The translations under genes and the position numbers were made by a program. A stretch of DNA of 50,198 nucleotides, from assembly GCA_964545425.1 (NCBI GenBank), contig CAZJGQ010000002.1:1-50198 (forward strand), given 5' to 3'. Source of the DNA: an uncultured Chthoniobacter sp. (GTDB lineage Bacteria; Verrucomicrobiota; Verrucomicrobiia; Chthoniobacterales; JACTMZ01). This document shows, one piece after another, positions 1 through 50,198 of the stretch; position 1 is the stretch's first letter, and each line of letters opens with the position of its first letter. Under the pieces are notes generated by a model. The model did no database searches and was not told where the DNA came from. It saw only the letters and a list, made by a program, of their open reading frames with translations.

Positions 1-173
1 TTCTTCTAGGACTCGCTCGGCTTGAGGCCGATTGGGACCTTATGCCTTTTCCTAATCTTCGCGAGTTGCCTGCTGTGCGGCGCAGGCTCGAAAATCTCTC
101 GAATAAGCGAAAAAGAAATCTCGATAAGTTTCGATTAGAGTATTCCGAATTGGCCAAGCGCTTCAGCGCTTAA
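1..173 (+). CDS. 3' end of an unidentified CDS entering from upstream of the window (partial)
   Basis: The frame starting at nt 3 is open from the window edge to TAA at 171-173 (..LENLSNKRKRNLDKFRLEYSELAKRFSA*). No domain recognised. Confidence 0.3.
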   Translation, partial: LLGLARLEADWDLMPFPNLRELPAVRRRLENLSNKRKRNLDKFRLEYSELAKRFSA

Positions 174-458
174 AGTCAGGTCAATAGCCGGGGTTGTAGT
201 GTTCCCTCGCGTGCGCGCGTACGCGTGATCCCGCGCGCGCCGGCGCGTCTTGATATATGGACACGATTCATCCGCCCACCGGTTCTCGCCACTCGTTTGC
301 CTGTGGGCCGTCTCGCCAAGTCTCGGTTCGCTCCGCTCGGCTGTGGCTAAATGTCTGACTGTTGCCTGCCCGGTTGTTTGGCGGACTACCGCGATTGCCC
401 GGGGTCGCCGGGCATGAGCACTCCTCCCAGTCCGTTCGGCGCAGCCGACCGGACTCTT

Positions 459-574
459 ATCCGTGTTTATCCGCGTCAATCGGTGGCTAAGATTTCCGGC
501 CTGCCTTTTTCCGTCTGCAAAACCGCCTCAACGAACTCGGTCAAAACCTCGCCATCGAAATCCGCGAATGGTGA
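459..574 (+). repeat. Copy 1 of a ~120-bp imperfect direct repeat (ATCCGTGTTTATCCGCG..GAATGGTGA)
   Basis: Aligns by eye over its full length with 948-1069. Shared blocks: CTGCCTTTTTCC, TCTGCAAAACCGC, AACGAACTCGG, CAAAACCTCGCCATCGA, GAATGGTGA. Confidence 0.85.
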
Positions 575-632
575 ACATCGCGAAACTCATTAGTTCTTTC
601 GGAATAAGGACTGGCCGCTTATCAAGACACGA

Positions 633-881
633 GTGAAATTTCCTCTCTACAGCAGAGTTGCTCTGGCGGTTGATCTGCCGGGTGCCGGTTTGCGCCGCGG
701 CGACGTGGCGACCACGGTGGAGTATTACGAAGGAGACGGGTCGGAAAACGGCTACGATTTGGAAGTTTTCAACGCGCTCGGCCACACCGTGGCCGTGGTC
801 AACGTCCTCGAGTCTCAACTCGAAGCCCTTCGCGACGACGAATTGCTTACCGTCCGCCAGCACGAGCTAACCGCCGCCTAG
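633..881 (+). CDS. DUF4926-like small protein
   Basis: 82 aa with a GTG start. The pattern KFPLYSRVALAVDLPGAGLRRGDVATTVEYY..YDLEVFNALGHTVAVVNV matches the typical DUF4926 layout. Confidence 0.65.
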   Translation: MKFPLYSRVALAVDLPGAGLRRGDVATTVEYYEGDGSENGYDLEVFNALGHTVAVVNVLESQLEALRDDELLTVRQHELTAA

Positions 882-947
882 GCGGCCCATCTCCTCCGGA
901 ACGCTTATTTTTAGCCGAGGTCCTCGGCGAAAAATGAATCTTTGTCC

Positions 948-1069
948 ATCCGTGTCTATCCGCGTTTATCCGTGGCTCAATGTTGGGCCTTGGCCTGCCT
1001 TTTTCCTGTCTGCAAAACCGCTTGAACGAACTCGGCCAAAACCTCGCCATCGAGATTCGTGAATGGTGA
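948..1069 (+). repeat. Copy 2 of the ~120-bp imperfect direct repeat
   Basis: See 459-574. The two copies bracket the DUF4926-like ORF. Confidence 0.85.
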
Positions 1070-1100
1070 CCCTGTAGTCCTTTGGTCTTTTGGTCCTTTT

Positions 1101-1136
1101 GGTCGCAGTGGCGACCTGTCTCGCTTTGCTCGGCTG
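1101..1136 (+). repeat. REP-like hairpin element GGTCGCAGTGGCGACCTGTCTCG..CTCGGCTG
   Basis: The 23-mer matches 47557-47579 at 20 of 23 positions, and the same downstream CTCGGCTG is present. Stem GTCGC/GCGAC. A weaker relative lies at 300-345. Confidence 0.7.
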
Positions 1137-1253
1137 TCTGCCCGCTGCGGCGGGCTCATGCGATCGAAATCCGGGAGTGGTGATTGAGCGTTCGGTGTCC
1201 GCCGGCTTCCTGCGCTCGACTAACGTCGCGCGCGCTGTCACAAAATTCGTCGC

Positions 1254-2132
1254 GTGAATGCAGGGAACTTTTTTATCGCTACTGTCTTTGCAGTCGGCGC
1301 ACTTGTTCTCTTGTTTGCGTTGCTGAGTTTTCGGCAATGGCGCGGCAGCCGCAACAACAAGCTGCCTCTGACGAAGCGCTATTTGCGTCCGCCCGGTGAG
1401 TCTTTGCGTCTCAAGCTCGAGAAGTCTGACGAAACGATTTCCGAAACGCTGTTCTGGCTGGTTGGAGCAGCGGCCTTACTAGGTCTTGGGGTTTATGCGT
1501 TTCTTACCGACTCTTCATTGATTGGTGGAGTAATTGTGGCGGTCGCGGTCAGTGCGTTGATCTACGTAGCACTGCGCTTCGAGAAAGAAGCCAAGCTCCG
1601 CCGCGATTGTTACCTCGGATTTCTCGGAGAGCGCGCTGTTGGCGAAGAGCTCAATCAACTCATGGCTGACGGCTGGTCTGTTTTCCATGACGTGCCGTTT
1701 CACGACAACCCGAATGCCAAACCCTTCAACGTCGACCATGTCGTTGTGGGATCCGGAGGGTTGTTCGCCATCGAGACGAAGACGCGGCGCAAAAAGAAAG
1801 AGGCCGATGGTCATAAGGTCAGCTTCAACGGACAGACACTGGATTATCCGTGGGGTTCTGAAGACTGGGGTGTGAATCAGGCTCAGCAGCGCGCCAATCA
1901 CCTCGGCCAATGGCTTTCGAAAAAGCTCCAGACCGATATAGCGGCGTCACCCGTTCTCGTTCTGCCCGGCTGGTTTGTCCACCGGACGGGAAAGAGCGAC
2001 GTGCGGGTTATCAACGAGGGCGAAATTCCCACCCTTTTCCGCGACGAGCACAAAGCCGCCTGCATGAGGACCGAGACAGTCGTCGCCGTTCGAGCCTTGC
2101 TCGATGAGCGCTGCCGTGACGTCGGCGCGTGA
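1254..2132 (+). CDS. Membrane-anchored NERD (nuclease-related) domain protein
   Basis: 292 aa. Two hydrophobic N-terminal segments, then GFLGERAVGEELNQLMADGWSVFHDVPF..NVDHVVVGSGGLFAIETKTRRKK, typical of NERD. Confidence 0.8.
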   Translation: MNAGNFFIATVFAVGALVLLFALLSFRQWRGSRNNKLPLTKRYLRPPGESLRLKLEKSDETISETLFWLVGAAALLGLGVYAFLTDSSLIGGVIVAVAVSALIYVALRFEKEAKLRRDCYLGFLGERAVGEELNQLMADGWSVFHDVPFHDNPNAKPFNVDHVVVGSGGLFAIETKTRRKKKEADGHKVSFNGQTLDYPWGSEDWGVNQAQQRANHLGQWLSKKLQTDIAASPVLVLPGWFVHRTGKSDVRVINEGEIPTLFRDEHKAACMRTETVVAVRALLDERCRDVGA

Positions 2133-2282
2133 GTTAGGTCTGCGTCCCGTTGCAGACGGAAGTCTGCACCCGAACCAAGGGGTGAGGTCATCAGGGCTCG
2201 GTTGATACCCGGTTCGCCGGTTACACGCTCAGACGTCCGAGTCCATTGTGGCAGCCGGCAATCCGCTTTGCTGCGTGTTCCA

Positions 2283-2341
2283 ATACACGTGTATCACATT
2301 GTATTGTATTACATTGTAATGCAAGTAACTGTATTACAATG
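2283..2341. promoter_or_regulatory. AT-rich cluster of dyad and direct repeats upstream of the ORF at 2395
   Basis: Perfect palindrome ATACACGTGTAT (2283-2294). TGTATTACA occurs twice (2305-2313, 2330-2338). Inverted repeat CATTGTAAT (2312-2320) / ATTACAATG (2333-2341). TACAAT lies 54 nt before the ATG. Confidence 0.5.
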
Positions 2342-2394
2342 CTTTACAAAAAAAATCTCTTGCCAAAACCGGCACCTCTTGATCTACTTCATTC

Positions 2395-2766
2395 ATGTTC
2401 ACCAAACATGATAACAGCAGTGGTTCCCAAATCAAAACTTGGGCAGCCGGGCACTACAACCTCGATGACCTGGAGTCTGACGAGCTCGAGACCATATGCG
2501 ACTACGCTATCAAGCATCGTTCCAAATCGAAAGCTCGCGCCCGCAAGCCGCGCTCGGGTTCTGCTCCGAACCCCTGGGCTTCCAGCCGGGAAAAGAGCAA
2601 GGTGGAATATCCCACGCTTGTCGCCGCATTGGCCGCGCGGTCGCGTCTGGCCCGCAAGCGTGGCGAACGCTTCAGACACCTTCGCCCCTACCGGGTCGGT
2701 TCTTCATGGCTGCTCACGAAAATGACCAAGGGCCAGGTCCGCAACTTCCGAGTCTGCCCCCGCTGA
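2395..2766 (+). CDS. hypothetical protein
   Basis: 123-aa ORF with an ATG start directly downstream of the AT-rich dyad cluster. Composition is plausible; no motif recognised. Confidence 0.45.
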   Translation: MFTKHDNSSGSQIKTWAAGHYNLDDLESDELETICDYAIKHRSKSKARARKPRSGSAPNPWASSREKSKVEYPTLVAALAARSRLARKRGERFRHLRPYRVGSSWLLTKMTKGQVRNFRVCPR

Positions 2767-2775
2767 TCCCTATTT

Positions 2776-3240
2776 ATGAAAACACACACCACCATCAAAA
2801 ACTGGGCCCGCGACAACAATATCCGTGTCACGCGGTTCAACCAAGATCACACCCTCGACACCCGCTACCGGGATGTCGTTCCCACCGTCCACCTCGAGCT
2901 GACCCTCGACGCGGACAAGAGCGGACGCAGGCCGCAGTTGCGGATCTGGATCCCGCTGGCTAGGCGCACCCCGTTGTTCGTCTTCGGACCGGACGCCGCG
3001 CAACCGGCAGAGGTCGACGTCGAGGCCACCTTCCCGAGCTTCGAGAACGAGGGGCAACTCGTCGCCGCACTCGACAAAGTGCGGTCGGATTTCCTCGCGC
3101 ATTACCGCGCGACCCGATCTTCCGGCCACTCTCGTTTGCGCCAGGGCCGGCTTCGCAAGCCTCGCTGCTCGTCACCGGACACCCGCCGCAACCCGCGCGG
3201 GCAGACTATGACACGCTGTGGTGTGGACGGAGAACGGTAA
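2776..3240 (+). CDS. hypothetical protein
   Basis: 154-aa ORF on the same strand, starting 9 nt after the previous stop. No motif recognised. Confidence 0.45.
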   Translation: MKTHTTIKNWARDNNIRVTRFNQDHTLDTRYRDVVPTVHLELTLDADKSGRRPQLRIWIPLARRTPLFVFGPDAAQPAEVDVEATFPSFENEGQLVAALDKVRSDFLAHYRATRSSGHSRLRQGRLRKPRCSSPDTRRNPRGQTMTRCGVDGER

Positions 3241-3259
3241 TCAGGCTCTTCTGTCAGCC

Positions 3260-3898
3260 ATGAGCAACTTCTCGCCCGCCTTCAACACAGTCGTCGCACA
3301 CTTCGAAAGCGCCAGGATGAACTTCCACACCGACGAAGAGCACAAGGTCGTCTTCTTCACCATCTGCGGCGATGCGGCTGTTTACACCTGCCGCTTGCGC
3401 ATCACCCAAGATGACGACGTCTTGCAGATCGATCTCGCCCTGCCGGTGCTCGCGCGCCAACCCAAAGTCCGCGAGCAAGTCCTCGAGCTGGTCGCCCGCG
3501 CCAACCGCGGTTTGCCCATCGGCCGTTTCGACCTCGACATGTCCGACGGCCAAGTGACCTTCCACATCGGCCACGCCTTCGGATCCTCCGGGCTCCAGGA
3601 TGAAGATGTGGGACGCCTCTTCTCCACAGGCATGGCCACGGTGGATCGATATTTTCCCGCCCTCATGCGCCTCATGTATGGCGGTCACACCCCGGAGGAC
3701 GCCGTTTTCGTTTCTGAGCTTTCCGCCCACAGCGATAAAGTCACCGAGAGCAAACCGTCCGCCTCCGCGAAAAAGCCCGCCGGCCGTCCGCGCAAAATTG
3801 AGCAGCCCCCGAAATCCGATGCACCGGCCCCCGATTTCCCCGCTAATCCGCCTGCCAGTGAGGCGACCGACTCCGCCAAAAGGGAGCGTCCCTCCTGA
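3260..3898 (+). CDS. YbjN-like (T3SS-chaperone-like fold) protein with a Pro/Ala-rich tail
   Basis: The internal ATG at 3260 removes the overlap with the previous ORF. The layout FNTVVAHFESARMNFHTDEEHKVVFFTI..LQIDLALPV..LELVARANRGLPIGRFDLD..GQVTFH fits YbjN. Confidence 0.6.
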   Translation: MSNFSPAFNTVVAHFESARMNFHTDEEHKVVFFTICGDAAVYTCRLRITQDDDVLQIDLALPVLARQPKVREQVLELVARANRGLPIGRFDLDMSDGQVTFHIGHAFGSSGLQDEDVGRLFSTGMATVDRYFPALMRLMYGGHTPEDAVFVSELSAHSDKVTESKPSASAKKPAGRPRKIEQPPKSDAPAPDFPANPPASEATDSAKRERPS

Positions 3899-3955
3899 TG
3901 GAGCGCTTTCCTCCGGGGCGGGATTGGACTTGACAGCAGACAAGCTTAACGTTCT

Positions 3956-4021
3956 AATTGTTGTATTCGAGCGGGATAGAGAACCAGATTTCCGCTCAGT
4001 GACAAAGTAATACAATCAATT
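3956..4021. promoter_or_regulatory. AT-rich inverted repeat ending 2 nt before the ORF at 4024
   Basis: AATTGTTGTATT (3956-3967) pairs with AATACAATCAATT (4009-4021, reverse complement AATTGATTGTATT). It shares the TTGTATT/TACAAT words with the 2283-2341 cluster. Confidence 0.45.
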
Positions 4022-4023
4022 TT

Positions 4024-4596
4024 ATGATTATACCTTCACTGCTCCAAGATTCCCGCATCAGAAGGATTGCAAGAGACCACGGCAGCCTGGGTGCCTCGTT
4101 TTTCGAGCTAGTCGGCGACCCCGCACCAGGAACAGTAACTGAAGTGAGGCCTCTGAGGGCCCAGCTGGAATTGCGCCATCCGGGCGTTAAAGACATTGAA
4201 GTCGTTCGGATCATGCAAAAGTTGGAGGAGCGCGGTTTTGGATCTTTCACCACAGGCCGCAGAGGCAAGCCGAGCCGCTTCGAATGGGGCAGTGCGCTTG
4301 AGAGTTCCTCGGGATCGGACGGCCTTTATTCGCCCGCTCCCAAACGACAGCGCGGCCCTGCATCACTTGGTGTTGATGCCGAGCGCGAACGCTCGCCCGC
4401 CGTTATGGGAAGCCTTCAACATCGACCGCCGTTTCAACGCGTTGCCCAGAATAGTCACCGCGTCATGTTCCGCTTGCGCAAGGATTACCTTGTCGATTTT
4501 GAAGTCCCGATGGATTTTACGGCGGATGAAGCTCAGAGGCTTTGCAGCTTCATCAAGGCCTTGCAGGCATCGGGAGAAACTTCTTTTCTTGTTTGA
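4024..4596 (+). CDS. hypothetical protein (possible N-terminal winged helix)
   Basis: 190 aa. The segment VVRIMQKLEERGFGSFTTGRRGKPSRFEW looks wHTH-like; nothing else recognised. Confidence 0.5.
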   Translation: MIIPSLLQDSRIRRIARDHGSLGASFFELVGDPAPGTVTEVRPLRAQLELRHPGVKDIEVVRIMQKLEERGFGSFTTGRRGKPSRFEWGSALESSSGSDGLYSPAPKRQRGPASLGVDAERERSPAVMGSLQHRPPFQRVAQNSHRVMFRLRKDYLVDFEVPMDFTADEAQRLCSFIKALQASGETSFLV

Positions 4597-4758
4597 AGCA
4601 CGAATGAGCTTACTTGAATACATTGTAAGACAAAAACCAATTTGTGGCCCTTGGATATGTAATTTGGACAGCCAATTAACCCAAAAAATTTTAGCCTACA
4701 GAGAAAACTAGCCTAAGTTTTTTATTGACCTATTCATCATTTCTGCTAACCTTAAGGA

Positions 4759-5136
4759 ATGATGAACAAAGGAAACCTCCTCAAGTTCCCCTCCAACGCA
4801 GGGGAGACCACCCTCAAAACCAAGTCCTTGGCCGCGGAAACCAAGTCCGCTGTGGCCAATGACAAAGCCGCGAGCAAGGCCAAGCCGGAAGGCAGCCCCG
4901 AGTCCGACGACTCCAACCTGTGGTTCAATAATTCGTTCTTCTGGCTCCACGCCACCGCGTGGTTCAGCGATTCAACGGCCGAGCGCCTTCGTCTGAGCCT
5001 CGGCACGAAAGACATCGCAGAGGCTCGTGCGCGCCGCGACCTGATTTTCAGCGTGCTGCGCGACCTCGAGGGATTTGTCGTGTCGCCGTCGGCCAAGAAG
5101 CACGGCCTGACCCGCCATTTCAAACACGCCGCTTGA
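4759..5136 (+). CDS. Small protein with an integrase Arm/DUF4102-like motif (paralog A)
   Basis: NLWFNNSFFWLHATAWF..RLRLSLGTKDIAEARARRD..HFKHAA* parallels the ORFs at 36309 and 47673. Confidence 0.5.
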   Translation: MMNKGNLLKFPSNAGETTLKTKSLAAETKSAVANDKAASKAKPEGSPESDDSNLWFNNSFFWLHATAWFSDSTAERLRLSLGTKDIAEARARRDLIFSVLRDLEGFVVSPSAKKHGLTRHFKHAA

Positions 5137-5158
5137 CGGCACAACCCCGGAGAAAACT

Positions 5159-5482
5159 ATGAAAAAACACCAACATACCTACGCAATCGCCTGCTCTTGG
5201 GCGGACGCCAAGTGCGCATCCACCAACGGCAGCATCAACACCACTGTCAACGCGGCTCATGACGCGGAGGCATTCATCGATCTGGAGACCAAAAAAAATC
5301 CCGTTCTTTCGATCGTGATCCATGCCGCCGATAAAAGCGGTTCTCACATGGTCTGCGCCGACTATGGAAACGGTAAACTCTTGATGGATGTAGCGGCACA
5401 CGACGCCAGCGAACTTCGCTACGCCCTCGATCGTGTCACGGCTCCCTGGTTCACCGGCTCGGACGAGCCGCTTGCCGCCTGA
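5159..5482 (+). CDS. hypothetical protein
   Basis: 107 aa, ATG start, lies in the tightly packed same-strand array. No motif recognised. Confidence 0.45.
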   Translation: MKKHQHTYAIACSWADAKCASTNGSINTTVNAAHDAEAFIDLETKKNPVLSIVIHAADKSGSHMVCADYGNGKLLMDVAAHDASELRYALDRVTAPWFTGSDEPLAA

Positions 5483-5498
5483 TCCGGAGGAAATACCA

Positions 5499-6608
5499 AT
5501 GAACGAAAATATCGTCTGCCCCCAATGCCAAGCCGAGTTTCCCCTCGGCGAAGCCGTCGCCCATCGTCTTCGCGAGCAACTCGCCGCCGACTTCGAAAAG
5601 GAGCGCGCCAAGCTCAAACAAGCCGGCGCCCGCGAAGCCGCGGAGCAACTCTCGGTGCAAATGAAGGATCTTCAGTCGCAAATCGAGGCGCAAAAAAACC
5701 GCCTCAAAGCCGCCGAAGACAACGAACTCGAATTGCGCAAACAAAAGCGCGAGTTGCAGGACGCGAAAGACGCCATGCAGCTCGAGGTCGAACGCAAGCT
5801 TGAAGCCGAGCGCGCCAAGATCGCTGAAAACGCACGCAAGAACGCCGAGGAAAACGAGAAGCTCAAGCTCCTCGATAAAGAAAATAAAATCAAACAACTC
5901 ACCGAGCAGATCGATATCCTGCAAAAGAAAGCCGCGCAAGGCTCCATGCAGGCGCAGGGCGAAACGCTCGAACTTGAACTCGAGCGCGAATTGAAGGCAG
6001 CCTTCATCCACGATGAAATCGTCGAGGTGAAGAAAGGCGAGCGCGGGGCCGACGTTCGTCAGGCAATTCGCACCAACACCGGTGGCGCCTGCGGCGAGAT
6101 CCTCTGGGAAACCAAGCGCGCCAACGCCTGGAGCGCCAAGTGGATCGCCAAGATCAAAGAAGATCAACGCCACGTCAAAGCCGACCTCGCCGTCATTGTC
6201 ACGACGTGCCCGCCCGACGGCTTGCGTGGTTTCGGTGCGCACGAAGGCGTATGGGTCTGCGAGCCCGGCTATGCCGTGGCCCTCGCCGCCGCTTTGCGTC
6301 AGGGAATCGTCAGCACTGCCGCCCAACGCGTGCAACAAGCCAATCGCGCCGACAACATGTCCATGCTCTACGACTACTTGTGCGGCGTGGAATTCCGCCA
6401 GCATATCGAGGCGCTCGTCGAAACCTTCGTCGCCGCCAAGAAACAAATCGAAAGCGAACGTAAAGCCTTCCACAAAGCGTGGGCCGAACGCGAATCGCAA
6501 CTCACCAAAGCGGTCACTCACACGGCCCTCATTTACGGCGGTATCCAAGGCATCGCCGGTCGCGAGGCTCTGCCCGAGATCGACAGCCTTGCCCTCACCG
6601 CCGCCTAG
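5499..6608 (+). CDS. DUF2130-like protein (Zn-ribbon, long coiled coil, C-terminal nuclease-like domain)
   Basis: ATG at 5499 is preceded by GGAGG. N-terminus is MNENIVCPQCQAEF, followed by a K/E-rich coiled coil. C-terminus is GERGADVRQAI..GEILWETKRANAWSAKWIAKIKEDQ. Confidence 0.75.
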   Translation: MNENIVCPQCQAEFPLGEAVAHRLREQLAADFEKERAKLKQAGAREAAEQLSVQMKDLQSQIEAQKNRLKAAEDNELELRKQKRELQDAKDAMQLEVERKLEAERAKIAENARKNAEENEKLKLLDKENKIKQLTEQIDILQKKAAQGSMQAQGETLELELERELKAAFIHDEIVEVKKGERGADVRQAIRTNTGGACGEILWETKRANAWSAKWIAKIKEDQRHVKADLAVIVTTCPPDGLRGFGAHEGVWVCEPGYAVALAAALRQGIVSTAAQRVQQANRADNMSMLYDYLCGVEFRQHIEALVETFVAAKKQIESERKAFHKAWAERESQLTKAVTHTALIYGGIQGIAGREALPEIDSLALTAA

Positions 6609-6622
6609 AAAGAAACGACACC

Positions 6623-7414
6623 ATGGCTAAAAAGAAACTCAACAAAACGGTAGAAATCCTCGACGCGGCCGCCGCTGTTCTCGCGGCCACCGGCACGCCG
6701 ATGCACTACACCGACCTCGCCGCCGCCGTCGGCGAGCACGACAACTCGATCGTCTTCGGGGCCAAACCCGGACTCGAGGTATACACCGCCATCTACAATG
6801 ACATCAAAGCTGCCCCCGCGTCGCGCTTCGCCAAAGCCGGGAGAGGGGAGTTCTTCCTCTCCGGTGTCGAACCTGCCGAGGAAACGACAGCGGATGCGCC
6901 CGGCGTGCCTTCCCACGCTGCCGGTTTCATCCAGGCCTTCGGCATGTATTGGCAGAGGAATCAGGTCGATTGGAAGAACCAGCCTTCGCTGCACGGCAAC
7001 CAGCAACGCGGTGCGCAGAACGTCGACTTCGGCGGACAAAAAGGTGTCTACCTTCTGCACGATGGACGCCACGTCGTCTACGTCGGACGCACCACGGATC
7101 AGACCATGGGCCAACGCCTCTTCCAGCACACCTATGATCGGCTCAACGGCCGCTGGGATCGCTTCTCTTGGTTCGGCGTCTTGCCCGTGAATGAAGACGG
7201 TTCGCTCGGCCAAGCCGCCGGGGCCGGCTTCGGCATCGACGACCTCATCTCGGCCATGGAGGCCCTGCTTATCGAGGCCGTCGAGCCGCCGCAGAATCGT
7301 CGTCGCGGCGACCAGACCGCCGCGGTCGAATACCTCCAGGCCGAGGACCCGGCCTTGAAAAACAAACAAGCCAAAGCCCTTGTCTCCGAGGTTCTGGCCA
7401 AACTAGAAAGATGA
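6623..7414 (+). CDS. HARE-HTH domain protein with a C-terminal GIY-YIG-like nuclease module
   Basis: N-terminus ILDAAAAVLAATGTPMHYTDLAAAV..EVYTAIYNDIK..RFAKAGRGEFFL is HARE-HTH-like. C-terminus GVYLLHDGRHVVYVGRT..RLFQH..EALLIEAVEPPQNRR is GIY-YIG-like. Confidence 0.7.
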   Translation: MAKKKLNKTVEILDAAAAVLAATGTPMHYTDLAAAVGEHDNSIVFGAKPGLEVYTAIYNDIKAAPASRFAKAGRGEFFLSGVEPAEETTADAPGVPSHAAGFIQAFGMYWQRNQVDWKNQPSLHGNQQRGAQNVDFGGQKGVYLLHDGRHVVYVGRTTDQTMGQRLFQHTYDRLNGRWDRFSWFGVLPVNEDGSLGQAAGAGFGIDDLISAMEALLIEAVEPPQNRRRGDQTAAVEYLQAEDPALKNKQAKALVSEVLAKLER

Positions 7415-7421
7415 TTCCCCC

Positions 7422-8639
7422 ATGCCCCTCGACATCCAGCTAGTTCACCCTTTCGACAAGGCGCACGAGCATCATATGTGGGAGTCGCTTTGCGAGTCCA
7501 TGTTTGCCGCTTTCAAAGACCTTCCCGGCAAGGCCCTTCTGCTCGGCAATTTTAACTGCGGCCGCCAGATCGACGCCTGTCTCGTCACGGGTCGCGGTCT
7601 TGCGGTGATCGAACTCAAGAACTACTCCGGCCAGCTTCACGCTCCGCCCAACGAGCGATGGTTCGCGGGCACCAGCCCGGTGCACGCGGGCGGCGCGCTC
7701 AATCCTTTGGAGCAAATGCGCGGTGCCAAACATGCCATCGTCGATCGTTTGCGTCGTCCTTGGTCGTACAAGTTTCCCGACATGCCGCCGCCCAACTGGA
7801 AATACTCGGCCTGCCGCGCGGTATTCAACCCGGGAACCGAATGGGTCGATCTGCTCGATCCCGGCGTGCACCGTTGGTTCAAGATCTCGACCCTCGACGC
7901 CATCGCGTCCGAACTGCGCTCGCTGTCCATCGACACCTTCGACCTGTCCGCGGCCCAGATCGATTTCGTTCGCAAGACCATCCTCTCCATTGCGCCGCGC
8001 CGCATCGTGCACAAAGAGCAGAAAGAAATCATGGCAAACGGATTGCAGGGCATCACCGTCGGCCACCTCACGCTCGGGTCCAAGGTGGCCGTCACCCACG
8101 GCACAGCGGCGAGCATGGACAAACAAAACAAAAATCCCGTCCCTGCCGTCTTCCATGATTACACGGTGGCCGATGAGGATGGCTTCGTGCTTCACCTCAA
8201 AGACATGTGTCTGGAAAACGGTGAGCGCCACATTTTTGCCGGCGACAATTTCAGCGGCGAAAAAAAGTGGGACCGTCTCCAAGAGGGGATGCGTCTCGGT
8301 GTTTACCCTCGCGACGGCGGCGTCCTCACAAGGCTCGCCCTGGCCCGTCCCAATGAAGGAAAGGGCAAGAAGAGCACCCGTGGTCGCTCGGCCACCCGCG
8401 AGCAACTGGACGAGGCGGCGGGTCTCGACGTCTTCCAGACTCTTCTTGATCTGGGCGCCCTCAAGGTGGGCACACGAGCCGAGGTTTACGGAGAGACCAA
8501 CAGAGAACGCAACACGCTTTGCGTTCTCTACCCCACAGACAAACCCGAGATCGGCCTCGTGGCCTACATCCTCACCACCATCTTCCCGCTCATGCAAGAC
8601 GAGGAAGAGGAGTCCGGTGTGCAAACGGCCGCCGCCTGA
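7422..8639 (+). CDS. NERD domain protein
   Basis: 405 aa. LLLGNFNCGRQIDACLVTGRGLAVIELKNYSG..NPLEQMRGAKHAIVDRL. Confidence 0.75.
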   Translation: MPLDIQLVHPFDKAHEHHMWESLCESMFAAFKDLPGKALLLGNFNCGRQIDACLVTGRGLAVIELKNYSGQLHAPPNERWFAGTSPVHAGGALNPLEQMRGAKHAIVDRLRRPWSYKFPDMPPPNWKYSACRAVFNPGTEWVDLLDPGVHRWFKISTLDAIASELRSLSIDTFDLSAAQIDFVRKTILSIAPRRIVHKEQKEIMANGLQGITVGHLTLGSKVAVTHGTAASMDKQNKNPVPAVFHDYTVADEDGFVLHLKDMCLENGERHIFAGDNFSGEKKWDRLQEGMRLGVYPRDGGVLTRLALARPNEGKGKKSTRGRSATREQLDEAAGLDVFQTLLDLGALKVGTRAEVYGETNRERNTLCVLYPTDKPEIGLVAYILTTIFPLMQDEEEESGVQTAAA

Positions 8640-8651
8640 TCCGCCGCACTT

Positions 8652-8894
8652 ATGAACTCCGAAACCAAAGTTATCTTTTCGACCAAAGGCCAGGTCATCA
8701 TCCCGAAGAAAATCCGCACCAAACTCGGGATCGAGGAAGGAACCGAAGCCCTTGTCACCGAGGAGAATGGCCGGATTTGTTTGCAGCCGATCAATGCGGC
8801 CTACATCGCCGGATTGCGCGGCCGGCTTGGCGGTGTCGAACTCGTCGAGACCCTCGAGGCCGAACGCGCCAAGGAAAGGAAACCCGGCGCATGA
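8652..8894 (+). CDS. AbrB/MazE/SpoVT-family antitoxin
   Basis: 80 aa. STKGQVIIPKKIRTKLGIEEGTEALV is a swapped-hairpin motif. The stop overlaps the next ATG (ATGA). Confidence 0.85.
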   Translation: MNSETKVIFSTKGQVIIPKKIRTKLGIEEGTEALVTEENGRICLQPINAAYIAGLRGRLGGVELVETLEAERAKERKPGA

Positions 8895-9334
8895 AGGGCA
8901 ACCGGGTCTTGGACACGTGGGCACTGCTCGCCTTCTTTCAGGGGCACGGCAGTGCCGCCGCACAGGTCGAGAAAATCCTCAACTCCGCACTCGGCTCGAA
9001 CCGTCGCGTCTTTTTGCACGGTGTAAGCTGGACAGAGCTCTACGCCACGATCGAGGGCAAGCTGGGCGACCCTGCGGCCGCGGAGGCGGTGGCTGTCCTC
9101 GATCGTCTTCCCATCGTCCTTGTCGGCACGGAGGACCGCGAGGTCTGCCGCCAAGCCGCCTGGCACAAAACGGCGTTCGATCTCACCCTCGGCGCCAGCT
9201 TTGCCGCCGGCTTGGCCGCAGTGAAAAAAGCGCCCCTAGTGACCGGAGACCCCCAGTTTCTTCGCCTGGCCGGTGATATGACACTCCACTGGCTTGGCGA
9301 TCCGGCGCTCGTGGCTGAAAATTCCCCGCAATGA
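8891..9334 (+). CDS. PIN-domain toxin (VapC-like)
   Basis: ATG at 8891. RVLDTWALLAFF..SWTELY..GASFAAGLAAVKKAPLVTGDPQF. The stop overlaps the ATG of the DUF262 gene (ATGA at 9331-9334). Confidence 0.75.
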   Translation: MKGNRVLDTWALLAFFQGHGSAAAQVEKILNSALGSNRRVFLHGVSWTELYATIEGKLGDPAAAEAVAVLDRLPIVLVGTEDREVCRQAAWHKTAFDLTLGASFAAGLAAVKKAPLVTGDPQFLRLAGDMTLHWLGDPALVAENSPQ

Positions 9335-10953
9335 CCGCCGCCCTCAAACAACCCGAGAACCACTCGAAGAAATACTCGGTGCTCTTTGCCGATATCGACG
9401 CGGGGCGCACAAAGTTGCCCCGATTTCAACGTGACTTCGTCTGGGACAAGGCGCAGACCGCCAAGCTCATCGACAGCATCTTGAAGGGTTTTCCGGTCGG
9501 CACTTTCATCATCTGGAAGACGCGCGACCGCTTCCGCCATTTCCGCGAGCTGGGCAACTTGCCTCTTCCCGAGCCGCCGGCGGGGGACTCTGTGCAATAT
9601 GTCCTCGACGGCCAGCAGCGCATCACTTCCCTCTACGCCGTGCGCAAAGGCCTGCGCATCACCCGCGACGGCCGCGTCATCGACTACAAGGACATCTGCA
9701 TCGACCTCGACGCCCCCGGCGGTCCGGAAGAGGAAATCGTCCACGCCGACGCCCCGGCCGGCCGCCGCACAATCTCGGTGCACGACCTGCTCTCGATGGA
9801 TGTCACCGACTTCGACGCCTACAGCAAAGCCGAGCGCCGCAAAATCCACGAATACCGCGCCGCGCTCACCGGCCACGACTTCTCCGTCATCGAGATCCCC
9901 GAATACGACATCGACACCGCCTGCGAGATTTTCACCCGCATCAATACCGGCGGCAAAGAGCTGTCGCTCTTCGAAATCATGGTCGCCAAGACCTTCGACC
10001 CGGAATCCGGTTTCGATCTCGAGCGCAAATACCTCGATCTGGTCGACGGCGATGACGGCGGCAAGAGTCTCATCGACGCCAGCTTCGAGACCATTCCCGC
10101 CATCACTATCCTGCAGTGTATCGCTGCCCACCTCAAAGGCGGCATCCGCCACGGCGACATCCTGCGCCTCGACCGCCAGGCCGTCATCGAGTGCTGGCCT
10201 CATGTGAAAGAGACCATCTTTGCCGCCATCGACCACATGCAGTCCCATCTGGGCGTCGCCGTCTCCCGCATCCTCCCGTATCCGGTGCTGCTCGTCGCCT
10301 TCAGCAACTTCTTCGACCGCAACAAGCTCAAGCCGGCCGGCCACGACCAGACCCGCTACCTCGCCGAATATTTTTATCGCGCGGGACTCAGCAACCGCTA
10401 CACGTCTGGCGTCGCTGTCAAAATGGTCGCCGATTTGCAGAAGATGAAGTCCATCGCCCAGGGGAAACGTCCATCCTACAAAGGGGAGGATCTCGAGATT
10501 ACCCCCGACACCTTCCGGACAAAGACCTTCGCCATCAACGACGCCTTCTCCAAGACCGTCCTGTGTCTGCTTGCTGCGAAAGGTCCGCGCAATCTGCAGA
10601 CCAACGGCCTCATCAAGCTCAACAACTCCTGGCTGCGCAAATCCTCCAGCCGCAACATCCATCACATATTCCCGAAGGCATGGATCAAGAAGCACGGCAA
10701 ACCTGACTGGGATGCCAATGTTATCGCGAACATCATGATCGCTGACGAATATTTGAACCAAAGAGTGATCAAGGCGTCTGCACCAAAGGATTGGGTAGGC
10801 CAATTCTCGCATAAGAGCGCGACTCTCGAGGAAAGTTTCCTCACACACCTGATTGGAAGCGAGGAACTGGAGGCGTTGCGGAGCAACTCCTACCCCAGGT
10901 TCGTAGCAGCACGTTCTAAAGCTTTTTTCGAAGCGATAGCGATCGCTCTCTAA
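9331..10953 (+). CDS. DUF262 (ParB-like nuclease) plus DUF1524 (HNH-like) protein, GmrSD/SspE/BrxU-like architecture
   Basis: N-terminus LPRFQRDFVWDKAQTAKLIDSILKGFPVGTFIIW..YVLDGQQRITSL. C-terminus NIHHIFPKAWIKK. Confidence 0.85.
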   Translation: MTAALKQPENHSKKYSVLFADIDAGRTKLPRFQRDFVWDKAQTAKLIDSILKGFPVGTFIIWKTRDRFRHFRELGNLPLPEPPAGDSVQYVLDGQQRITSLYAVRKGLRITRDGRVIDYKDICIDLDAPGGPEEEIVHADAPAGRRTISVHDLLSMDVTDFDAYSKAERRKIHEYRAALTGHDFSVIEIPEYDIDTACEIFTRINTGGKELSLFEIMVAKTFDPESGFDLERKYLDLVDGDDGGKSLIDASFETIPAITILQCIAAHLKGGIRHGDILRLDRQAVIECWPHVKETIFAAIDHMQSHLGVAVSRILPYPVLLVAFSNFFDRNKLKPAGHDQTRYLAEYFYRAGLSNRYTSGVAVKMVADLQKMKSIAQGKRPSYKGEDLEITPDTFRTKTFAINDAFSKTVLCLLAAKGPRNLQTNGLIKLNNSWLRKSSSRNIHHIFPKAWIKKHGKPDWDANVIANIMIADEYLNQRVIKASAPKDWVGQFSHKSATLEESFLTHLIGSEELEALRSNSYPRFVAARSKAFFEAIAIAL

Positions 10954-10958
10954 AAAGT

Positions 10959-13406
10959 ATGCACATGAGCAAACGTTTATCGGGCGGAAATTACAGGGGC
11001 AGACGTCACTCAAGTGCACCAAGTAGTCCGGCTGAAGATCGTATTTTTATACCAATGGCAGAACGTGGTAGGTCGGTAGCTTCTGTTGCGCTATCGGTTC
11101 GCTTGAGCAACGTCTTGGAAAAAGGAAATATCCGAATTTTAGGGGACTTAAATGGACTCAACTTTAAGGACATAATCAGATATACTAACTGCGGGCAAAA
11201 AACGGCAAGTGAACTACGAGAAGTAGTCCGGAAAGTGCAACAAGGAACTACCGAGACTATGCCAAGCCTTGCTGCTGTTGAGCCTGCAAATGAGTTAGCT
11301 TTTCGCGTTCCGTTATCGGCACGAAAGTTTCTTTTGTCTGATCTACCAATTTCCTCCCGTCTCGAAACAGTTTTGCGGCGCTGCGGGTTCAGCAAACTAG
11401 GCGACATCGACGGTGTTGAATTCAACTACTTGCTTCGTCGCCAGGGTTGCGGAAAGAAATGCATCCAGGAACTACAGGAACTACTCAAGCGATCTGGTTC
11501 AGGTGAATTCACACCGGTAGATACCGCCGATTTTTCCGCTGTTCTCCAACAGGTTGCCGCTTCTATTGATTCCGGTTTAGCCAAACTTGCGCACAGAGAC
11601 AGGGAGATATTTGAATCACGTATAAGTGGGAACAATGGCGGCCCACGAACGCTAGAGGAAATTGCACAGGAATTTGCCATGACGCGAGAACGCGTCCGTC
11701 AGATAACGAAAAAGAGCTTTCAGACAATCCGGCGGAGCGGTGGCCTGAAGCTGAAAAGTGCCTTGCAGTCCTTAGTTAGAGAATGCGAGCAGTGCGTCTG
11801 CCCTTTGACACCAGATTTGTTCACGAAATGGACGGGGCCAACGGTTGCCAGCAAGCATGACTCTCATTTTTATGTCCGGGTGCTCGACACGATGGACGCA
11901 TCCGTGCCCGCGTGGCCTGGCGGCTCAACACGCGAAGGGGGAGATGAAAGTCGGTCGCTAGAAATTCAAACTGCCGTCGAATTGTGGATGCGGAAAACAG
12001 GAATGAACCCAACTGCATCCGAAGCCTACTCTTACCTGAGGAAGCATTCGGCTTTTAGAAAGCTGTCTGTTGCAGCATTTCTGGCTGCAATTCGCGTTCC
12101 CAAACGATTCATCATTGATTTCCCCGAGCCTGACCGTCCGCAGTTCCGGTTGCGTCGTTTACGTATTTCAGATTTCGCGCGACCGATCTTAGAGGCAAGT
12201 GATGTGCCGCTGACGCCTGAGGAAATTATTGAGCGCGCCAAAGCTCGATATGGGCACAGTTTGATTATACATGCAGGTCGCAGTGCAGGTAATGCCTTGC
12301 TGGGCGAAGAGGGGATATACCTGCTGGGACCCCGAGCACTGGGCATGCGAAAGCACTTTAAGACCCCAGCCAAAGTGTGGCCCTCACTTCGAAAAATCTT
12401 CGCAAACACACTAAAGATACAAAACCGTCCGGTTTCGACGACCGAAGCTGTTTGCCTCCCTGAAATAGCGCGCTTCCACATTACAAATGCTCACGAGATG
12501 GCTGCCATTCTCAGGGAGGACAAACGATTTGTGGACCTTGGTCGGCACCTCTTCGGACTCGCCAAATGGGGCTTACAAGAACGCGAGCATATTAAAGACC
12601 TTTTACCGGGTGTTTTCGAACAGGCGAAGCGAGTGCTCAAGATCGATCAGGCTTTGGAAAAGCTGACGCGCCTGCGTTCAGTTTCACCGAGCAGCATTGC
12701 GAACTACCTCAAGAATCACCCTGAGATCCGTTCCTTTGGCTTCGGATACTATGGCCTCACGAAATGGGGGAACGAAGAGCGATCCGTCATTTTAGCAGAC
12801 CGGAAGACAGTAGAACGAGCAATCCGCCGGGGGCCGCAGCCCATCAGTTTCCAAGCATTGTGCCAAACTTTTTCAATCAATGTGTCCGGCAGGCAGGCGG
12901 ATCTCTTATGGAAAAGCTGTCAGGGGTCCCCTAAGTTGCGTCGAGCCCCCGACAAGCAGGCTCCCGACACGCTTCTGCTGCACAAATCTGTTTCGCTTGA
13001 GCAATCGCTGGCCAACATCTCGCGCGATTTAAAACGGCCAATGGCAGCGTATGAGTTGGAGTGGGAACTGAGGTCGAGATACGGCGATCTTTTCGCCTCG
13101 ATAGGACTTAAAGAAATCGAGCAGAAACTTGCAAAAAGCGATTGGTTCCTGCGTGACTCCGCCGGCCAATTCTTTTTGGACGAAGACTTCAACAACGAAG
13201 ACTTTAATCCTGAAGCTATCCGAGCTGCCGTCACAAATTCGCTTATTGAATCAATGGATGTCGCGGGATGTGATGAGCTGATTGAGAGACTCGAGTTATC
13301 TGGCTTTGAGGTGGACGATTTGTCCCAAGACATGCTAGCATCAATTCTTCGCGGAGCAGCCGGTCTTCAAGAAGTTGCGAATCAGAGATTCCGTGCACGC
13401 CAATGA
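10959..13406 (+). CDS. RNAP-module mimic: two alpha-CTD-like HhH modules, sigma-70 region-4 HTH and repeated winged-helix (HARE-HTH-like) modules
   Basis: LSVRLSNVLEKGNIRILGDL..NCGQKTASELREVV and ISSRLETVLRRCGFSKLGDI..GCGKKCIQELQELL are alpha-CTD-like. TLEEIAQEFAMTRERVRQITKKSFQTIRR is sigma region 4.2-like. Four or more ..GLAKWG/GLTKWG-type wH repeats follow. The start could be a downstream Met. Confidence 0.8.
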   Translation: MHMSKRLSGGNYRGRRHSSAPSSPAEDRIFIPMAERGRSVASVALSVRLSNVLEKGNIRILGDLNGLNFKDIIRYTNCGQKTASELREVVRKVQQGTTETMPSLAAVEPANELAFRVPLSARKFLLSDLPISSRLETVLRRCGFSKLGDIDGVEFNYLLRRQGCGKKCIQELQELLKRSGSGEFTPVDTADFSAVLQQVAASIDSGLAKLAHRDREIFESRISGNNGGPRTLEEIAQEFAMTRERVRQITKKSFQTIRRSGGLKLKSALQSLVRECEQCVCPLTPDLFTKWTGPTVASKHDSHFYVRVLDTMDASVPAWPGGSTREGGDESRSLEIQTAVELWMRKTGMNPTASEAYSYLRKHSAFRKLSVAAFLAAIRVPKRFIIDFPEPDRPQFRLRRLRISDFARPILEASDVPLTPEEIIERAKARYGHSLIIHAGRSAGNALLGEEGIYLLGPRALGMRKHFKTPAKVWPSLRKIFANTLKIQNRPVSTTEAVCLPEIARFHITNAHEMAAILREDKRFVDLGRHLFGLAKWGLQEREHIKDLLPGVFEQAKRVLKIDQALEKLTRLRSVSPSSIANYLKNHPEIRSFGFGYYGLTKWGNEERSVILADRKTVERAIRRGPQPISFQALCQTFSINVSGRQADLLWKSCQGSPKLRRAPDKQAPDTLLLHKSVSLEQSLANISRDLKRPMAAYELEWELRSRYGDLFASIGLKEIEQKLAKSDWFLRDSAGQFFLDEDFNNEDFNPEAIRAAVTNSLIESMDVAGCDELIERLELSGFEVDDLSQDMLASILRGAAGLQEVANQRFRARQ

Positions 13407-13984
13407 AAGCTGTAACCAAACCCGAGAAAATCCTGGTGGTTATGTTTGACCTGTCAAAAGGAGAACCGAAGCCACTGCTTTACGAAGATATAGTTGTTGC
13501 GGCTTTCAGGCGGTATCCCGAAGATTTTCAGCTTCGTGGATATCCGGAATACCCGGATTCGTCTGATATCCACAAGCCCCTGTACAAAATGAAGCGCAAC
13601 GGATTGGTTCGTTCCGCGAACAAATCCTTCATGCTGACTCCAATGGGAATCGGTGTTGCTCAGGGCTTGGTAGGCGCATCGGAACCGACCGGCAACCGCT
13701 TGACCAAACCCGAAGAGAATGAGATTAACCGCATTTCTCAATCTCAGGCATTCCGGCTCTTTCAGGAGGGCCACAAGTCCAAAATCCTCGATACCGATTT
13801 CTACGACTACCTGGGAGTGAGCGTGCGGACGCCAAAAGGAGATTTCCTGGGTCGTGTTGCCACTGTTAGCCAGGCGGTGGAGGCCCATGGTGCTAAGCGC
13901 AACGACAAACTTTCAGAGGCCCTCGCCAGATTGCACGAGTGGATCCTCGGCCACTTTCAGGAAGAAATTCAAGCTAGGAGATAA
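13403..13984 (+). CDS. hypothetical protein (possible winged helix)
   Basis: 193 aa. ATGA overlap with the upstream stop; ends 2 nt before the next ATG. Confidence 0.55.
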   Translation: MKAVTKPEKILVVMFDLSKGEPKPLLYEDIVVAAFRRYPEDFQLRGYPEYPDSSDIHKPLYKMKRNGLVRSANKSFMLTPMGIGVAQGLVGASEPTGNRLTKPEENEINRISQSQAFRLFQEGHKSKILDTDFYDYLGVSVRTPKGDFLGRVATVSQAVEAHGAKRNDKLSEALARLHEWILGHFQEEIQARR

Positions 13985-13986
13985 CC

Positions 13987-15768
13987 ATGCCAATTAAAGT
14001 TCAACCTTTCGTCATAGACGTAGCCGTTCTCGACCTTATCGGTAAGGAGTTTCGTTTCGACCACGCCAAAGGCCTCGCGGAGTGGCTCAAAAACTCGAGT
14101 GACGCATATTTGCGTCAAAGCGTGCCGGATGCTGATCAGCACATCATTGTGCGGTTCTGTGAGGCTGGTAGGGCACTCACGCGGATTGAATGCATCGATT
14201 TCGTCGGCATGAAGAAAAGCCACATTGACGATGCACTCAAGCGATTCTTCGATCCCGAAGCTGCCAAGAAGGGTTCCAAACAAGCCAATCTGAAAACACT
14301 AGGTGGCCATGGAAACGGAGGGAAGTTTTACATGCGCCAAATGTTTAAGTCCTCTAAGGCCATGACATATCGAGATGGCCGCATGAACATTTTTGGCTTC
14401 AACGAAAAGAAGCAATACGGCTTCGAAGAGGGCTTTGAAGATAAAAAAATGCCCCTAGCTGACGCGCTGAAACTGGCTGGCCTTGACAAGCTCAAACTTC
14501 CGAAAGGCGTGCTCGACCAATTGAAGGCAGGGGAAACCGGCTTCACTGTGATTGTCGGCGACAAGCCGGTGAAAACTAAAGGCACCAGCAGCCTAAAGGA
14601 GCTTTGCGACAAACTTATTTCGCATCCACAAGCTAGGAGACTTATTGGCCGAAAGCCTGTGCACGTCCTTTGTAATGAGGAATCCGAACTGACGAGGTTA
14701 ACAGTTCCCAAACTTGAGCCGAAAGAGGGATTCGAGCAGCCAATCGTTATTGAGATCCCCAGCGAATTGAATCACCAAGGCGAGACAGTTCACTTCGTGA
14801 ACAAGGATTACTCGTATCCCGGCCGTCTTGTCCTTAAAACGTCCAAGGAACCGCTGCGTGCGGCCTTGGGATCACTCAATACGATCGACTTCTTAGGCGA
14901 GGTAGGTGTCATCGGCACTTATAAAATCCATGAATTGGGCGCTACACGTTTTTCCGGACAGGTTGAATTCATCTACGGCGAGTGTGAGTGCCCTATCTTG
15001 GAAGATCCTGAACACGACTCAGTCGCTAACGACCGGCAAAAACTCCATCCCACTGATCGTGCACAAGCTTTGCTCGAATGGGTTCGAGAACAGGTGGAAG
15101 AACTTGCGGAGAAAATGGAGACAAAGAACAAGCAGGACAGCAAGTCGCAAGATCTGAAGAATACCTCGGCATTAAATGAGCTGCTAAACCGTTGGAAAGA
15201 CAGGTTCATGAATCAGGTCTGGGCTGATATGTTTTCCGGCCAGGGGCCCTCTGGCACCTCGGGCAGCGGAGGCAGTGGAGGAGGAGGCGGTGGTGGCGGC
15301 GGTGGCGGTGGAGGTGGAGGCGGTGGAGGCGGCGGCGAGGAAGGCGGCAGCGATAAAATCAAAAAACCGAGATTTCCTCAGGTGCTCATTTCGGGCCAGG
15401 ACAATGATCCGCTGGACCCGATGGCCACGATTCCGTTTAATTGCGATCCACGCCATCCGGCGGTGTATCAGCGCACGAAAGACGTCGCCGCCGGCATCTA
15501 TTGGATCAATACTTCCAGACCTCTTGCTGAAAAGGTCATCAAAGAATACACGGCCGATTCAGCACGTTGGCGGGAATATCTTTTTCAGCGCTACGTGGAG
15601 ATCATCTCAAAGGAAGGCATTTACCAGCTGGGTAAATTGAACACGACACTGTCGGCTGATGACGTAATTCGCCGCATTGATGAGGTCACCACCAAAGTTC
15701 ACGATCAGGCAGCTCAAGATCTGAGCTCCTTTTTGTTCCAAGAGTCTCTTCAGGCGGATGCTCGATGA
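13987..15768 (+). CDS. GHKL (Bergerat-fold, MORC/MutL-like) ATPase with an internal poly-Gly linker
   Basis: N-box GLAEWLKNSSDAY, G1-like IDFVGM, G2-like LGGHGNGGKFYM. AGGAG lies 8 nt upstream of the ATG. A C-terminal domain follows the Gly tract. Confidence 0.75.
   Translation: MPIKVQPFVIDVAVLDLIGKEFRFDHAKGLAEWLKNSSDAYLRQSVPDADQHIIVRFCEAGRALTRIECIDFVGMKKSHIDDALKRFFDPEAAKKGSKQANLKTLGGHGNGGKFYMRQMFKSSKAMTYRDGRMNIFGFNEKKQYGFEEGFEDKKMPLADALKLAGLDKLKLPKGVLDQLKAGETGFTVIVGDKPVKTKGTSSLKELCDKLISHPQARRLIGRKPVHVLCNEESELTRLTVPKLEPKEGFEQPIVIEIPSELNHQGETVHFVNKDYSYPGRLVLKTSKEPLRAALGSLNTIDFLGEVGVIGTYKIHELGATRFSGQVEFIYGECECPILEDPEHDSVANDRQKLHPTDRAQALLEWVREQVEELAEKMETKNKQDSKSQDLKNTSALNELLNRWKDRFMNQVWADMFSGQGPSGTSGSGGSGGGGGGGGGGGGGGGGGGGGEEGGSDKIKKPRFPQVLISGQDNDPLDPMATIPFNCDPRHPAVYQRTKDVAAGIYWINTSRPLAEKVIKEYTADSARWREYLFQRYVEIISKEGIYQLGKLNTTLSADDVIRRIDEVTTKVHDQAAQDLSSFLFQESLQADAR
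15263..15350 (+). repeat. Imperfect GGN trinucleotide tract encoding SGSGGSGGGGGGGGGGGGGGGGGGGGEEGGS
   Basis: Read directly from the sequence; mixed GGA/GGC/GGT codons. Confidence 0.9.
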
Positions 15769-16919
15769 CCAAGGAGTTTTCGGTAGTCGATTTATTTGCA
15801 GGCGTTGGCGGATTTTCCCAGGGATTTATCCGTGTAAATCGAAGGAATTTGGACTTTGGTTTCGCGTTGAAGCTACTGGTCGATTCCGACCCGACAGCTG
15901 GATACACATTTAAGAAAAACTTCCCGCGCGTTCCGTATTGGACAAAAGACATTGGCAAGTTGACCGCGGACGAACTTCTCGGCGTCCTGAAAATGCAGGT
16001 TGGTGAGCTGGATTTTTTGATTGGTGGGCCTCCGTGCCAGGGCTTTTCCCCAAACGGCAAAAGATGGTTGGAAGACGAGCGCAACACGCTTTTCTCGCAG
16101 TTTATAAATCTGGGCCTGTTTTTGCAGCCGAAGGTTGTGATTTTGGAAAATGTGCCTGCTGCTCTGGCTGTTTATGAAACAATTGCTAACAGTCAGATCC
16201 AGGAGGTATTCCGAGGCTATAATGTTCGCTCCGAAACGTTAAACGCTACTGCTTTTGGAGTTCCCCAAATTCGTAAACGCACATTTATCGTCGCTATCCG
16301 CGAGGACCTCGGTATTAATGAGTTTGATTACCCTGCCGGAAAGTTTGACCCGCTCGAGGTCGGTTGCGAATCACATAACATCTCAAGAGCGGATCATTAT
16401 TTCGTGTCGGTCCGCGATGCAATCGGTGACCTCCCGTCGCTGTCAGCCGGCCAATCAGTTGATGGCTCTTTATACGCAGTCGCTCCTCAGTCCGAATATC
16501 AAACCGAGAGGCGCGCAAGATCCCTGGCAATCTTTAATCACGTGGCTCGGTCGCATTCCGAGAAATTCCAGAGGAAGCTTTCATCCATCCGCCCAGGCAC
16601 GGGCAATGCCCACTTACCAAAAGGTGAGAGGTTCTCGGATAACTACTTTAGCCAAGCATATGCTCGTTTGCACCCTGAAGGTGTTGGCTTCACCATAACA
16701 GCCAATTTTCGTAATCCTGGATCGGGTCGTTTTACTCACTATCAGGATGATCGCTCTATTACAGTCCGCGAAGCGGCACGACTCCAGTCATTCGACGATG
16801 CGTTTATTTTTTATGGCTACGAAACCGATCAGCAGCGCCATGTAGGAAACGCTGTCCCGCCACTCTTGGCTGAAGCGCTCGCGGAGCACTTCGGCAAAGT
16901 GTTATATTCTCATCTTTGA
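15765..16919 (+). CDS. dcm: DNA (cytosine-5)-methyltransferase
   Basis: Motif I DLFAGVGGFSQGF, motif IV GGPPCQGFS, ENV, QIRKRTFIV, TVREAARLQSFDD, GNAVPPLLAEAL. ATGA overlap with the GHKL gene. Confidence 0.95.
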   Translation: MTKEFSVVDLFAGVGGFSQGFIRVNRRNLDFGFALKLLVDSDPTAGYTFKKNFPRVPYWTKDIGKLTADELLGVLKMQVGELDFLIGGPPCQGFSPNGKRWLEDERNTLFSQFINLGLFLQPKVVILENVPAALAVYETIANSQIQEVFRGYNVRSETLNATAFGVPQIRKRTFIVAIREDLGINEFDYPAGKFDPLEVGCESHNISRADHYFVSVRDAIGDLPSLSAGQSVDGSLYAVAPQSEYQTERRARSLAIFNHVARSHSEKFQRKLSSIRPGTGNAHLPKGERFSDNYFSQAYARLHPEGVGFTITANFRNPGSGRFTHYQDDRSITVREAARLQSFDDAFIFYGYETDQQRHVGNAVPPLLAEALAEHFGKVLYSHL

Positions 16920-16925
16920 TTGCCA

Positions 16926-19010
16926 TCAAATGGGCCACTCGGAACAATGCTCGGCACCGAGATCCGCGGCGCCGCACTCAATTAAAAACTGGTAAGTGGT
17001 GTCGTAAAATTCGGGAGCTCTGGTCTCATCCTCTCCACTTCGGCTGCCCCTCGGCACAAATATTACCAAGCCTTTGCGCGCTCTCGTAAGTATCACTCGA
17101 TAGCCGTTTTTAGCCACCTTGCACAGCTTGTCATTCGCCCATTTGGACCCGCTGATTTTGTAAGCTTTCCATTCACCGTTTTCGTAACGCAGATCTGCAT
17201 CCCAGCAGACTATGCAGAAGTCCAGCTCCAGGCCCTGCACCTGGTATTGGTTCTGCACAACCTCCAGAGCGTTGGATGATCTGATGTCGCTTGTCGGTGC
17301 TAACATCCAGGTTGCGATGTCCGGCTTGAAATCAACAAAGAGCCCCTCAGCGGCCAAGCGTTTCGCCTGACCCGATGCAATTATACCCGAGCGCAGACCT
17401 CCAACGCAGTTGTTTCGCGCCCACTCCTTGGCAGTCGATAGCGATCTTGTTATCCATACGGTATGACCCTTCTGCCGCATTTCCGCAGCGATGTCTTTGG
17501 CGTCTTTCGATCTGCAAGAAAGAACGGCATCTACCCACTCTTCGAGTCGCTCATTCCTGTAGTAGCGCATAGAACTCGATAAGTGACCCGTTCGCATAAG
17601 GCTCCGCGTGGGGTGCTTTTCCCACTTTGAGCGATCAGTTATCTCAGCCAGAGCGAGGGTTTCGTCACTGATTGAAAAGGACCATCCCTTGCGCTCGATC
17701 GCCTCAAGCCACGCCCGGATCCCCATCTCACCGCGGTTGATGGCTTGATTGTGCCCGACTAAAGCCACGATCACCGATCCGCCTGAGGGGAATGAGCGGC
17801 GCTGTGCTTCCAATATCAGGTCTGCTTCGTGGTCGCTGAGTTGCTCGCGAAGGACTACCCGCCCTTTCTCGTATGTGCGTTGAGCTTCGTCAAAGACGAG
17901 CACGCGCCCGTCAGTTTGTTCGTGCTGAGTGCCACGCTGGCCAAGGAAGCGATGCGCCTTGACCAGTTTATAAGTCGAGGCACCAACCACCAGTGCAGCG
18001 TCTTTTCGGCGGTAGCCTGTTGGAGCCCATTTGCTCTGAGAGGCACTTTGTGAACGAAATGATCCGTGCAGAGCCTTCGTCAAAACATCAACCAACGGTG
18101 TATTTCCAGTGACGAACACCGCATTTGAAGCGTGTTCGCCACGCATCACAAGATCCAGTCCAACAAGCGTTTTGCCGGCGCCTGGCGCACCGGACAGAAA
18201 TACAACACGGTATTCACCTTTCTTTAGAGACCCATCAATAATTCTCCGTATCTCATTGGTCGCGCTTTGAATCTGCTCCTTCGGGGCAGCATGCTCTTGG
18301 ATTGCGGAGACATCATGATTTCCGTAGAGCGATAGAGTTGCATCCAGAATCGAAGACGATGGCCTAAAAGGGGAAGCCATCCATCGATCAAAACTGATGA
18401 CTTTGCTGGAGCGGCGTTTTTCGCGCGCCAATTTCAAAGCTTCAGCCAAACTGTGGCCGTCGCACTCTAGAGGGGCATTTACCAGGGCATTCCAGCTTCT
18501 GTCGCCGTGCCCGGGCCATTCCAAGCGTCTGCGATGCTTGCCCTCCGTCTGAACAAGAACGGGAACAACAAGAACTCCTGCGTCACCATCGCAAATGCGC
18601 TGCGTCTCCTCGTGAAACTCCAGAAGGTTGACAGCGTAGGTCATCACCTGATCACGGTCTGCCCCCTGTGGTTTGTTTCGTTTGAATTCCGTGACGAAGA
18701 TTAATCCATCTCCTAGCAGAAGGCAGTCCATCCGTAGGCCGCGCCGACGAAAGTCGTATTCTAAAATAACATGCGTGATGCCTTTGCCGGCCTCGGTTGC
18801 GAGTGCCTCCCGGAGGATCGGTATGCGGTTGCCCAGTGCGTTCTGCAAAAGGCCAATACTTTTTTTCCATTCCTCACTTTGTGCGGCCTCAATTTCGAGG
18901 CTCTCGGATGCCGCTCTTCCAGCAAGCTGGTTTGTGATCGCCTCATCCGACAGAGCGAGGAAGGCTTCTCGGGTATCCGCAAACCAAGCTGGGGACTTTC
19001 CTCTCGGCAT
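16926..19010 (-). CDS. DUF2075/Schlafen-like P-loop ATPase-helicase with an N-terminal PD-(D/E)xK-like module
   Basis: VILEYDF..RMDCLLLGDGLIFVTEFK is nuclease-like. Walker A is LSGAPGAGKT, Walker B is VLVFDEAQR, and the C-terminus is YRVILTRARKGLVIFVP. Confidence 0.8.
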   Translation of the reverse strand: MPRGKSPAWFADTREAFLALSDEAITNQLAGRAASESLEIEAAQSEEWKKSIGLLQNALGNRIPILREALATEAGKGITHVILEYDFRRRGLRMDCLLLGDGLIFVTEFKRNKPQGADRDQVMTYAVNLLEFHEETQRICDGDAGVLVVPVLVQTEGKHRRRLEWPGHGDRSWNALVNAPLECDGHSLAEALKLAREKRRSSKVISFDRWMASPFRPSSSILDATLSLYGNHDVSAIQEHAAPKEQIQSATNEIRRIIDGSLKKGEYRVVFLSGAPGAGKTLVGLDLVMRGEHASNAVFVTGNTPLVDVLTKALHGSFRSQSASQSKWAPTGYRRKDAALVVGASTYKLVKAHRFLGQRGTQHEQTDGRVLVFDEAQRTYEKGRVVLREQLSDHEADLILEAQRRSFPSGGSVIVALVGHNQAINRGEMGIRAWLEAIERKGWSFSISDETLALAEITDRSKWEKHPTRSLMRTGHLSSSMRYYRNERLEEWVDAVLSCRSKDAKDIAAEMRQKGHTVWITRSLSTAKEWARNNCVGGLRSGIIASGQAKRLAAEGLFVDFKPDIATWMLAPTSDIRSSNALEVVQNQYQVQGLELDFCIVCWDADLRYENGEWKAYKISGSKWANDKLCKVAKNGYRVILTRARKGLVIFVPRGSRSGEDETRAPEFYDTTYQFLIECGAADLGAEHCSEWPI

Positions 19011-19058
19011 ACGCTCCGTTTACACATTTTGGAATCAAGACTCAACACAGTCGGACCC

Positions 19059-19469
19059 ATGACAGATATCTGGACCAAAAAGAAGCGCTCCGAAGGCATG
19101 TCCCTCATCCGGGGCAAGGGCAACAAGGAGACGGAGAATGCGCTACTCGCGCTGCTGAGGCAAAACAAGATCATCGGCTGGAGAAGGCATCTTCCTTTGC
19201 CCGGAAAGCCCGACTTTGCCTTTCCCAGTCACAAAGTCGCCGTCTTCGTCGACGGTTGCTTCTGGCACGGCTGCCCCAAGTGCTACACCCGCCCGAAAAC
19301 CAACCGGAAGTTCTGGGACAAAAAGCGCGCTGACAACATGGCTCGCGATCTCCGCGTCACCCGCAAACTCCGCCGCCAAGGCTGGAAAGTCATCCGCATC
19401 TGGCAACACTCCCTCCAAAAATCGCCCTCCACCTGCCTCAATCGAATCCGCCACACGCTACAGGTCTAG
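19059..19469 (+). CDS. vsr: Very-short-patch repair endonuclease
   Basis: The internal ATG at 19059 gives 136 aa: KPDFAFPSHKVAVFVDGCFWHGCPKCY..NRKFWDKK..RD..L..GWKVIRIWQH. Confidence 0.9.
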   Translation: MTDIWTKKKRSEGMSLIRGKGNKETENALLALLRQNKIIGWRRHLPLPGKPDFAFPSHKVAVFVDGCFWHGCPKCYTRPKTNRKFWDKKRADNMARDLRVTRKLRRQGWKVIRIWQHSLQKSPSTCLNRIRHTLQV

Positions 19470-19667
19470 CCACGAGTGTGCGCTCGCCTAAAGAACTGCC
19501 GCGTTGCGGATAGATAATTTGAACATTCATACTAAAGCAACCGTCTCACCCTTTGTGCTTGTGCGCAACGCCATAAAAGTGTATGAGTTACATAACCTAC
19601 GAGCGGGATATTCACGCTTTGTTAGGATTAAATTCAACACCAACAACTTACAGAAAGGACGCCTTAC

Positions 19668-19958
19668 ATGGCTGGACAACTGAAACCCGGAACAATTCGT
19701 GTCTCCTACGTGGAGTCCAAACAAACCGACACTGCTCTCGATATTCTCGCCACGATAAAAAAGACGAGCAAATCGGCATTGGTCAGAGAAGCCACTGCTA
19801 GCTATCTGGCTCGGGAAGACAAAGACCACCGGATACGCAAGCTCTCGAGCCGGCTTGCCACCTCTTTGCCCGATGGTGTCAACAATCGAGCCAAAGCCGA
19901 TCTGGACCCCGAACTGCAGCGGGAAGTAGTGAAGCTCCTCAGCAGAATGAGGAAGTAG
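19668..19958 (+). CDS. Ribbon-helix-helix (CopG-like) protein
   Basis: 96 aa. TIRVSYVESKQTDTALDILATIKKTSKSALVREATASYLA has a beta-alpha-alpha layout. First gene of a four-gene cluster. Confidence 0.65.
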   Translation: MAGQLKPGTIRVSYVESKQTDTALDILATIKKTSKSALVREATASYLAREDKDHRIRKLSSRLATSLPDGVNNRAKADLDPELQREVVKLLSRMRK

Positions 19959-19963
19959 TCGCC

Positions 19964-21367
19964 ATGCCTAGCCTGATACCCGATCCCAACACCCGGCCAT
20001 TTCCCCGCGCAGTATTTCTAGACAGTTTGGCCATCTCGACCAAAGGCGGTCGGGTCCACAAACTCGAGCGGGATGTGCTTTTTCCGCGCTTGCGGAAATT
20101 GGATCGAGCCAATGCCCGGCACACCATGGGGGCGATCGACGCCATCATGGACAACCTCGGCATGCTCTTCGCCGAGCAATTCGCGTCGGGCGAATACGAA
20201 GACTACCTGCTGAAAGTCAGCGATATCCGGGCGCTCTATCAGCGAGCCACGCAAGTAGTGATCGACGAGTTCCCATGGACTGGTGACTACCTGCTCAAGG
20301 GTGCTCGCATGGCCAGATCGGGAGAGCCGCGCCCCTTTCTTCGCTTGCTCGGAAGCACGGAGCTTAACCAGGCAGCTCTAGCTCACAAACTTTGGGGTCC
20401 GGGATTTTCCGAAGAAGATTCCGTTGGCCCCGGTAGTTGGCGACTCGATCCATATTCGAACTTGGTTTGGGACGGTATCTGGCCGCGCGGTTACTCGGCA
20501 CCCGACGAACCCGGCAGCAGAGTAATTCCCTCGCTGCCGACCGGACTAAATCCTCCCGATGGCTTCGCGCCCACCGTGCCGGAACTTCGCTTGCTTTCGC
20601 CGGATCAAGCGACTCCCGATCTGCCGCTGCGTGTCGGGATAACGGAGGAAGATTTGGACATCTACGCCGGCAGTGCGATCGACCAGGGAGCATACGGCAC
20701 CTGCTTGGCCTGCGCCACGGCGATGGGGCTCAATGTCGCCTGCCAACGGGTGGGAAAACTGGAAGACGTGGAAGGCGGATTCAGTGCGGCTTGGATTCAC
20801 TGCGACAGCGCGATGCCGGGCCAGGATTGGTCGAGTGGAAGAGATCTTCCTCGAGCCTGCGAAAGCGTGCGCCGTGGACTTCCTTGCTCTGCTCGGGCTT
20901 TTCCCTACCACCCGGTGGCTGCCGATGAGGAGTGGAAGACTGCGGCGCGAATCGATGATGCCGCACGCATCGAGCGTTCGGTTGGCCGGCCGATGATCGT
21001 GGACATCGATTGCCACGACATCGCCCACATGAAGACGCTGCTCGCTTCGGGTTGGGTCATCGTTACCGGTGCTGCCTTCCAGCAGAAGTGGCAGCACAGC
21101 GACATCTTTCGCAACTTCGGCACACCGCTCGCTCCGCTCCCCGGTGAGAAGCGTGATGGCGGCCACGCATGGTTGCTGGTCGGCTACGATCATGTCGATG
21201 GCAACAACCAATGGAAATACCAAGGGCGCTTCTACTGCCTTAATTCCTGGGGCCCGTCCTATCCGCGTGAACAAACTCACGGCCCCGCCATCTTCACCCT
21301 GCCATTCTCCTTCTTCCTGACCGAAGGCTACCGCCAAGGCGGCTTCGCCATACGTTTCCCCATGTAG
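19964..21367 (+). CDS. Papain-like (C1 family) cysteine peptidase with an unknown ~220-aa N-terminal region
   Basis: IDQGAYGTCLACA has the Gln-to-Cys spacing of papain. GGHAWLLVGYD supplies the His and CLNSWGPSY the Asn-Ser-Trp-Gly motif. Confidence 0.8.
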   Translation: MPSLIPDPNTRPFPRAVFLDSLAISTKGGRVHKLERDVLFPRLRKLDRANARHTMGAIDAIMDNLGMLFAEQFASGEYEDYLLKVSDIRALYQRATQVVIDEFPWTGDYLLKGARMARSGEPRPFLRLLGSTELNQAALAHKLWGPGFSEEDSVGPGSWRLDPYSNLVWDGIWPRGYSAPDEPGSRVIPSLPTGLNPPDGFAPTVPELRLLSPDQATPDLPLRVGITEEDLDIYAGSAIDQGAYGTCLACATAMGLNVACQRVGKLEDVEGGFSAAWIHCDSAMPGQDWSSGRDLPRACESVRRGLPCSARAFPYHPVAADEEWKTAARIDDAARIERSVGRPMIVDIDCHDIAHMKTLLASGWVIVTGAAFQQKWQHSDIFRNFGTPLAPLPGEKRDGGHAWLLVGYDHVDGNNQWKYQGRFYCLNSWGPSYPREQTHGPAIFTLPFSFFLTEGYRQGGFAIRFPM

Positions 21368-21401
21368 AACCGACTCTTTCGCAGAATCCGCATCACGTCC
21401 C

Positions 21402-22805
21402 ATGGCAACGAATGCAGACTTCGAGGAATTCGACCTCACGCAGCGCATACAGCGCCTGCGCGAAGAAGAAGTGCGCTTGAAACAGAGCGTCAGCTCCAAG
21501 GAGCAATACCACAAAAAGCTGAAAGACGAGTGTGACGAAAGCTCGGGGATTCGCGAGAAGATACGTGCCAACATCAAAGAGTTGGAGCGGCACGAGAAAG
21601 TGCTCAACGAGCGCATCGCTTCCACAAACGAGGCAATTCAGGAGATTTCCCGGGGATTGCCGGACGAACGGCTTAAGGAGATCGAGCGGCGCGAAGCTGA
21701 AATGGCTGACCGCGAGAAAATGCTGGAGATCGATCTCGCCGCCATGGCCGAACTGCAAAAAAGCAGCGAAGCTGTGCGGCAGTTGGAGGAACAGTTGCAA
21801 ACCGCCGAGCGAACCATCCGCTCCCTTCAAGCGGAGTTGCGTAAAGCGGCGGCTGTGCAGGTGGTAATGGAAGAAAGAACCCAGTCACTCAGCCGTTCCC
21901 GGCAACGAATGAGCAACAAGTTGAAAGAAGCCGAACAACTTCTGGCCGATACGACCAAGGAATTAGCATCGAGCAAACGGGAGGCCGGTCGACAGAGAAA
22001 GGCTGTTGCAGCCGAAACAGGAAAACTGTTTGCCCATTGTCCAAACGTCCAAGCCTGGATCTCATCGTTGACGGAAAACGAGCCTAGCCTGAATTGGAAC
22101 GAAGAGGTCGTCACTTTGGGAACGGACCCGCTCGATACTAAATTTTTCGATGCAGCGCTAGAGGAGCATGGATACGAACTATATAAAGTGGGCTCCGAAG
22201 AAGCGGGTGTAATGATTGTCGGAAGAGGCGGATGGAAGCTGAGCCAGCTTGAGCGCCAGATAAGAGCGCGCACTGGCTTGGACATTCGGATCTATTCGCA
22301 GGAGATGGCACTCCTCGCTTTAGCACTGAAGAGAGATCCTTTTGACGCTCCGGAAGAGGCTCTTGAGGAAATGGGACGAAGTCATCCGGCGCTTACTGCG
22401 TTGATGGAAGATGTATTCGAATGGCCTGCGCTTCATCGACACAGATCAGCCGAAAATGCAGTGATTGAAATCTCCAAGTGGAATTCCTTATCGCCACTGA
22501 CGGCGATGGGCTATCACACGGGGCGAGATTTCAAGAATGCGAGAGCGCGGCGGGATTGCTTGTCGGACATCATCGAGGGGAGGCTCGTGTTCCCGGAAGG
22601 GTTTAGTACGAAGCGGCAAAACGAGTGGGGTCTTCCGGGAAGTCGCCAACGCATCAGGCAGGTAGCAACGCAGTTGGTGCAGAACATCAATCTCCCGGGG
22701 CGGAGTCCATTCCTAGGACTTGCTGCCGAGCACTGGGAGTCCGATTACGAATGGCTAAAGAAGCACTATCCAAAAGGCGGTTCGGGCGGCTGGCCGACTT
22801 TTTGA
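21402..22805 (+). CDS. Coiled-coil protein with a possible BRCT-like module and an unknown C-terminal domain
   Basis: The first ~200 aa are heptad-like and E/K/R/L/Q-rich. VVTLGTDPLDTKFFDAALEEHGYELYKVGSEEAGVMIVGRGGWKLSQLERQI is BRCT-like. Confidence 0.65.
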   Translation: MATNADFEEFDLTQRIQRLREEEVRLKQSVSSKEQYHKKLKDECDESSGIREKIRANIKELERHEKVLNERIASTNEAIQEISRGLPDERLKEIERREAEMADREKMLEIDLAAMAELQKSSEAVRQLEEQLQTAERTIRSLQAELRKAAAVQVVMEERTQSLSRSRQRMSNKLKEAEQLLADTTKELASSKREAGRQRKAVAAETGKLFAHCPNVQAWISSLTENEPSLNWNEEVVTLGTDPLDTKFFDAALEEHGYELYKVGSEEAGVMIVGRGGWKLSQLERQIRARTGLDIRIYSQEMALLALALKRDPFDAPEEALEEMGRSHPALTALMEDVFEWPALHRHRSAENAVIEISKWNSLSPLTAMGYHTGRDFKNARARRDCLSDIIEGRLVFPEGFSTKRQNEWGLPGSRQRIRQVATQLVQNINLPGRSPFLGLAAEHWESDYEWLKKHYPKGGSGGWPTF

Positions 22806-22811
22806 CAGGCT

Positions 22812-23267
22812 ATGCCTCAACGGACAAAAGACTGTGAGATGTGCGGGAATCCTATTCCCATCGCTGCAGCAAAGTGTCGCTTTTGCGAGGCGTTGCAGAG
22901 CGGAGCAAACGCCGCACCGATGGCAGCAGCGGTCCGGACCATAGATCTCGAAGCAGGCATGCCGACGGTGGAGGAAGCGATGCGTCGGCTGGACTCCAAA
23001 CTGTCGTTGGCTATCGCCCAAAATGTTCGCGTAGTGCGCGTGATCCATGGTTACGGCTCGTCCGGCCGTGGTGGCAAAATCCGCGACGCTTGCCGCCGAG
23101 CCCTAGCGAGCATGGTCGGCAACAATCAAGTGCAGGCAATGATTCGCGGCGAAGACCACGCGGCCGCGAGCCTTGCCTCCCAAGAACTCATCCGTCGCAT
23201 TCCCGATCTCAAATCTTCGACCCGCACGGACGCCGATAATCCTGGCATCACGCTCGTCGAACTGTGA
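22812..23267 (+). CDS. Zn-ribbon plus Smr (MutS2 C-terminal-like nuclease) domain protein
   Basis: CEMCGNPIPIAAAKCRFC, then IDLEAGMPTVEEAM..VRVIHGYGSSGRGGKIRDACRRAL. Confidence 0.8.
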   Translation: MPQRTKDCEMCGNPIPIAAAKCRFCEALQSGANAAPMAAAVRTIDLEAGMPTVEEAMRRLDSKLSLAIAQNVRVVRVIHGYGSSGRGGKIRDACRRALASMVGNNQVQAMIRGEDHAAASLASQELIRRIPDLKSSTRTDADNPGITLVEL

Positions 23268-23674
23268 GGCTGGCAAGGAAGCAGCGTTCGGTTTCCGGTC
23301 TGTGCTGCTCTTGCGACTGAGTTTGATCAACGAAATGACTCTAAAACCCTCTCGGGTTTTGGCGATTGCCGGAGTAGCCCCGCTTACCACAAATCTCCCT
23401 CCAAGTATCTGGATCGACTTGGGCGAAATTTCGACCCCTGACCTGACATATGCGTTTCCAACAACAGGTATTCGCCAAGCAATCGTGGGGTAACCGCTGG
23501 TGGCGAATATCGTCTAAAATCGTCTCATCATCATTTTCCCAGTAGCAGGTCAGCATGGCGGGATTTTAAGGGACTCACGCAACTAAGGCAAAAACGACTA
23601 TGCTAGCGACTTTACATTTTTGTGCGTCATAAATCCAAGACCTGCTTGGCCCCGTTACAGACAGATGCTGGAAT

Positions 23675-24175
23675 ATGGTTATGCCCATATTCACACAGGG
23701 TGAAATCATCGTCCGGGACGACCTGAAATACCCCGAGGGGGCGGTCATTGTGGACGGCATCGATGCTCGGGGACACCTCCTCGTCCATCCAATCGGCGGC
23801 GGATTGCAGTTTGCCGTGCCGCCTCGTGAGGTTACTCGCTTCCAGAGCGTGGAGCCTGCCGAGCAGATCCCGGTCTTCAGCGCCGGCACCTTTTACTTGG
23901 AGGGTATCGACGAGGAATTCGATGGATGGTCGGATGGGTCGTCTTGGAACGGCTGGGAGAAGCCCTGCTTCACCCGAGAGGTTGCCGAGCAGATTCTTGC
24001 CGCGTCGGGATACCGCTGGAGCTACGACGCATCGGCAGACGAGTTCACTGTTGTCACCTCCGAGGAGGACGAGCCCGAGCGGTTCATGGGCAAAGCCGTC
24101 CAGCTCGGCGACGGCGGCGCGGTGACCGCCTACTTCATCGGTGCTGGATCTTGGATCTGGGATAAAACCGCGTGA
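23675..24175 (+). CDS. hypothetical protein
   Basis: 166 aa, ends 22 nt before the HNH gene. No motif recognised. Confidence 0.5.
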   Translation: MVMPIFTQGEIIVRDDLKYPEGAVIVDGIDARGHLLVHPIGGGLQFAVPPREVTRFQSVEPAEQIPVFSAGTFYLEGIDEEFDGWSDGSSWNGWEKPCFTREVAEQILAASGYRWSYDASADEFTVVTSEEDEPERFMGKAVQLGDGGAVTAYFIGAGSWIWDKTA

Positions 24176-24197
24176 AAGTTCGCAAGCACGGGGCTCT

Positions 24198-25121
24198 ATG
24201 AGCAGCACATCGAGTTGCAGTGATTGGCTGCGAAAGCTGGGCAAACTCAACCCGGCAATCAGTCGGCACAAACTGAACGGTAAGGCGCGCTATGCGCCGC
24301 ACAAGCCATTGCTTCTTCTTTGCATTCTCGATCTGGCCGAGAGCGGAGAACTCAAAAGCGCCGACTTGGGTAAGACGCCGGAGCTATGTCTGCGTTTCGA
24401 TTCCTACTGGGCTCTCGTGCAGGAACGCTGGGGCGGACGCCCCGGACTCGGACAACCTTTCCACTACCTGAGCAACCAAGGCTTTTGGCAGGCATTTGGC
24501 GATGACGGCCGGCCGAGCCGGTCGCATCACACGACGGACCGCATCAAGCTCGATCCCGATTTCTTCGCCTGTCTGCAGGACAAAGACTTCCGCAAAGCGG
24601 CGCGTTGGCAACTGATCCGCACGTGGTTTCCCGAGCCCGAACAAAAAGCGCTGCTCTCCGCGCTCGGCATCAGCAAAGCCGAAGCGCGCAAACAGGAATT
24701 CAAGATCCGCGAGGAATCACCCGAATACGAAGCCAAAGGACGCGATGCCCGCTTCCGCGTCACCGTGGTGACACAATACCGCTTCACCTGCGCGCTGACC
24801 GGTTACGGAGTCCACACCCGCAGCGGCAGCTCGATCGTCGAAGCGGCGCACATCCATCAATTCTCCAAAAGCCGCAACGACAGCCCCGACAACGGTCTCG
24901 CTCTCACGCGCGACGCGCACTGGATGTTCGACGAAGGACTCTGGACCGTCGACACGCGCAACCGCATCCTCGTCGCGCGAGAAGTTTTCACCGAATGGGG
25001 CCCCGGCGCCCGCTGGCTGAAAAGCCGCCACGGCAAAGAACTCCACTTCCTCGACGGCGTCGCTCTCCGCCCCGCCACTCAACACCTCGCCTGGCACCGC
25101 ACCAGCGTTTTCGCTGGCTGA
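24198..25121 (+). CDS. HNH (HNH_2-type) endonuclease with an N-terminal DNA-reader-like domain
   Basis: C-terminus CALTGYGVHTRSGSSIVEAAHIHQFSKSRNDSPDNGLALTRDAHWMFDEGLW. The N-terminus contains YAPHKPLLLLCILDL. Start placed at the internal ATG 24198. Confidence 0.8.
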   Translation: MSSTSSCSDWLRKLGKLNPAISRHKLNGKARYAPHKPLLLLCILDLAESGELKSADLGKTPELCLRFDSYWALVQERWGGRPGLGQPFHYLSNQGFWQAFGDDGRPSRSHHTTDRIKLDPDFFACLQDKDFRKAARWQLIRTWFPEPEQKALLSALGISKAEARKQEFKIREESPEYEAKGRDARFRVTVVTQYRFTCALTGYGVHTRSGSSIVEAAHIHQFSKSRNDSPDNGLALTRDAHWMFDEGLWTVDTRNRILVAREVFTEWGPGARWLKSRHGKELHFLDGVALRPATQHLAWHRTSVFAG

Positions 25122-25243
25122 GGAATGCCACCGCAATCCCGATTGAAGCTTCCTGTCTTCTAATTTTTAGAAGACATCAAGTTTCCTGCCAGAGATCGCA
25201 CGCTCTACAGGATCCTCGAACCAACACCACGCCCCCCTGATAT

Positions 25244-25395
25244 ATGGACAAATGGCAATAAGTCCATACGTCACCGAGTCTGCATCCCGCCCGTCCACAG
25301 TTGGACAATTGGCAAATAATCCAACCGCTGCCGCGCACATAACTCCGCTCCTTGAATCATCCCGCTGACACATGGACATTTGGCAAAATGTCCAT
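25244..25395. promoter_or_regulatory. Three 24-bp palindromic repeats (WTGGACAWWTGGCAAWWWRTCCAW)
   Basis: ATGGACAAATGGCAATAAGTCCAT (25244-25267), TTGGACAATTGGCAAATAATCCAA (25301-25324), ATGGACATTTGGCAAAATGTCCAT (25372-25395). They lie upstream of the antitoxin ORF at 25465. Confidence 0.6.
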
Positions 25396-25464
25396 GTGTG
25401 GCACCCGTGCCCACCGCCTGAATCCGCGTTTGCCGCAGCAGTCCGTGTGGGTTATGGTCCGCCA

Positions 25465-25662
25465 ATGAGCTCAATCCAAGAAATCGAGGCGGCCGCAGAA
25501 CTGTTGCCGGCCGATAAGAAGGAGGAACTGCTGCGGTTCCTTGCCGTGCGATTGCGAAAAGACCGCGCGCAACCGCAACCTCGCATTTATTCCACGGAGG
25601 AGGTTGCCGCCATGGTGGCTGAGGACGAAGCGGACGGCGAACGGTTCCGGCAGGGACGTTGA
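25465..25662 (+). CDS. Small addiction-module antitoxin-like protein
   Basis: 65 aa. MSSIQEIEAAAELLPADKKEELLRFLAVRL.. resembles the putative addiction module component family. TTGA overlap with the following PIN frame. Confidence 0.6.
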   Translation: MSSIQEIEAAAELLPADKKEELLRFLAVRLRKDRAQPQPRIYSTEEVAAMVAEDEADGERFRQGR

Positions 25663-26075
25663 GGATCTTTCTCGACAGCAGCACGGCTTTGGCAGCCGCG
25701 CTCTCGGCGACCGGCGCCTCGCGGCAGGTTTTCGACCTGGCCCCTTCGTAAGGCTGGGAGTTGCGCGTATCGCCCTGGGTGCTGCGCGAAATGCAAGACA
25801 ACCTCGGCGACAAGCCGCAAGCTTCGGTGGATGCTTGGCTGGCTCTGCGCAGGAAGGTCATCGTCGAGGATGATGTGCTGACCTTCGACTGGCCGCTGGT
25901 TTTCAATGTGACTAAAGACAAGCCGGTCCTCTGCACCGCGCTGGCCTGCGCCGATGTCTTGCTCACCCTCGACCGCCGCGACTTCGGCTCCCTTCTCGGG
26001 CAGACTGTGTATGACTTGCTCATCCAAACGCCCGGCGAGTTTCTCCGTATCGAGCGCGAAGCCGGACGAATCTGA
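25659..26075 (+). pseudogene. PIN-domain toxin interrupted by an in-frame TAA
   Basis: TTG at 25659 gives RIFLDSSTALAAALSATGASRQVFDLAPS, then TAA at 25749-25751. The same frame continues GWELRVSPWVLREM..DKPVLCTALACADVLLTLDRRDF. Confidence 0.6.
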
Positions 26076-26103
26076 TCGGCCGCCGAAGGTATATTTCTTT
26101 GTC

Positions 26104-26211
26104 GTCACCCGCCGACTCCACCGTCGAGGTCGGAAAGTCATCCGCATCTGGCAGTATTCGCCGAAGAAATCCCCCGCAGCCTGCCTCACCCTGATGGCTG
26201 CGCGTTTATGA
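26104..26211 (+). pseudogene. 3'-terminal remnant of a second vsr gene
   Basis: It translates to VTRRLHRRGRKVIRIWQYSPKKSPAACL, versus intact Vsr VTRKLRRQGWKVIRIWQHSLQKSPSTCL. The 22-nt stretch GGAAAGTCATCCGCATCTGGCA is identical (19384-19405 vs 26133-26154). Confidence 0.75.
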
Positions 26212-26223
26212 CCCTCATGAGCC

Positions 26224-29200
26224 TTGTTGTTTGAGGGGCGACCCATCATCAATACTGCGCGGACCACACCCCGGCCCGCTTTTGCCGTGAAGAAACGCCC
26301 GAACAGAGAAACTGACCCCACCGTCGGCCACCGGATCAAGGTGGTGCCGCACCGGGATTTCGATGCGTTGCTCGATGCTTTTCTGGCCGGTATGCGGGGG
26401 CGCGAGCCTTCCGTGCGGCCGCAGACGGTCATCATCCCTTCGATACCGTTCAGCGACCATTTGCAGCGGCGCGTGGCCGATCGCACCGGCATCTGCATGG
26501 GTTTCGATTTTGTCATGCCCCAGACGTTCGTCGGCCGGGTCATCCGCCCGGACGCCAAACGGGGCGAAAGCGATTGGTCCAAGCGCCGGCTCCTCTGGCT
26601 GGTCTACCCGCATGTGCGCGCTTACGAAGAAAGCGTCGGGCTGCATGATCCTTCCTGCCGCGACCGCTTGGCTTTGGCCGGTTTGCTTGCCGACCAGATG
26701 GACCAATACGCGCACTACCGCCCGGACATGATCCGCGCCTGGGCCAAGGGGAAGAGCGGACTGCCGGACGGCGCGACAAAAGAGGATCGCGACAACGAGA
26801 AATGGCAGCGCGAATTGTGGGAAAAACTGAGGGATTCCACAGATCAACCGCACCCCGCTCTGGAGGTCGAGAGACTTCTAAAGGACAAAAAGGCACTCGC
26901 CGCCCTGCGCGAACGCTATCCGCGCCTTGTCGTCATCGGCACCGGCTCGATCGACCCTCTGCTCGTCGAAATCCTGCAACTTCTCGCCCGGGCCGGTTCG
27001 CTGATCGAGGTGCATGTCGTGCTCCCGTCGATGCACTTCCTCGGCGATCTGCGGCGCCGCAAGAAATTGCCGGCAAGAGATGCCGCGCCGGACGACATCA
27101 CCGACGGAGCCGGACATGACCTTCTCGCTTCGATGGGGCGCCACGCCATCGGGTCTTTTGTCCTCCTCGGTGAACTCGACGAGCAATACGGGGGGTGGGA
27201 CACGCTGCCCGATGACGAAGAGAACGGAGCGCCCCAGGGCGTGCTGGCCCGCTTGCAAGCGGACATCCGCGCGCTGCGCGATACCGAGCCCGGAAAAACG
27301 AAGGACGATGCGAGCATTCGCGTGCATGCCTGCTACGGCGTGCGCCGCGAGACGGAAACAATCCGAGACGAAATTTTCCGCGCATTCTCCGAGTTGGAGA
27401 ATTTGCAACCTGACGAAGTGCACATCGTCGCACCTTCGCTCGAGCCCTACCGTCCTTTGGTTCCCGCCGTGTTGCGCGCCGCTCCGGGCGGAGCGGCGCG
27501 CGGTTTGCCCATCCGTCTGACCGAGTCGGCTCCCTCCGAGGGAGATTCCACGGTGGAAGGTTTGCTCGCTCTGCTCGAGATGGCGCGTTTGGGACGTTTC
27601 GAGACCAGCAACCTGCTCGAGTTGCTCGCGTTGCGCGCGGTTCGCGCCGCTCTTGGCACCAAGGATGACGACAAACTGCTGGAACGGCTTCGCGATTGGG
27701 TCAAAGCGAGCGGCGCGACGAGCGGTCTGGGAGAAGCCAAGGAGCAAGGCTCATGGTCCAACGGACGCAGCCGTCTCGTGGCCGGCCGATGGCTCGGGAG
27801 TGATGCCGACGCGCGCTATCCCGACAAGCGCTATGTCCTGCCGGTGGCCGACGGCCTCGGTGGAGAAGAGGAATTGATGGAAAAGTTTGTCGCCTGGCAC
27901 GCGCATCTCGAGCGCCTGATGCACGCATGGCAGAAACCGGAGACGCGGGCAAAGTGGCAGGAGCGCCTGCTCGAAGCGTGCCGCCTTCTCCTCGGTGCGG
28001 ACGATGATGCAAGGATCGAGGCACAGAAACATTTCGATGTGCTCGAGGCAAAGGGCTGCGAGGAACCGCTCGATGCCGGGGCGGTCGGGGATTGGCTGTC
28101 CGACGAATCGGCGGAACGTGCGCGGCGTGCTTCCAGCTGGGGCGGGATCACCTTCGGCCGCCTCAAACAGTTGCAGCATATTCCCTGCCGCGTGCTCGTC
28201 ATGGCCGGCATGGAGGACGACAAATTTCCCGGATCGCACAAGGCGCCGGCTTGGGATCTCCTGCGCTGCGATCCCCGGGTATGGGACCGCAACGCGCGGG
28301 TCGACGACCGGCAACTTTTCCTCGACGCCTTGCTCGGCGCGACGGACCGCATCGTTATCACCGCGGGGGTGCGCAATCCGCGCACGCTGAAAGAGCGCCC
28401 GTTTTCTTCCTGCGTCGACGAGTTGCTGCGCGTGCTCGAGCGGATGGGCCTGACTCGCGGGGAGATCGTGGCGAGGCATCCGTTGCAGCCTTTTTCACCG
28501 CGCTACTTCCGCGAGGACCGGGCAAGCGGGGAGACGAAGCCTCCGCCGACGTTCGACCGGGCCGCGCGCGCACTCGCCGACAAGCTGGCGCGACCTGAAA
28601 AAGATGTGCCGGTGCCTTTCTATGACAAATCCGAGGATGCTTCGGAAGAAGGCATCGCCACGTTGGAAATCGCAGCTTTGGCCAAATTCTGGAAGGACCC
28701 GGCCAAAGCGTTTTTGGCTGTCCATGACATCACCGCGGATGACACAACCGGGCGCGACGAGGATTTGGATCGTTTTCCGATCGAGGCGGACGGTCTGCAG
28801 CGTTGGTCGATGAAGGACGCCATCGTCCGGGAGGTTGTCTTCGGCGAGGGTAATTTGGAACGCGTCGCGGCCGAGTTGCGCGGCCGGCGTCTCATGCCGC
28901 CGGGTTACTTTGCCAAGGATTTGCACAGTCCGTATTTCCGCAAAACGCTGGATATGGCAATGGCTCTGGCCGAAGTCGCCGGCGAACCGCAACCTCTGCG
29001 CGTCGCCGCGTGGGAAGGCGGCCCGTTTGTCACGGGATCGGTGACGGTGTCGAAAGATGAAAAACATCTCCTCGCCTGGCGTCCGGGCGGGCTGGAATAC
29101 GCGAGTCATTACCTCGAGCCATGGATCGCCGCCGTGGTCGCGGCGTGCAGTGGATGGACTCTGCCCACGCTCGTGTTCACCGAGGGTATGAAGCCGACAG

Positions 29201-29544
29201 AGCGGGAGGCTATTCCAGGCGAGAAGGCCAAGATCCTGCTCGGCAATCTCGTGCGCGGATACGCGGCGGGACGCCGGCGACCGCTCACTTACGCACCGCG
29301 CTTGTCGCACGAACACGCCAAAGCGCTGGCCGAGGGGACACCCTCAGGCTCGCCGGCCCTACACAAAGCATTGGAGAAAGCCCAGTGGCTCCGCAATTTC
29401 CGGTCGTCGGACAAGCCGGGCAGCGCGAAACCCGCCTTCCGGATGGCGTGGCGCGACCGCGATCCTTACGAGGATCCCGCGGCGTGGGAGAAATGGACGG
29501 AGCTTATCGCCGCGCCTTTGGCCGAATGGGGGAAGTTTCGATGA
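26224..29544 (+). CDS. recC: Exodeoxyribonuclease V gamma subunit
   Basis: About 1100 aa, immediately upstream of and overlapping (ATGA) recB. The N-terminal IIPSIPFSDHLQRRVADRTGICMGFDFVMPQTF is RecC-like. The true start is probably downstream of the TTG at 26224. Confidence 0.8.
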   Translation: MLFEGRPIINTARTTPRPAFAVKKRPNRETDPTVGHRIKVVPHRDFDALLDAFLAGMRGREPSVRPQTVIIPSIPFSDHLQRRVADRTGICMGFDFVMPQTFVGRVIRPDAKRGESDWSKRRLLWLVYPHVRAYEESVGLHDPSCRDRLALAGLLADQMDQYAHYRPDMIRAWAKGKSGLPDGATKEDRDNEKWQRELWEKLRDSTDQPHPALEVERLLKDKKALAALRERYPRLVVIGTGSIDPLLVEILQLLARAGSLIEVHVVLPSMHFLGDLRRRKKLPARDAAPDDITDGAGHDLLASMGRHAIGSFVLLGELDEQYGGWDTLPDDEENGAPQGVLARLQADIRALRDTEPGKTKDDASIRVHACYGVRRETETIRDEIFRAFSELENLQPDEVHIVAPSLEPYRPLVPAVLRAAPGGAARGLPIRLTESAPSEGDSTVEGLLALLEMARLGRFETSNLLELLALRAVRAALGTKDDDKLLERLRDWVKASGATSGLGEAKEQGSWSNGRSRLVAGRWLGSDADARYPDKRYVLPVADGLGGEEELMEKFVAWHAHLERLMHAWQKPETRAKWQERLLEACRLLLGADDDARIEAQKHFDVLEAKGCEEPLDAGAVGDWLSDESAERARRASSWGGITFGRLKQLQHIPCRVLVMAGMEDDKFPGSHKAPAWDLLRCDPRVWDRNARVDDRQLFLDALLGATDRIVITAGVRNPRTLKERPFSSCVDELLRVLERMGLTRGEIVARHPLQPFSPRYFREDRASGETKPPPTFDRAARALADKLARPEKDVPVPFYDKSEDASEEGIATLEIAALAKFWKDPAKAFLAVHDITADDTTGRDEDLDRFPIEADGLQRWSMKDAIVREVVFGEGNLERVAAELRGRRLMPPGYFAKDLHSPYFRKTLDMAMALAEVAGEPQPLRVAAWEGGPFVTGSVTVSKDEKHLLAWRPGGLEYASHYLEPWIAAVVAACSGWTLPTLVFTEGMKPTEREAIPGEKAKILLGNLVRGYAAGRRRPLTYAPRLSHEHAKALAEGTPSGSPALHKALEKAQWLRNFRSSDKPGSAKPAFRMAWRDRDPYEDPAAWEKWTELIAAPLAEWGKFR

Positions 29545-32500
29545 GCGAATTCAAACTGGCCGAAACGAGGATCAAACCGGGCTTGTCGGTCATCGAGGCC
29601 AGCGCCGGCACCGGCAAAACATACACCGTGACGCACCTTGTCCCGCGATTGCTCCTCGAGGGAACGGTGGAAAAAATCGAACACATCCTGTTGGTGACCT
29701 ACACCAACGATGCGGCGGGGGAACTGGCCGAAAAAGTGCGCGCCGTCCTCGAAAAACTCCACGCTCCCGCGGCCGGCGACGAAGCGGAAACAAATCCCGA
29801 CCTCCACGCCATCCGCGTCGAGCACGGGGAAAGAATCCCCGAGGTGATCGGACGCGCACTCCTCGATATCGACCGGCTCAAGGTGTCAACTATCCACTCC
29901 TTCTGCCTGCGCGTCCTGCAGGACGAAGGCGCGCTCTGCGGCCTGCCGGTCATTCCGGAAATCGTTCCGGACATCGGCGAGTCGGTCGAGGCGGCGGTGC
30001 GCGATTGCTGGGAGACGAAGCTGGTGAGGGACGAGCGTCTTGCCGCCTTCGCGCTGGCGGAAAAGTGGAAGATCGAAGAAGATCTGGACCTCGCTTTGAT
30101 GGCCGCCGGCCATGACGAATATGTTTTTGATCCGGAGCCCCGTAATCTCGGGGAAGTTCTCGCGGCGATCGAGGACCGACGAGCAGCCTTGAGCAAGGAG
30201 TCCCTCGAAGAGCTGGGCAAATTCATCGCGCAAGTCCCCGATGATCTGTGGAATGCAAGCGCCGGGGATAAAGACAGCCGCAACGCGCACGTGGCCAATC
30301 TTCCGGCGTCAGCGTCCATGGCCGATTGGTTGGCGGCAGTGCAGTGGGTCTCATGCTTGCCGCGCAAAAGCAAGGGACTCATCAACGGCGTCAAGACCGC
30401 CGGAAAGGCGTCTATCACCGAAGCCGCCGCGTTGTCCGCGGTGAAAATCGCGAGTGAAGCCGCCGCTTTGGCCGGTGAAATCAAATGGGCCTGGCAAACA
30501 CACTGCGTGCGCGAAGCGACGCAAAACTCGCGCGCGCGGATGGAGGCCGACCGCCGTATCACCTACGACGGATTGATCTCGCGCGTGCGCCATGCGCTGT
30601 GCGACAGCCCGCACCCGAACGAACTCGTGCGCCGCCTGCGGGAGCGCTACAAAGTGGCGCTGGTCGACGAGTCGCAAGACACCGATCCGCGTCAATTCGA
30701 CATCTTCCGGACGATTTTTCTCGGGTCGCCGGGTCATGACGCGACCAAGTCGCATCGCCTTGTCTTGGTCGGCGATCCGAAGCAGGCGATCTACGCTTTC
30801 CGGGGCGCCGACTTGAACACATACCTTCAAGCGAGGAACGGGGCGCATGGCGACCAGGTCTTCACGCTCAGTCGCACCTTCCGCGCTCCCCCCAAGCTGG
30901 TCCGCGCGACCAACGCGTTCTTCACGCGCGATGGATCATTCCTCAATCCCGAGATCCGCATGCAACCGGCCACCGCGGGCCGTCCGGACGACGTGTTCCT
31001 CGATGAAGGCGCCGGTGCGGATAGGCCGCGCATCGAGGTGTGGCTCGTCGAAGAAGCGGACGGAGGTCATTACGAGAACGCCGCGGAACGATCCGACAAT
31101 CTGGCCAAAGGTGTCGCCGTGAAGATAGCGAGCCTTTTGCAAAGCCGCGCCGTCATCGCCGAGACGAGAGACGGGAAGACGAGTATGAAAACAGTGGAGC
31201 CCGGTGACTTCGCCGTGCTGGTCAATTCGAACCACGAGGCCAGGAAGGTCCGTGATGCGCTCGGAGCGGCCGGCGTTCCCTCCGTGACCGCCGCAGGAAT
31301 GGATATCATGGGCAGCGAGGAAGCCGCGGATTTGATCGCCGTGCTGCAGGCCTTGACCGATCCGCGCCGGCGGAAACTCCGCTTTGGCGCACTGGCCACG
31401 CGTCTGCTCGGACGCACGGCGTCGCAGTTGCGCGAAATCGGACGGACCGAAGACGCCATGCTCGGGGTCTTCGACCGCTGGAGCAAAATTCTCGCGAACG
31501 AAGGCGTGGCGGCCGCGGTCGCCGCGATCGACGCGGACGAACGTGTGAGCGAAAGATTGGCCGCGACGGACGGGGGCGAGCGTCGCCTGACCAACCTGAG
31601 GCAACTGACCGACCTGCTGCAGCGCGAGTATGAACTGCACGGCAAACATGCCGCGCGCATGCTGCGCTGGGCCGCGAAGGAGAAAGAGGATGCGACCGAA
31701 CACTCGCGCACCGGGGTGGAGGAGAGACAGCAGCAACTGGAGAGCGATGCGCGCGCGGTGAAAATCGCAACCATGCATTCGGCCAAAGGATTGGAGTTCC
31801 CGCTGGTGTTTTGTCCGTTTCTCTGGAACCGCGGCGCGGGCGCGCGCGGCGAGCGTTTCCGAAAATTCATGCCGGAGCCGGGTGTGGTGAAGCTGGTCAA
31901 TCTGGACAAGTGCGATCCCGCGACCGAGGTCGCGATGGACAAAGCACGGTTCGAAGAGCGGCTTCGCCTCGCTTACGTGGCCATGACACGCGCCCGGGTG
32001 AAGTTGTGGATTCATGCCGGTGCGGCCGGGGAGACGGGACCAAAAACAGCAACAGCTCTCGATTGGCTCCTGCGTCGTGACGGTGAAACATCCCTCGAGG
32101 ACGTGAGCGCGGAAGACAAAGCTGCCGGCCGCGACCAAAGGCAGAAAACGGGATTGGCGAGTTTGATCGGAACCGGTGGTGCTGCCGACGTCCTTGCCGA
32201 TACGGGCGCCCCTTCGTTGCAACATGCCGTTTGGGGTGGCGGCGCGGACCATGCGGGGCCATTGGCCGATGCCGAGCCGGCGCCGGTGATACCCGAAACG
32301 TGGGCTATGACATCGTTTTCCTCGCTCACGAGGGAAAAAAACCCGAAGGGAGACGATGCACCGCCGCAGCTCGGGGGCGACGAGACCGAACCAACCGCGA
32401 CCGCGCCGGCCAACGCCTTCCTCGATGCTCCGGCCGGCGCCTTGGTGGGCACGGCCATCCACGATTGGATGGAGACTTGGGATTTCTCGGCGCCCCGGGC

Positions 32501-33134
32501 GGCTGCGGTGAAAGAACACCTGCGGCATTACGCGCTTGCCGCTCCGAAAGAAGGCGCATCGTGGCCGGAGCGGGTGGTTTCCATGCTGGGCGATTTGCGC
32601 GGATCCAGACTGCCGGGCTTCGATTGCATCATGGCCGAAGCGTGCGCCGAGCCCGGCGCATCCGAATGGCATTTCCAACTTCCGCTCGAGACAAGAATCA
32701 GCCCGAAGAAACTCGCCGACATTTTCGCGCGGCACGGGGAAGAAGATTATGCCGCTCTCCTCGAGACTTTGCCCGAAGCGGAACTGGAAGGTTACCTCCA
32801 CGGATTCATCGACCGCATGGCCGTGGATCCGCAGACACAGAAGTGGGGTGTGATCGACTGGAAGACAAACAAACTGGGGACAAGCGCCGCCGCCCACCGG
32901 AAACAATCTTCGCTGCTGCGTTGCGCGAAACGCAGCCATTACTTCCTGCAGATGCATCTTTATCTGGTGGCCCTGCGCAGGTTTCTCGGACCGGCGGCCG
33001 CACCCGACGACGCGTGGCTCGTTTTTCTGCGCGGCGTGCGCGACGGAACCGCCGACGGTATCCTGCACATCAAGCCCTCGGAGGAGCTGCTCCGCGACCT
33101 CGGGAATCTTTTCCGCATCGTCCGAACATCATGA
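29541..33134 (+). CDS. recB: Exodeoxyribonuclease V beta subunit (UvrD-like helicase plus PD-(D/E)xK nuclease)
   Basis: IEASAGTGKTYT, VALVDESQDTDPRQF, the C-terminal nuclease motif GFIDRM..VIDWKTNK, and YFLQMHLY. Confidence 0.93.
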   Translation: MSEFKLAETRIKPGLSVIEASAGTGKTYTVTHLVPRLLLEGTVEKIEHILLVTYTNDAAGELAEKVRAVLEKLHAPAAGDEAETNPDLHAIRVEHGERIPEVIGRALLDIDRLKVSTIHSFCLRVLQDEGALCGLPVIPEIVPDIGESVEAAVRDCWETKLVRDERLAAFALAEKWKIEEDLDLALMAAGHDEYVFDPEPRNLGEVLAAIEDRRAALSKESLEELGKFIAQVPDDLWNASAGDKDSRNAHVANLPASASMADWLAAVQWVSCLPRKSKGLINGVKTAGKASITEAAALSAVKIASEAAALAGEIKWAWQTHCVREATQNSRARMEADRRITYDGLISRVRHALCDSPHPNELVRRLRERYKVALVDESQDTDPRQFDIFRTIFLGSPGHDATKSHRLVLVGDPKQAIYAFRGADLNTYLQARNGAHGDQVFTLSRTFRAPPKLVRATNAFFTRDGSFLNPEIRMQPATAGRPDDVFLDEGAGADRPRIEVWLVEEADGGHYENAAERSDNLAKGVAVKIASLLQSRAVIAETRDGKTSMKTVEPGDFAVLVNSNHEARKVRDALGAAGVPSVTAAGMDIMGSEEAADLIAVLQALTDPRRRKLRFGALATRLLGRTASQLREIGRTEDAMLGVFDRWSKILANEGVAAAVAAIDADERVSERLAATDGGERRLTNLRQLTDLLQREYELHGKHAARMLRWAAKEKEDATEHSRTGVEERQQQLESDARAVKIATMHSAKGLEFPLVFCPFLWNRGAGARGERFRKFMPEPGVVKLVNLDKCDPATEVAMDKARFEERLRLAYVAMTRARVKLWIHAGAAGETGPKTATALDWLLRRDGETSLEDVSAEDKAAGRDQRQKTGLASLIGTGGAADVLADTGAPSLQHAVWGGGADHAGPLADAEPAPVIPETWAMTSFSSLTREKNPKGDDAPPQLGGDETEPTATAPANAFLDAPAGALVGTAIHDWMETWDFSAPRAAAVKEHLRHYALAAPKEGASWPERVVSMLGDLRGSRLPGFDCIMAEACAEPGASEWHFQLPLETRISPKKLADIFARHGEEDYAALLETLPEAELEGYLHGFIDRMAVDPQTQKWGVIDWKTNKLGTSAAAHRKQSSLLRCAKRSHYFLQMHLYLVALRRFLGPAAAPDDAWLVFLRGVRDGTADGILHIKPSEELLRDLGNLFRIVRTS

Positions 33135-34768
33135 AGCGCCCGGAACTCCAATGGCTCGAAGACAACTGGAGCTTGCCGAAGACGGCTGCTCCGCTCGTCG
33201 AGAAATTGCTCGAAGCCGAGGCGCTAGGGAGCACGGCGTGTCCTCTCGAGGAACGTGTCGACTTCGGCACCGCCGCATCGCGGCCGGATGACAACGCGCC
33301 GACGCCTTTGGTGTTGGTCAAGCAGGACGGTCGCGAGTATCTGCAATCCCGCCGGCTTTTCGCGGCGGAACAAGCCATCGCGGGAAAGCTCGCAACTCTG
33401 GCTGCGGAGAAAGACGAGCCCTGCGACGAAAAGGAACTGGCCTGTGTTTTTCCCGGCGCCGCAGCCGGCGACCGGCAAATGCTTGCGGCAGCATCCGCCC
33501 TGCGCCGGCGTCTGACCGTCATCACCGGAGGACCCGGCACGGGCAAAACTTATACCATCGCGCGCATCCTCGCCCTGCTCGTCGCCCGCGGCATTGATCC
33601 CGCCGATATCGCGCTCTCTGCACCGACGGGCAAAGCCGCCGATCGCATGCGCGCCGCCGTGACCGCATCGCTGGACACGTTACCGAAGAATTTTCCCGTT
33701 GCCGGTGAGAGCTTGGCCAAAATCGCTGCCTCGAGCCGCACGCTGCATTCTCTGCTCGGACATCATCCGGGCAAGGGGACATGCGAATTCAACGGGGACA
33801 ACCGCCTGCCGTGCCGCGTTTTCGTCATCGACGAATGTTCGATGGTCGACGTCCATCTCTGGCGTGCCGTGGTCGAAGCTCTGCCGGACGATGCGAAAGT
33901 CATCCTCGTCGGCGACCCGGACCAATTGGAGAGTGTGGGAACCGGAAACGTTTTCACGGAACTGGTGCGCTTGTCTCTTGCCGCGGACAGCCCGCTTTCC
34001 GGCGCCGCTGTGCAACTGACCGAGGCCCGCCGTTTCAAAGACTGCCCGGACATCGCGGAACTGGCCGCGGCGATCCGCGACAACGATGCCGGTGCGGCAG
34101 CCGCTTTGCTCTCCCGATGCAAGGGAGCGGACGGTTCCACGGGTGTTTCATGGCTCGACTCGGGAAACGGCGAACTCGAGGCGGGAAATTTCCCCGGAAA
34201 GGTCAAGGATGCCTTGGCCGCGGTCGCCGGTGCCGGCACCGCTGAGCAGGCTCTCGACATGTTGCAAGAGGTCTGTGTGCTCACCGCGCAAAGACGTTTC
34301 TTTGTCGGTGCGCGCGCCACAGGAGAGAAAATCGAACGTTGGCTGCGCCGTCGCGGGGAGATCGTGAACCAAGCGGTGATCATCGACGTGAACGATCGCG
34401 GCACCGGACTGCGCAACGGGGCGGTGGGCGTCATCCGGCGCGAACCCGACGGATCCCGGCGTTTTCACAGCCGCTCCGCGGCCGGGGAAACCAGATCCTA
34501 CGCGTTGGCACAGTTGCCCGAGCACAGCCCGGCATGGGCCATCACCATCCACCGCTCGCAAGGCAGCGAATATGACGATGTGCTCGTCATTCTCCCGCGC
34601 GAGGAAAGCCCGCTGGCCACGCGCGAACTTCTCTACACGGCGATCACCCGGGCAAAGAAACGCGTTTACGTCGCCGGCACGATGGATGCGGTGAAGAAAG
34701 CGGTGGAAACACCGGCCAAGCGGATAACGTTGTTGTCATCCGCGCTCGACCGCGCTGTCTCGGCCTGA
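33131..34768 (+). CDS. recD: Exodeoxyribonuclease V alpha subunit
   Basis: ITGGPGTGKTYTIARI, VFVIDECSMVD, ILVGDPDQL, ITIHRSQGSEYDDV. ATGA overlap with recB. Confidence 0.93.
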   Translation: MKRPELQWLEDNWSLPKTAAPLVEKLLEAEALGSTACPLEERVDFGTAASRPDDNAPTPLVLVKQDGREYLQSRRLFAAEQAIAGKLATLAAEKDEPCDEKELACVFPGAAAGDRQMLAAASALRRRLTVITGGPGTGKTYTIARILALLVARGIDPADIALSAPTGKAADRMRAAVTASLDTLPKNFPVAGESLAKIAASSRTLHSLLGHHPGKGTCEFNGDNRLPCRVFVIDECSMVDVHLWRAVVEALPDDAKVILVGDPDQLESVGTGNVFTELVRLSLAADSPLSGAAVQLTEARRFKDCPDIAELAAAIRDNDAGAAAALLSRCKGADGSTGVSWLDSGNGELEAGNFPGKVKDALAAVAGAGTAEQALDMLQEVCVLTAQRRFFVGARATGEKIERWLRRRGEIVNQAVIIDVNDRGTGLRNGAVGVIRREPDGSRRFHSRSAAGETRSYALAQLPEHSPAWAITIHRSQGSEYDDVLVILPREESPLATRELLYTAITRAKKRVYVAGTMDAVKKAVETPAKRITLLSSALDRAVSA

Positions 34769-34781
34769 CGCCCGGGCGTCA
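34766..34781. other. Perfect 16-bp palindrome TGACGCCCGGGCGTCA containing both convergent stop codons
   Basis: The recD TGA (34766-34768) and the minus-strand TGA (34779-34781) form the palindrome ends. There is no U-tract, so it is not a classical intrinsic terminator. Confidence 0.5.
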
Positions 34782-35444
34782 GACCATCCGCGCCAGTTCG
34801 AGGCGCCTGGCGAAGTCGGCTTTGATCCAATGCAGGATGCGGACCGAGGATTCGTTGCAGATCATGGCGACATCCTCCGCAGCGATTCCCTGCGCGAACG
34901 CCGTCAAGTGGCAGTGCACGTAGGCGTGCCGCAGGGCGGAAGCGTAGTAGATCACTTTCCAGACGTTGCCCTCTTGGAAGCGGTCCAGCGCGTTTTTGTG
35001 TTTCTCCTCGATAAGGAAAGCCCGGAGGAATTTGTAGAGCTTACGGTCGGGATCGCGGCGCTTGATCGTCTGTCCCAGCATGGAGACCTCGTTTTTCGGC
35101 ACGTGCTCGAAGAACTCGCGGTAGGGATGGTGGATGCGGGCCAGAGCCAGGTAGCGCTCGAAAACCGACCAAGCCAGGAAGATGCGGGTCAGTCCGCTGT
35201 AGCCCTTTCTCGTCTCGGCGCCGAAACCTTCCAGGTCGACGTTGCGGAAGCGGAGCGCCATGCGGTAGCGGTGGGCGAAACGGTAGAACTCGAATTTCTC
35301 CCCCTTGAACCCGAGCGGTGCGAGCGAGTCGCCGTTCTTCTTGATGACTTTGCGCGCCTCGACGAATCCCGGCAGCGCTTCGTCGAGGTATTTCAAATCG
35401 GACGGCACAGCGGCGGGTATAATTGAGCAAGGAGCGGGGAGCAA
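34779..35444 (-). CDS. hypothetical protein with a possible HEPN-type Rx4H motif
   Basis: Up to 221 aa with an uncertain start (TTG 35444 or GTG 35408). ASALRHAYVHCHLT contains R-x4-H. Confidence 0.5.
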   Translation of the reverse strand: MLPAPCSIIPAAVPSDLKYLDEALPGFVEARKVIKKNGDSLAPLGFKGEKFEFYRFAHRYRMALRFRNVDLEGFGAETRKGYSGLTRIFLAWSVFERYLALARIHHPYREFFEHVPKNEVSMLGQTIKRRDPDRKLYKFLRAFLIEEKHKNALDRFQEGNVWKVIYYASALRHAYVHCHLTAFAQGIAAEDVAMICNESSVRILHWIKADFARRLELARMV

Positions 35445-35554
35445 GGAGCGGAGGGCGGCGAGGCCGCCGTGGCGGGTAAAAGGTGGCCAGTGGCCAGAGG
35501 GCGGAATCCGGTTTGCGAATAAGATTCGGACGCGCTAACGTTGCGGATAAGCCG

Positions 35555-35782
35555 ATGGACTACTCGAAAATCATCACGATCGAGCCTGGGAAGCGCTCGG
35601 GCAAACCGTGCATCCGCGGTTTGCGCATTACCGTGCATGATGTGCTCGAGTATCTCGCTTCGGGCATGTCGCACGAGGATATCCTCCGCGACTTCCCCTA
35701 TCTGACAGAGGAAGACATCCGGGCTTGCCTCGCTTACGCCGCCGACGCCGGGCGCCGCACGGCCCACGCCGTCGCTGCGTGA
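35555..35782 (+). CDS. DUF433 antitoxin-like protein
   Basis: GKRSGKPCIRGLRITVHDVLEYLASGMSHEDILRDFPYLTEEDIRACLAYA. Confidence 0.85.
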   Translation: MDYSKIITIEPGKRSGKPCIRGLRITVHDVLEYLASGMSHEDILRDFPYLTEEDIRACLAYAADAGRRTAHAVAA

Positions 35783-36111
35783 AACTGCTCTACGACGAGA
35801 ATCTTTCCCCAGCGCTCGTTGCGCAGTTGGCAGACTCATACCGCGGATCCGCCCACGTGGATGATCTGGGCTTGGGTCGGGCAGACGATCGCCAAGTCTG
35901 GAAACATGCCAAGGACAACGGATTCTGCATCGTCTCAAAGGACTCCGACTACTACGACTTGAGCGTGCTTCACGGTCACCCGCCGAAAGTCATCTGGTTG
36001 CGGTCGGGCAACTGCACCACGCGGGAAATCTTCGAGTGCTTGCGGAACTATCGGGCAACGGTCGAGGAATTCGGGGCTGATGCCGGTGAGTCTGTGCTGC
36101 TGATTCCCTAA
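35779..36111 (+). CDS. DUF5615 (Mut7-C/PIN-like) toxin-like protein
   Basis: The GTG start overlaps the DUF433 stop (GTGA). KLLYDENLSPALVAQL..VWKHAKDNGFCIVSKDSDY. Confidence 0.8.
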   Translation: MKLLYDENLSPALVAQLADSYRGSAHVDDLGLGRADDRQVWKHAKDNGFCIVSKDSDYYDLSVLHGHPPKVIWLRSGNCTTREIFECLRNYRATVEEFGADAGESVLLIP

Positions 36112-36308
36112 CGCTCGCTAGACAATCGGAGACGGCAGAGGATCGAACGGTGATTTTGATGGGAATTTCGCGGTTTATGACACGCGGGAGGGCCGAATTT
36201 GCTCGACTTTACCGGGTATTCCTGACACCCTCTTTCGCATGATTCAGCAACTCCTCTGCCCCGGCCGCGGGGCGGTCTTCATAAGAAGGGTCCAAATGAC
36301 CCTGATTT

Positions 36309-36554
36309 ATGAAGACATCCAATCCTGACCACAATCTGTGGGACAATAATGGCACTTACTGGTGCCGCTTCACCGTCCACTACCCGGACTACACCAAGGG
36401 CCGCGTGGCCAAGTCGTTGCACACGCGGGACTTGGCCGAGGCCCGTCGCCGCCGCGACCACATCATGAAGTCCACCCCGGGAGCCGTCTTCCCGGTGGTG
36501 GTGAACCTGCCCTCGCCCGAGATGAGCCGCATGCACTTTGCCGAGGCGGCATGA
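36309..36554 (+). CDS. Small protein with an integrase Arm/DUF4102-like motif (paralog B)
   Basis: NLWDNNGTYWCRFTVHYPDYTKGRVAKSLHTRDLAEARRRRDHI..HFAEAA*. Confidence 0.5.
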   Translation: MKTSNPDHNLWDNNGTYWCRFTVHYPDYTKGRVAKSLHTRDLAEARRRRDHIMKSTPGAVFPVVVNLPSPEMSRMHFAEAA

Positions 36555-36712
36555 GCCTGTCATGGACCTTTTCGTTACCATTCTTGTGGCTTGGATCCGC
36601 GGCGGCTTGATCGCCGCCAACGGTGTGCTCTTCGGGAAATACCTGGAGATCTACCACGGTTGTCCCCAACCGGTGTGGGCTTGGGGATCTGCCGCCATCG
36701 GAGCTTGGGCTT

Positions 36713-37075
36713 TCAGAGCCGAGTGGAGGCGCTTGCGCGCCCGGCGTCGCGAACGGGTCTCGCATAAAAGCGGTCCGGGTGCGAGCCGAGATAAACAAGA
36801 GTAACGGGACAGAGGGCGCCTTGGCGGTCTTTGTATCGGTAAAGAGCCCAGTCGTCGCCCGTGTCCTCGACTTTGCAGATCTCGACCATGTCGGGATGGG
36901 TGCGCTGGAGTCCGAATTCCACCACGACAGGTTTCCCCGCCGTCGGGAACCCGAACTCCTCGAGGATAAAGTCGATCAATTCGGTCGAACCGTCGACGAA
37001 CGGCTCGCGCTCGATGCCGTGCGCGGCATCGTCGAACATCCAGACCCCGTGGTCTTTGTAGAGCGTCAGGCGCAT
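36713..37075 (-). CDS. Small conserved hypothetical protein (recalled as DUF6717-like, unverified)
   Basis: Start placed at Met 37075: MRLTLYKDHGVWMFDDAAHGIEREPFVDGSTELIDFIL..GALCPVTLVYLGSHPDRFYA. The upstream part of the tracked ORF is Pro/Thr/Ser-rich and non-genic looking. Confidence 0.55.
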   Translation of the reverse strand: MRLTLYKDHGVWMFDDAAHGIEREPFVDGSTELIDFILEEFGFPTAGKPVVVEFGLQRTHPDMVEICKVEDTGDDWALYRYKDRQGALCPVTLVYLGSHPDRFYARPVRDAGRASASTRL

Positions 37076-37116
37076 GGAGGATGGGGAGGGCATGGGTGAG
37101 GAGGTGGCGGGTGGCT

Positions 37117-37255
37117 GGTTAAAGGTGAAAAGTGGGAACGTAAAAGGGCCCGGTTGGCAGGGGTCAGGTTGGTAAGAGATGGAGATGGGTTGAAGGTAAG
37201 AAGGTAAAAAGTGGGAATGTGAAATGGTCACGTCGGTAGTGGTCAGGCTGGCAGG
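37117..37255 (+). repeat. Two ~55-60-nt purine-rich direct repeats (period ~78 nt)
   Basis: AAGGTGAAAAGTGGGAACGTAAAAGGGCC..GGTCAGGTTGG aligns with AAGGTAAAAAGTGGGAATGTGAAATGGTC..GGTCAGGCTGG. Confidence 0.7.
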
Positions 37256-37376
37256 AAATAGTAGCCGGAAGCCGATCGTGCGGCGAGGCGGCAGGGTGTC
37301 ATAAGCAGATAGCGGGCAGTCGACAGTTTGAAGTCGGGCGTAGGCAAGGAGCGGCGTGCGGCGAAAAAGCAGCGCC

Positions 37377-37808
37377 TCACTCAACCTCGATCAGCGGCAG
37401 GACGACCTTTTCGAAGTCGGCAAGTTTGACGATACGGATGCCGCGCCACGGATCGAGCACAAGAAGGTCCTCATCGCCGGTGACAATGGCGCGAGCACCG
37501 CTGGCCAGGGCCAGTTCAAGGAATTTATCGTCGTCGGGATCGCGGCAGTCACGCACCTCTTCACGCAGAGCTGCTGCCGGAAACAGCACTGCGGCTTTGC
37601 GCCAGGTCCGCAGGAGGCCCTCGCGAGTCCGCCGGGATACGTATCGATCCAACTTGGGTCGCATGAGCACGTCGGCCAATTCGTCATAGGTGGCCGCGGA
37701 GAAGATGAGCGGGATATTGCGCGCAAGCACCGCGCGGACACACAAGTCAGCCCGGCTTCCCGAGAGCAATGTAGCGCTGACGAGAATGTTGGTATCGAAG
37801 ATGACCAC
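37377..37808 (-). CDS. PIN-domain toxin
   Basis: MVIFDTNILVSATL..DPDDDKFLELALASGARAIVTGDEDLL. Confidence 0.85.
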   Translation of the reverse strand: MVIFDTNILVSATLLSGSRADLCVRAVLARNIPLIFSAATYDELADVLMRPKLDRYVSRRTREGLLRTWRKAAVLFPAAALREEVRDCRDPDDDKFLELALASGARAIVTGDEDLLVLDPWRGIRIVKLADFEKVVLPLIEVE

Positions 37809-37811
37809 CGG

Positions 37812-38069
37812 TCAGCCGGGATTCTCGGCGGCAAGCAGGCGATCCAGCGTTGCGGCAGTCAGACCGTTCTTACGCGCCTCGGCTTGGAGCTTGTCCATGG
37901 ACCGCGTGACTTTGCGATTCTGCGCTGAGACCAGATTGCGGTAGAGAGCCATAGGCAAGAAGACTCCGAGGTCGCGCTGATGGCGCCTGATGACGACGGG
38001 CTCTTGGATGCCGTAATCGAGGAATTGACCGAAATTTTGCCGGGCTTCAGAGGCGGTCATGGCTTTCAT
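37812..38069 (-). CDS. Phd/YefM-family antitoxin
   Basis: The internal Met at 38069 gives MKAMTASEARQNFGQFLDYGIQEPVVIRRHQRDLGVFLPMALYRNL. It ends 3 nt before the PIN start. Confidence 0.75.
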   Translation of the reverse strand: MKAMTASEARQNFGQFLDYGIQEPVVIRRHQRDLGVFLPMALYRNLVSAQNRKVTRSMDKLQAEARKNGLTAATLDRLLAAENPG

Positions 38070-38137
38070 ACGAATGACCTTACGACAAATTGCACAAAAT
38101 GTCAAAAATTCGACCGAAGCCCGGTTGCCGATTCCGA

Positions 38138-39235
38138 TCACGCGGCGAAGCCGACCAAGCGCGGAGTTTCTTCATGAACCCCGGCACCGGCGAAGACCTC
38201 GGCCAGAGAGTAGTCGTCAGCGGGCTCCAGACTTTTGCCCAGATGGGCGGCCAGGCGGTCGGCTTGCGCGGCGGAGAGGCGCCCGAAGTTGCGGTGGGCG
38301 ACGAGGCGACCCGGACGCAACAAGGCGGGATCCAAGCGCGACGAAGGACAGTTGATCGTGCAGATGACATGCGTGCGCAGGAAATCGGCGAACATGCCGT
38401 CGGTAATGTTGAGGATGGCGCTGACCTGCGAGCGGTTGTCGTTGGCGCGGGTCATCAGTGCGGCTTCGCAATCTTCGAGGATGACGACAAAGCGTTTCTT
38501 GCGTCCGTGACGCTCATTCTCGTCGACCCAGAAGTCGACGAGTTCGGTTTGGACGAGGCAGCTGAGGGAACTCGGCGGTAGGTAGTAGAAACGATGGGTA
38601 TCTTTCAGCTTGGCCATGAGCAGACGTAGATAGGTCGTTTTGCCCGTGCCCGGAGGGCCCTCGATGAGTGAGAGGCCGGACTTTTTCCCGACGATGGTGT
38701 CGATGAAGTTGTTGTGCCACGCGGGGAAGCCCTCGCCGTAGAACAAATCGAGATTCCCTTCGGCCGGCAGTCCGTCGGTCGCGATCTCGACGCGTTCGGC
38801 GCGAAGCATGCCGTAGGAGCTGTTGATGATGTGGAAGGTCGGGACAACTTCGCCGGGTGCGGAGAGATACTGCGCGGCGAAAGAACGCAGTCTGTCCTCG
38901 GCCGCCGTCAGAGTCGGTGCGTAGACGATCAGGCTGCGGCGGCAGATATGGACGAACTCATGCGTGCCGAAGCGGAAGACGGCATTGGTCCACTTCTCCC
39001 AGTCGCGCGTTTTGTCGATGCTCTGCTCGCTGCGGAGAAGATGGGCGTTCAATTCACGCACGGCGCGGCCGGTCTGCCAGTCACCGTCGCGCGAGACGGT
39101 GTGGAACGGCTCGGTGCCGTAGGCGCAGATGACGTCGTGCGGGGGCACCTTGGTCGAGCAACCGTCCTGCCCGTAGGGCGATGGATCGCCGAGATTGATG
39201 TGACGGTGGATTTCGGGAGCGTTCATAAAGTTCAA
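38138..39235 (-). CDS. Classical AAA+ ATPase with an unknown ~150-aa N-terminal domain
   Basis: Walker A is IEGPPGTGKTTYL, Walker B is FVVILEDCE, and the SRH region is SRLDPALLRPGRL. The start is either TTG 39235 (TTGA overlap) or ATG 39226. Confidence 0.85.
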   Translation of the reverse strand: MNFMNAPEIHRHINLGDPSPYGQDGCSTKVPPHDVICAYGTEPFHTVSRDGDWQTGRAVRELNAHLLRSEQSIDKTRDWEKWTNAVFRFGTHEFVHICRRSLIVYAPTLTAAEDRLRSFAAQYLSAPGEVVPTFHIINSSYGMLRAERVEIATDGLPAEGNLDLFYGEGFPAWHNNFIDTIVGKKSGLSLIEGPPGTGKTTYLRLLMAKLKDTHRFYYLPPSSLSCLVQTELVDFWVDENERHGRKKRFVVILEDCEAALMTRANDNRSQVSAILNITDGMFADFLRTHVICTINCPSSRLDPALLRPGRLVAHRNFGRLSAAQADRLAAHLGKSLEPADDYSLAEVFAGAGVHEETPRLVGFAA

Positions 39236-40956
39236 GCGGCAGCACGCAGGCCGTAGAGGTCGGACATGAAGGAGGAAAGGATGCGGGTGACTTCAGCGCA
39301 GAGATCGGAAGGGTCGAGCCCGCCACGTCCGCAGGGGAACCATTCGGTAATGCCTTCGGTCTGCGGACCGAGTCCGAGTCCGGTGGCGCGGACCGAACTG
39401 CGATGCCAGCGTGCCACGATGCGATCGAAGCCCTCGCGCTCATCGCGAGGGAAATCCCCGTCGGCCGTCACGATGACCAGATGTTCGCGGCGCGGGCTGC
39501 GCTGGATGACTTCGTCCGCTTTCTCCAGGGCGGGGACGATGCGTGTGCCTCCGTCGGCTTGCAGGATGGTCTCCAGTCGGCGGGCCGCGGCCCGACTCGA
39601 ACCGTCGCCGTCGAACTCGAGCAGAACCGTGGCGCGACGGTTGTAACAGAGCACAGCCAGGGGAAGGCCGACGCGGCGGCAGACTTCGTTGAGGATAACC
39701 GCCGCCGCGAAGGAAGCTTTGGCGCGCGCGCCTTCCATCGAGCTGGAACGATCGGCGATAAGCACAAGAGCTGGGGCGATGCGATGGGGTAACTGGCGGC
39801 GGCGCCACATGCGATCGTGGTTGCGACCCGTGGCGGCAAACTCCATGGCCACGCGCAAATCGGGTTCGTGTCCATGGGCGTAACCGGTCGACCACTTGAG
39901 GCGTCCGTGCGAGCGCTGCAGATCGAGGAGAGCATCGCTCAGGTGGTTGATGACCACCGCATGTTTGCTGCGGGCTTCACGGTAAGCTTCACCCGATCCC
40001 GGACTTCCGTCGCTACCGCCGACCTGACCTGCAGCACGGCGGCGGGCGCTGCGGCGTTGCTCGATGCGACGCTGCATGGCGCGGAAGTCACGCACGGCCT
40101 CGCGCTCGTTGCTGTTCGATGGCTCGGGTCCGCGATCCCACATGAGGCGGTGCATGAATTGATGGAACCGCAGCGTGCTGCGTGTTCCGAGGTCCATGGA
40201 AACCAAGCGCAGGAAAACGGGACGAATCTTGTCGTGCAAGATGCGCCAGGCGCGGTATTGGGCGAGGCGCACCGACATTTCCACCGCGTCGGGACGGATC
40301 GGCCCGTCATGCGCGGCGAAGCACGGAGGCAAGGGACTGGCCGCGTATTCGGCGGCGATCTCCGCCCCGTGTCCCTCGAGCAGATCGAAACGGGGAAAAG
40401 AATCGAAGTAGGCTTCGATGTCGGGCGCGCTTTGGGCGAGTGCTTCGCAGGCCGCAGGATGCAATGGCGCGGGAGTGGCCAGTCCATGACGCATGAGGAG
40501 CAGACCCATGCAGAAATCGGCGGCGGGATTTTTCCCCATCACATCGGGATGGGAGCGATGCAACTCACACACGAGGGTGTTCTGCGTGGTGGCCAGCCAC
40601 GGGGCGCAACCGGGTAACCAGTCGGACAACCATGTCTCGATGCGGCCGTCCTCGATCGCGTTGATCAGGCTGAACTCGACGGGATTGTCGTGGATCTGGT
40701 CGGGGGCAATGCGGTGCAGACGGGTCAGGGTGGAATGCGCACACTCGTGCAACATGATGGCCGAGAGGAATTCCGGACTGCGTCCGAGCAAGTCGCGCTC
40801 GTCCACATTGATCGTCCCGTCGCGCATGCTGATCGACCAACCCGAGCCGGGGCGTCCAATGCGCACGGTGACATCGGCGCGCAACGAGGCCAGACGGGCC
40901 AGGCTTTCCAGCCCGGCCCGCACTTCTTCGCGAAGGTGCGCTTCGCGATTTTTCAT
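39232..40956 (-). CDS. HExxH putative metallopeptidase domain plus vWA (MIDAS) domain protein (DUF2201-like architecture)
   Basis: AIMLHECAHS and NAIEDGRIE at the N-terminus. VLIADRSSSMEG is a DxSxS MIDAS motif; also ADGGTRI and LVIVTADGDF. The ATG at 40956 overlaps the upstream stop (ATGA). Confidence 0.8.
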   Translation of the reverse strand: MKNREAHLREEVRAGLESLARLASLRADVTVRIGRPGSGWSISMRDGTINVDERDLLGRSPEFLSAIMLHECAHSTLTRLHRIAPDQIHDNPVEFSLINAIEDGRIETWLSDWLPGCAPWLATTQNTLVCELHRSHPDVMGKNPAADFCMGLLLMRHGLATPAPLHPAACEALAQSAPDIEAYFDSFPRFDLLEGHGAEIAAEYAASPLPPCFAAHDGPIRPDAVEMSVRLAQYRAWRILHDKIRPVFLRLVSMDLGTRSTLRFHQFMHRLMWDRGPEPSNSNEREAVRDFRAMQRRIEQRRSARRRAAGQVGGSDGSPGSGEAYREARSKHAVVINHLSDALLDLQRSHGRLKWSTGYAHGHEPDLRVAMEFAATGRNHDRMWRRRQLPHRIAPALVLIADRSSSMEGARAKASFAAAVILNEVCRRVGLPLAVLCYNRRATVLLEFDGDGSSRAAARRLETILQADGGTRIVPALEKADEVIQRSPRREHLVIVTADGDFPRDEREGFDRIVARWHRSSVRATGLGLGPQTEGITEWFPCGRGGLDPSDLCAEVTRILSSFMSDLYGLRAAA

Positions 40957-42338
40957 GCTGCGTCCTTCCATTGGCGGATGAGACCGCAGGCTTCGGCCAT
41001 GCGGATAACCGCGCGTTCGTCGGAGGCATCGTCGAGTTGTCCAAGGTAGACATCGCCGATCGCGGTGCGCAGCGCGGTGTCGGGATCGGTGCCGGCGCGC
41101 AGGGCGCGATCAAGCATGGAGACGAGGAAGAGAAGACTGCGGCGGTTGAAGCAGTAACGCTCCGAGCGATCGCGTCCGAGGCTGGCTTCGCCTCCGCCTT
41201 GGCCCGCGGCCTTGGCCACGTGGTTGTGGAACTTGGCCAACGCGGCGAGGAAGGTGTCGGCATCGGGCCATTGCGCGATCGAAGCGTGCACGGGCTGAGC
41301 GTTGTCCGCCTGCCAGCGGCGACCGGCCAAGGTGACCACGGGCTGTGTGCCGTGAACCAGACGGCGCAAAAGATCGAGATCTTGTTGCAGCCCGGGGGCT
41401 TTGGCGCAGTGCACGTGGAAACGTGAACGCAAGGCGGGGCTCAAGGCATTGCGACCCGTGTAGGCCGCAGGATTGTAAGTCGCGATAACGCGGAAGTTGT
41501 CGTGGATCGTCACGCCGCCGTGTCCGCCGAAGACCGTGCCGTCGTTCTCGGAGAGAATGAGCGTGGGCGGGTGCTCGAGGACGGGATTGAGGCGCTCGAC
41601 GCACTGCGGTTCGGCAAGATTGATTTCATCGAGGAGGACCCATTCGCCGTGGCGCATGGCTTGGGGCAACACGCTCTCGACAAAACGGAATCCGCCTTCG
41701 GGTGCGGGTGCGAAGCGTCCGACCAATTCCCCCGCATCGGTCGCGCCGTTGAGATTGAGGCGGCGCACGCCTTGGCGCAGGAGATGCGCGAGGTAGAGAA
41801 CGGCGGTGGTTTTGGCTGCGGCGGTCTCGCCTTCCAGCGCGACAGGACGCCCGTGCACCACGCCGACGGCGATGGCGCGCATGGTTTCGGCCAAGGGTTG
41901 GTCGATGACTAAGTGGGCGAATTGCGCGGCGGGGGGGACAAGCGATGACGCGTGTTTGTTTTTCGGCAGGACGAGTCCGGCCAAGGTCACGCTGTCATCG
42001 TCCTCGACGAAGAGCGGCTCGGGATCGGGTTCGCGCACCGGGGGCGCGACAACGGTGACGGCTGCGGTTTCGGACGGACGCGAGGCTTTCAGCTCGCGCA
42101 AGGTCATGGCCTTGCCGGTCATCGCGCTGATCTGGCGCAATTCGTTTTTGGCCACGCCTTCGCCGACCAAGGCCAGATTGGCCACGCGGGTCGAGGAGAC
42201 GATGCGGTAACCGCGCTCGCGCAACCATGCGGAGGCCTCGGCTTTTTCCTCCTCCGCCATATGGGTCAGCACGACCGCCTCGCGGGGGCGGGCGGACGCA
42301 GGCGGGGCGTCGGTGGCGAAGAGATCGGGTGCTTTCAC
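40953..42338 (-). CDS. MoxR/AAA_5-like ATPase with a deviant Walker A and an N-terminal BRCT-like module
   Basis: ALEGETAAAKTTAVLYLA has the P-loop glycines replaced by Ala. Walker B is WVLLDEINLA; also FRVIATYNP and SPALRSRF. The N-terminus is VVLTHMAEEEKAEASAWLRERGYRIVSS..LALVGEG. Confidence 0.75.
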   Translation of the reverse strand: MKAPDLFATDAPPASARPREAVVLTHMAEEEKAEASAWLRERGYRIVSSTRVANLALVGEGVAKNELRQISAMTGKAMTLRELKASRPSETAAVTVVAPPVREPDPEPLFVEDDDSVTLAGLVLPKNKHASSLVPPAAQFAHLVIDQPLAETMRAIAVGVVHGRPVALEGETAAAKTTAVLYLAHLLRQGVRRLNLNGATDAGELVGRFAPAPEGGFRFVESVLPQAMRHGEWVLLDEINLAEPQCVERLNPVLEHPPTLILSENDGTVFGGHGGVTIHDNFRVIATYNPAAYTGRNALSPALRSRFHVHCAKAPGLQQDLDLLRRLVHGTQPVVTLAGRRWQADNAQPVHASIAQWPDADTFLAALAKFHNHVAKAAGQGGGEASLGRDRSERYCFNRRSLLFLVSMLDRALRAGTDPDTALRTAIGDVYLGQLDDASDERAVIRMAEACGLIRQWKDAA

Positions 42339-42340
42339 GT

Positions 42341-42730
42341 TCAGGCGGCTTTTTTGACGGCGGTTTCGGCTTCGAGGTTGTGCACCGCCGAGAGGATGCG
42401 CTCCTGCAGGTCGGGCAGGTTGGAGAGGATGTGATGGACCACCTGATCGTCGAGTTCCAGGGAGTCCAGACCCTTGAAGGCCGCGAGCAGATCGAGGGCC
42501 TCGCCGGGCAGGGCGTCCTTGAGGAACTCCCAGCCGATGGCCGTGGCCGGCTGCATGGCCGTGAAGGAGATCCAGCCCTTGAGGGCGCCGTCGGGACCAC
42601 GGACACGGTAGGTCGAGTCCGAGCAGTCCACCTGGCCGATGGTGTAGGTGGTGGAGTGGTCGTAACCGTTCTCCTGATGGTCCTTGCGGAGGCGGACTTT
42701 CAGGCCGATGGGATAAGGATGGCTAAGCAT
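42341..42730 (-). CDS. hypothetical small protein, first gene of the MoxR-vWA cassette
   Basis: The ORF ends 2 nt before the GTG start of the MoxR-like gene. The start is ambiguous (42730, 42778 or 42799). No motif recognised. Confidence 0.45.
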   Translation of the reverse strand: MLSHPYPIGLKVRLRKDHQENGYDHSTTYTIGQVDCSDSTYRVRGPDGALKGWISFTAMQPATAIGWEFLKDALPGEALDLLAAFKGLDSLELDDQVVHHILSNLPDLQERILSAVHNLEAETAVKKAA

Positions 42731-42852
42731 AAGAGGTCTTTGATTGAGACGGACAGCATAGCCGTTTCTTAGACCCATTCCGAGCCAACAGGGTGTCATA
42801 AACGCGCTTTTCCGCGCGCCTCGGCGCCGTCGCTAAACCACACGCCTCGCTA

Positions 42853-43321
42853 TCAGGCGGTTACGGGACGCAACCTTCGCGGACGCGTGGGCATGGTCCC
42901 GCTGCGCCGCCCGCGCGACCGTTCTCGGGCAGTCGCCGTGTCGTGCTCCTCGAGCGGTTTGAAACGGGCGATATCCCAACTGATTTCTTTGGAGGATCCG
43001 GGTAAACGACCGGGAATTTCCATGAGGGCAAGGCCCGGGCCGATCGCTCCCGTGATCTGGTGGCGCGTGCGGAAGCGGATTTCACGGATCGTGTAAATCT
43101 GTCCGTCGAGGGGGACTTCGTTGACGAGTTGACTCGTTCGCTAGCGCTCGTCTCGCCCTTGCGGGTCCCGCGTGCGCGGGATCTGCCCCGAGCGCACATG
43201 CGCTCCGGTGCTCCCGCCTAGCAGGTGGGTCGGAAGTTACGTGAGGATCTCCAAAATGAAGCACGAGGTCGGTCTTGCCATCGATGCAGAGAACGCGCTG
43301 ACCTGTCGAATAGCTGCTCAT
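42853..43321 (-). pseudogene. Possible frameshifted small gene
   Basis: The N-terminal part MSSYSTGQRVLCIDGKTDLVLHFGD is in one frame. A plausible C-terminal part, VNEVPLDGQIYTIREIRF..GLALMEIPG..WDIARFKPLEE, is in another frame that ends at TGA 42853 and has no start codon. Confidence 0.3.
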
Positions 43322-43325
43322 GGAC

Positions 43326-43919
43326 TCAAAAGAACCAGTTCATCCAAGAATCCTGGAACGCGACCGGAAGACCCTGCTGCCGACAGACACGGATGGTATG
43401 TCCCGTGCCGCCGGCTTCGGGATCGGAGAGGTCAACGTAGAACAAACCGCACACGGGCGGACCGAACTCCTCGGAGTAGCCGATCACCTTCATGGTATCG
43501 CGGATGAGATAGGAGGCTTTGGCCGCCAGCTTGGGTGAACCGGTGCGCTTGTAGACCACATTGGCGTTGCGTGGAGTCGCAGCCACCGTGGCTTCGGTGA
43601 TGGCCGCTTCCTTAACCTTGGATAGAGATTCGGGTGAAGAATAGAGTGCATCGGCATACCGCACCTTCATGCGATGCGAGGCGTAAGGTGCGATGACCTG
43701 CAAACGAGAGGCGTCGACCTCGGCCACCCCTGCGGCAAATGCCTCATCACTGCCCTCGGCATTGCCGGACCGGAATCGCAAGCAGACGAATTCCCGAGAC
43801 AAACGGTTGGCAAACCCACGCGCCAAGGAAGCGTCCCGTTCCGAGATCGCCCGACGTCCCTCGAGAAGAACGACAGGCGAATCGCCGACGGCGAGCTTTC
43901 GGAATTGTTCAAGAGTCAT
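43326..43919 (-). CDS. SLOG/DprA-like Rossmann-fold protein
   Basis: VVLLEGRRAIS..LRFRSGNAEGSDEAFAAGV..LQVIAPY..GGTGHTIRVCRQQGLPV parallels the DprA/SLOG layout. Confidence 0.6.
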   Translation of the reverse strand: MTLEQFRKLAVGDSPVVLLEGRRAISERDASLARGFANRLSREFVCLRFRSGNAEGSDEAFAAGVAEVDASRLQVIAPYASHRMKVRYADALYSSPESLSKVKEAAITEATVAATPRNANVVYKRTGSPKLAAKASYLIRDTMKVIGYSEEFGPPVCGLFYVDLSDPEAGGTGHTIRVCRQQGLPVAFQDSWMNWFF

Positions 43920-44117
43920 AGACAGCCCGCAAGCGGGCGCAGGTCAGTCTCCAGTGTTCAGTAGTCAGTCGGAAGGTCTTTGTGCGTCATAAGCTCGCCG
44001 CGGCGAGCCGTGACGTGTGAAACGTGGCGTGTGGCGAGTAGACAGACTTCAGTTGTCAGACAGCAGAAGACTGAATACGCATTTGCGAGATCCGATCTCG
44101 CGGGTTAATATCCGCCC

Positions 44118-44372
44118 ATGAGCACGATCACAGCCGTCTTGGACGCCTGCCCCGACGGGACGCTGCATCTGCCGTTGCCGCCAGACTTGCGCGGCGTCCG
44201 CGTGCGGGTCGAGGCGAAGCTGGAAGCGGCTCCATCTGTAATAAAGAGCCCCGTCGAGCTGCGCGCCATTATGCGGAAGCTCCGCGACCGCAATCCATTC
44301 CGTGGCGTCAGCGATCCCGTGGCATGGCAGCGTGAGGCGCGTGAAGACGTGCGCCTGCCGGGACGGGATTGA
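44118..44372 (+). CDS. VapB-like antitoxin
   Basis: 84 aa, ends 3 nt before the PIN gene. The C-terminal WQREAREDVRLPGRD is typical of this antitoxin class. Confidence 0.6.
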   Translation: MSTITAVLDACPDGTLHLPLPPDLRGVRVRVEAKLEAAPSVIKSPVELRAIMRKLRDRNPFRGVSDPVAWQREAREDVRLPGRD

Positions 44373-44375
44373 GAC

Positions 44376-44750
44376 ATGGCCCGACCGCTGGACAGCAATA
44401 TCCTGATCTACGCGACCCAACCGGAACACGCCTTCCTCGATGAATGGCTCGAGGCTCCGGGCACGATGCTTTCCGCCATCAGTATTACCGAGGTTCTCGG
44501 TTACGAAGAGCTCACTTCCGGTGATGAGGATTTGTTCGAAGCCATGTTCGCACAACTAGTCATGCAACCCGTGAGCGAGGCGATTTTGCGGCGGGCTGCC
44601 GTCCTGCGCCGCATGCGCAAGCTGAAGCTTGGCGATGCAATCATCGCGGCCACCGCCTTGGAAACGGACAGGGAACTGGTCACGCGCAACGAGCAGGATT
44701 TTAGGGGCATCGAGGGACTTCATGTCATCAACCCTTTCGCCGGACGGTAG
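44376..44750 (+). CDS. vapC: PIN-domain toxin VapC
   Basis: LDSNILIYAT..ISITEVL..LGDAIIAATALETDRELVTRNEQDF. Confidence 0.85.
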   Translation: MARPLDSNILIYATQPEHAFLDEWLEAPGTMLSAISITEVLGYEELTSGDEDLFEAMFAQLVMQPVSEAILRRAAVLRRMRKLKLGDAIIAATALETDRELVTRNEQDFRGIEGLHVINPFAGR

Positions 44751-44794
44751 CTGATATAGCCGGCGTCCGGTCCGTGATGCCTCGACCTTGCGGA

Positions 44795-46459
44795 TCAGCG
44801 CCGCTTTTTTCTCGCGAGAGTCGGCACCGGCCAGATGGTGACGTCGCCGCGCGTGCCCTGGAGCACGTTGCCCGAAGGGGAAAGTCCCTGACAAAAGCCG
44901 GCGGGCACCTCGGCGTAGGATGAATCGTGGCCCAGCGCGATGAAGCCCACTTCGCGGGAAGGAAGACCGGCTGCTTCGACCAGCAAGTCGACAATGTCGC
45001 GCGGATTTTTGACCGCATCGCGGCCGAGTCCGACACGCAACCATGCCTTGCCCGGTTTCGGTTTGCGGGGAGGCTCATCCGCGGCAGATGCATCGTCTTC
45101 GACAACGGGCGCGCGTTTGGCGAGGGGCTTGGCTTGCTCCGCCGCGGGCGAGGCAGGTGCAGCGGTTTCTCCACCGCTCACAATATAGAGCAAGGCCGCG
45201 GCCACCTCGGTCGAATCCGCGCCCTCTTCGAGCAAACGGTCGACATGGACCATCTGGGCCTGGGCGCTGCCGGATTCGATGGTCTGGCGCACGCGCTCGA
45301 GCAAAGCGTCGGTGCGCTTCTCGCCGATTTCACCGGCGGTGGGCAATTTGCCGCGCCGGATGGTGGCGTGGGTGAATCTTTCGAGGAACTTGATCTTGTG
45401 CAGGTCGCGGCCTGTGACCAGCGAGATGGCCACGCCCTGCTTGCCGGCCCGCCCGGTTCGCCCGATGCGGTGCACGTAATCTTCGGGATCGTAGGGCAGG
45501 TCGAAATTCACGACCAACTCGAGGTCGTCCACGTCGATACCGCGGCCGGCCACGTCGGTGGCGACAAGGAAATCGAACCCGCCGGCTTTGAATTTGTTCA
45601 TCACGCGCGTGCGCTGGGCCTGGGCAATGCCGCCGTGCAAACGATCGGACGGTATGCCCTGGGCCTGCAAATCGTCGGCCAGTTCGTCGACGGTGCGCTG
45701 CGTGTTGCAGAAGATGATGCCGGAACGGTAGGAGTGGAAATCGATGAGCCGGAGGAGCGCGTCGAATTTCATGCGCGGCGGGGTTTCGTAATACCACTGG
45801 GCGATGTCGGGGGCGTCGACCTTCCGCTGATCGATCTTCAGTGTGACCGGATCGCGGGCGTAACGGTCGATGAGCTTGCGGATGGCGGGCGAAACGGTCG
45901 CCGAGAAAAATGCGGTCTGCCGGTCCGTCGGCATGGCATCGAGGATCTTCTTGATGTCGTCGCGAAAACCCATGTCGAGCATGCGGTCGGCTTCGTCGAG
46001 GACGATGAAGCGCAGACGGTCGAGCTTCAGCGTGCCGCGCTCGAGGTGGTCGATGATGCGCCCCGGTGTGCCGAGCACGATCTGGGCGCCGCGTTTGAGT
46101 TCCTGCGCCTGACGCTCGAAGGACGATCCGCCGTAGACCGGCACGGCATGGACGCCGCGTTTGCCCGCGGAGAGCTTGTGCACCTCGCCGGCCACTTGGG
46201 TGGCCAGTTCGCGGGTCGGACACAGCACGAGGACCTGCACCGCGTGCAGTGCCGGGTCGGTCTTCTCGATGGCGGGAATGGCAAAGGCCGCCGTTTTGCC
46301 GGAGCCGGTCTGCGATTGCCCGACCACATCCTGCCCGGCCAGCAGGACCGGAATGGCCGCCGCTTGGATCGGCGATGCTTCCTCGAAGCCGAGCTTGTCG
46401 ACCGCTTTGAGAATCTCCGGCGAAAGGCCGAGGCTGGCGAATGTTGGTCTATCCATCAC
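44795..46459 (-). CDS. DEAD-box ATP-dependent RNA helicase with a DbpA-type C-terminal RNA-binding domain (DeaD/CsdA-like)
   Basis: Q-motif F..LGL..PIQ, SQTGSGKTAAF, VLDEADRMLDMGF, SAT, HRIGRTGRAG. Confidence 0.95.
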   Translation of the reverse strand: MMDRPTFASLGLSPEILKAVDKLGFEEASPIQAAAIPVLLAGQDVVGQSQTGSGKTAAFAIPAIEKTDPALHAVQVLVLCPTRELATQVAGEVHKLSAGKRGVHAVPVYGGSSFERQAQELKRGAQIVLGTPGRIIDHLERGTLKLDRLRFIVLDEADRMLDMGFRDDIKKILDAMPTDRQTAFFSATVSPAIRKLIDRYARDPVTLKIDQRKVDAPDIAQWYYETPPRMKFDALLRLIDFHSYRSGIIFCNTQRTVDELADDLQAQGIPSDRLHGGIAQAQRTRVMNKFKAGGFDFLVATDVAGRGIDVDDLELVVNFDLPYDPEDYVHRIGRTGRAGKQGVAISLVTGRDLHKIKFLERFTHATIRRGKLPTAGEIGEKRTDALLERVRQTIESGSAQAQMVHVDRLLEEGADSTEVAAALLYIVSGGETAAPASPAAEQAKPLAKRAPVVEDDASAADEPPRKPKPGKAWLRVGLGRDAVKNPRDIVDLLVEAAGLPSREVGFIALGHDSSYAEVPAGFCQGLSPSGNVLQGTRGDVTIWPVPTLARKKRR

Positions 46460-46535
46460 CAGACCGTAGGTCAGAGAAGCACTGCGGTCACGGGTTGTTC
46501 TCGGAAAGATCTCGACCGCCCAAAGGCCGCCGGCT

Positions 46536-47462
46536 TCATCGCCGAACTCGGCGGCAGACGAAGATCAGGGCGGCGGCGGAGAAGCCGAGCAGTGCGTAGG
46601 TCGATGGCTCGGGGATGATGCTCATGATCTGCGACGCGTAGGACGAAATGTCCGCCGAGTAAGTGACGTTGCCGTAAACAGCTGTCTCGCCCGCTGTGGG
46701 TTGTCCGCTGAAGCCGCCGACGGCGATCATCACGCCGCCCAACTCCCACGAGGATCCGTTTTTGGCGAACACCGCACCTCCGGAATCACCGAACACAGCC
46801 TGGGCTTCGTCATCGGGGGCGACGAGATCCGTGAAGGTGGTGGTGAAGGTTTTCACGTCGACGGGAATGTTGCTGCTGCCGGGAACGTTGATCCACAGGT
46901 CGTGCGACTCGATGGTGTTGGTGCCCCAACGCATGGCGCGGGTGGAGAGCGTCTTATAACCGGCCGCGTTGCCGCCGGAAGGGACCTCGGTCCACGTCCA
47001 CGGTGTGGTGTTCGTTACGACATTCCATTCCGTGAAGGCGCCGCGGTCGCGACCCGCGCCGATCATGGTGACAGGCGCGCCCAAGGTCGGTGCCGACGAG
47101 GCCAGGGTGAGCGTCCCGAGGCCCGCGGGCGTGGAGGCCAAGCGGAACATGATCAAATCGGTGAAGGCCGTTTTTCCCGGGGAGTTGTTGGTCAGCTGGA
47201 CGGTTGTGCCGGCGAGTGGTGCGTATGACATGCCGGCCAGGGAGATCGTGCCAGCCCCGACATGGGAGGCGGTGAGCACCCATCCCTCGCCGAGATAAAT
47301 GCCGGTGCCAACGCCGAGCACACCGATGTTCAGCCAACCCGGATCATCACCCGGGGCATTGGTGTTGCCGGTGCCCGTGGCGGAGTTGATCACCACCGCA
47401 CTGGCGAACTGAGTCCAAGCGAGCGTGACGGCAAAGAATACGGCGAACCATCTGGGCTGCAT
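46536..47462 (-). CDS. Secreted trypsin-like (S1) serine peptidase with a PEP-CTERM anchor
   Basis: A signal peptide follows Met 47462 (MQPRWFAVFFAVTLAWTQFASA). WVLTASHVG supplies the His and GDSGGAVF the Ser. The C-terminus is PEPSTYALLGFSAAALIFVCRRVRR. Confidence 0.85.
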   Translation of the reverse strand: MQPRWFAVFFAVTLAWTQFASAVVINSATGTGNTNAPGDDPGWLNIGVLGVGTGIYLGEGWVLTASHVGAGTISLAGMSYAPLAGTTVQLTNNSPGKTAFTDLIMFRLASTPAGLGTLTLASSAPTLGAPVTMIGAGRDRGAFTEWNVVTNTTPWTWTEVPSGGNAAGYKTLSTRAMRWGTNTIESHDLWINVPGSSNIPVDVKTFTTTFTDLVAPDDEAQAVFGDSGGAVFAKNGSSWELGGVMIAVGGFSGQPTAGETAVYGNVTYSADISSYASQIMSIIPEPSTYALLGFSAAALIFVCRRVRR

Positions 47463-47556
47463 GGAGTTAACACTGCTACCACTTGGCCCGATCCTCAAGT
47501 CGTAGTCCGCCGCAGCGGGCAGCCCAAGAGACGAAGAGCTGGAGGGAGTATCAGTT

Positions 47557-47591
47557 GGTCGCCGCGGCGACCTGTCTCGAAGACTCGGCTG
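47557..47591 (+). repeat. REP-like hairpin element GGTCGCCGCGGCGACCTGTCTCG..CTCGGCTG
   Basis: Partner of 1101-1136. The palindromic core TCGCCGCGGCGA also occurs at about 43995-44006. Confidence 0.7.
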
Positions 47592-47672
47592 GCAGCTGGC
47601 AGGCGGCAGGTGTCAGGTGACGGAGGCCGGAAGCCAGAGCCGGAGTCCGGTTGCGAGGGAGTCGCAGAAGGG

Positions 47673-48032
47673 CTAGTGCGTCATAGCTCCTGCCCTGTAT
47701 TCATGGGGCTTGCAGCAGGGAGCAGACATCCAAGAGCCAGAGACGGTGCCCGGCTGGCAACGAAGATCCGGTGAGACATCGGGCATGGCCTGACCGCGCA
47801 TGCGGGGGATATTGCTGGCGATTTTCGGAGTCGCCTGCATGAGGAAGTCCCTCAGAGCGCGGGCGATTGCGACGTCGTCGGTTCCCAACGAGACGCGAAC
47901 CCGTTTCTTGGTGTAGTCGTCTTCGTGGACCGTGTAGTGGCACCACCAGGTGCCGTTGTTGTTCCAGATGTTGTGGTTGGGATTGGGATTTTTATTTTGC
48001 ACGCTCCCACTGCAACACAGGGGGTAAGACAT
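47673..48032 (-). CDS. Small protein with an integrase Arm/DUF4102-like motif (paralog C)
   Basis: NIWNNNGTWWCHYTVHEDDYTKKRVRVSLGTDDVAIARALRD. The C-terminal part is unlike paralogs A and B. Confidence 0.4.
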   Translation of the reverse strand: MSYPLCCSGSVQNKNPNPNHNIWNNNGTWWCHYTVHEDDYTKKRVRVSLGTDDVAIARALRDFLMQATPKIASNIPRMRGQAMPDVSPDLRCQPGTVSGSWMSAPCCKPHEYRAGAMTH

Positions 48033-48129
48033 CCGCTGTCCGAGGGGGAAAAAATCCTCTCCCGGTCGGAGGGATCGGCCTTACCGCTTGAGATGCGGGT
48101 CGCGCTGGGGTTTAGTGTCCATTCTTCAC

Positions 48130-48203
48130 GCGCCCGTAGCTCAACCGGATAGAGTGTCGGCCTCCGAAGCCGAAGGTTGTGGGTTCGACTCCCGCCGGGC
48201 GCA
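48130..48203 (+). tRNA. tRNA-Arg (anticodon CCG)
   Basis: 74 nt folded by hand. Acceptor GCGCCCG/CGGGCGC, D arm GCTC..GAGT, anticodon stem TCGGC/GCCGA with loop CTCCGAA, T arm GTGGG-TTCGACT-CCCGC. No encoded CCA. Confidence 0.9.
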
Positions 48204-48279
48204 TATTGCCGCGTTGCCGCGCCCGTGGTGCGGGTCTTGTGCGGGTGAGTCCGGGCGGATAGAAAAGGCGGTCAACGCG

Positions 48280-48843
48280 ATGGATATTGTTTATTTCGAC
48301 CTGGAAACTCAGCGGACGGCCAATGATGCGGGGGGATGGGACAAAAAGGCGGCCATGGGGATGACGGTGGGGGCGACCTACAGCACGAAAACGGGACAAT
48401 ACGCGGTCTATGGCGAGGAGCGGGTGCATGATCTTGTCGAGCAGCTGCAGCGCGCCGATCTGGTCGTGGGCTTCAATGTGATCAATTTCGATTACGAGGT
48501 GCTCATGGGTTACACGGTGATCGATCTGGCCCACAGTGTGCCGACACTCGACCTCATGGTTTCGCTCGAGGAGAAAATCGGACACCGCATCGGTCTCGAT
48601 GCCGTGGCGCAGTCGACGCTCGGTTGCGGCAAGACGGCGGACGGACTCGATGCGATCAAGTGGTGGCGACAGGGACGCAAGCTCGATGTGGCGCGCTATT
48701 GTTGTTTCGACGTGAAGGTGACGCGTCTGGTGCACGAACATGGCATGGCGCACGGCGAGGTGTTTTATCACGATCGCCTCGGACGCAAGCAACGCGTGCC
48801 GGTCGCATGGGGCGAACCCGCGCGGGAGCGCGCGGCGGCATGA
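48280..48843 (+). CDS. DEDDy-type 3'-5' exonuclease-like (RNase H-fold) protein
   Basis: Start at ATG 48280, because the tracked ORF otherwise runs through the tRNA. YFDLET is ExoI-like, GFNVINFDYEVL ExoII-like and YCCFD ExoIII-like. Confidence 0.7.
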   Translation: MDIVYFDLETQRTANDAGGWDKKAAMGMTVGATYSTKTGQYAVYGEERVHDLVEQLQRADLVVGFNVINFDYEVLMGYTVIDLAHSVPTLDLMVSLEEKIGHRIGLDAVAQSTLGCGKTADGLDAIKWWRQGRKLDVARYCCFDVKVTRLVHEHGMAHGEVFYHDRLGRKQRVPVAWGEPARERAAA

Positions 48844-50111
48844 TCCAACCGCTGCGCAACGAACCGTCCGTCTGGTCGCTCTGCTGGGTCGACGTGCCCG
48901 AGCCGCTGGCCATCGAGGACGATTTTTTTCTTCCGGTCATTCTGCTGCTCGTCGGGCCATCCTTCGATCCGCTGGCCGCGCCGGAGATTTTTCCGGAGCT
49001 GGACCAGATCCGCGCGGAGGATTGGGTGGCGCGGCATTTCGACGAACTCGGGGCGCCGGATGTGTTGCAGGTGTGGAAAGCGCCGGAGTGGGTGCCGGAG
49101 GATTGGAAATATTTCGGTCGCGACTGGAAGACGAAGGTAAAGATGGTCAATCCGCCGCCGCATGAGACGAAGATGCAATCGGAGTTGGCCGTGCAGGGCT
49201 ACCGTTCCGCCGGGCGTGCGCCCTCGTTGCCCAAATCGTCGGTCGCCGCAGGTCTGGTGCGCAACCTTTCGCGTCTGCGGTCGCCGCAAAAACGCCGGGC
49301 TACGTTGGAAAAAGCGGTGGAGATCGATCCGTCGTGCACCGCGGCGTGGGTCGAGTTGGCCGAAACGGAATTTCACGCGGGCCGCTACGAGCGCAGTCTC
49401 GACCTGGCCGCGCGCGTGGCGGACGTCGACGGACCGCTCCTGCGCAAACGCGGTGTGCAGTGGTGGACTGACCGCACGACCCGACCGTTGCTGCGGGCTA
49501 TCTTCGGTCAGATGCTCTGCCAATGGCATCTCGGGCGCGCCGGCGATGCGGCGGACCTCGGACAGGATTTGCTCGAGACCGACCCGTCGGACCATCTCGG
49601 CGCGCGTTTTTACGTTCCGCTTTTCCTGCTCCTCGCCGGCGAGCACGAGGAGGCGTCGCTTTTTTTCCGTCATTACGAATCGCGCTATCCGGGCGACATG
49701 CCCAACGCATGGCTGGCCTTCGCTTGGGGACTCTCCCTCTGCCTCGAAGGCGACGACCAAGGTGCGCGGCGCAAATACCGCGAGGGAATGCTGGCCAACA
49801 TCTACATCGCTCCACGGTTGCTCGGGGAACGTCCGCCGCCGGAGGACATCTACCACCCGAGCGAGCGCGACGAACCGCAATCGGCAGCGGAATTCGATGG
49901 GTCCTTCGGCGGCCTGTGGGACCGCGAACCCTCGGCCCTGCGCATCCTGCGGGAGTCTTATGACGAACTTCGTCCCGTCCTTGCCGAGCTGATTTTGCGC
50001 CGCACGGCGATGGCCGAACTGATGGACCAACGCTACGACCCTGAATACCGGGCCAAGTGGACGCGTCTGGTCGAGGAAGAGGAAGCCTTCGTCAAAAAAG
50101 CGCTGCAGTAA
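48840..50111 (+). CDS. TPR-repeat protein
   Basis: The ATG at 48840 overlaps the upstream stop (ATGA). ATLEKAVEIDPSCTAAWVELAETEFHAGRYERSLDLAARV is TPR-like. Confidence 0.65.
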   Translation: MIQPLRNEPSVWSLCWVDVPEPLAIEDDFFLPVILLLVGPSFDPLAAPEIFPELDQIRAEDWVARHFDELGAPDVLQVWKAPEWVPEDWKYFGRDWKTKVKMVNPPPHETKMQSELAVQGYRSAGRAPSLPKSSVAAGLVRNLSRLRSPQKRRATLEKAVEIDPSCTAAWVELAETEFHAGRYERSLDLAARVADVDGPLLRKRGVQWWTDRTTRPLLRAIFGQMLCQWHLGRAGDAADLGQDLLETDPSDHLGARFYVPLFLLLAGEHEEASLFFRHYESRYPGDMPNAWLAFAWGLSLCLEGDDQGARRKYREGMLANIYIAPRLLGERPPPEDIYHPSERDEPQSAAEFDGSFGGLWDREPSALRILRESYDELRPVLAELILRRTAMAELMDQRYDPEYRAKWTRLVEEEEAFVKKALQ

Positions 50112-50117
50112 CGCGGC

Positions 50118-50198
50118 GTCAGGTCGAGGTCGAGACGGGCGGGGGCGTTGCTTCCGGTGCTGCTTCCTCGGTCGCTGCAGGTGCCGAGGCCGGTGCCG
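50118..50198 (-). CDS. 3' end of an unidentified CDS entering from downstream of the window (partial)
   Basis: The minus-strand frame is open from the window edge to TGA (50118-50120) and encodes an Ala/Pro-rich tail, APASAPAATEEAAPEATPPPVSTST*. Very short. Confidence 0.25.

Follow-up and report, generated by a model that had tools for sequence, protein, structure and literature searches.

Gene content of the locus

The window, by which the whole analysed stretch of DNA is meant, comprised 50,198 nt from an uncultured Chthoniobacter sp. (positions 1-50,198 of contig CAZJGQ010000002.1, assembly GCA_964545425.1). A MazE/AbrB-type antitoxin gene (8652-8894, plus strand; PF04014, E = 6e-9; GC3 0.70) and a PIN (VapC-like) toxin gene (8891-9334, plus strand; PF01850; GC3 0.74) were followed by five ORFs, g1 to g5, all located on the plus strand. 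The ORF check returned the same coordinates for them as the initial annotation, and the junctions and motifs quoted there were all present in the sequence and in domain searches. The g1 gene (9331-10953) encodes a DUF262 protein of the GmrSD/BrxU family (540 aa), g2 (10959-13406) a sigma/alpha-like scaffold (815 aa) and g3 (13403-13984) a small winged-helix protein (193 aa). The product of g4 (13987-15768) is a predicted GHKL (Bergerat) ATPase with an S5-like transducer (593 aa), and g5 (15765-16919) codes for a C5 cytosine DNA methyltransferase, Dcm (384 aa). A gene for a Vsr very-short-patch repair endonuclease with host-like GC3 (0.77) was found further downstream (19059-19469, plus strand; PF03852, 58.8 bits; PADLOC Vsr, E = 2e-16).

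Between Dcm and Vsr, a PDC-S41/DUF2075 gene (Schlafen group 3-type helicase) was located on the opposite strand (16926-19010, minus strand; PADLOC PDC-S41, E = 1e-166; PF09848, E = 4e-53; GC3 0.57). No homologue of it was detected in 80 related loci, and it represents a candidate defence gene in its own right, inserted at this site and displacing Vsr downstream.

The junctions between the five ORFs were very tight. Reading of the sequence revealed a TAA codon, 5 nt and an ATG at 10959 between g1 and g2, ATGA overlaps at g2/g3 (13403-13406) and g4/g5 (15765-15768), and TAA, 2 nt and an ATG at 13987 between g3 and g4. Such spacing is weak evidence here, because ATGA overlaps also join MazE to PIN (8891) and PIN to g1 (9331), although g1 is unrelated to these two genes. 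The third-position composition divided the ORFs differently, with a GC3 of 0.79 for g1 versus 0.51-0.57 for g2-g5 (about 0.53) and a sharp step at the g1/g2 boundary.

The ATPase cassette and its distribution

The initial calls for g2 to g5 were all upheld. For g2, Pfam identified RNA_pol_A_CTD in two stretches and Sigma70_r4, and a profile comparison with the PDB matched region 4 of SigA/RpoD (E = 8e-15). The protein is composed of two alpha-CTD-like HhH units, sigma-70 region 4 and four or five winged helices resembling HARE-HTH, the latter domain being detected in g2 homologues. It keeps the TRERVRQI recognition helix and the SVR..N and G.K(T) determinants of the alpha-CTD, conserved residues which suggest that it may bind promoter elements or RNA polymerase. 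The gene call of the record itself (P0241) is 100 aa shorter, but the long start is retained, since homologues span the full 815 aa and are conserved from about residue 29.

For g3, no family match was obtained in Pfam, NCBIfam or PADLOC v2, and all of its 386 homologues are annotated as hypothetical. The AlphaFold2 model (pLDDT 86) consisted of a winged helix and a C-terminal helical bundle, with weak Foldseek matches to the winged helices of MukF-N, PadR and DtxR. The PF00145 DNA_methylase domain spanned the full length of g5 (200 bits; TIGR00675, 164 bits).

A GHKL domain was recognised in g4 by none of the sequence libraries searched (Pfam, NCBIfam, PADLOC v2), and its identification as a GHKL+S5 ATPase comes from the predicted fold only. 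The AlphaFold2 model (pLDDT 78) matched Hsp90, MORC2/3 and MutL-N40 in Foldseek over ~420 columns (E about 1e-10, probability 1.0), and the Bergerat motifs EWLKNSSDA and GGHGNGG are present. The GHKL and S5-like part (residues 1-417) is followed by a poly-Gly linker (~418-461; Gly run at nt 15277-15336) and a conserved C-terminal domain (462-593). Throughout the family (1033 clusters at 90% and 448 representatives at 50% identity), the only invariant residues were E32, K35, N36, D71, G74, G109, G111, G112, K113, R350, P475 and N508. Those within the ATPase part correspond to the Bergerat motifs and one S5 arginine. The initial annotation had named no characterised five-part system of this kind, and indeed neither g3 nor g4 was represented in any of the searched libraries of known or candidate defence systems.

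A relative was encoded in 116 of 185,579 species genomes, all of them MAGs, belonging to at least 10 phyla. The co-occurrence check placed the winged-helix, GHKL, Dcm and sigma-like genes next to each other across unrelated genomes, as the initial annotation had supposed, and the order of sigma-like gene, 193-aa protein, about 595-aa ATPase and Dcm was common to loci of Verrucomicrobiota, Acidobacteriota and Brocadiia. The gene neighbours in 80 species loci were predicted by a crude ORF finder. In 74 of 77 species loci, the g3 homologue was the immediate neighbour of the ATPase gene, whose obligate partner it is; the gap between the two was mostly -4 to +14 nt. The sigma-like gene, fixed in the clade of the window, was detected in about half of all loci (39/80). 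A Dcm gene was found no more than 3 kb from the ATPase gene in 52 of 80 loci (32 of the 47 with full flanks) and lay directly downstream of it on the same strand in 26, most commonly with a -4 overlap. Vsr, the customary companion of Dcm, was found within the same distance in 36 of 80 loci, in many directly after Dcm, and in one locus the two were fused.

The Big_2 subfamily, sharing 23-28% identity, retained the ATPase and a divergent g3 homologue downstream of it (hhalign 98.7%), accompanied by one family of N6/N4 methyltransferase. Methylation is thus integral to the cassette, as a methylase was retained in both of the deeply divergent subfamilies. Over the 6 kb covered, a methylase is no strict requirement, because several Ignavibacteria/Melioribacter loci contained only the MazE, PIN, sigma-like, small-protein and ATPase genes. 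About 10 of the 47 full-flank loci had neither Dcm nor HNH clusters, at least one of them (L063) carrying an N6_N4 methylase.

The sigma-like gene, Vsr, HNH nucleases (17/80 loci) and the MazE/PIN pair (PIN in 13/80) are variable extras, and the copy in the window contains no HNH module apart from Vsr. In 13 related loci, PIN homologues forming one cluster (phmmer, E 4e-8 to 5e-17) were located directly 5' of the sigma-like gene, with MazE homologues (E 1e-7 to 2e-13) just 5' of PIN; the antitoxin gene is therefore a recurrent upstream neighbour outside the cassette core. The surroundings were rich in defence genes: NERD, VapBC, GmrSD and PDC-S41 genes in the window, type III R-M and HEPN/MNT genes adjoining the cassette in one relative and NOV_C/SIR2 in another. 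Serine recombinases were encoded nearby, and in one locus the cassette formed a four-gene island amid housekeeping genes. Hence, g2-g5 constitute a conserved, widespread, uncharacterised and horizontally mobile cassette, whose invariant core is the small protein and the ATPase.

No conserved nuclease motif was observed in g4, g3 or g2 on the basis of family-wide conservation, and no nuclease fold was returned by Foldseek for g4 and g3 or by the PDB sequence search of the g4 C-terminal domain, which gave no match at all. This domain, whose fold is unassigned, may itself be a nuclease. The cassette would then be an R-M system of the HgiDII type, with g4 as the endonuclease (GHKL plus C-terminal nuclease), Dcm as the protecting enzyme and g3/g2 as specificity or control subunits. 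R.HgiDII, listed under type IIP, combines an N-terminal GHKL domain with a C-terminal domain of likewise unassigned fold and is paired with an m5C methylase (PMC2441816; PMC5867850). R.HgiDII and R.BbrUII resemble g4 in size (~600-660 aa), domain order and location next to a C5 methylase. The translational coupling of g4 and g5 across phyla and the swapping of methylase class between subfamilies, as in R-M systems, fit this reading. However, the match of g4 to NF050001, the BbrUII/HgiDII family, was weak and local (E = 5e-4; 18.6 bits, family cut-off 550) and restricted to the protein of the window among 15 diverse family members. The C-terminal domain retains only P475, N508 and a near-invariant W506, with no acidic/His cluster, and the separate HNH genes of some relatives would be redundant if g4 cut DNA. 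We consider this explanation unlikely, though worth keeping in mind.

It seems clearly less probable that g3 and g4, possibly together with g2, form a sensor/regulator pair for whichever effector adjoins them, be it PIN, HNH or a methylase operon, in the manner of the GHKL kinase and winged-helix repressor CapK/CapS, Dcm and Vsr being an ordinary orphan pair for methylation and repair. A constant pair among changing neighbours (PIN 13, HNH 17 and Dcm 52 of 80 loci) and the loci devoid of a methylase would agree with it, and in CapK/CapS and VapKSC, GHKL and wHTH proteins control the immune genes next to them as well as a VapC toxin (PMC13373217). Nevertheless, the fold of g4, with its S5 transducer, is that of Hsp90, MORC and MutL and not that of an anti-sigma-factor kinase, and no STAS-like alpha/beta domain was seen in the AlphaFold2 model of g3. 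Moreover, the pair lies upstream of the methylase and is coupled to it rather than divergent from a promoter, and the methylase was kept by both divergent subfamilies.

The DUF262 gene

The g1 protein carries the DGQQRITSL and NIHHIFP motifs. Its best solved structure was BrxU (7p9k, E = 1e-11, PDB), and the PADLOC matches were PDC-M55C (E = 2e-45) and HEC-05 (E = 2e-26), models of candidates and not of characterised enzymes. The DUF262 half of the initial DUF262/DUF1524 call was confirmed (GmrSD_N, 102.7 bits), whereas Pfam found no DUF1524 in the C-terminus, where the HxxP (His-Me-like) motif is its sole support. With its DGQQR-containing N-terminal domain and C-terminal HxxP motif, g1 resembles the type IV enzymes GmrSD, BrxU and SspE, and differs from them in that Pfam misses its C-terminal domain.

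In the initial annotation, the five genes were read as one system in which self DNA is marked by Dcm, sensing falls to g2 and g4, and g1 acts as the effector nuclease. This is very unlikely, and the effector role of g1 was not borne out. A g1 relative occurred in one of 80 species loci of the cassette and was missing from the closest cassette relatives (83-85% identity). Conversely, the sigma-like, small and GHKL genes never adjoined any of the 12 metagenomic relatives closest to g1 (47-89% identity), and those at 89% identity had completely different neighbours from the window. In addition to its distinct GC3, g1 splits the PIN gene from g2, which directly adjoin in the 13 related loci, and it is coupled to PIN just as tightly as to g2. 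The 5-nt spacing between g1 and g2 speaks for a common unit, as do a DUF262 gene of the g1 subfamily (31% identity) abutting the sigma-like gene in one locus (L050) and PDC-M33ABC with a different Dcm, another Dcm-linked cassette, adjoining 8 of the 12 closest g1 relatives.

The sequence data indicate that g1 is a stand-alone, type IV-like nuclease gene of the GmrSD/BrxU type, inserted between PIN and g2 and not part of the cassette core. Some functional tie is possible, because g1-type genes repeatedly abut Dcm-linked cassettes (in the window, in L050 and at the PDC-M33 loci). BREX is known to be accompanied by accessory genes of the GmrSD type, BrxU often lying beside it, and by analogy g1 may play a looser accessory or backup role. 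The observations agree with one of the outcomes which the initial annotation had named as speaking against its model, here a solitary GmrSD-type gene next to a separate system.

Proposed mode of action and comparison with known systems

The explanation we favour, held with somewhat better than even confidence, distinguishes two things: a solitary g1 between MazE/PIN and the next operon, and g2-g5 with Vsr as a member of a GHKL+S5 ATPase/winged-helix/methyltransferase cassette acting as a methylation-marked, restriction-like system that would be driven by an ATP clamp. Its genomic context suggests that the cassette probably serves in restriction-like defence without an obvious nuclease. As is established for the two families, Dcm methylates its sites in the host genome, and the T:G mismatches that arise there by deamination are repaired by Vsr. 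The sigma/alpha-like protein, which keeps the contact residues for UP and -35 elements in its alpha-CTD and sigma-4 parts, may take the complex to duplex DNA, its HARE-like winged helices being candidate readers of the modification state. As in other GHKL+S5 proteins, the ATPase is presumably dimeric; it would work with the winged-helix adaptor, and its ATP-driven closure on unmethylated incoming DNA could block transcription or replication of this DNA. The core itself would not cleave DNA, cleavage being added by HNH modules in some relatives. That the cassette is instead a non-defence, mobile epigenetic or chromosome-organising module, with transcription modulated by methylation, is highly improbable: the promoter-element-binding determinants of g2, the action of MORC relatives on chromatin and the absence of an evident nuclease would suit it, but the patchy distribution, as horizontal transfer predicts, the defence islands and mobile elements around the cassette and the nuclease add-ons argue against it.

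Among known systems, the GHKL-S5 ATPases MORC and paraMORC1-5 come from operons for which a restriction-modification function was predicted (Iyer, Abhiman & Aravind 2008, PMC2292703). In the parts of this source available, they share with g4 the N-terminal GHKL and S5 domains, intact ATP motifs and a family-specific C-terminal extension, and with the cassette the linkage to cytosine methylases, Vsr-type endonucleases and some HNH genes, as well as a patchy spread suggesting lateral transfer. An SF-II helicase partner, reported there for about 70% of MORC neighbourhoods, is lacking in the cassette, and the obligate winged-helix and the sigma/alpha-like partners were not encountered in those parts of PMC2292703. 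Furthermore, Pfam HATPase_c_3, like any sequence model, misses g4, the ExxxH motif of paraMORC2 is not conserved in it, and the RE-fold C-terminal domain of paraMORC3/Shedu is absent. Unlike R.HgiDII and R.BbrUII, the cassette needs g3 and often g2.

Aravind and Iyer reportedly described bacterial proteins combining the RNA polymerase alpha-CTD, sigma region 4 and HARE-HTH (Cell Cycle, 2012), and g2 shares this architecture. Its partnership with the ATPase/winged-helix pair was not found in the literature accessible to search. MzaA of the MZA system resembles g2 in the sigma-4 region only (NCBIfam NF041931, E = 2e-11; PADLOC MzaA, E = 4e-5; 43 bits where the cut-off is 800), and PADLOC detected no equivalents of MzaB-E in the window.

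BREX is likewise methylase-linked, multi-protein and ATPase-containing, with no obligatory nuclease. In its PglW, a wHTH array follows an alpha-CTD-like domain, and its BrxL includes a sigma-HTH-like domain (PMC12839542); g2 weakly matched PglW over its alpha-CTD-like/wHTH region in PADLOC, which returned no homologues of PglZ, BrxC, PglX or BrxL. In contrast to BREX, the methylase of the cassette is C5 and not N6A, and the ATPase is GHKL and not AAA+. The best reading of the cassette is a variation on the theme of GHKL ATPases in R-M systems represented by paraMORC and R.HgiDII. If this is true, it would behave more like BREX or a MORC-type silencer than like a classical type II enzyme.

Gene organization and surroundings of the cassette

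Five consecutive genes were analyzed on the forward strand: g1 (9331–10953) encoding a DUF262 protein with a DUF1524-like C-terminal motif, g2 (10959–13406) encoding a sigma/alpha-like protein with winged helices, g3 (13403–13984) encoding a small winged-helix protein of 193 aa, g4 (13987–15768) encoding a predicted GHKL/S5 ATPase of 593 aa and g5 (15765–16919) encoding a Dcm protein. The ORF coordinates of the initial annotation were matched exactly and direct reading of the sequence gave the same four junctions, i.e., TAA followed by 5 nt and ATG at 10959, ATGA at 13403, TAA followed by 2 nt and ATG at 13987, and ATGA at 15765. Every motif quoted in that annotation was found in the translations.

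The library search detected RNA_pol_A_CTD (in two stretches) and Sigma70_r4 in g2, and identified g5 as a C5 cytosine DNA methyltransferase (PF00145, 200 bits with a cut-off of 22, profile positions 1–322 of 324; TIGR00675, 164 bits with a cut-off of 100.65). No matches to Pfam, NCBIfam or PADLOC models were obtained for g3, and the only one obtained for g4 was weak and local (NF050001 in NCBIfam). Downstream of the methylase, a Vsr gene was detected at 19059–19469. Between Dcm and Vsr, a PDC-S41/DUF2075 gene encoding a Schlafen group 3-type helicase was located on the reverse strand (16926–19010; PADLOC E = 1e-166); such a gene adjoined the cassette, understood here as g2–g5 and its relatives, in none of 80 related loci. 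Further on, two successive ORFs (19964–21367 and 21402–22805) coded for proteins of exactly 467 aa each, neither of which matched Pfam. The two are not paralogous (BLASTP E = 1.1), and the second displayed a weak coiled-coil-type similarity to the LmuB/JetC models.

The upstream region encoded DUF2130 (5433–6608), a HARE-HTH protein (6479–7414), a NERD-domain protein resembling the PDC-M16A N-terminus (7422–8639) and a MazE/AbrB-type antitoxin with a PIN toxin (8652–9334; MazE 8652–8894 and PIN 8891–9334). Because of these genes, the neighborhood was considered a defence island. The MazE/PIN and PIN/g1 junctions are ATGA overlaps too, so tight junctions alone do not define a functional unit in this island. 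The promoter and terminator scan fell below chance expectation.

The GC3 values were 0.70 for MazE, 0.74 for PIN and 0.79 for g1, in comparison with 0.51–0.57 for g2–g5 and the PDC-S41 gene and 0.77 for Vsr. Such a sharp step, separating the region 10959–19010 from both flanks, suggests either replacement of the central part of an older cassette or insertion of a block, with PIN/g1 and Vsr as the resident genes on its two sides. The MazE/PIN pair is host-like in its GC3, unlike g2–g5.

Conservation of the four-gene cassette and the position of g1

The g4 family comprised 1033 clusters at 90% identity, every one named hypothetical, and 448 representatives at 50% identity, and the g3 family comprised 386 clusters. 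When individual contexts were inspected, the order of a sigma-like gene, a gene for a 193 aa protein, a gene for a protein of about 595 aa and Dcm was repeated in an ENA genome, where Vsr was a neighbor, in a Brocadiia MAG and in a JGI contig, in which the sigma-like protein was only 33% identical and Vsr followed. In an 83%-identical relative, the four genes were found alone among housekeeping genes, and a 50%-identical relative had only the genes for a 209 aa protein, a 628 aa protein and a Dcm–Vsr fusion.

When one genome per species was scanned, 116 relatives were found, all of them in MAGs, and 80 loci were kept. They originated from Verrucomicrobiota, Acidobacteriota, Planctomycetota, Myxococcota, many lineages of the candidate phyla radiation (CPR), Ignavibacteria, Solirubrobacterales, Nitrospirota, Elusimicrobia and Clostridia. 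ORFs were called in these loci and searched with profiles of the window proteins. The small gene was located at most 120 nt upstream of the ATPase gene in 74 of the 77 loci with enough flank. Dcm was present within 3 kb of the ATPase gene in 52 of 80 loci (32 of 47 with full flanks), and in 26 loci it lay directly downstream on the same strand, most commonly with a gap of -4; within the flanks examined, several loci had no detectable methylase. Vsr was found near the ATPase gene in 36 loci and the sigma-like gene in 39, upstream in Verrucomicrobiota, Acidobacteriota and Ignavibacteria and downstream, in a shorter form, in CPR. HNH-containing genes of two clusters occurred nearby in 17 loci, PIN in 13 and a g1 relative in one. 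The scan of viral contigs yielded only six relatives. The co-occurrence of the winged-helix, GHKL, Dcm and sigma-like genes as neighbors in unrelated genomes, a point raised in the initial annotation, was supported.

The neighbor clusters confirmed by Pfam were PIN, HNH, sigma-r4 with HNH_3, SeqA_N with Mrr_N, a large serine recombinase and an N6_N4 methylase. HNH genes were situated directly 3' of the ATPase gene in one set of loci (L031, L035, L036, L037 and L041) and in a second set (L052, L069–L075, L079, L084, L088 and L089). In Ignavibacteria loci without Dcm, the downstream HNH protein had 127–246 aa, the HNH domain being Pfam-confirmed in the 244 aa member from L031. In CPR loci, the downstream protein joined sigma-r4, in some cases accompanied by DnaA_C, to an HNH/zinc-ribbon domain, and in Solirubrobacterales loci a SeqA_N/Mrr_N protein was encoded upstream. 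In 13 loci of Ignavibacteria and Verrucomicrobiota, homologues of the window MazE and PIN immediately preceded the sigma-like gene (PIN E from 4e-8 to 5e-17). For the cassette, this pair could serve as a regulator, as an addiction module or as an alternative effector.

The g1 gene had been proposed as the effector of a five-gene unit, and this part of the proposal was not supported: 79 of 80 loci, as well as the closest relatives, lacked g1, and its GC3 (0.79) departs from that of g2–g5. In the window, g1 separates PIN from the sigma-like gene, which are joined directly in the 13 relatives. The protein has an N-terminal DUF262/ParB-like domain with DGQQR, as expected of the GmrSD type (PF03235, GmrSD_N, 102.7 bits with a cut-off of 33.2; DGQQRITSL present), and BrxU is its closest solved structure (7p9k, E = 1e-11). 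The C-terminal part contains NIHHIFP with no Pfam DUF1524 match at E up to 0.01, and HHIFP is kept in the L050 homologue. The best PADLOC matches of g1 were PDC-M55C and HEC-05. No sigma-like, small or GHKL gene was encoded near any of 12 metagenomic g1 relatives (47–89% identity), and eight of them adjoined the PADLOC candidate PDC-M33A/B/C and a different Dcm. The g1 gene is a separate type IV-like gene beside a conserved four-gene cassette, not its fifth part.

In loci L091–L098, the g1 relatives beside PDC-M33A/B/C (the C protein being DUF6339) and Dcm were arranged in two gene orders. PDC-M33A/B/C with Dcm constitutes a second uncharacterized Dcm-linked cassette, recurrently accompanied by this DUF262 subfamily; homology of g3 or g4 to PDC-M33A/B/C was rejected (hhalign probability of at most 0.3%). 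The sole other locus in which the DUF262 subfamily of g1 touches the cassette is L050, where an 804 aa protein, 31% identical to g1 over the full length, is encoded in a CPR-type cassette, directly after the sigma-like gene (L050 positions 11235–13649). As g1-type genes recur beside Dcm-linked cassettes, a looser accessory tie is possible by analogy to BrxU and BREX.

A divergent subfamily of 750–830 aa ATPases was also identified, in which one or two Big_2 Ig-like domains replace the Gly linker of g4 (L008, L010 and L105–L108). Its representatives had no NCBIfam match and Big_2 alone in Pfam. Here, the ATPase gene is followed by a gene whose product is homologous to the small protein (hhalign 98.7%) and then by a methylase of one N6/N4 family, which adjoins in L008, L105, L107 and L108 and is placed about 4 kb away or less in L106 and in an Ensifer adhaerens plasmid. 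The latter, pCTYH.Ch1_3, is conjugative, comes from a cultured isolate and carries a three-gene Big_2 variant. In its sequence (NZ_CP118613), the variant is located at 59460–62548, with the methylase at 54211–55464. The best argument for methylation as part of the cassette function is that the trio of ATPase, winged-helix protein and methylase was kept despite the changed gene order and the changed methylase class.

Predicted properties of the ATPase and its DNA-binding partners

In GHKL proteins, motif I, ExxxN(xxD), provides the catalytic Glu and the Mg-binding Asn. In g4, it reads E32-W-L-K-N36-S-S-D39, with E32, K35 and N36 invariant among members at 22–60% identity. Motif II is D71-F-V-G74-M, i.e., DxxG, a variant of DxGxG, and the ATP lid (motif III) is GGHGNGGK at residues 106–113 with G109, G111, G112 and K113 invariant. 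The AlphaFold2 model of g4, based on 27 homologues (mean pLDDT 78), consisted of an alpha/beta module (1–417), a disordered Gly-rich linker (418–461) and a helical C-terminal domain. Foldseek comparison of the model with PDB indicated Hsp90/TRAP1, MORC2/3/4 and MutL-LN40 (E from 2e-10 to 4e-8, probability 1.0, 410–480 columns). The call of a GHKL/MORC-like ATPase made in the initial annotation was sustained by the predicted structure, and the N-terminal part is modelled as a GHKL domain with an S5-type transducer.

In an alignment reaching down to 22% identity, the invariant residues of the family were E32, K35, N36, D71, G74, G109, G111, G112, K113, R350, P475 and N508; R350 belongs to the transducer, and P475 and N508 to the C-terminal domain. 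This pattern indicates that selection preserves the ATPase site, as judged from the alignment. In the family alignment, acidic, histidine or lysine residues were not conserved in any arrangement suggestive of a nuclease. PDB sequence searches with the N-terminal part and with the C-terminal domain found no relative of either, and the full-length query returned only artefacts of the poly-Gly linker, which is encoded at 15277–15336 (residues about 431–450). The CDPRHP sequence of the C-terminal domain is not conserved in the family, and its interpretation as a MutL-like CPHGRP motif was therefore rejected.

The g3 model (pLDDT 86) comprised a winged helix and, after it, a bundle of helices, with weak Foldseek matches to the MukF-N, PadR and DtxR winged helices. 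A catalytic role of its most striking conserved motifs, PDSSDIHK and ILDTDFY, was rejected, as neither was kept in the homologue from the Big_2 subfamily; because of this loss, g3 is unlikely to be an enzyme.

The profile of g2 homologues matched region 4 of sigma-A/RpoD in PDB (E = 8e-15), and the recognition helix of g2 reads TRERVRQI compared to TRERIRQI in SigA. The first alpha-CTD-like repeat aligns with the RNA polymerase alpha subunit over "LSVR..N" and "N.G.K(T/S)..E", which are the DNA-contact determinants of alpha-CTD. These residues were invariant or nearly so across the family. The gene call of the record (P0241, 715 aa) starts 100 codons after the start of the g2 ORF, leaving out 10959–11258, and therefore lacks the first alpha-CTD-like repeat conserved by the homologues. 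HARE-HTH was scored in g2 homologues, and chimeras of alpha-CTD, sigma-4 and HARE-HTH were reportedly described by Aravind and Iyer in 2012. HARE-HTH has been proposed to discriminate DNA modification (PMC3417536; PMC4738411).

Putative function and relation to known systems

The cassette combines a conserved ATPase, whose catalytic motifs are intact, with a winged-helix partner that is obligate, a multi-domain DNA-binding partner that is frequent and keeps promoter-element contacts, and optional nuclease genes. Its methylase is coupled to the ATPase gene, with the class swapped between subfamilies, and the context is that of a defence island and mobile elements. The cassette is probably a methylation-linked defence or R-M-like module, the main weak point of this reading being the several loci in which no methylase was detected in the flanks examined. 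We lean slightly towards a putative mechanism in which the methylase would mark self DNA and the ATPase with its adaptor, guided by g2 where present, would act on unmethylated DNA via ATP-driven clamping, cleavage not being intrinsic to the core formed by the small protein and the ATPase. Within this mechanism, a nuclease-free mode and one with a cryptic nuclease seem roughly equally likely. It is rather unlikely that this core with its methylase, joined in the window's clade by the sigma-4/alpha-CTD/HARE scaffold, is specifically a nuclease-free immune system, which would find promoter-like DNA of unmethylated invaders and silence it through ATP clamping or RNA polymerase occlusion. If true, MORC silencing in eukaryotes would have its prokaryotic counterpart here, and methylation-based immunity would have a second route of the BREX-like kind. 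A mechanism gated by methylation and free of nucleases would also be relevant to how MORC silencing originated in eukaryotes.

If active in defence, the cassette would represent a broad family missed by current detection tools, spread in the survey over Verrucomicrobiota, Acidobacteriota, Planctomycetota, CPR, Ignavibacteria, Actinomycetota, Nitrospirota and other, almost only uncultured, lineages. Through it, the role of GHKL/MORC-type ATPases in restriction-like operons, predicted in 2008, and the purpose of the sigma/alpha/HARE-HTH chimeras would become accessible to experiment. The pCTYH.Ch1_3 variant of E. adhaerens, coming from a cultured isolate, is practical for a first experiment.

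Among known proteins, R.HgiDII from REBASE has an N-terminal GHKL domain, an unassigned C-terminal domain and a paired m5C methylase (PMC2441816; PMC5867850). The match of g4 to the BbrUII/HgiDII model NF050001 reached 18.6 bits with a cut-off of 550 and covered only residues 327–406; of 15 diverse family members, the window's one matched and the 14 others did not. Membership in this family was rejected on both grounds, and the likeness to R.HgiDII is best described as an analogy of architecture.

BREX was rejected as well: g2 matched PglW weakly (PADLOC E = 4e-4), and no match to other Brx or Pgl models (PglZ, BrxC and PglX) was detected in PADLOC. The weak match is consistent with the alpha-CTD-like modules, wHTH arrays and sigma-HTH-like modules described in PglW and BrxL (PMC12839542). 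Likeness to MZA was confined to the sigma-4-containing part of MzaA (43.4 bits against g2, cut-off 800, sigma-4 region only); g3, g4 and g5 matched no Mza model in PADLOC and this assignment was rejected. In the CapK/CapS pair, both proteins have STAS domains and the GHKL domain is of the anti-sigma-kinase type (PMC13373217); this pair was rejected, as the g3 model is devoid of a STAS-like sheet and the best folds of g4 are Hsp90/MORC/MutL. MADS, an eight-gene system (mad1–8, with mad6–8 mandatory) that methylates a bipartite site to m6A in a type I-like manner (bioRxiv 10.1101/2023.03.30.534895), was rejected with no mad model in PADLOC matched by g1–g5 or the PDC-S41 product.

For the GHKL–S5 ATPases themselves (MORC and paraMORC1–5), a computational prediction of 2008 (PMC2292703) described R-M-like operons that also encode cytosine methylases and Vsr-type endonucleases and, in some cases, HNH proteins. 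The g4 protein differs from MORC proper in its sequence signature, with no Pfam HATPase_c_3 match even at E up to 10 and no PDB sequence match to MORC proteins. The motifs argue against paraMORC2, as E339...H343, the candidate for its ExxxH, lacks conservation, and against paraMORC3, as the RE-fold E-D-ExK motif is absent. Shedu/paraMORC3, the only paraMORC type tested so far (PMC12137116), was rejected in the form of VcSduA, since the needed DUF4263 PD-(D/E)xK domain is absent. The cassette is probably a GHKL-ATPase-containing R-M-like system, and it is missing from current detection libraries.

Follow-up and report, generated by a model that had tools for sequence, protein, structure and literature searches.

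The window, the whole 50,198-nucleotide stretch of an uncultured Chthoniobacter sp. contig analyzed here, contains on the + strand a real open reading frame (ORF) encoding 815 amino acids (aa) at positions 10959..13406, as the initial annotation had proposed. Candidate starts of this ORF are M1, M3 and M33, and the automatic gene call is M101. The ORF begins 5 bp past the upstream ORF and is followed on the same strand by the genes for a 193-aa protein (13403..13984), a 593-aa GHKL ATPase (13987..15768) and a C-5 cytosine DNA methyltransferase of the Dcm type (15765..16919; Pfam PF00145, E = 8e-59), the last gene of the cassette. All junctions from the 815-aa gene to Dcm are 4-bp ATGA overlaps, such as those between the first two and the last two genes, or a 2-bp gap, and GC3 is 0.50-0.57 in these genes versus 0.75-0.79 in the flanking ones. 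These four genes form a compositionally distinct, translationally coupled cassette. Farther downstream lies a gene for a Vsr very-short-patch endonuclease (19059..19469, +; Pfam PF03852, E = 7e-17), which is separated from the cassette by a helicase gene and has a host-like GC3 of 0.77.

The initial annotation had placed the 815-aa ORF next to a nuclease and a GHKL ATPase. The nuclease gene is real, being the GmrSD_N gene identified with Pfam upstream of the ORF (9331-10953), but both the homologous loci and GC3 put it outside the conserved cassette. GmrSD was rejected as the nuclease of the system, as it occurs in one homologous locus only (L049, downstream) and has a GC3 of 0.79, compared with 0.50-0.57 in the cassette; the gene is a separate acquisition.

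The 815-aa protein, examined as an AF2 model with a pLDDT of 84, consists of two modules of the RNA polymerase (RNAP) alpha C-terminal domain (alpha-CTD) type, sigma region 4 (sigma4), a helical linker and seven winged helices. The first alpha-CTD module (module 1; residues 38-95; 11070..11243, +) matched the Pfam family RNA_pol_A_CTD (PF03118) at residues 38-90, with E = 3e-11 and a score of 43 bits, the cutoff being 23.8. Its PDB sequence matches were exclusively RNAP alpha subunits, and generic helix-hairpin-helix (HhH) proteins, such as DNA ligase, appeared only at E > 0.6. Module 2 (residues 122-180 or thereabouts; 11322..11498, +) scored a sub-threshold 17 bits on Pfam and is a clear paralogue of module 1 (31% identity, E = 1e-13). 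In Foldseek comparisons, the model matched the Caulobacter alpha-CTD with a TM of 0.72. The alpha N-terminal domain, responsible for dimerisation and assembly, had no match in the protein, which contains the C-terminal domain PF03118 only, in two copies.

The sigma4 segment (regions 4.1-4.2; residues 192-262; 11532..11744, +; recognition helix TRERVRQI) matched Pfam Sigma70_r4 (PF04545) at residues 207-258 with E = 4e-11. Within it, TLEEIAQEFAMTRERVRQI aligns to region 4 of SigA/RpoD, the source of the best PDB sequence matches, and Foldseek aligned the model to sigma region 4 chains with TM 0.74-0.83, rmsd 1.6-1.9 Å and 34-38% identity. No match to Sigma70_r2 or Sigma70_r3 was found in the protein at E ≤ 0.01 (Pfam), and neither family is among the 25 listed of the 33 families matched by the 29 family members at E ≤ 0.1. 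A true sigma-70 factor was ruled out by this lack of regions 2 and 3, with region 4.2 being present. Both the tandem RpoA C-terminal-type modules and the sigma-70 region 4.2-like helix-turn-helix (HTH) that had been read from the sequence alone are thus borne out, including by the structure prediction and Foldseek comparison that the initial annotation had suggested. By Pfam, PDB sequence search and Foldseek, the three modules are homologous specifically to alpha-CTD and sigma region 4, which rules out the generic HhH or HTH folds that had been named as the alternative.

A family-specific helical linker (residues 263-332; 11745..11954, +), which includes a long helix running on from sigma4, leads into the winged-helix array (residues 333-815; 11955..13403, +), delineated by AF2 secondary structure, Foldseek, hhalign and the Pfam HARE-HTH family. 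In the AF2 model, this part forms seven helix-helix-helix-hairpin units, wH1 (333-400), wH2 (401-466), wH3 (467-540), wH4 (541-606), wH5 (607-678), wH6 (679-744) and wH7 (745-815), and the C-terminal ~480 residues resemble tandem winged-helix proteins in Foldseek. Units wH2, wH3, wH4 and wH7 are mutually related in profile-profile comparison (hhalign probability of 80-97%) and appear to be of the HARE-HTH type. Pfam HARE-HTH (PF05066) matches 18 of the 29 family members, with a best E of 1.5e-11, and reaches 14.4 bits, below threshold, at residues ~518-537 only in the 815-aa protein itself. Repeated winged helices had been anticipated, and seven are predicted by the model, four of them related; the motif G(L/Y)xKWG, said to end at least four repeats, is literally present in two copies only, at residues 533 and 599.

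Conservation within the family is highest at the positions of the alpha-CTD motif SVRxxN...NCGxKT and of the sigma 4.2 motif TRERVRQI. In alpha-CTD, the counterparts of S-V-R-x-x-N and N-C-G-x-K-T in Escherichia coli alpha are R265, N268, G296, K298 and S299, residues of the DNA-contacting "265 determinant". The arginine of the motif (R48 in module 1, R134 in module 2) is found in every family member with the module, and the glycine is invariant or nearly so; in module 2, R134 and G165 are invariant across the family. The sigma motif T-R-E-R-V-R-Q-I aligns with sigma70 residues 583-590, where sigma70 makes its −35 contacts. The 261 and 287 determinants of alpha-CTD, which contact activators and sigma, are not conserved; in module 1 the acidic 261 determinant is replaced by A-S-V-A, and the 287 determinant is altered too. 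All domains have diverged to a similar degree (mean pairwise identity of 41-53%), none of the heads being hypervariable.

The 593-aa protein consists of a MORC/Hsp90-type GHKL+S5 ATPase region, a poly-Gly linker and an unassigned C-terminal domain. The GHKL assignment of the initial annotation was confirmed by structure, the AF2 model matching MORC2/3 and Hsp90 in Foldseek with E of 1e-9 to 1e-10. Structure comparison was required here, as searching solved GHKL structures by sequence returned poly-Gly artefacts only. The Bergerat/ATP-binding motifs ExxxNxxD, DxxG and GGHGNGGK are invariant in the family, and 6 of 22 family members weakly match NF050001, the R.HgiDII/BbrUII family (18.6 bits versus a cutoff of 550), of which we regard the 593-aa protein as a distant relative. 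No nuclease domain was identified within the cassette; the 593-aa protein may harbor the catalytic nuclease in its unassigned C-terminal domain. The 193-aa protein, always encoded directly upstream of the GHKL gene, had no significant Pfam or PDB match and gave only weak winged-helix hints in PDB and Pfam profile searches and in hhalign against the winged-helix units.

We surveyed 80 genomes holding the 593-aa family. The 193-aa gene is found in 76 of the 80 loci, and the 193+593 pair is the core of the system; a sigma4-containing third gene is part of the operon in ~63 of the 80 genomes. Dcm is present at 55 and Vsr at 38 of the loci. The four-gene order is repeated around homologues with merely 32-70% identity, and the ATGA overlap of the sigma4 gene with the next gene is seen in homologues as well as here. 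Sigma4 is the sole domain common to all third components. The other heads are alpha-CTD (0-4 copies), DnaA domain IV, the GyrA C-terminal domain with HhH, and HARE-HTH, all of them DNA-binding domains and interchangeable. The number of winged helices ranges from 0 to 7. The third gene lies upstream or downstream of the others or, in two loci, is divergent; such variable position is also typical of regulators. In ~11 loci with ample flanks, 193+593+Dcm(-Vsr) are present and the sigma4 gene is absent, so that the core can do without the third subunit. The 815-aa protein is the fastest-evolving product, with 31-46% identity compared to 57-76% for the 193-aa, 593-aa and Dcm proteins in 12 of the 14 loci compared (71% versus 82-83% in the closest of the 14), as expected of a specificity or interface subunit.

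Relatives of the 815-aa protein also occur elsewhere. In conjugative elements, a homologue with 63% identity (P0005) lies beside the relaxase and the coupling protein, with no 193, 593 or Dcm genes, and shorter relatives (~475 and ~588 aa) are encoded in ordinary chromosomal surroundings, so that the scaffold can work alone. A scan of IMG/VR for the 815-aa architecture in phages yielded sigma4-only matches, which were phage sigma factors, and BFVD contained no protein with this architecture; a phage origin is unsupported by these searches.

Several defense systems share parts of this design. The validated anti-phage system mzaABCDE (MZA) includes a MutL/MORC-type ATPase and mzaA, which has been called a sigma factor (PMC9523054); as in our cassette, the defense operon pairs a large sigma-70-family-like protein with a GHKL ATPase of the MutL/MORC type. 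The C-terminal sigma4 region of MzaA gave the best NCBIfam and PADLOC matches of the 815-aa protein, namely 43.4 bits against a cutoff of 800 for the MzaA equivalog NF041931 (profile positions 613-704 of 726) and 20 bits for the PADLOC MzaA model. However, the similarity to MzaA is confined to ~90-100 residues, Z1 and AIPR genes are missing from the cassette, neither the 193-aa nor the 593-aa protein is recognized by an Mza model of PADLOC, and the pair of alpha-CTDs and the array of seven winged helices may be peculiar to our protein. In PglW of type 2 BREX/Pgl, the C-terminal half is reported to have three winged HTH modules behind an alpha-CTD-like domain, together forming a nucleic-acid-binding segment (PMC12839542), so that alpha-CTD and winged helices are combined within methylation-based defense there, too. 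The PADLOC PglW profile (positions 797-947) weakly matches residues 30-253 of the 815-aa protein (16 bits). In PglW, the same polypeptide also carries a NERD nuclease, an inactive STAND ATPase and kinase domains, whereas a Pfam scan found no kinase or STAND domain in our protein. Membership in either MzaA or PglW was ruled out, the matches being local and far under the cutoffs. The 815-aa protein is a separate subunit without an enzymatic domain.

A third precedent is WP_152460869 from the Ruegeria plasmid pTHAF33_d, a 1026-aa protein that likewise has alpha-CTD-like HhH modules (three), sigma4 (TRERIRQI) and winged helices. Its gene overlaps with the beginning of one annotated as "DNA phosphorothioation system restriction enzyme" (Dnd-linked), but identity is ~27% over the alpha-CTD/sigma4 part, the name comes from automatic annotation only, and the system differs in its partner enzymes and in the modification, phosphorothioate versus 5-methylcytosine (5mC). 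A similar module is also found beside a MTase-helicase-AAA system on plasmids. The initial annotation had suggested that the roles it proposed would be an unusual sensing logic for an immune system, a view that gives way before PglW (PMC12839542), MzaA (PMC9523054) and the Dnd-linked 1026-aa protein.

HARE-HTH domains are winged helices found in restriction contexts, for which recognition of DNA with modified bases has been proposed (PMC10853773). HARE-HTH proteins, among them restriction enzymes with an N-terminal HARE-HTH and the RNAP delta subunit RpoE, usually have one copy, nuclease-fused, whereas the 815-aa protein has a seven-unit array, with four units detectably related, and no nuclease. 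R.HgiDII, a characterized restriction enzyme, has an N-terminal GHKL domain followed by a C-terminal domain without assignment (PMC2441816), and paraMORC+Dcm+Vsr neighborhoods have been predicted to be restriction-modification (R-M) systems (PMC2292703). Our cassette resembles R.HgiDII/BbrUII and paraMORC in the GHKL N-terminal part and unassigned C-terminal domain of the 593-aa protein, the 5mC methylase and, often, Vsr, but sigma4/alpha-CTD or 193-aa partners are unmentioned for those systems (PMC2441816, PMC2292703). The features by which paraMORC/GHKL R-M systems are recognized, a GHKL+S5 ATPase with intact ATP-binding motifs, a methylase and, often, Vsr, are all found with the cassette. 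We found no literature combining RNA_pol_A_CTD and Sigma70_r4 with HARE-HTH, or HARE-HTH with sigma.

We put at about even the chance that the 815-aa protein is the modular DNA-reading and targeting subunit of an R-M-like system based on a GHKL ATPase, in which Dcm and often Vsr accompany three proteins: the sigma4 protein, its 193-aa partner and the MORC/HgiDII-like ATPase of 593 aa. Among the functional ideas of the initial annotation, tethering of the GHKL ATPase to DNA is the one favored, by the translational coupling, the co-occurrence in ~63 of 80 genomes and the retained DNA-contact residues; a decoy or sensor for phage proteins gains no support, because conservation is lacking at the 261 and 287 determinants and, in other lineages, the alpha-CTD heads are swapped for other DNA binders. 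We infer that the 815-aa protein binds DNA, that a physical complex is formed and that the system restricts. The two alpha-CTD heads would engage the A/T-rich minor groove, and the sigma4 head would bind a major-groove site resembling −35; the winged-helix array, in which four of the seven units are HARE-HTH-like, would stretch the protein along a long piece of duplex and may sense its modification state. Thus arranged, the 815-aa protein would load or position the ATP-driven 193/593 module on DNA without the Dcm mark, with Dcm shielding self DNA and Vsr mending 5mC deamination. Counted against the subunit reading were the core systems without a sigma4 gene, the relatives without 193, 593 and Dcm, the variable gene position and the cassette's lack of a nuclease domain. 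Counted likewise was the outcome with PADLOC, where the 815-aa, 193-aa and 593-aa proteins matched no system model beyond the shared sigma4/alpha-CTD segments.

An unlikely alternative is that the 815-aa protein is a transcription factor, for example one controlling the R-M operon or a mobile element, that binds promoter-like DNA through its sigma4, alpha-CTD and winged-helix domains to repress expression or set its timing, and is not a stoichiometric enzyme subunit. In sigma4 the recognition helix is nearly identical with the one in primary sigma factors, and alpha-CTD has kept its DNA determinants, so the N-terminal third should bind UP-element/−35-like promoter DNA. The relatives in conjugative elements and at chromosomal sites lack the enzyme genes, the gene is divergent in two loci, ~11 loci have the core system without it, and plasmid relatives go under the NCBI name "sigma factor-like helix-turn-helix DNA-binding protein". 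R-M controller (C) proteins, however, are Xre-type HTH dimers of ~80-100 aa with an operator upstream of their own gene. At 815 aa, with no Xre-type HTH (Pfam) and no conserved upstream motif in 23 loci, this protein does not fit that description; members of 800-1000 aa with seven winged helices far exceed known R-M controllers, and the variants with a GyrA C-terminal beta-propeller are unlike regulators. Our search for an autoregulatory operator in the 250 bp upstream of 23 homologous genes, many of these regions being coding, found neither a conserved k-mer nor TTGACA enrichment. Directly before the 815-aa gene, which starts 5 bp from the upstream ORF, no promoter-like site was found, and the ATGA overlap with the next gene, here and in homologues, suggests matched stoichiometry.

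It is decidedly unlikely, in our estimate, that the alpha-CTD/alpha-CTD/sigma4 triad is a single-chain reader of the upstream half of promoters, through which a GHKL restriction machine sensitive to methylation is steered to promoter DNA. The triad would then copy the part of the holoenzyme that reads the UP element and the −35 hexamer, with the exact recognition residues retained, and variants with a DnaA domain IV head would target origin-like DNA. As a related possibility, the same heads might be bait for phage proteins that attack RNAP. We consider it very unlikely that the protein is such a decoy or guard, whose replicas of RNAP surfaces (alpha-CTD, sigma4) would capture phage takeover proteins that bind or modify such surfaces, and so switch on the GHKL module. 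The modules are truly homologous to RNAP parts, with the R265-equivalent arginines kept family-wide; the variant heads DnaA domain IV and GyrA C-terminal domain also come from essential host machines; small stand-alone alpha-CTD-like and sigma4-like proteins are encoded by phages; and evolution faster than that of the partners would be expected in an arms race. Yet it is the protein-contact surfaces of alpha-CTD (261 and 287 determinants) that have changed and the DNA-binding determinant that is kept, the domains diverge evenly, and the seven winged helices are left with no role. What the swappable heads have in common is DNA binding, not a known phage effector, and no phage partner is known; the replacement of alpha-CTD by DnaA domain IV or GyrA C-terminal heads fits interchangeable DNA binders better than an RNAP mimic. 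Highly improbable, finally, is an RNAP tether, with sigma4 docking on the beta-flap and either coupling the restriction module to transcribing polymerase or blocking sigma binding. Sigma4 is the only domain in every third component and superimposes closely on sigma region 4 of the holoenzyme and of sigma4/beta-flap chimeras (Foldseek), but affinity for core RNAP should be weak with sigma regions 2 and 3 missing, the conserved positions belong to the DNA-recognition helix, and the DnaA/GyrA heads and winged-helix array point to DNA rather than polymerase.

The usual third subunit is assembled from DNA-binding parts of housekeeping machines, with the promoter-recognition residues of sigma and alpha intact. 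Its binding target would show how GHKL/MORC-type systems locate their targets, a question common to MZA, R.HgiDII-type enzymes and, by analogy, eukaryotic MORCs. If promoter reading were true, immunity would recognize essential cis-regulatory elements that invaders cannot lose by mutation, a new route for immune recognition of foreign DNA.

For the 193+593 family, we found no description in Pfam, PADLOC or the literature; it looks like an R-M system driven by a MORC-like ATPase. Vsr is functionally linked to Dcm in many of the homologous loci. The family comprises >1000 clusters and extends over Verrucomicrobiota, Acidobacteriota, Planctomycetota, Myxococcota, Ignavibacteria, Nitrospirota, Actinomycetota and many CPR lineages.

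The open reading frame at window positions 10959-13406 on the forward strand was confirmed and encodes a protein of 815 amino acids. In Pfam searches, residues 38-90 matched RNA_pol_A_CTD (E = 3e-11) and residues 207-258 matched Sigma70_r4 (E = 4e-11), both well over the curated cutoffs. A second alpha-CTD module (residues ~122-180) scored only 17 bits but is paralogous to the first (31% identity, E = 1e-13). The PDB matches of module 1 are RNAP alpha subunits only, with DNA ligases, the first generic HhH proteins, appearing at E > 0.6, and the top PDB matches for the full protein are region 4 of SigA/RpoD. An AlphaFold2 model computed with 29 homologues as input (mean pLDDT 84) was compared with solved structures using Foldseek, and superposed on sigma region 4 (TM 0.74-0.83, rmsd 1.6-1.9 Å, 34-38% identity). 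Further superpositions were with the alpha-CTD of Caulobacter in complex with AT-rich DNA (TM 0.72) and with proteins carrying winged helices in tandem, the SelB C-terminus among them. The tandem alpha-CTD modules and the sigma region 4 proposed in the initial annotation are thus borne out by both sequence and structure comparison.

The winged-helix repeats proposed there were recovered in the model, although the G(L/Y)xKWG motif said to end at least four of them was found just twice. Residues 333-815 form seven units (wH1-wH7), each of three helices and a hairpin; wH2, wH3, wH4 and wH7 are related at the profile level (hhalign probability 80-97%), and 18 of the 29 homologues match Pfam HARE-HTH (best E = 1.5e-11). 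In the region 10959-11259, the existing gene call starts only at M101, giving 715 aa without the first alpha-CTD. The long form is backed by homologues, among them P0002, which is 87% identical across 100% of the 815 aa; the modelled residues 1-25 are disordered, which leaves M1, M3 and M33 as candidates for the true start.

Downstream lie two ORFs, of 193 and 593 aa, and then the gene for a Dcm-type C5 methylase, with ATGA overlaps or a 2-bp gap at the junctions. GC3 is 0.50-0.57 in all four genes, compared with 0.79, 0.75 and 0.77 in the flanking GmrSD, NERD and Vsr genes (window 9331-19469). This four-gene cassette was acquired horizontally as a distinct entity, and the Vsr found here may belong to the host or to another insertion. 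Around homologues 71%, 50%, 48% and 33% identical to the 815-aa protein, the order sigma4 protein, ~193 aa, ~593 aa, Dcm and, often, Vsr is kept and the GmrSD-like upstream gene is not; the cassette is therefore a self-contained unit, with GmrSD as a neighboring island gene. Of the partners originally suggested, a GHKL ATPase and a nuclease, the former is therefore retained, whereas the nuclease falls outside the cassette.

The 593-aa protein had no match in Pfam or PDB sequence searches. Its structure model (pLDDT 79) matches the GHKL+S5 modules of MORC2, MORC3 and Hsp90 (Foldseek E = 1e-9 to 1e-10), and the Bergerat motifs are invariant throughout the family. Similarity to the BbrUII/HgiDII restriction-enzyme model is weak but recurrent (6 of 22 members, best E = 1.3e-5). 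R.HgiDII is a characterized enzyme combining a GHKL N-terminus with a C-terminal domain lacking an assignment (PMC2441816), and restriction-modification systems have been predicted for paraMORC+Dcm+Vsr neighborhoods (PMC2292703). A run of ~22 glycines (residues ~428-450, window ~15270-15340) links the GHKL+S5 part to the C-terminal domain and caused spurious PDB matches to engineered linkers; in homologues, a linker about as long, variable and rich in Gly/Ser/Lys takes its place.

The 593 family comprises over 1000 clusters. We scanned all ORFs in 80 genomic loci from many phyla: 76 have the 193-aa gene ahead of the 593-aa gene, and Dcm was detected in 55 and Vsr in 38 of them. In ~63 loci the operon includes a gene containing sigma4, lying upstream (20), directly downstream (34), divergently (2) or after Dcm/Vsr (3), with four more recognized by Pfam, by alpha-CTD matches or at a contig edge; ~11 amply flanked loci contain 193+593+Dcm(-Vsr) only. 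In this third component sigma4 is constant, with zero to four alpha-CTDs and zero to seven winged helices. In some CPR and other lineages, a DnaA domain IV HTH, a GyrA C-terminal beta-propeller with HhH, or a Mor-like HTH replaces the alpha-CTD or is added to it (L062:2967-5432, L069:12031-13146, L071:12077-13150 and L064:6783-7730, all downstream of the GHKL gene). Among 1.84 billion representatives, the full family numbers 495 clusters (50% identity, E <= 1e-30).

The 815-aa protein diverges faster than its partners: of the 14 loci set against the window, 12 have homologues of it that are 31-46% identical, versus 57-76% for 193, 593 and Dcm, and in the closest locus the values are 71% versus 82-83%. 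This divergence is even over the domains (mean pairwise identity 41-53%). In both alpha-CTD modules, the S-V-R-x-x-N arginine and the hairpin N-C-G-x-K-T are (near-)invariant, as is T-R-E-R-V-R-Q-I in sigma region 4.2. Alignment to solved alpha-CTDs identifies the alpha-CTD positions as E. coli alpha R265, N268, G296, K298 and S299, which constitute the 265 determinant for DNA binding; the surfaces with which alpha-CTD contacts proteins, namely the acidic 261 and the 287 determinants, are not kept. The sigma motif corresponds to sigma70 residues 583-590, which bear the -35 contacts, and shows almost no variation among 62 third components of distant lineages, although the HMM that found them rewards it.

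All third-component heads found share double-stranded-DNA binding, and the conserved residues are those that contact DNA. Since the gene is also coupled to those of a GHKL ATPase and a methylase and co-inherited with them, this points to a modular subunit for DNA reading and targeting within a restriction-modification-like system of GHKL type, a reading to which we give an even chance; DNA binding, complex formation, nuclease identity and defence itself are what we infer. Autonomous transcription regulation, the likeliest rival, would agree with the existence of stand-alone relatives and the varying gene position, but the size of the protein, its translational coupling to the cassette and the lack of an operator signal make it unlikely. 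Loss of the alpha-CTD protein-contact determinants and the swapping of heads between lineages render improbable a decoy for phage anti-RNAP factors, as initially envisaged, and we consider a tether to the RNAP beta-flap very improbable.

Domains of each type are known in modification-based defence: PglW is reported to have an alpha-CTD-like domain and three winged helices, and BrxL a sigma-like HTH (PMC12839542); some DndH proteins are reported to contain a sigma-related HTH, and HARE-HTH to read modified DNA (PMC10853773). The mzaA gene of the validated mzaABCDE system has been called a sigma factor (PMC9523054); in MZA, GHKL ATPases already have sigma-like proteins alongside. The proposed targeting subunit therefore does not represent a new category. 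What is new is the 193+593 core system, of which we found no description in databases or literature, the chimeric make-up of its usual third subunit (two alpha-CTDs, sigma4, seven winged helices), and the strict keeping of promoter-recognition residues, because of which target selection by promoter reading can be entertained, if doubtfully. Against PADLOC, the 815-, 193- and 593-aa proteins matched no system model beyond short sigma4/alpha-CTD segments.

Relatives also occur elsewhere, the 815-type architecture being absent from the viral contigs and structures searched. P0005, a homologue of the same architecture (937 aa, 63% identical; 10001-12814 in L001-L004), is encoded in conjugative elements that lack 193/593/Dcm, beside a relaxase (TrwC) and a coupling protein (TraG-like); its gene is followed by an overlapping 107-aa ORF, and it could be a plasmid establishment or anti-defence protein. 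The gene for another relative, P0032, adjoins BREX genes. A plasmid 1026-aa protein combines three alpha-CTDs with sigma4 and winged helices; its gene lies downstream of dndBCDE and runs into the beginning of one annotated "DNA phosphorothioation system restriction enzyme". A plasmid 437-aa alpha-CTD-sigma4 protein closes an MTase-helicase-AAA cluster. Ordinary chromosomal sites harbor a 588-aa form and an abundant ~475-aa family (two alpha-CTDs, sigma4, linker and wH1), the latter at a conserved place that follows a DsbA-VKOR pair and a two-component system (L011:8001-9428, L163:8001-9428). This location suggests that the minimal scaffold serves in housekeeping or regulation.

Upstream of the 815-aa gene, the window encodes a MazE/AbrB-type antitoxin and PIN toxin pair (8652-9334). 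A PIN/VapC gene directly precedes the sigma4 gene in several unrelated loci (L005, L033, L037, L038, L042, L080), which may mean that the association recurs or that these loci share a hotspot for insertion. The island's second HARE-HTH protein (6479-7414; Pfam 28 bits, residues 61-128) has a C-terminal half that lacks a Pfam match and in which "GVYLL...VYVGRT" resembles, by eye, the GIY-YIG nuclease motif. Two 467-aa ORFs (19964-21367 and 21402-22805) had no Pfam matches. Convergent and inserted between Dcm and Vsr is a Schlafen group 3-type helicase gene (16926-19010, reverse strand; Pfam E = 4e-53), whose product is a full-length match to the PADLOC candidate PDC-S41 (E = 1e-166). Two NERD-domain proteins (1254-2132 and 7422-8639) and a DUF2130 protein (5433-6608) complete this ~23 kb defence island, which adjoins recC-recB-recD (26224-34768) in a chromosome of ~62-64% GC.

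What the first reader, a model, noticed from the sequence alone, without database searches (positions are those of the whole stretch)
38138..42730. Four-gene minus-strand cassette: small protein, BRCT-like MoxR/AAA_5 ATPase with deviant P-loop, HExxH-vWA protein and a classical AAA+ ATPase
Seen in sequence: the genes are tightly coupled, with a 2-nt gap at 42338/42341, an ATGA overlap at 40953-40956 and a stop/start overlap at 39232-39235. The MoxR-like protein has GETAAAKT in place of GxxGxGKT but an intact Walker B (LLDEIN). The next protein combines HECAH (HExxH) with a MIDAS vWA (DRSSS). The last has canonical GPPGTGKT, ILED and an SRH region. Established knowledge: MoxR-vWA pairs are chaperone-like modules (CbbQ/O and NorQ/D types), and vWA-MoxR ternary conflict systems have been predicted computationally. 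Inference: in this island, with a SLOG-like gene upstream and a Phd-PIN pair immediately downstream on the same strand, the cassette is a plausible NTP-dependent defence or abortive-infection module. The metallopeptidase and/or second AAA+ would be the effector. As far as I know this composition has not been tested experimentally.
Basis: partly seen in the sequence, partly recalled or inferred. Interest (0 to 1): 0.8.

Follow-up and report, generated by a model that had tools for sequence, protein, structure and literature searches.

The report
Unnamed MoxR-vWA-protease cassette with second ATPase
Four tightly linked genes in a Verrucomicrobia-like genome form a conserved, uncharacterised two-ATPase machine with a metal-binding adaptor and a predicted protease; it sits among anti-phage and toxin-antitoxin genes, so it is a credible but untested candidate for a new bacterial defence or threat-sensing system.

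Summary
The cassette recurs as a unit down to 47% identity, always in different surroundings.

The components are:
- A: a small protein of a rare family (about 95 clusters among 1.84 billion representatives).
- B: a BRCT-like domain fused to a midasin-type AAA_5 ATPase. Its P-loop has Ala or Ser before the lysine in 119 of 120 homologues (no P-loop match in the other).
- C: a zincin-like HExxH domain fused to a midasin/NorD-type MIDAS vWA domain.
- D: a soluble Bcs1/YjoB-like classical AAA+ ATPase.

Across 100 loci in 48 groups, B and C are always adjacent. A-B-C forms the core triad. D is an accessory gene that joined the triad in two separate clades and three gene arrangements. Other clades carry an ECF-like sigma gene instead, or a 700-860 aa protein in place of A.

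No conserved metabolic client gene was found. Neighbours include Druantia-, restriction-, PbeA- and toxin-antitoxin-type genes. PADLOC does not recognise A, B or C.

The closest described kin are the computationally predicted MoxR-vWA ternary conflict systems, especially the FtsH type, but the feature that defines that type is not met. I rate this a new variant of a known kind. The function is inferred, not shown.

The parts
42341..42730 (-). Gene A: a 129-aa small protein (the ORF could extend to 42799). It has a beta-rich N-terminal half and a helical C-terminal half, and is the signature subunit of the triad.
   Evidence: Homologues of 119-144 aa sit directly upstream of B in all cassette copies. 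An exhaustive phmmer search found 99 clusters, about 95 of them real. There is no significant Pfam or PDB hit, only weak hints of an SH3-like barrel. One copy or two tandem paralogues are present in groups 0-35.
40953..42338 (-). Gene B: a 461-aa BRCT-like domain fused to an AAA_5 (MoxR/midasin-clade) ATPase. GTG start, 2 nt after the stop of A.
   Evidence: Pfam AAA_5 covers residues 166-307, E=2e-20. The best PDB sequence matches are the midasin AAA domains, followed by CbbQ, NorQ and CobS.
42084..42287 (-). N-terminal BRCT-like domain of B (residues 18-85).
   Evidence: Sub-threshold only. PF00533 BRCT scores E=0.0016 over profile positions 8-77 of 78 in the L016 homologue, and 3 of 20 homologues hit it. 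A profile of the region has the DNA-ligase BRCT (1l7b) as its top PDB match, E=0.11.
41808..41831 (-). Deviant Walker A of B: GETAAAKT.
   Evidence: Translation. It is invariant in the 7 cassette copies. In 119 homologues the residue before the Lys is always Ala or Ser: GETAASKT 44, GETAAAKT 27, GDTAVAKT 18.
41619..41636 (-). Intact Walker B of B: LLDEIN.
   Evidence: Translation. D237, E238, N289, R296 and R306 are invariant in 44 homologues.
39232..40956 (-). Gene C: a 574-aa protein with a zincin-like HExxH domain, a helical linker and a MIDAS vWA domain. ATGA overlap with B; an alternative start lies at 40971.
   Evidence: Pfam VWA_2, VWA_CoxE and VWA cover residues 365-536. AlphaFold2 model: mean pLDDT 75.7. 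Only 24 clusters of close homologues were found, plus full-length relatives at 27-29% identity in loci without D.
40552..40956 (-). Predicted zincin-like metallopeptidase domain of C, with HECAH at 40735-40749 and the E102-D103 pair at 40648-40653.
   Evidence: H70, E71, H74, T78, N99, E102, D103, R105, W109, P115, G116 and W120 are invariant down to 27% identity. The model topology is helix, three strands, the HExxH helix, then the helix carrying E-D. Sequence hits to peptidases are only non-significant: SprT-like E=0.03; projannalysin and 3cmn at E about 1.
39247..39774 (-). vWA domain of C with a complete MIDAS motif: DRSSS at 39739-39753, plus the GGT and ADG elements.
   Evidence: D402, S404, S406, G470, T471 and D499 are invariant. 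The top Foldseek hits are the human MDN1 and Rea1 MIDAS domains (target-normalised TM-score up to 0.73) and the NorD vWA domain.
38138..39235 (-). Gene D: a 365-aa soluble Bcs1/YjoB-like classical AAA+ ATPase. TTGA overlap with C.
   Evidence: AlphaFold2 model: mean pLDDT 85.7. Foldseek matches full-length Bcs1 (E=1e-11) and B. subtilis YjoB, and phage and giant-virus Bcs1-like ATPases at E=1e-22 to 1e-16. phmmer hits Afg2, Cdc48, p97 and Bcs1. Walker A is GPPGTGKT (38636-38659); Walker B is LED (38471-38479), in the same E-D order as Bcs1; RPGR lies at residues 307-310.
38726..39148 (-). N-terminal domain of D (residues 30-170), corresponding to the Bcs1-type middle domain.
   Evidence: The model has pLDDT of about 88-98 per 10-residue block here. 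Foldseek alignments to Bcs1 span 330-389 columns, which includes this domain. The sequence shows no N-terminal hydrophobic segment.

Best explanation
The cassette is a member of a previously undescribed family of MoxR-vWA conflict or threat-response systems.

Its conserved core is a triad:
- A, a small protein with an SH3-like N-terminal half and a helical C-terminal half.
- B, a BRCT-like domain fused to a midasin-type AAA_5 ATPase. Its atypical P-loop is conserved (Ala or Ser before the Lys), and its Walker B, sensor-1 and arginine residues are all intact.
- C, an adaptor that joins a zincin-like HExxH domain to a midasin/NorD-type MIDAS vWA domain.

By analogy with Rea1-MIDAS/UBL and with NorQ-NorD, the proposed mechanism is as follows (all steps inferred):
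1. The MIDAS site of C holds an acidic residue of a ligand. The ligand is either A or an invader or stress-derived protein presented by A.
2. The B ring pulls on C in an ATP-dependent way.
3. This sets a threshold for switching on the peptidase domain of C.

In this clade the output is handed to D, a soluble Bcs1/YjoB-like ring ATPase that remodels or extracts folded proteins. D may engage the Ala-Ala C-terminal tails that C, and here also B, carry only where D is present. The result would be growth arrest or interference with an invader.

Shown: gene linkage, domain identities, conserved catalytic residues, variable defence-rich context, and two recruitments of D.

Inferred: every biochemical step and the biological role.
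For: - The four genes are conserved as a unit with overlapping junctions down to 47% identity of C, in unrelated flanks.
- B and C are adjacent in all 100 loci (48 groups). A, or two A paralogues, lies upstream in groups 0-35.
- D is linked in three arrangements: overlapping C; A-B-C-190aa-D; and D-x-YbjN-A-B-C. These fall in two separate clades of the B tree. D sequences in the two clades are as far apart (39-41%) as unrelated stand-alone D genes.
- C ends in -AA in 7 of 8 D-linked groups, against about 1 of 28 groups without D.
- The catalytic motifs of all three enzymes are invariant.
- Both the sequence of B and the MIDAS fold of C have midasin as their closest match.
- D is Bcs1/YjoB-like.
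- Neighbours include a DruE-like helicase, PbeA, a type IV restriction enzyme, methyltransferases, a PD-T4-6-type kinase, PsyrT, Fic, and PIN/Phd, DUF433/DUF5615 and HipA toxin-antitoxin genes.
- Kaur et al. 2020 (PMC7159879) predicted MoxR-vWA ternary conflict systems, including one with a classical AAA+ and a P-loop variant GXXXTAKS.
- A 2026 preprint (PMC13622651) places MoxR and vWA proteins in a threat-sensing signalling pathway (Esr) that is required for defensive Esx secretion.
Against: - There is no experimental phenotype.
- PADLOC v2 has no model matching A, B or C, and matches D only at P-loop level.
- No recognisable toxic effector domain (nuclease, pore-former, NADase) is present.
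- The peptidase assignment rests on motifs and predicted topology. No significant match to any peptidase family was found, and the N-terminal 90 residues of the C model have low confidence.
- Enrichment of defence genes among neighbours was not compared with a background rate.
- One locus (L016) is flanked on one side by ordinary metabolic genes.
- The -AA correlation rests on perhaps two or three independent evolutionary events.
Confidence: 0.5

Rival explanations
1. The triad is a threat- or stress-sensing signal transducer, not a killing device. It would control gene expression or protein turnover through regulated proteolysis, for example release of a sigma-type regulator. In this clade D would simply be a different downstream remodeler or turnover factor.
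For: An ECF-like Sigma70_r4_2 gene lies directly next to the triad (median 28 nt away, often in two copies) in 10 groups, and never together with D. A Ser/Thr kinase, PTP-type phosphatases and ADP-ribosylglycohydrolase-PTP fusions recur nearby. BRCT is classically a phosphopeptide-binding fold (established knowledge). The Esr pathway couples MoxR-vWA to a kinase/phosphatase pair and an FHA protein to switch on defences (PMC13622651).
Against: The window clade has no sigma, kinase or phosphatase gene conserved with the cassette. The PTP gene is present in L004 and L008 but absent from the window. No DNA-binding or anti-sigma domain was detected in A-D.
Confidence: 0.22
2. It is a cargo module of mobile elements that serves the element rather than the host, for example in addiction, exclusion of competitors, or anti-defence.
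For: Stand-alone D-like genes lie next to TrwC relaxase and ArdC genes and inside toxin-antitoxin arrays. Integrase-N-terminal-like ORFs and a tRNA-Arg gene flank the region in the window, and similar small ORFs follow the cassette in L001, L004 and L007. A transposase lies in L011. Bcs1-like ATPases are common in phages (PMC7824862).
Against: The triad was not found in 72,556 plasmids. In 2.9 million viral contigs the only hit was a 28%-identity partial AAA_5 match. No intact integrase and no att repeat are present in the window.
Confidence: 0.1
3. It is a housekeeping assembly chaperone of the CbbQ/O, NorQ/D, CoxD/E or cobaltochelatase type, which matures a specific metalloenzyme.
For: The AAA_5-plus-vWA pairing is the hallmark of those chaperones. 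CbbQ, NorQ and CobS are sequence hits for B, and NorD is a structural hit for C.
Against: No client enzyme gene recurs in 48 groups. The family is rare and patchy. The flanks are defence and toxin-antitoxin genes. The added BRCT-like, zincin-like and Bcs1-like parts are unknown in those chaperones. NCBIfam scores for GvpN and CobS are far below cut-off.
Confidence: 0.06
4. A-B-C and D are two independent modules that merely lie side by side.
For: Each occurs without the other: the triad without D in about 40 groups, and D-like genes alone in L021-L024.
Against: There is a 4-nt stop/start overlap between C and D in five groups spanning 46-88% D identity. There is a second, independent linkage in another B clade. 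The C-terminal -AA of C co-varies with the presence of D.
Confidence: 0.04

Closest known systems
FtsH-type MoxR-vWA ternary conflict system (Kaur, Burroughs, Iyer and Aravind 2020, eLife, PMC7159879; computational prediction)
   Same: It has a MoxR-clade ATPase, a vWA protein and a further classical-clade AAA+ ATPase in one operon. [quoted passage not shown] Its MoxR carries a P-loop variant with Ala before the Lys (GXXXTAKS there; GxT[AS]x[AS]K[TS] here). It occurs in Planctomycetes/Verrucomicrobia-type bacteria.
   Different: There the third component has two FtsH-type AAA domains, the first inactive. Here D is a single AAA domain behind a Bcs1-type middle domain. That paper does not mention a BRCT domain. 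The zincin fused to the vWA domain, the small A protein and the triad-only forms seen here do not figure in its description of the FtsH type. NEFF1, radical-SAM and Ubl components are absent here.
Midasin (Rea1/MDN1) AAA ring plus MIDAS domain acting on the UBL domains of Rsa4 and Ytm1
   Same: The AAA_5 domain of B scores best against the midasin AAA domains. The vWA domain of C superposes best on the MDN1/Rea1 MIDAS domain. The logic of a MIDAS site holding an acidic residue of a small beta-rich ligand while an AAA_5 ring pulls could apply here.
   Different: Midasin is one eukaryotic polypeptide of about 4,900 aa with six AAA domains, and it works in ribosome maturation. Here there is one AAA_5 domain per chain, the MIDAS domain is a separate gene fused to a zincin-like domain, and the context is bacterial islands.
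NorQ/NorD, CbbQ/CbbO, CoxD/CoxE and CobS/CobT chaperone pairs
   Same: They have adjacent AAA_5 and vWA genes, and NorD and CbbQ/NorQ are detectable homologues.
   Different: Those pairs sit beside their client enzyme and have canonical P-loops. They have no peptidase motif, no BRCT domain and no second AAA+.
Bcs1 (mitochondrial) and B. subtilis YjoB
   Same: D shares the two-domain fold (middle domain plus classical AAA), the E-D order in Walker B, and the second region of homology with RPGR.
   Different: D has no transmembrane anchor. It belongs to a family of 758 or more proteins (E below 1e-5) whose sampled members (four loci, three distinct contexts) lie in bacterial islands and mobile elements. 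Its oligomeric state and substrate are unknown.
Esr threat-sensing pathway of Actinomycetales (bioRxiv 2026, PMC13622651)
   Same: It uses a MoxR-vWA pair as a transducer between a variable sensor and a variable output. Kinase and phosphatase genes also lie near some triad loci.
   Different: Esr uses beta-propeller filament sensors, FHA proteins and Esx secretion. None of these is present here.

Membership tests
MoxR-vWA ternary conflict systems (Kaur et al. 2020), generic | Adjacent genes for a MoxR-clade AAA+ ATPase and a vWA protein with MIDAS aspartates. | tested here: met
   AAA_5 E=2e-20 and VWA hits. B and C are adjacent in 100 of 100 loci. D402 and D499 are invariant.
MoxR-vWA ternary conflict systems (Kaur et al. 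2020), generic | A third signature component: VMAP, iSTAND, a double FtsH-type AAA, or a beta-propeller fused to the vWA domain. | tested here: not met
   A, C and D match no VMAP, iSTAND, bpMoxR or propeller family in Pfam at E up to 0.1. D is a single Bcs1-like AAA domain. The model of C has no propeller.
FtsH-type ternary system | [quoted passage not shown] | tested here: not met
   The N-terminal domain of D (residues 30-170) is a mixed beta/alpha domain that aligns with the Bcs1 middle domain. NCBIfam FtsH E-values are 0.03-0.08.
FtsH-type / beta-propeller-type ternary systems | MoxR P-loop variant GXXXTAKS. | tested here: inconclusive
   The variant here is similar but not identical, with Ala or Ser before the Lys: GETAAAKT here, and GETAASKT, GDTAVAKT, GETAVAKS and others in 119 homologues.
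Housekeeping AAA_5-vWA chaperones (CbbQO, NorQD, CoxDE, CobST, GvpN) | A conserved neighbouring client enzyme or operon. | tested here: not met
   Clustering of neighbours over 48 groups found only ECF-like sigma, ADP-ribosylglycohydrolase, YbjN, HD and D-type AAA genes as recurrent neighbours.
Housekeeping AAA_5-vWA chaperones | Membership of the curated equivalog models. | tested here: not met
   GvpN scores 23.6 bits against a cut-off of 266.8. CobS scores 20.1 against 558.6.
Known anti-phage systems (PADLOC-DB v2.0.0) | Match to a system protein model. | tested here: not met
   No hits for A, B or C. D has only P-loop-level hits, the best being mad8 at E=1.5e-6 over 62 residues.
Zincin (HExxH) metallopeptidases | A conserved HExxH motif on a helix, plus a downstream third ligand. 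| tested here: met
   H70, E71, H74, E102 and D103 are invariant down to 27% identity. In the model they lie on consecutive helices after a three-stranded sheet.
Zincin (HExxH) metallopeptidases | Significant sequence or structure match to a peptidase family; peptidase activity. | tested here: inconclusive
   The best hits are SprT-like at E=0.03, and projannalysin and 3cmn at E about 1. The domain could not be searched alone by fold because the vWA domain dominated the Foldseek list. Activity cannot be tested with these tools.
BRCT domain | Match to PF00533 above the gathering score. | tested here: inconclusive
   The best score is 19.0 bits against a cut-off of 21.3, with full-length profile coverage, in a homologue. 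The window protein itself has no hit. The DNA-ligase BRCT is the top PDB match of the region's profile, E=0.11.
Bcs1/YjoB-like AAA ATPases | A Bcs1-type middle domain followed by a classical AAA domain, with E-D in Walker B. | tested here: met
   Foldseek matches full-length Bcs1 at E=1e-11 and YjoB at E=1e-9. phmmer hits Bcs1 at E=4e-6. L253, E254 and D255 are invariant.
Bcs1/YjoB-like AAA ATPases | N-terminal membrane anchor; heptameric ring. | not testable with these tools
   The sequence shows no hydrophobic N-terminal segment, which suggests a soluble protein. The oligomeric state is unknown.

The most novel reading that the evidence does not exclude
The triad A-B-C is a bacterial split-midasin immune sensor. 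Ligand capture at the MIDAS site and pulling by the BRCT-AAA_5 ring unlock a fused zincin protease. A Bcs1-like ring ATPase, recruited twice independently, then reads the Ala-Ala C-terminal tails of the vWA and MoxR subunits to execute or reset the response. This would be a new protease-coupled, two-ATPase class of defence system, and the first assigned function for the large family of soluble bacterial Bcs1-like ATPases.
Probability: 0.15. Interest if true: 0.85.

Novelty: new variant of a known kind. Interest (0 to 1): 0.62.

Why it matters
MoxR-vWA conflict systems were predicted in 2020. Apart from one 2026 preprint on a signalling pathway, they have hardly been tested.

This cassette is compact (4.6 kb, four genes). 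All its catalytic motifs are intact and can be mutated. It also has natural variants: the triad alone, the triad with a sigma gene, and the triad with a Bcs1-like ATPase. That makes it a practical entry point for asking how a MoxR-vWA pair converts recognition into an output.

It would also give a first functional handle on three things:
- a large family of soluble bacterial Bcs1-like AAA+ ATPases that lie in mobile and defence islands;
- the conserved Gly-to-Ala/Ser P-loop variant;
- a possible C-terminal Ala-Ala recognition code.

Tried and rejected
- Large repeat proteins (P0335, P0338, P0360) among the hits to A turned out to match only a short Ig-like hairpin motif (..NPDG..SGW..F.V). I discarded them as not homologous.
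- A single-linkage neighbour cluster that seemed to place sigma-70 genes next to the window cassette was a chimera. It merged full-length RpoD-like genes from other groups with 72-119 aa integrase-N-terminal-like ORFs from the window clade. The window clade therefore has no sigma neighbour.
- I looked for a tRNA-derived att repeat that would delimit an island and found none.
- A tblastn search of C against PLSDB plasmids found nothing. D gave only two distant chromid hits.
- A viral-contig scan with the B profile gave only a 28%-identity partial AAA_5 hit.
- Profile searches of A and of the N-terminal domain of C against PDB sequences gave nothing significant.
- The 700-860 aa protein that replaces A in groups 37-47 shows no A-like region and no Pfam domain.
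- The 190-aa gene between C and D in group 0 looked ClpP-like by eye but has no Pfam hit. I make no claim about it.
- The held supplement of Kaur et al. 2020 had no searchable list of system members.

Full report
**1. Observation**

The region holds four co-directional minus-strand ORFs:
- A: 42341-42799
- B: 40953-42338
- C: 39232-40971
- D: 38138-39235

- A/B: TGA, then AC, then GTG.
- B/C: ATGA overlap. An alternative ATG 15 nt upstream gives a 19-nt overlap.
- C/D: TTGA overlap.

Pfam assigns AAA_5 to B (E=2e-20), three vWA families to C, and the classical AAA family PF00004 to D (E=7e-9). A has no hit.

A most likely starts at M24 (42730). Its homologues are 119-144 aa long and align from that point.

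**2. The cassette is a conserved unit**

A search with C found only 24 clusters, at 47-95% identity.

Contigs carrying distant members have the same order, small protein-AAA_5-vWA-AAA, with overlapping junctions. This holds for L001 (51%), L002/3 (47%), L004-6 (67%), L010 and L011 (56%). Their flanking genes are entirely different.

The closest genome hit is a MAG labelled Chthoniobacter flavus, phylum Verrucomicrobiota.

In alignments of seven copies the following are all invariant or conservatively substituted:
- GETAAAKT and LLDEINLAE in B
- HECAH and the ED in C
- the MIDAS elements DxSxS, GGT and ADG in C
- GPxGTGKT, LED and RPGR in D

**3. What the parts are**

*B.* Its AAA_5 domain scores best against the six AAA domains of midasin, then against CbbQ, NorQ and CobS.

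Among 120 homologues a P-loop was located in 119, and in all of these the residue before the P-loop lysine is Ala or Ser, never Gly. The commonest forms are GETAASKT (44), GETAAAKT (27) and GDTAVAKT (18). Walker B D237/E238, the sensor-1 residue N289, and R296 and R306 are invariant. The variant P-loop is therefore a selected family trait in an otherwise intact ATPase.

The N-terminal 70-90 residues look like a BRCT domain, but only below threshold. PF00533 scores 19.0 bits against a cut-off of 21.3, over the whole profile, in one homologue. The DNA-ligase BRCT domain is the top PDB match of a profile built from this region, E=0.11.

*C.* The AlphaFold2 model has mean pLDDT 75.7. Confidence is lower over residues 1-90 and in the linker at 305-393.

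The model shows a helix, three short strands, a helix carrying H70-E71-x-x-H74, and a helix carrying E102-D103. A helical region and a vWA domain follow.

Foldseek puts the vWA domain closest to the MDN1/Rea1 MIDAS domain and to NorD.

Across relatives at 27-33% identity, H70, E71, H74, T78, N99, E102, D103, R105, W109, P115, G116 and W120 are invariant. This pattern fits a gluzincin-type active site. However, no peptidase family matches significantly, so the peptidase is a prediction.

*D.* The model is confident, with mean pLDDT 85.7. Over its full length it matches the heptameric Bcs1 translocase (E=1e-11) and B. subtilis YjoB. It also matches Bcs1-like ATPases of phages and giant viruses at E=1e-22 to 1e-16.

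D has no hydrophobic N-terminal segment and is presumably soluble.

*A.* An exhaustive phmmer search of 1.84 billion representative proteins found 99 clusters. About 95 are genuine small proteins of 115-270 aa. The few giant hits share only an Ig-like hairpin motif.

Nothing in Pfam or PDB matches significantly. Weak hits to PsaE, SH3_15 and BPL_C hint at an SH3-like barrel in the N-terminal half.

**4. The wider family changes the picture**

B has many homologues at 38-50% identity. In their contigs the genes are small protein (one copy or two tandem paralogues)-AAA_5-vWA, with no fourth gene.

BLAST shows that these small proteins are homologous to A (E=1e-16 to 1e-28). The vWA proteins are homologous to C over their full length and keep the HExxH and ED motifs.

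A metagenome scan with a B profile added 80 loci. Together with the earlier loci, I analysed 100 loci that fall into 48 groups at 85% identity of B. The findings are:
- B and C are always adjacent.
- A is present in groups 0-35.
- Groups 37-47 have instead a 700-860 aa protein with no Pfam domain directly upstream on the same strand.
- D is linked in three arrangements:
  - overlapping C, in the window clade (groups 9, 13, 21, 27, 33);
  - A-B-C-190aa-D-HEAT/LRV protein, in group 0;
  - D-x-YbjN-A-B-C, in groups 1 and 20.

In a neighbour-joining tree of B, the D-linked groups form two separate clades. The D proteins of group 0 are as distant from the window's D (39-41%) as unrelated stand-alone D-like genes are (41-43%). 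This points to two independent recruitments.

D-like genes also occur alone, inside toxin-antitoxin arrays and next to TrwC and ArdC genes.

In ten groups of the clade with two A paralogues, an ECF-like Sigma70_r4_2 gene abuts the triad. It is never found together with D.

**5. A co-variation**

C ends in Ala-Ala in 7 of the 8 D-linked groups. It also does so in group 6, which belongs to a D-linked clade but whose flanks are too short to show whether D is present. Among about 28 groups without D, only one has this ending.

B ends in WK[DE]AA only in the window clade. The D family itself ends in an invariant [IV]GF followed by AA.

Classical AAA+ unfoldases are known to read non-polar C-terminal tails such as the ssrA tag LAA (established knowledge). 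I therefore propose, as an inference, that D engages these tails.

The number of independent evolutionary events behind this correlation is small.

**6. Context**

No client enzyme recurs next to the triad. The neighbours found are as follows.

Of 100 neighbouring proteins from 12 loci (about ten distinct contexts) scanned with PADLOC models, the hits include:
- a DruE-like helicase
- PbeA (three proteins)
- a type IV restriction enzyme
- type II methyltransferases
- a PD-T4-6-type kinase
- mad6, PsyrT, and DpdF/DpdJ

Precomputed Pfam annotations and my own scans add:
- Fic, Smr, Vsr and an Mrr-helicase
- a MORC-like HATPase, NYN and WYL
- HipA, PIN/Phd and DUF433/DUF5615

I did not compare this with a background rate, so the defence-island context is qualitative.

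In the window itself:
- The Phd-PIN pair lies between D and a DUF6717-like gene that follows D directly in L010. The pair is therefore an insertion.
- The upstream DprA/SLOG-like gene is conserved only in close relatives.

**7. Comparison with what is known**

Kaur et al. 2020 (PMC7159879) predicted four MoxR-vWA ternary conflict systems. Their FtsH type combines MoxR, vWA and a classical AAA+. Its simple subtype has a vWA domain behind a large helical domain, and its MoxR often has the P-loop variant GXXXTAKS. This is the closest described kin.

The defining third component of that type is a double FtsH-type AAA with an inactive first domain. That feature is not met here. Pfam models for VMAP, iSTAND, bpMoxR and propellers also do not match.

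No paper in the searchable library combines BRCT, MoxR and vWA. PADLOC v2 does not recognise A, B or C.

A 2026 preprint (PMC13622651) places MoxR and vWA proteins in a threat-sensing signalling pathway (Esr) that is required for defensive Esx secretion. This supports the general class of function. It also keeps the signalling rival alive.

**8. Verdict**

The best explanation (confidence 0.5) is an NTP-dependent conflict system. It is built on a midasin-like MoxR/MIDAS pair with a fused predicted protease and a small partner. In this clade a Bcs1-like ATPase serves as output or processing unit.

The rivals are:
- a pure threat-signalling role (0.22)
- a cargo function serving a mobile element (0.10)
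- a housekeeping chaperone (0.06)
- two unrelated neighbouring modules (0.04)

All biochemical steps are inferred. I classify it as a new variant of a known kind. It is a good experimental candidate rather than a categorically new system.

Noticed in passing
window 42928-43321 (insertion at about 43132-43273): A 114-aa gene directly upstream of A is intact in L008 and L010. In the window it is split by an extra 125-140 bp that contains short GC-rich palindromes, so it is probably a pseudogene here.
   Followed up: partly
window 37377-38141 and 36713-37084: The Phd-PIN pair lies between D and a DUF6717-like gene. In L010 that gene follows D immediately (82% identical), so the toxin-antitoxin pair is a lineage-specific insertion and not part of the cassette.
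   Followed up: yes
window 36309-36554 (+) and 47673-48032 (-); tRNA-Arg(CCG) 48130-48203: Two homologous, inverted small ORFs resembling an integrase N-terminal (DUF6538-like) domain bracket the roughly 11-kb region that holds the cassette. One lies 100 bp from a tRNA gene. ORFs of 72-81 aa of the same kind lie 1.5-3 kb downstream of D in L001, L004 and L007. No att-like repeat was found.
   Followed up: partly
window 36538-36804 (+); L004 12717-13076, L007 about 7636-7893, L021 8129-8341: A small hydrophobic protein, apparently with two membrane-spanning segments, recurs right beside D or stand-alone D-like genes in several loci, in varying orientation. L001 has two unrelated small hydrophobic ORFs at the same position. 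It could be a fifth, membrane-associated partner.
   Followed up: partly
C-termini of B (40953), C (39232) and D (38138); related loci: In the window clade A, B, C and D all end in Ala-Ala: KKAA, WKDAA, LRAAA and VGFAA. Across 48 groups the -AA ending of C tracks the presence of D.
   Followed up: yes
window 43326-43919 (-): The 197-aa protein is DprA/SLOG-like (PHROG 768, E=3e-7; motif SGNAEGSD). It is conserved upstream of the cassette only in the close relatives L008 and L010.
   Followed up: partly
L036-L039, L043, L045, L049-51, L079, L080, L084, L086, L092, L099, L100, L102: In one clade of B-C pairs, A is replaced by a 700-860 aa protein with no Pfam domain, encoded directly upstream on the same strand.
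   Followed up: partly
L013-15, L019, L040-42, L048, L053, L059, L070, L075, L083, L085, L087-88, L091, L098: ECF-like Sigma70_r4_2 genes of about 230 aa, often in two copies, abut the triad in ten groups. A Ser/Thr kinase gene follows in L013-15. ADP-ribosylglycohydrolase genes, fused to a PTP domain in L013-15, recur in eight groups. YbjN-family genes recur near both triad and D-like genes.
   Followed up: partly
L090 4982-5554, L093 12674-13246 and 14500-16347: In the second D-linked clade, a 190-aa protein with no Pfam hit separates C from D. A 615-aa HEAT/LRV-repeat protein follows D.
   Followed up: no
L011 9774-12621: A second, different MoxR-vWA module (bpMoxR plus DUF2201_N/DUF2201) lies 1 kb downstream of the cassette in L011, next to a WYL regulator gene.
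   Followed up: no
window 26224-34768 (+): Three very large overlapping plus-strand ORFs lie upstream of the island. The last carries a GGPGTGKT motif. They look like a RecBCD-type helicase-nuclease operon, but I did not verify this.
   Followed up: no
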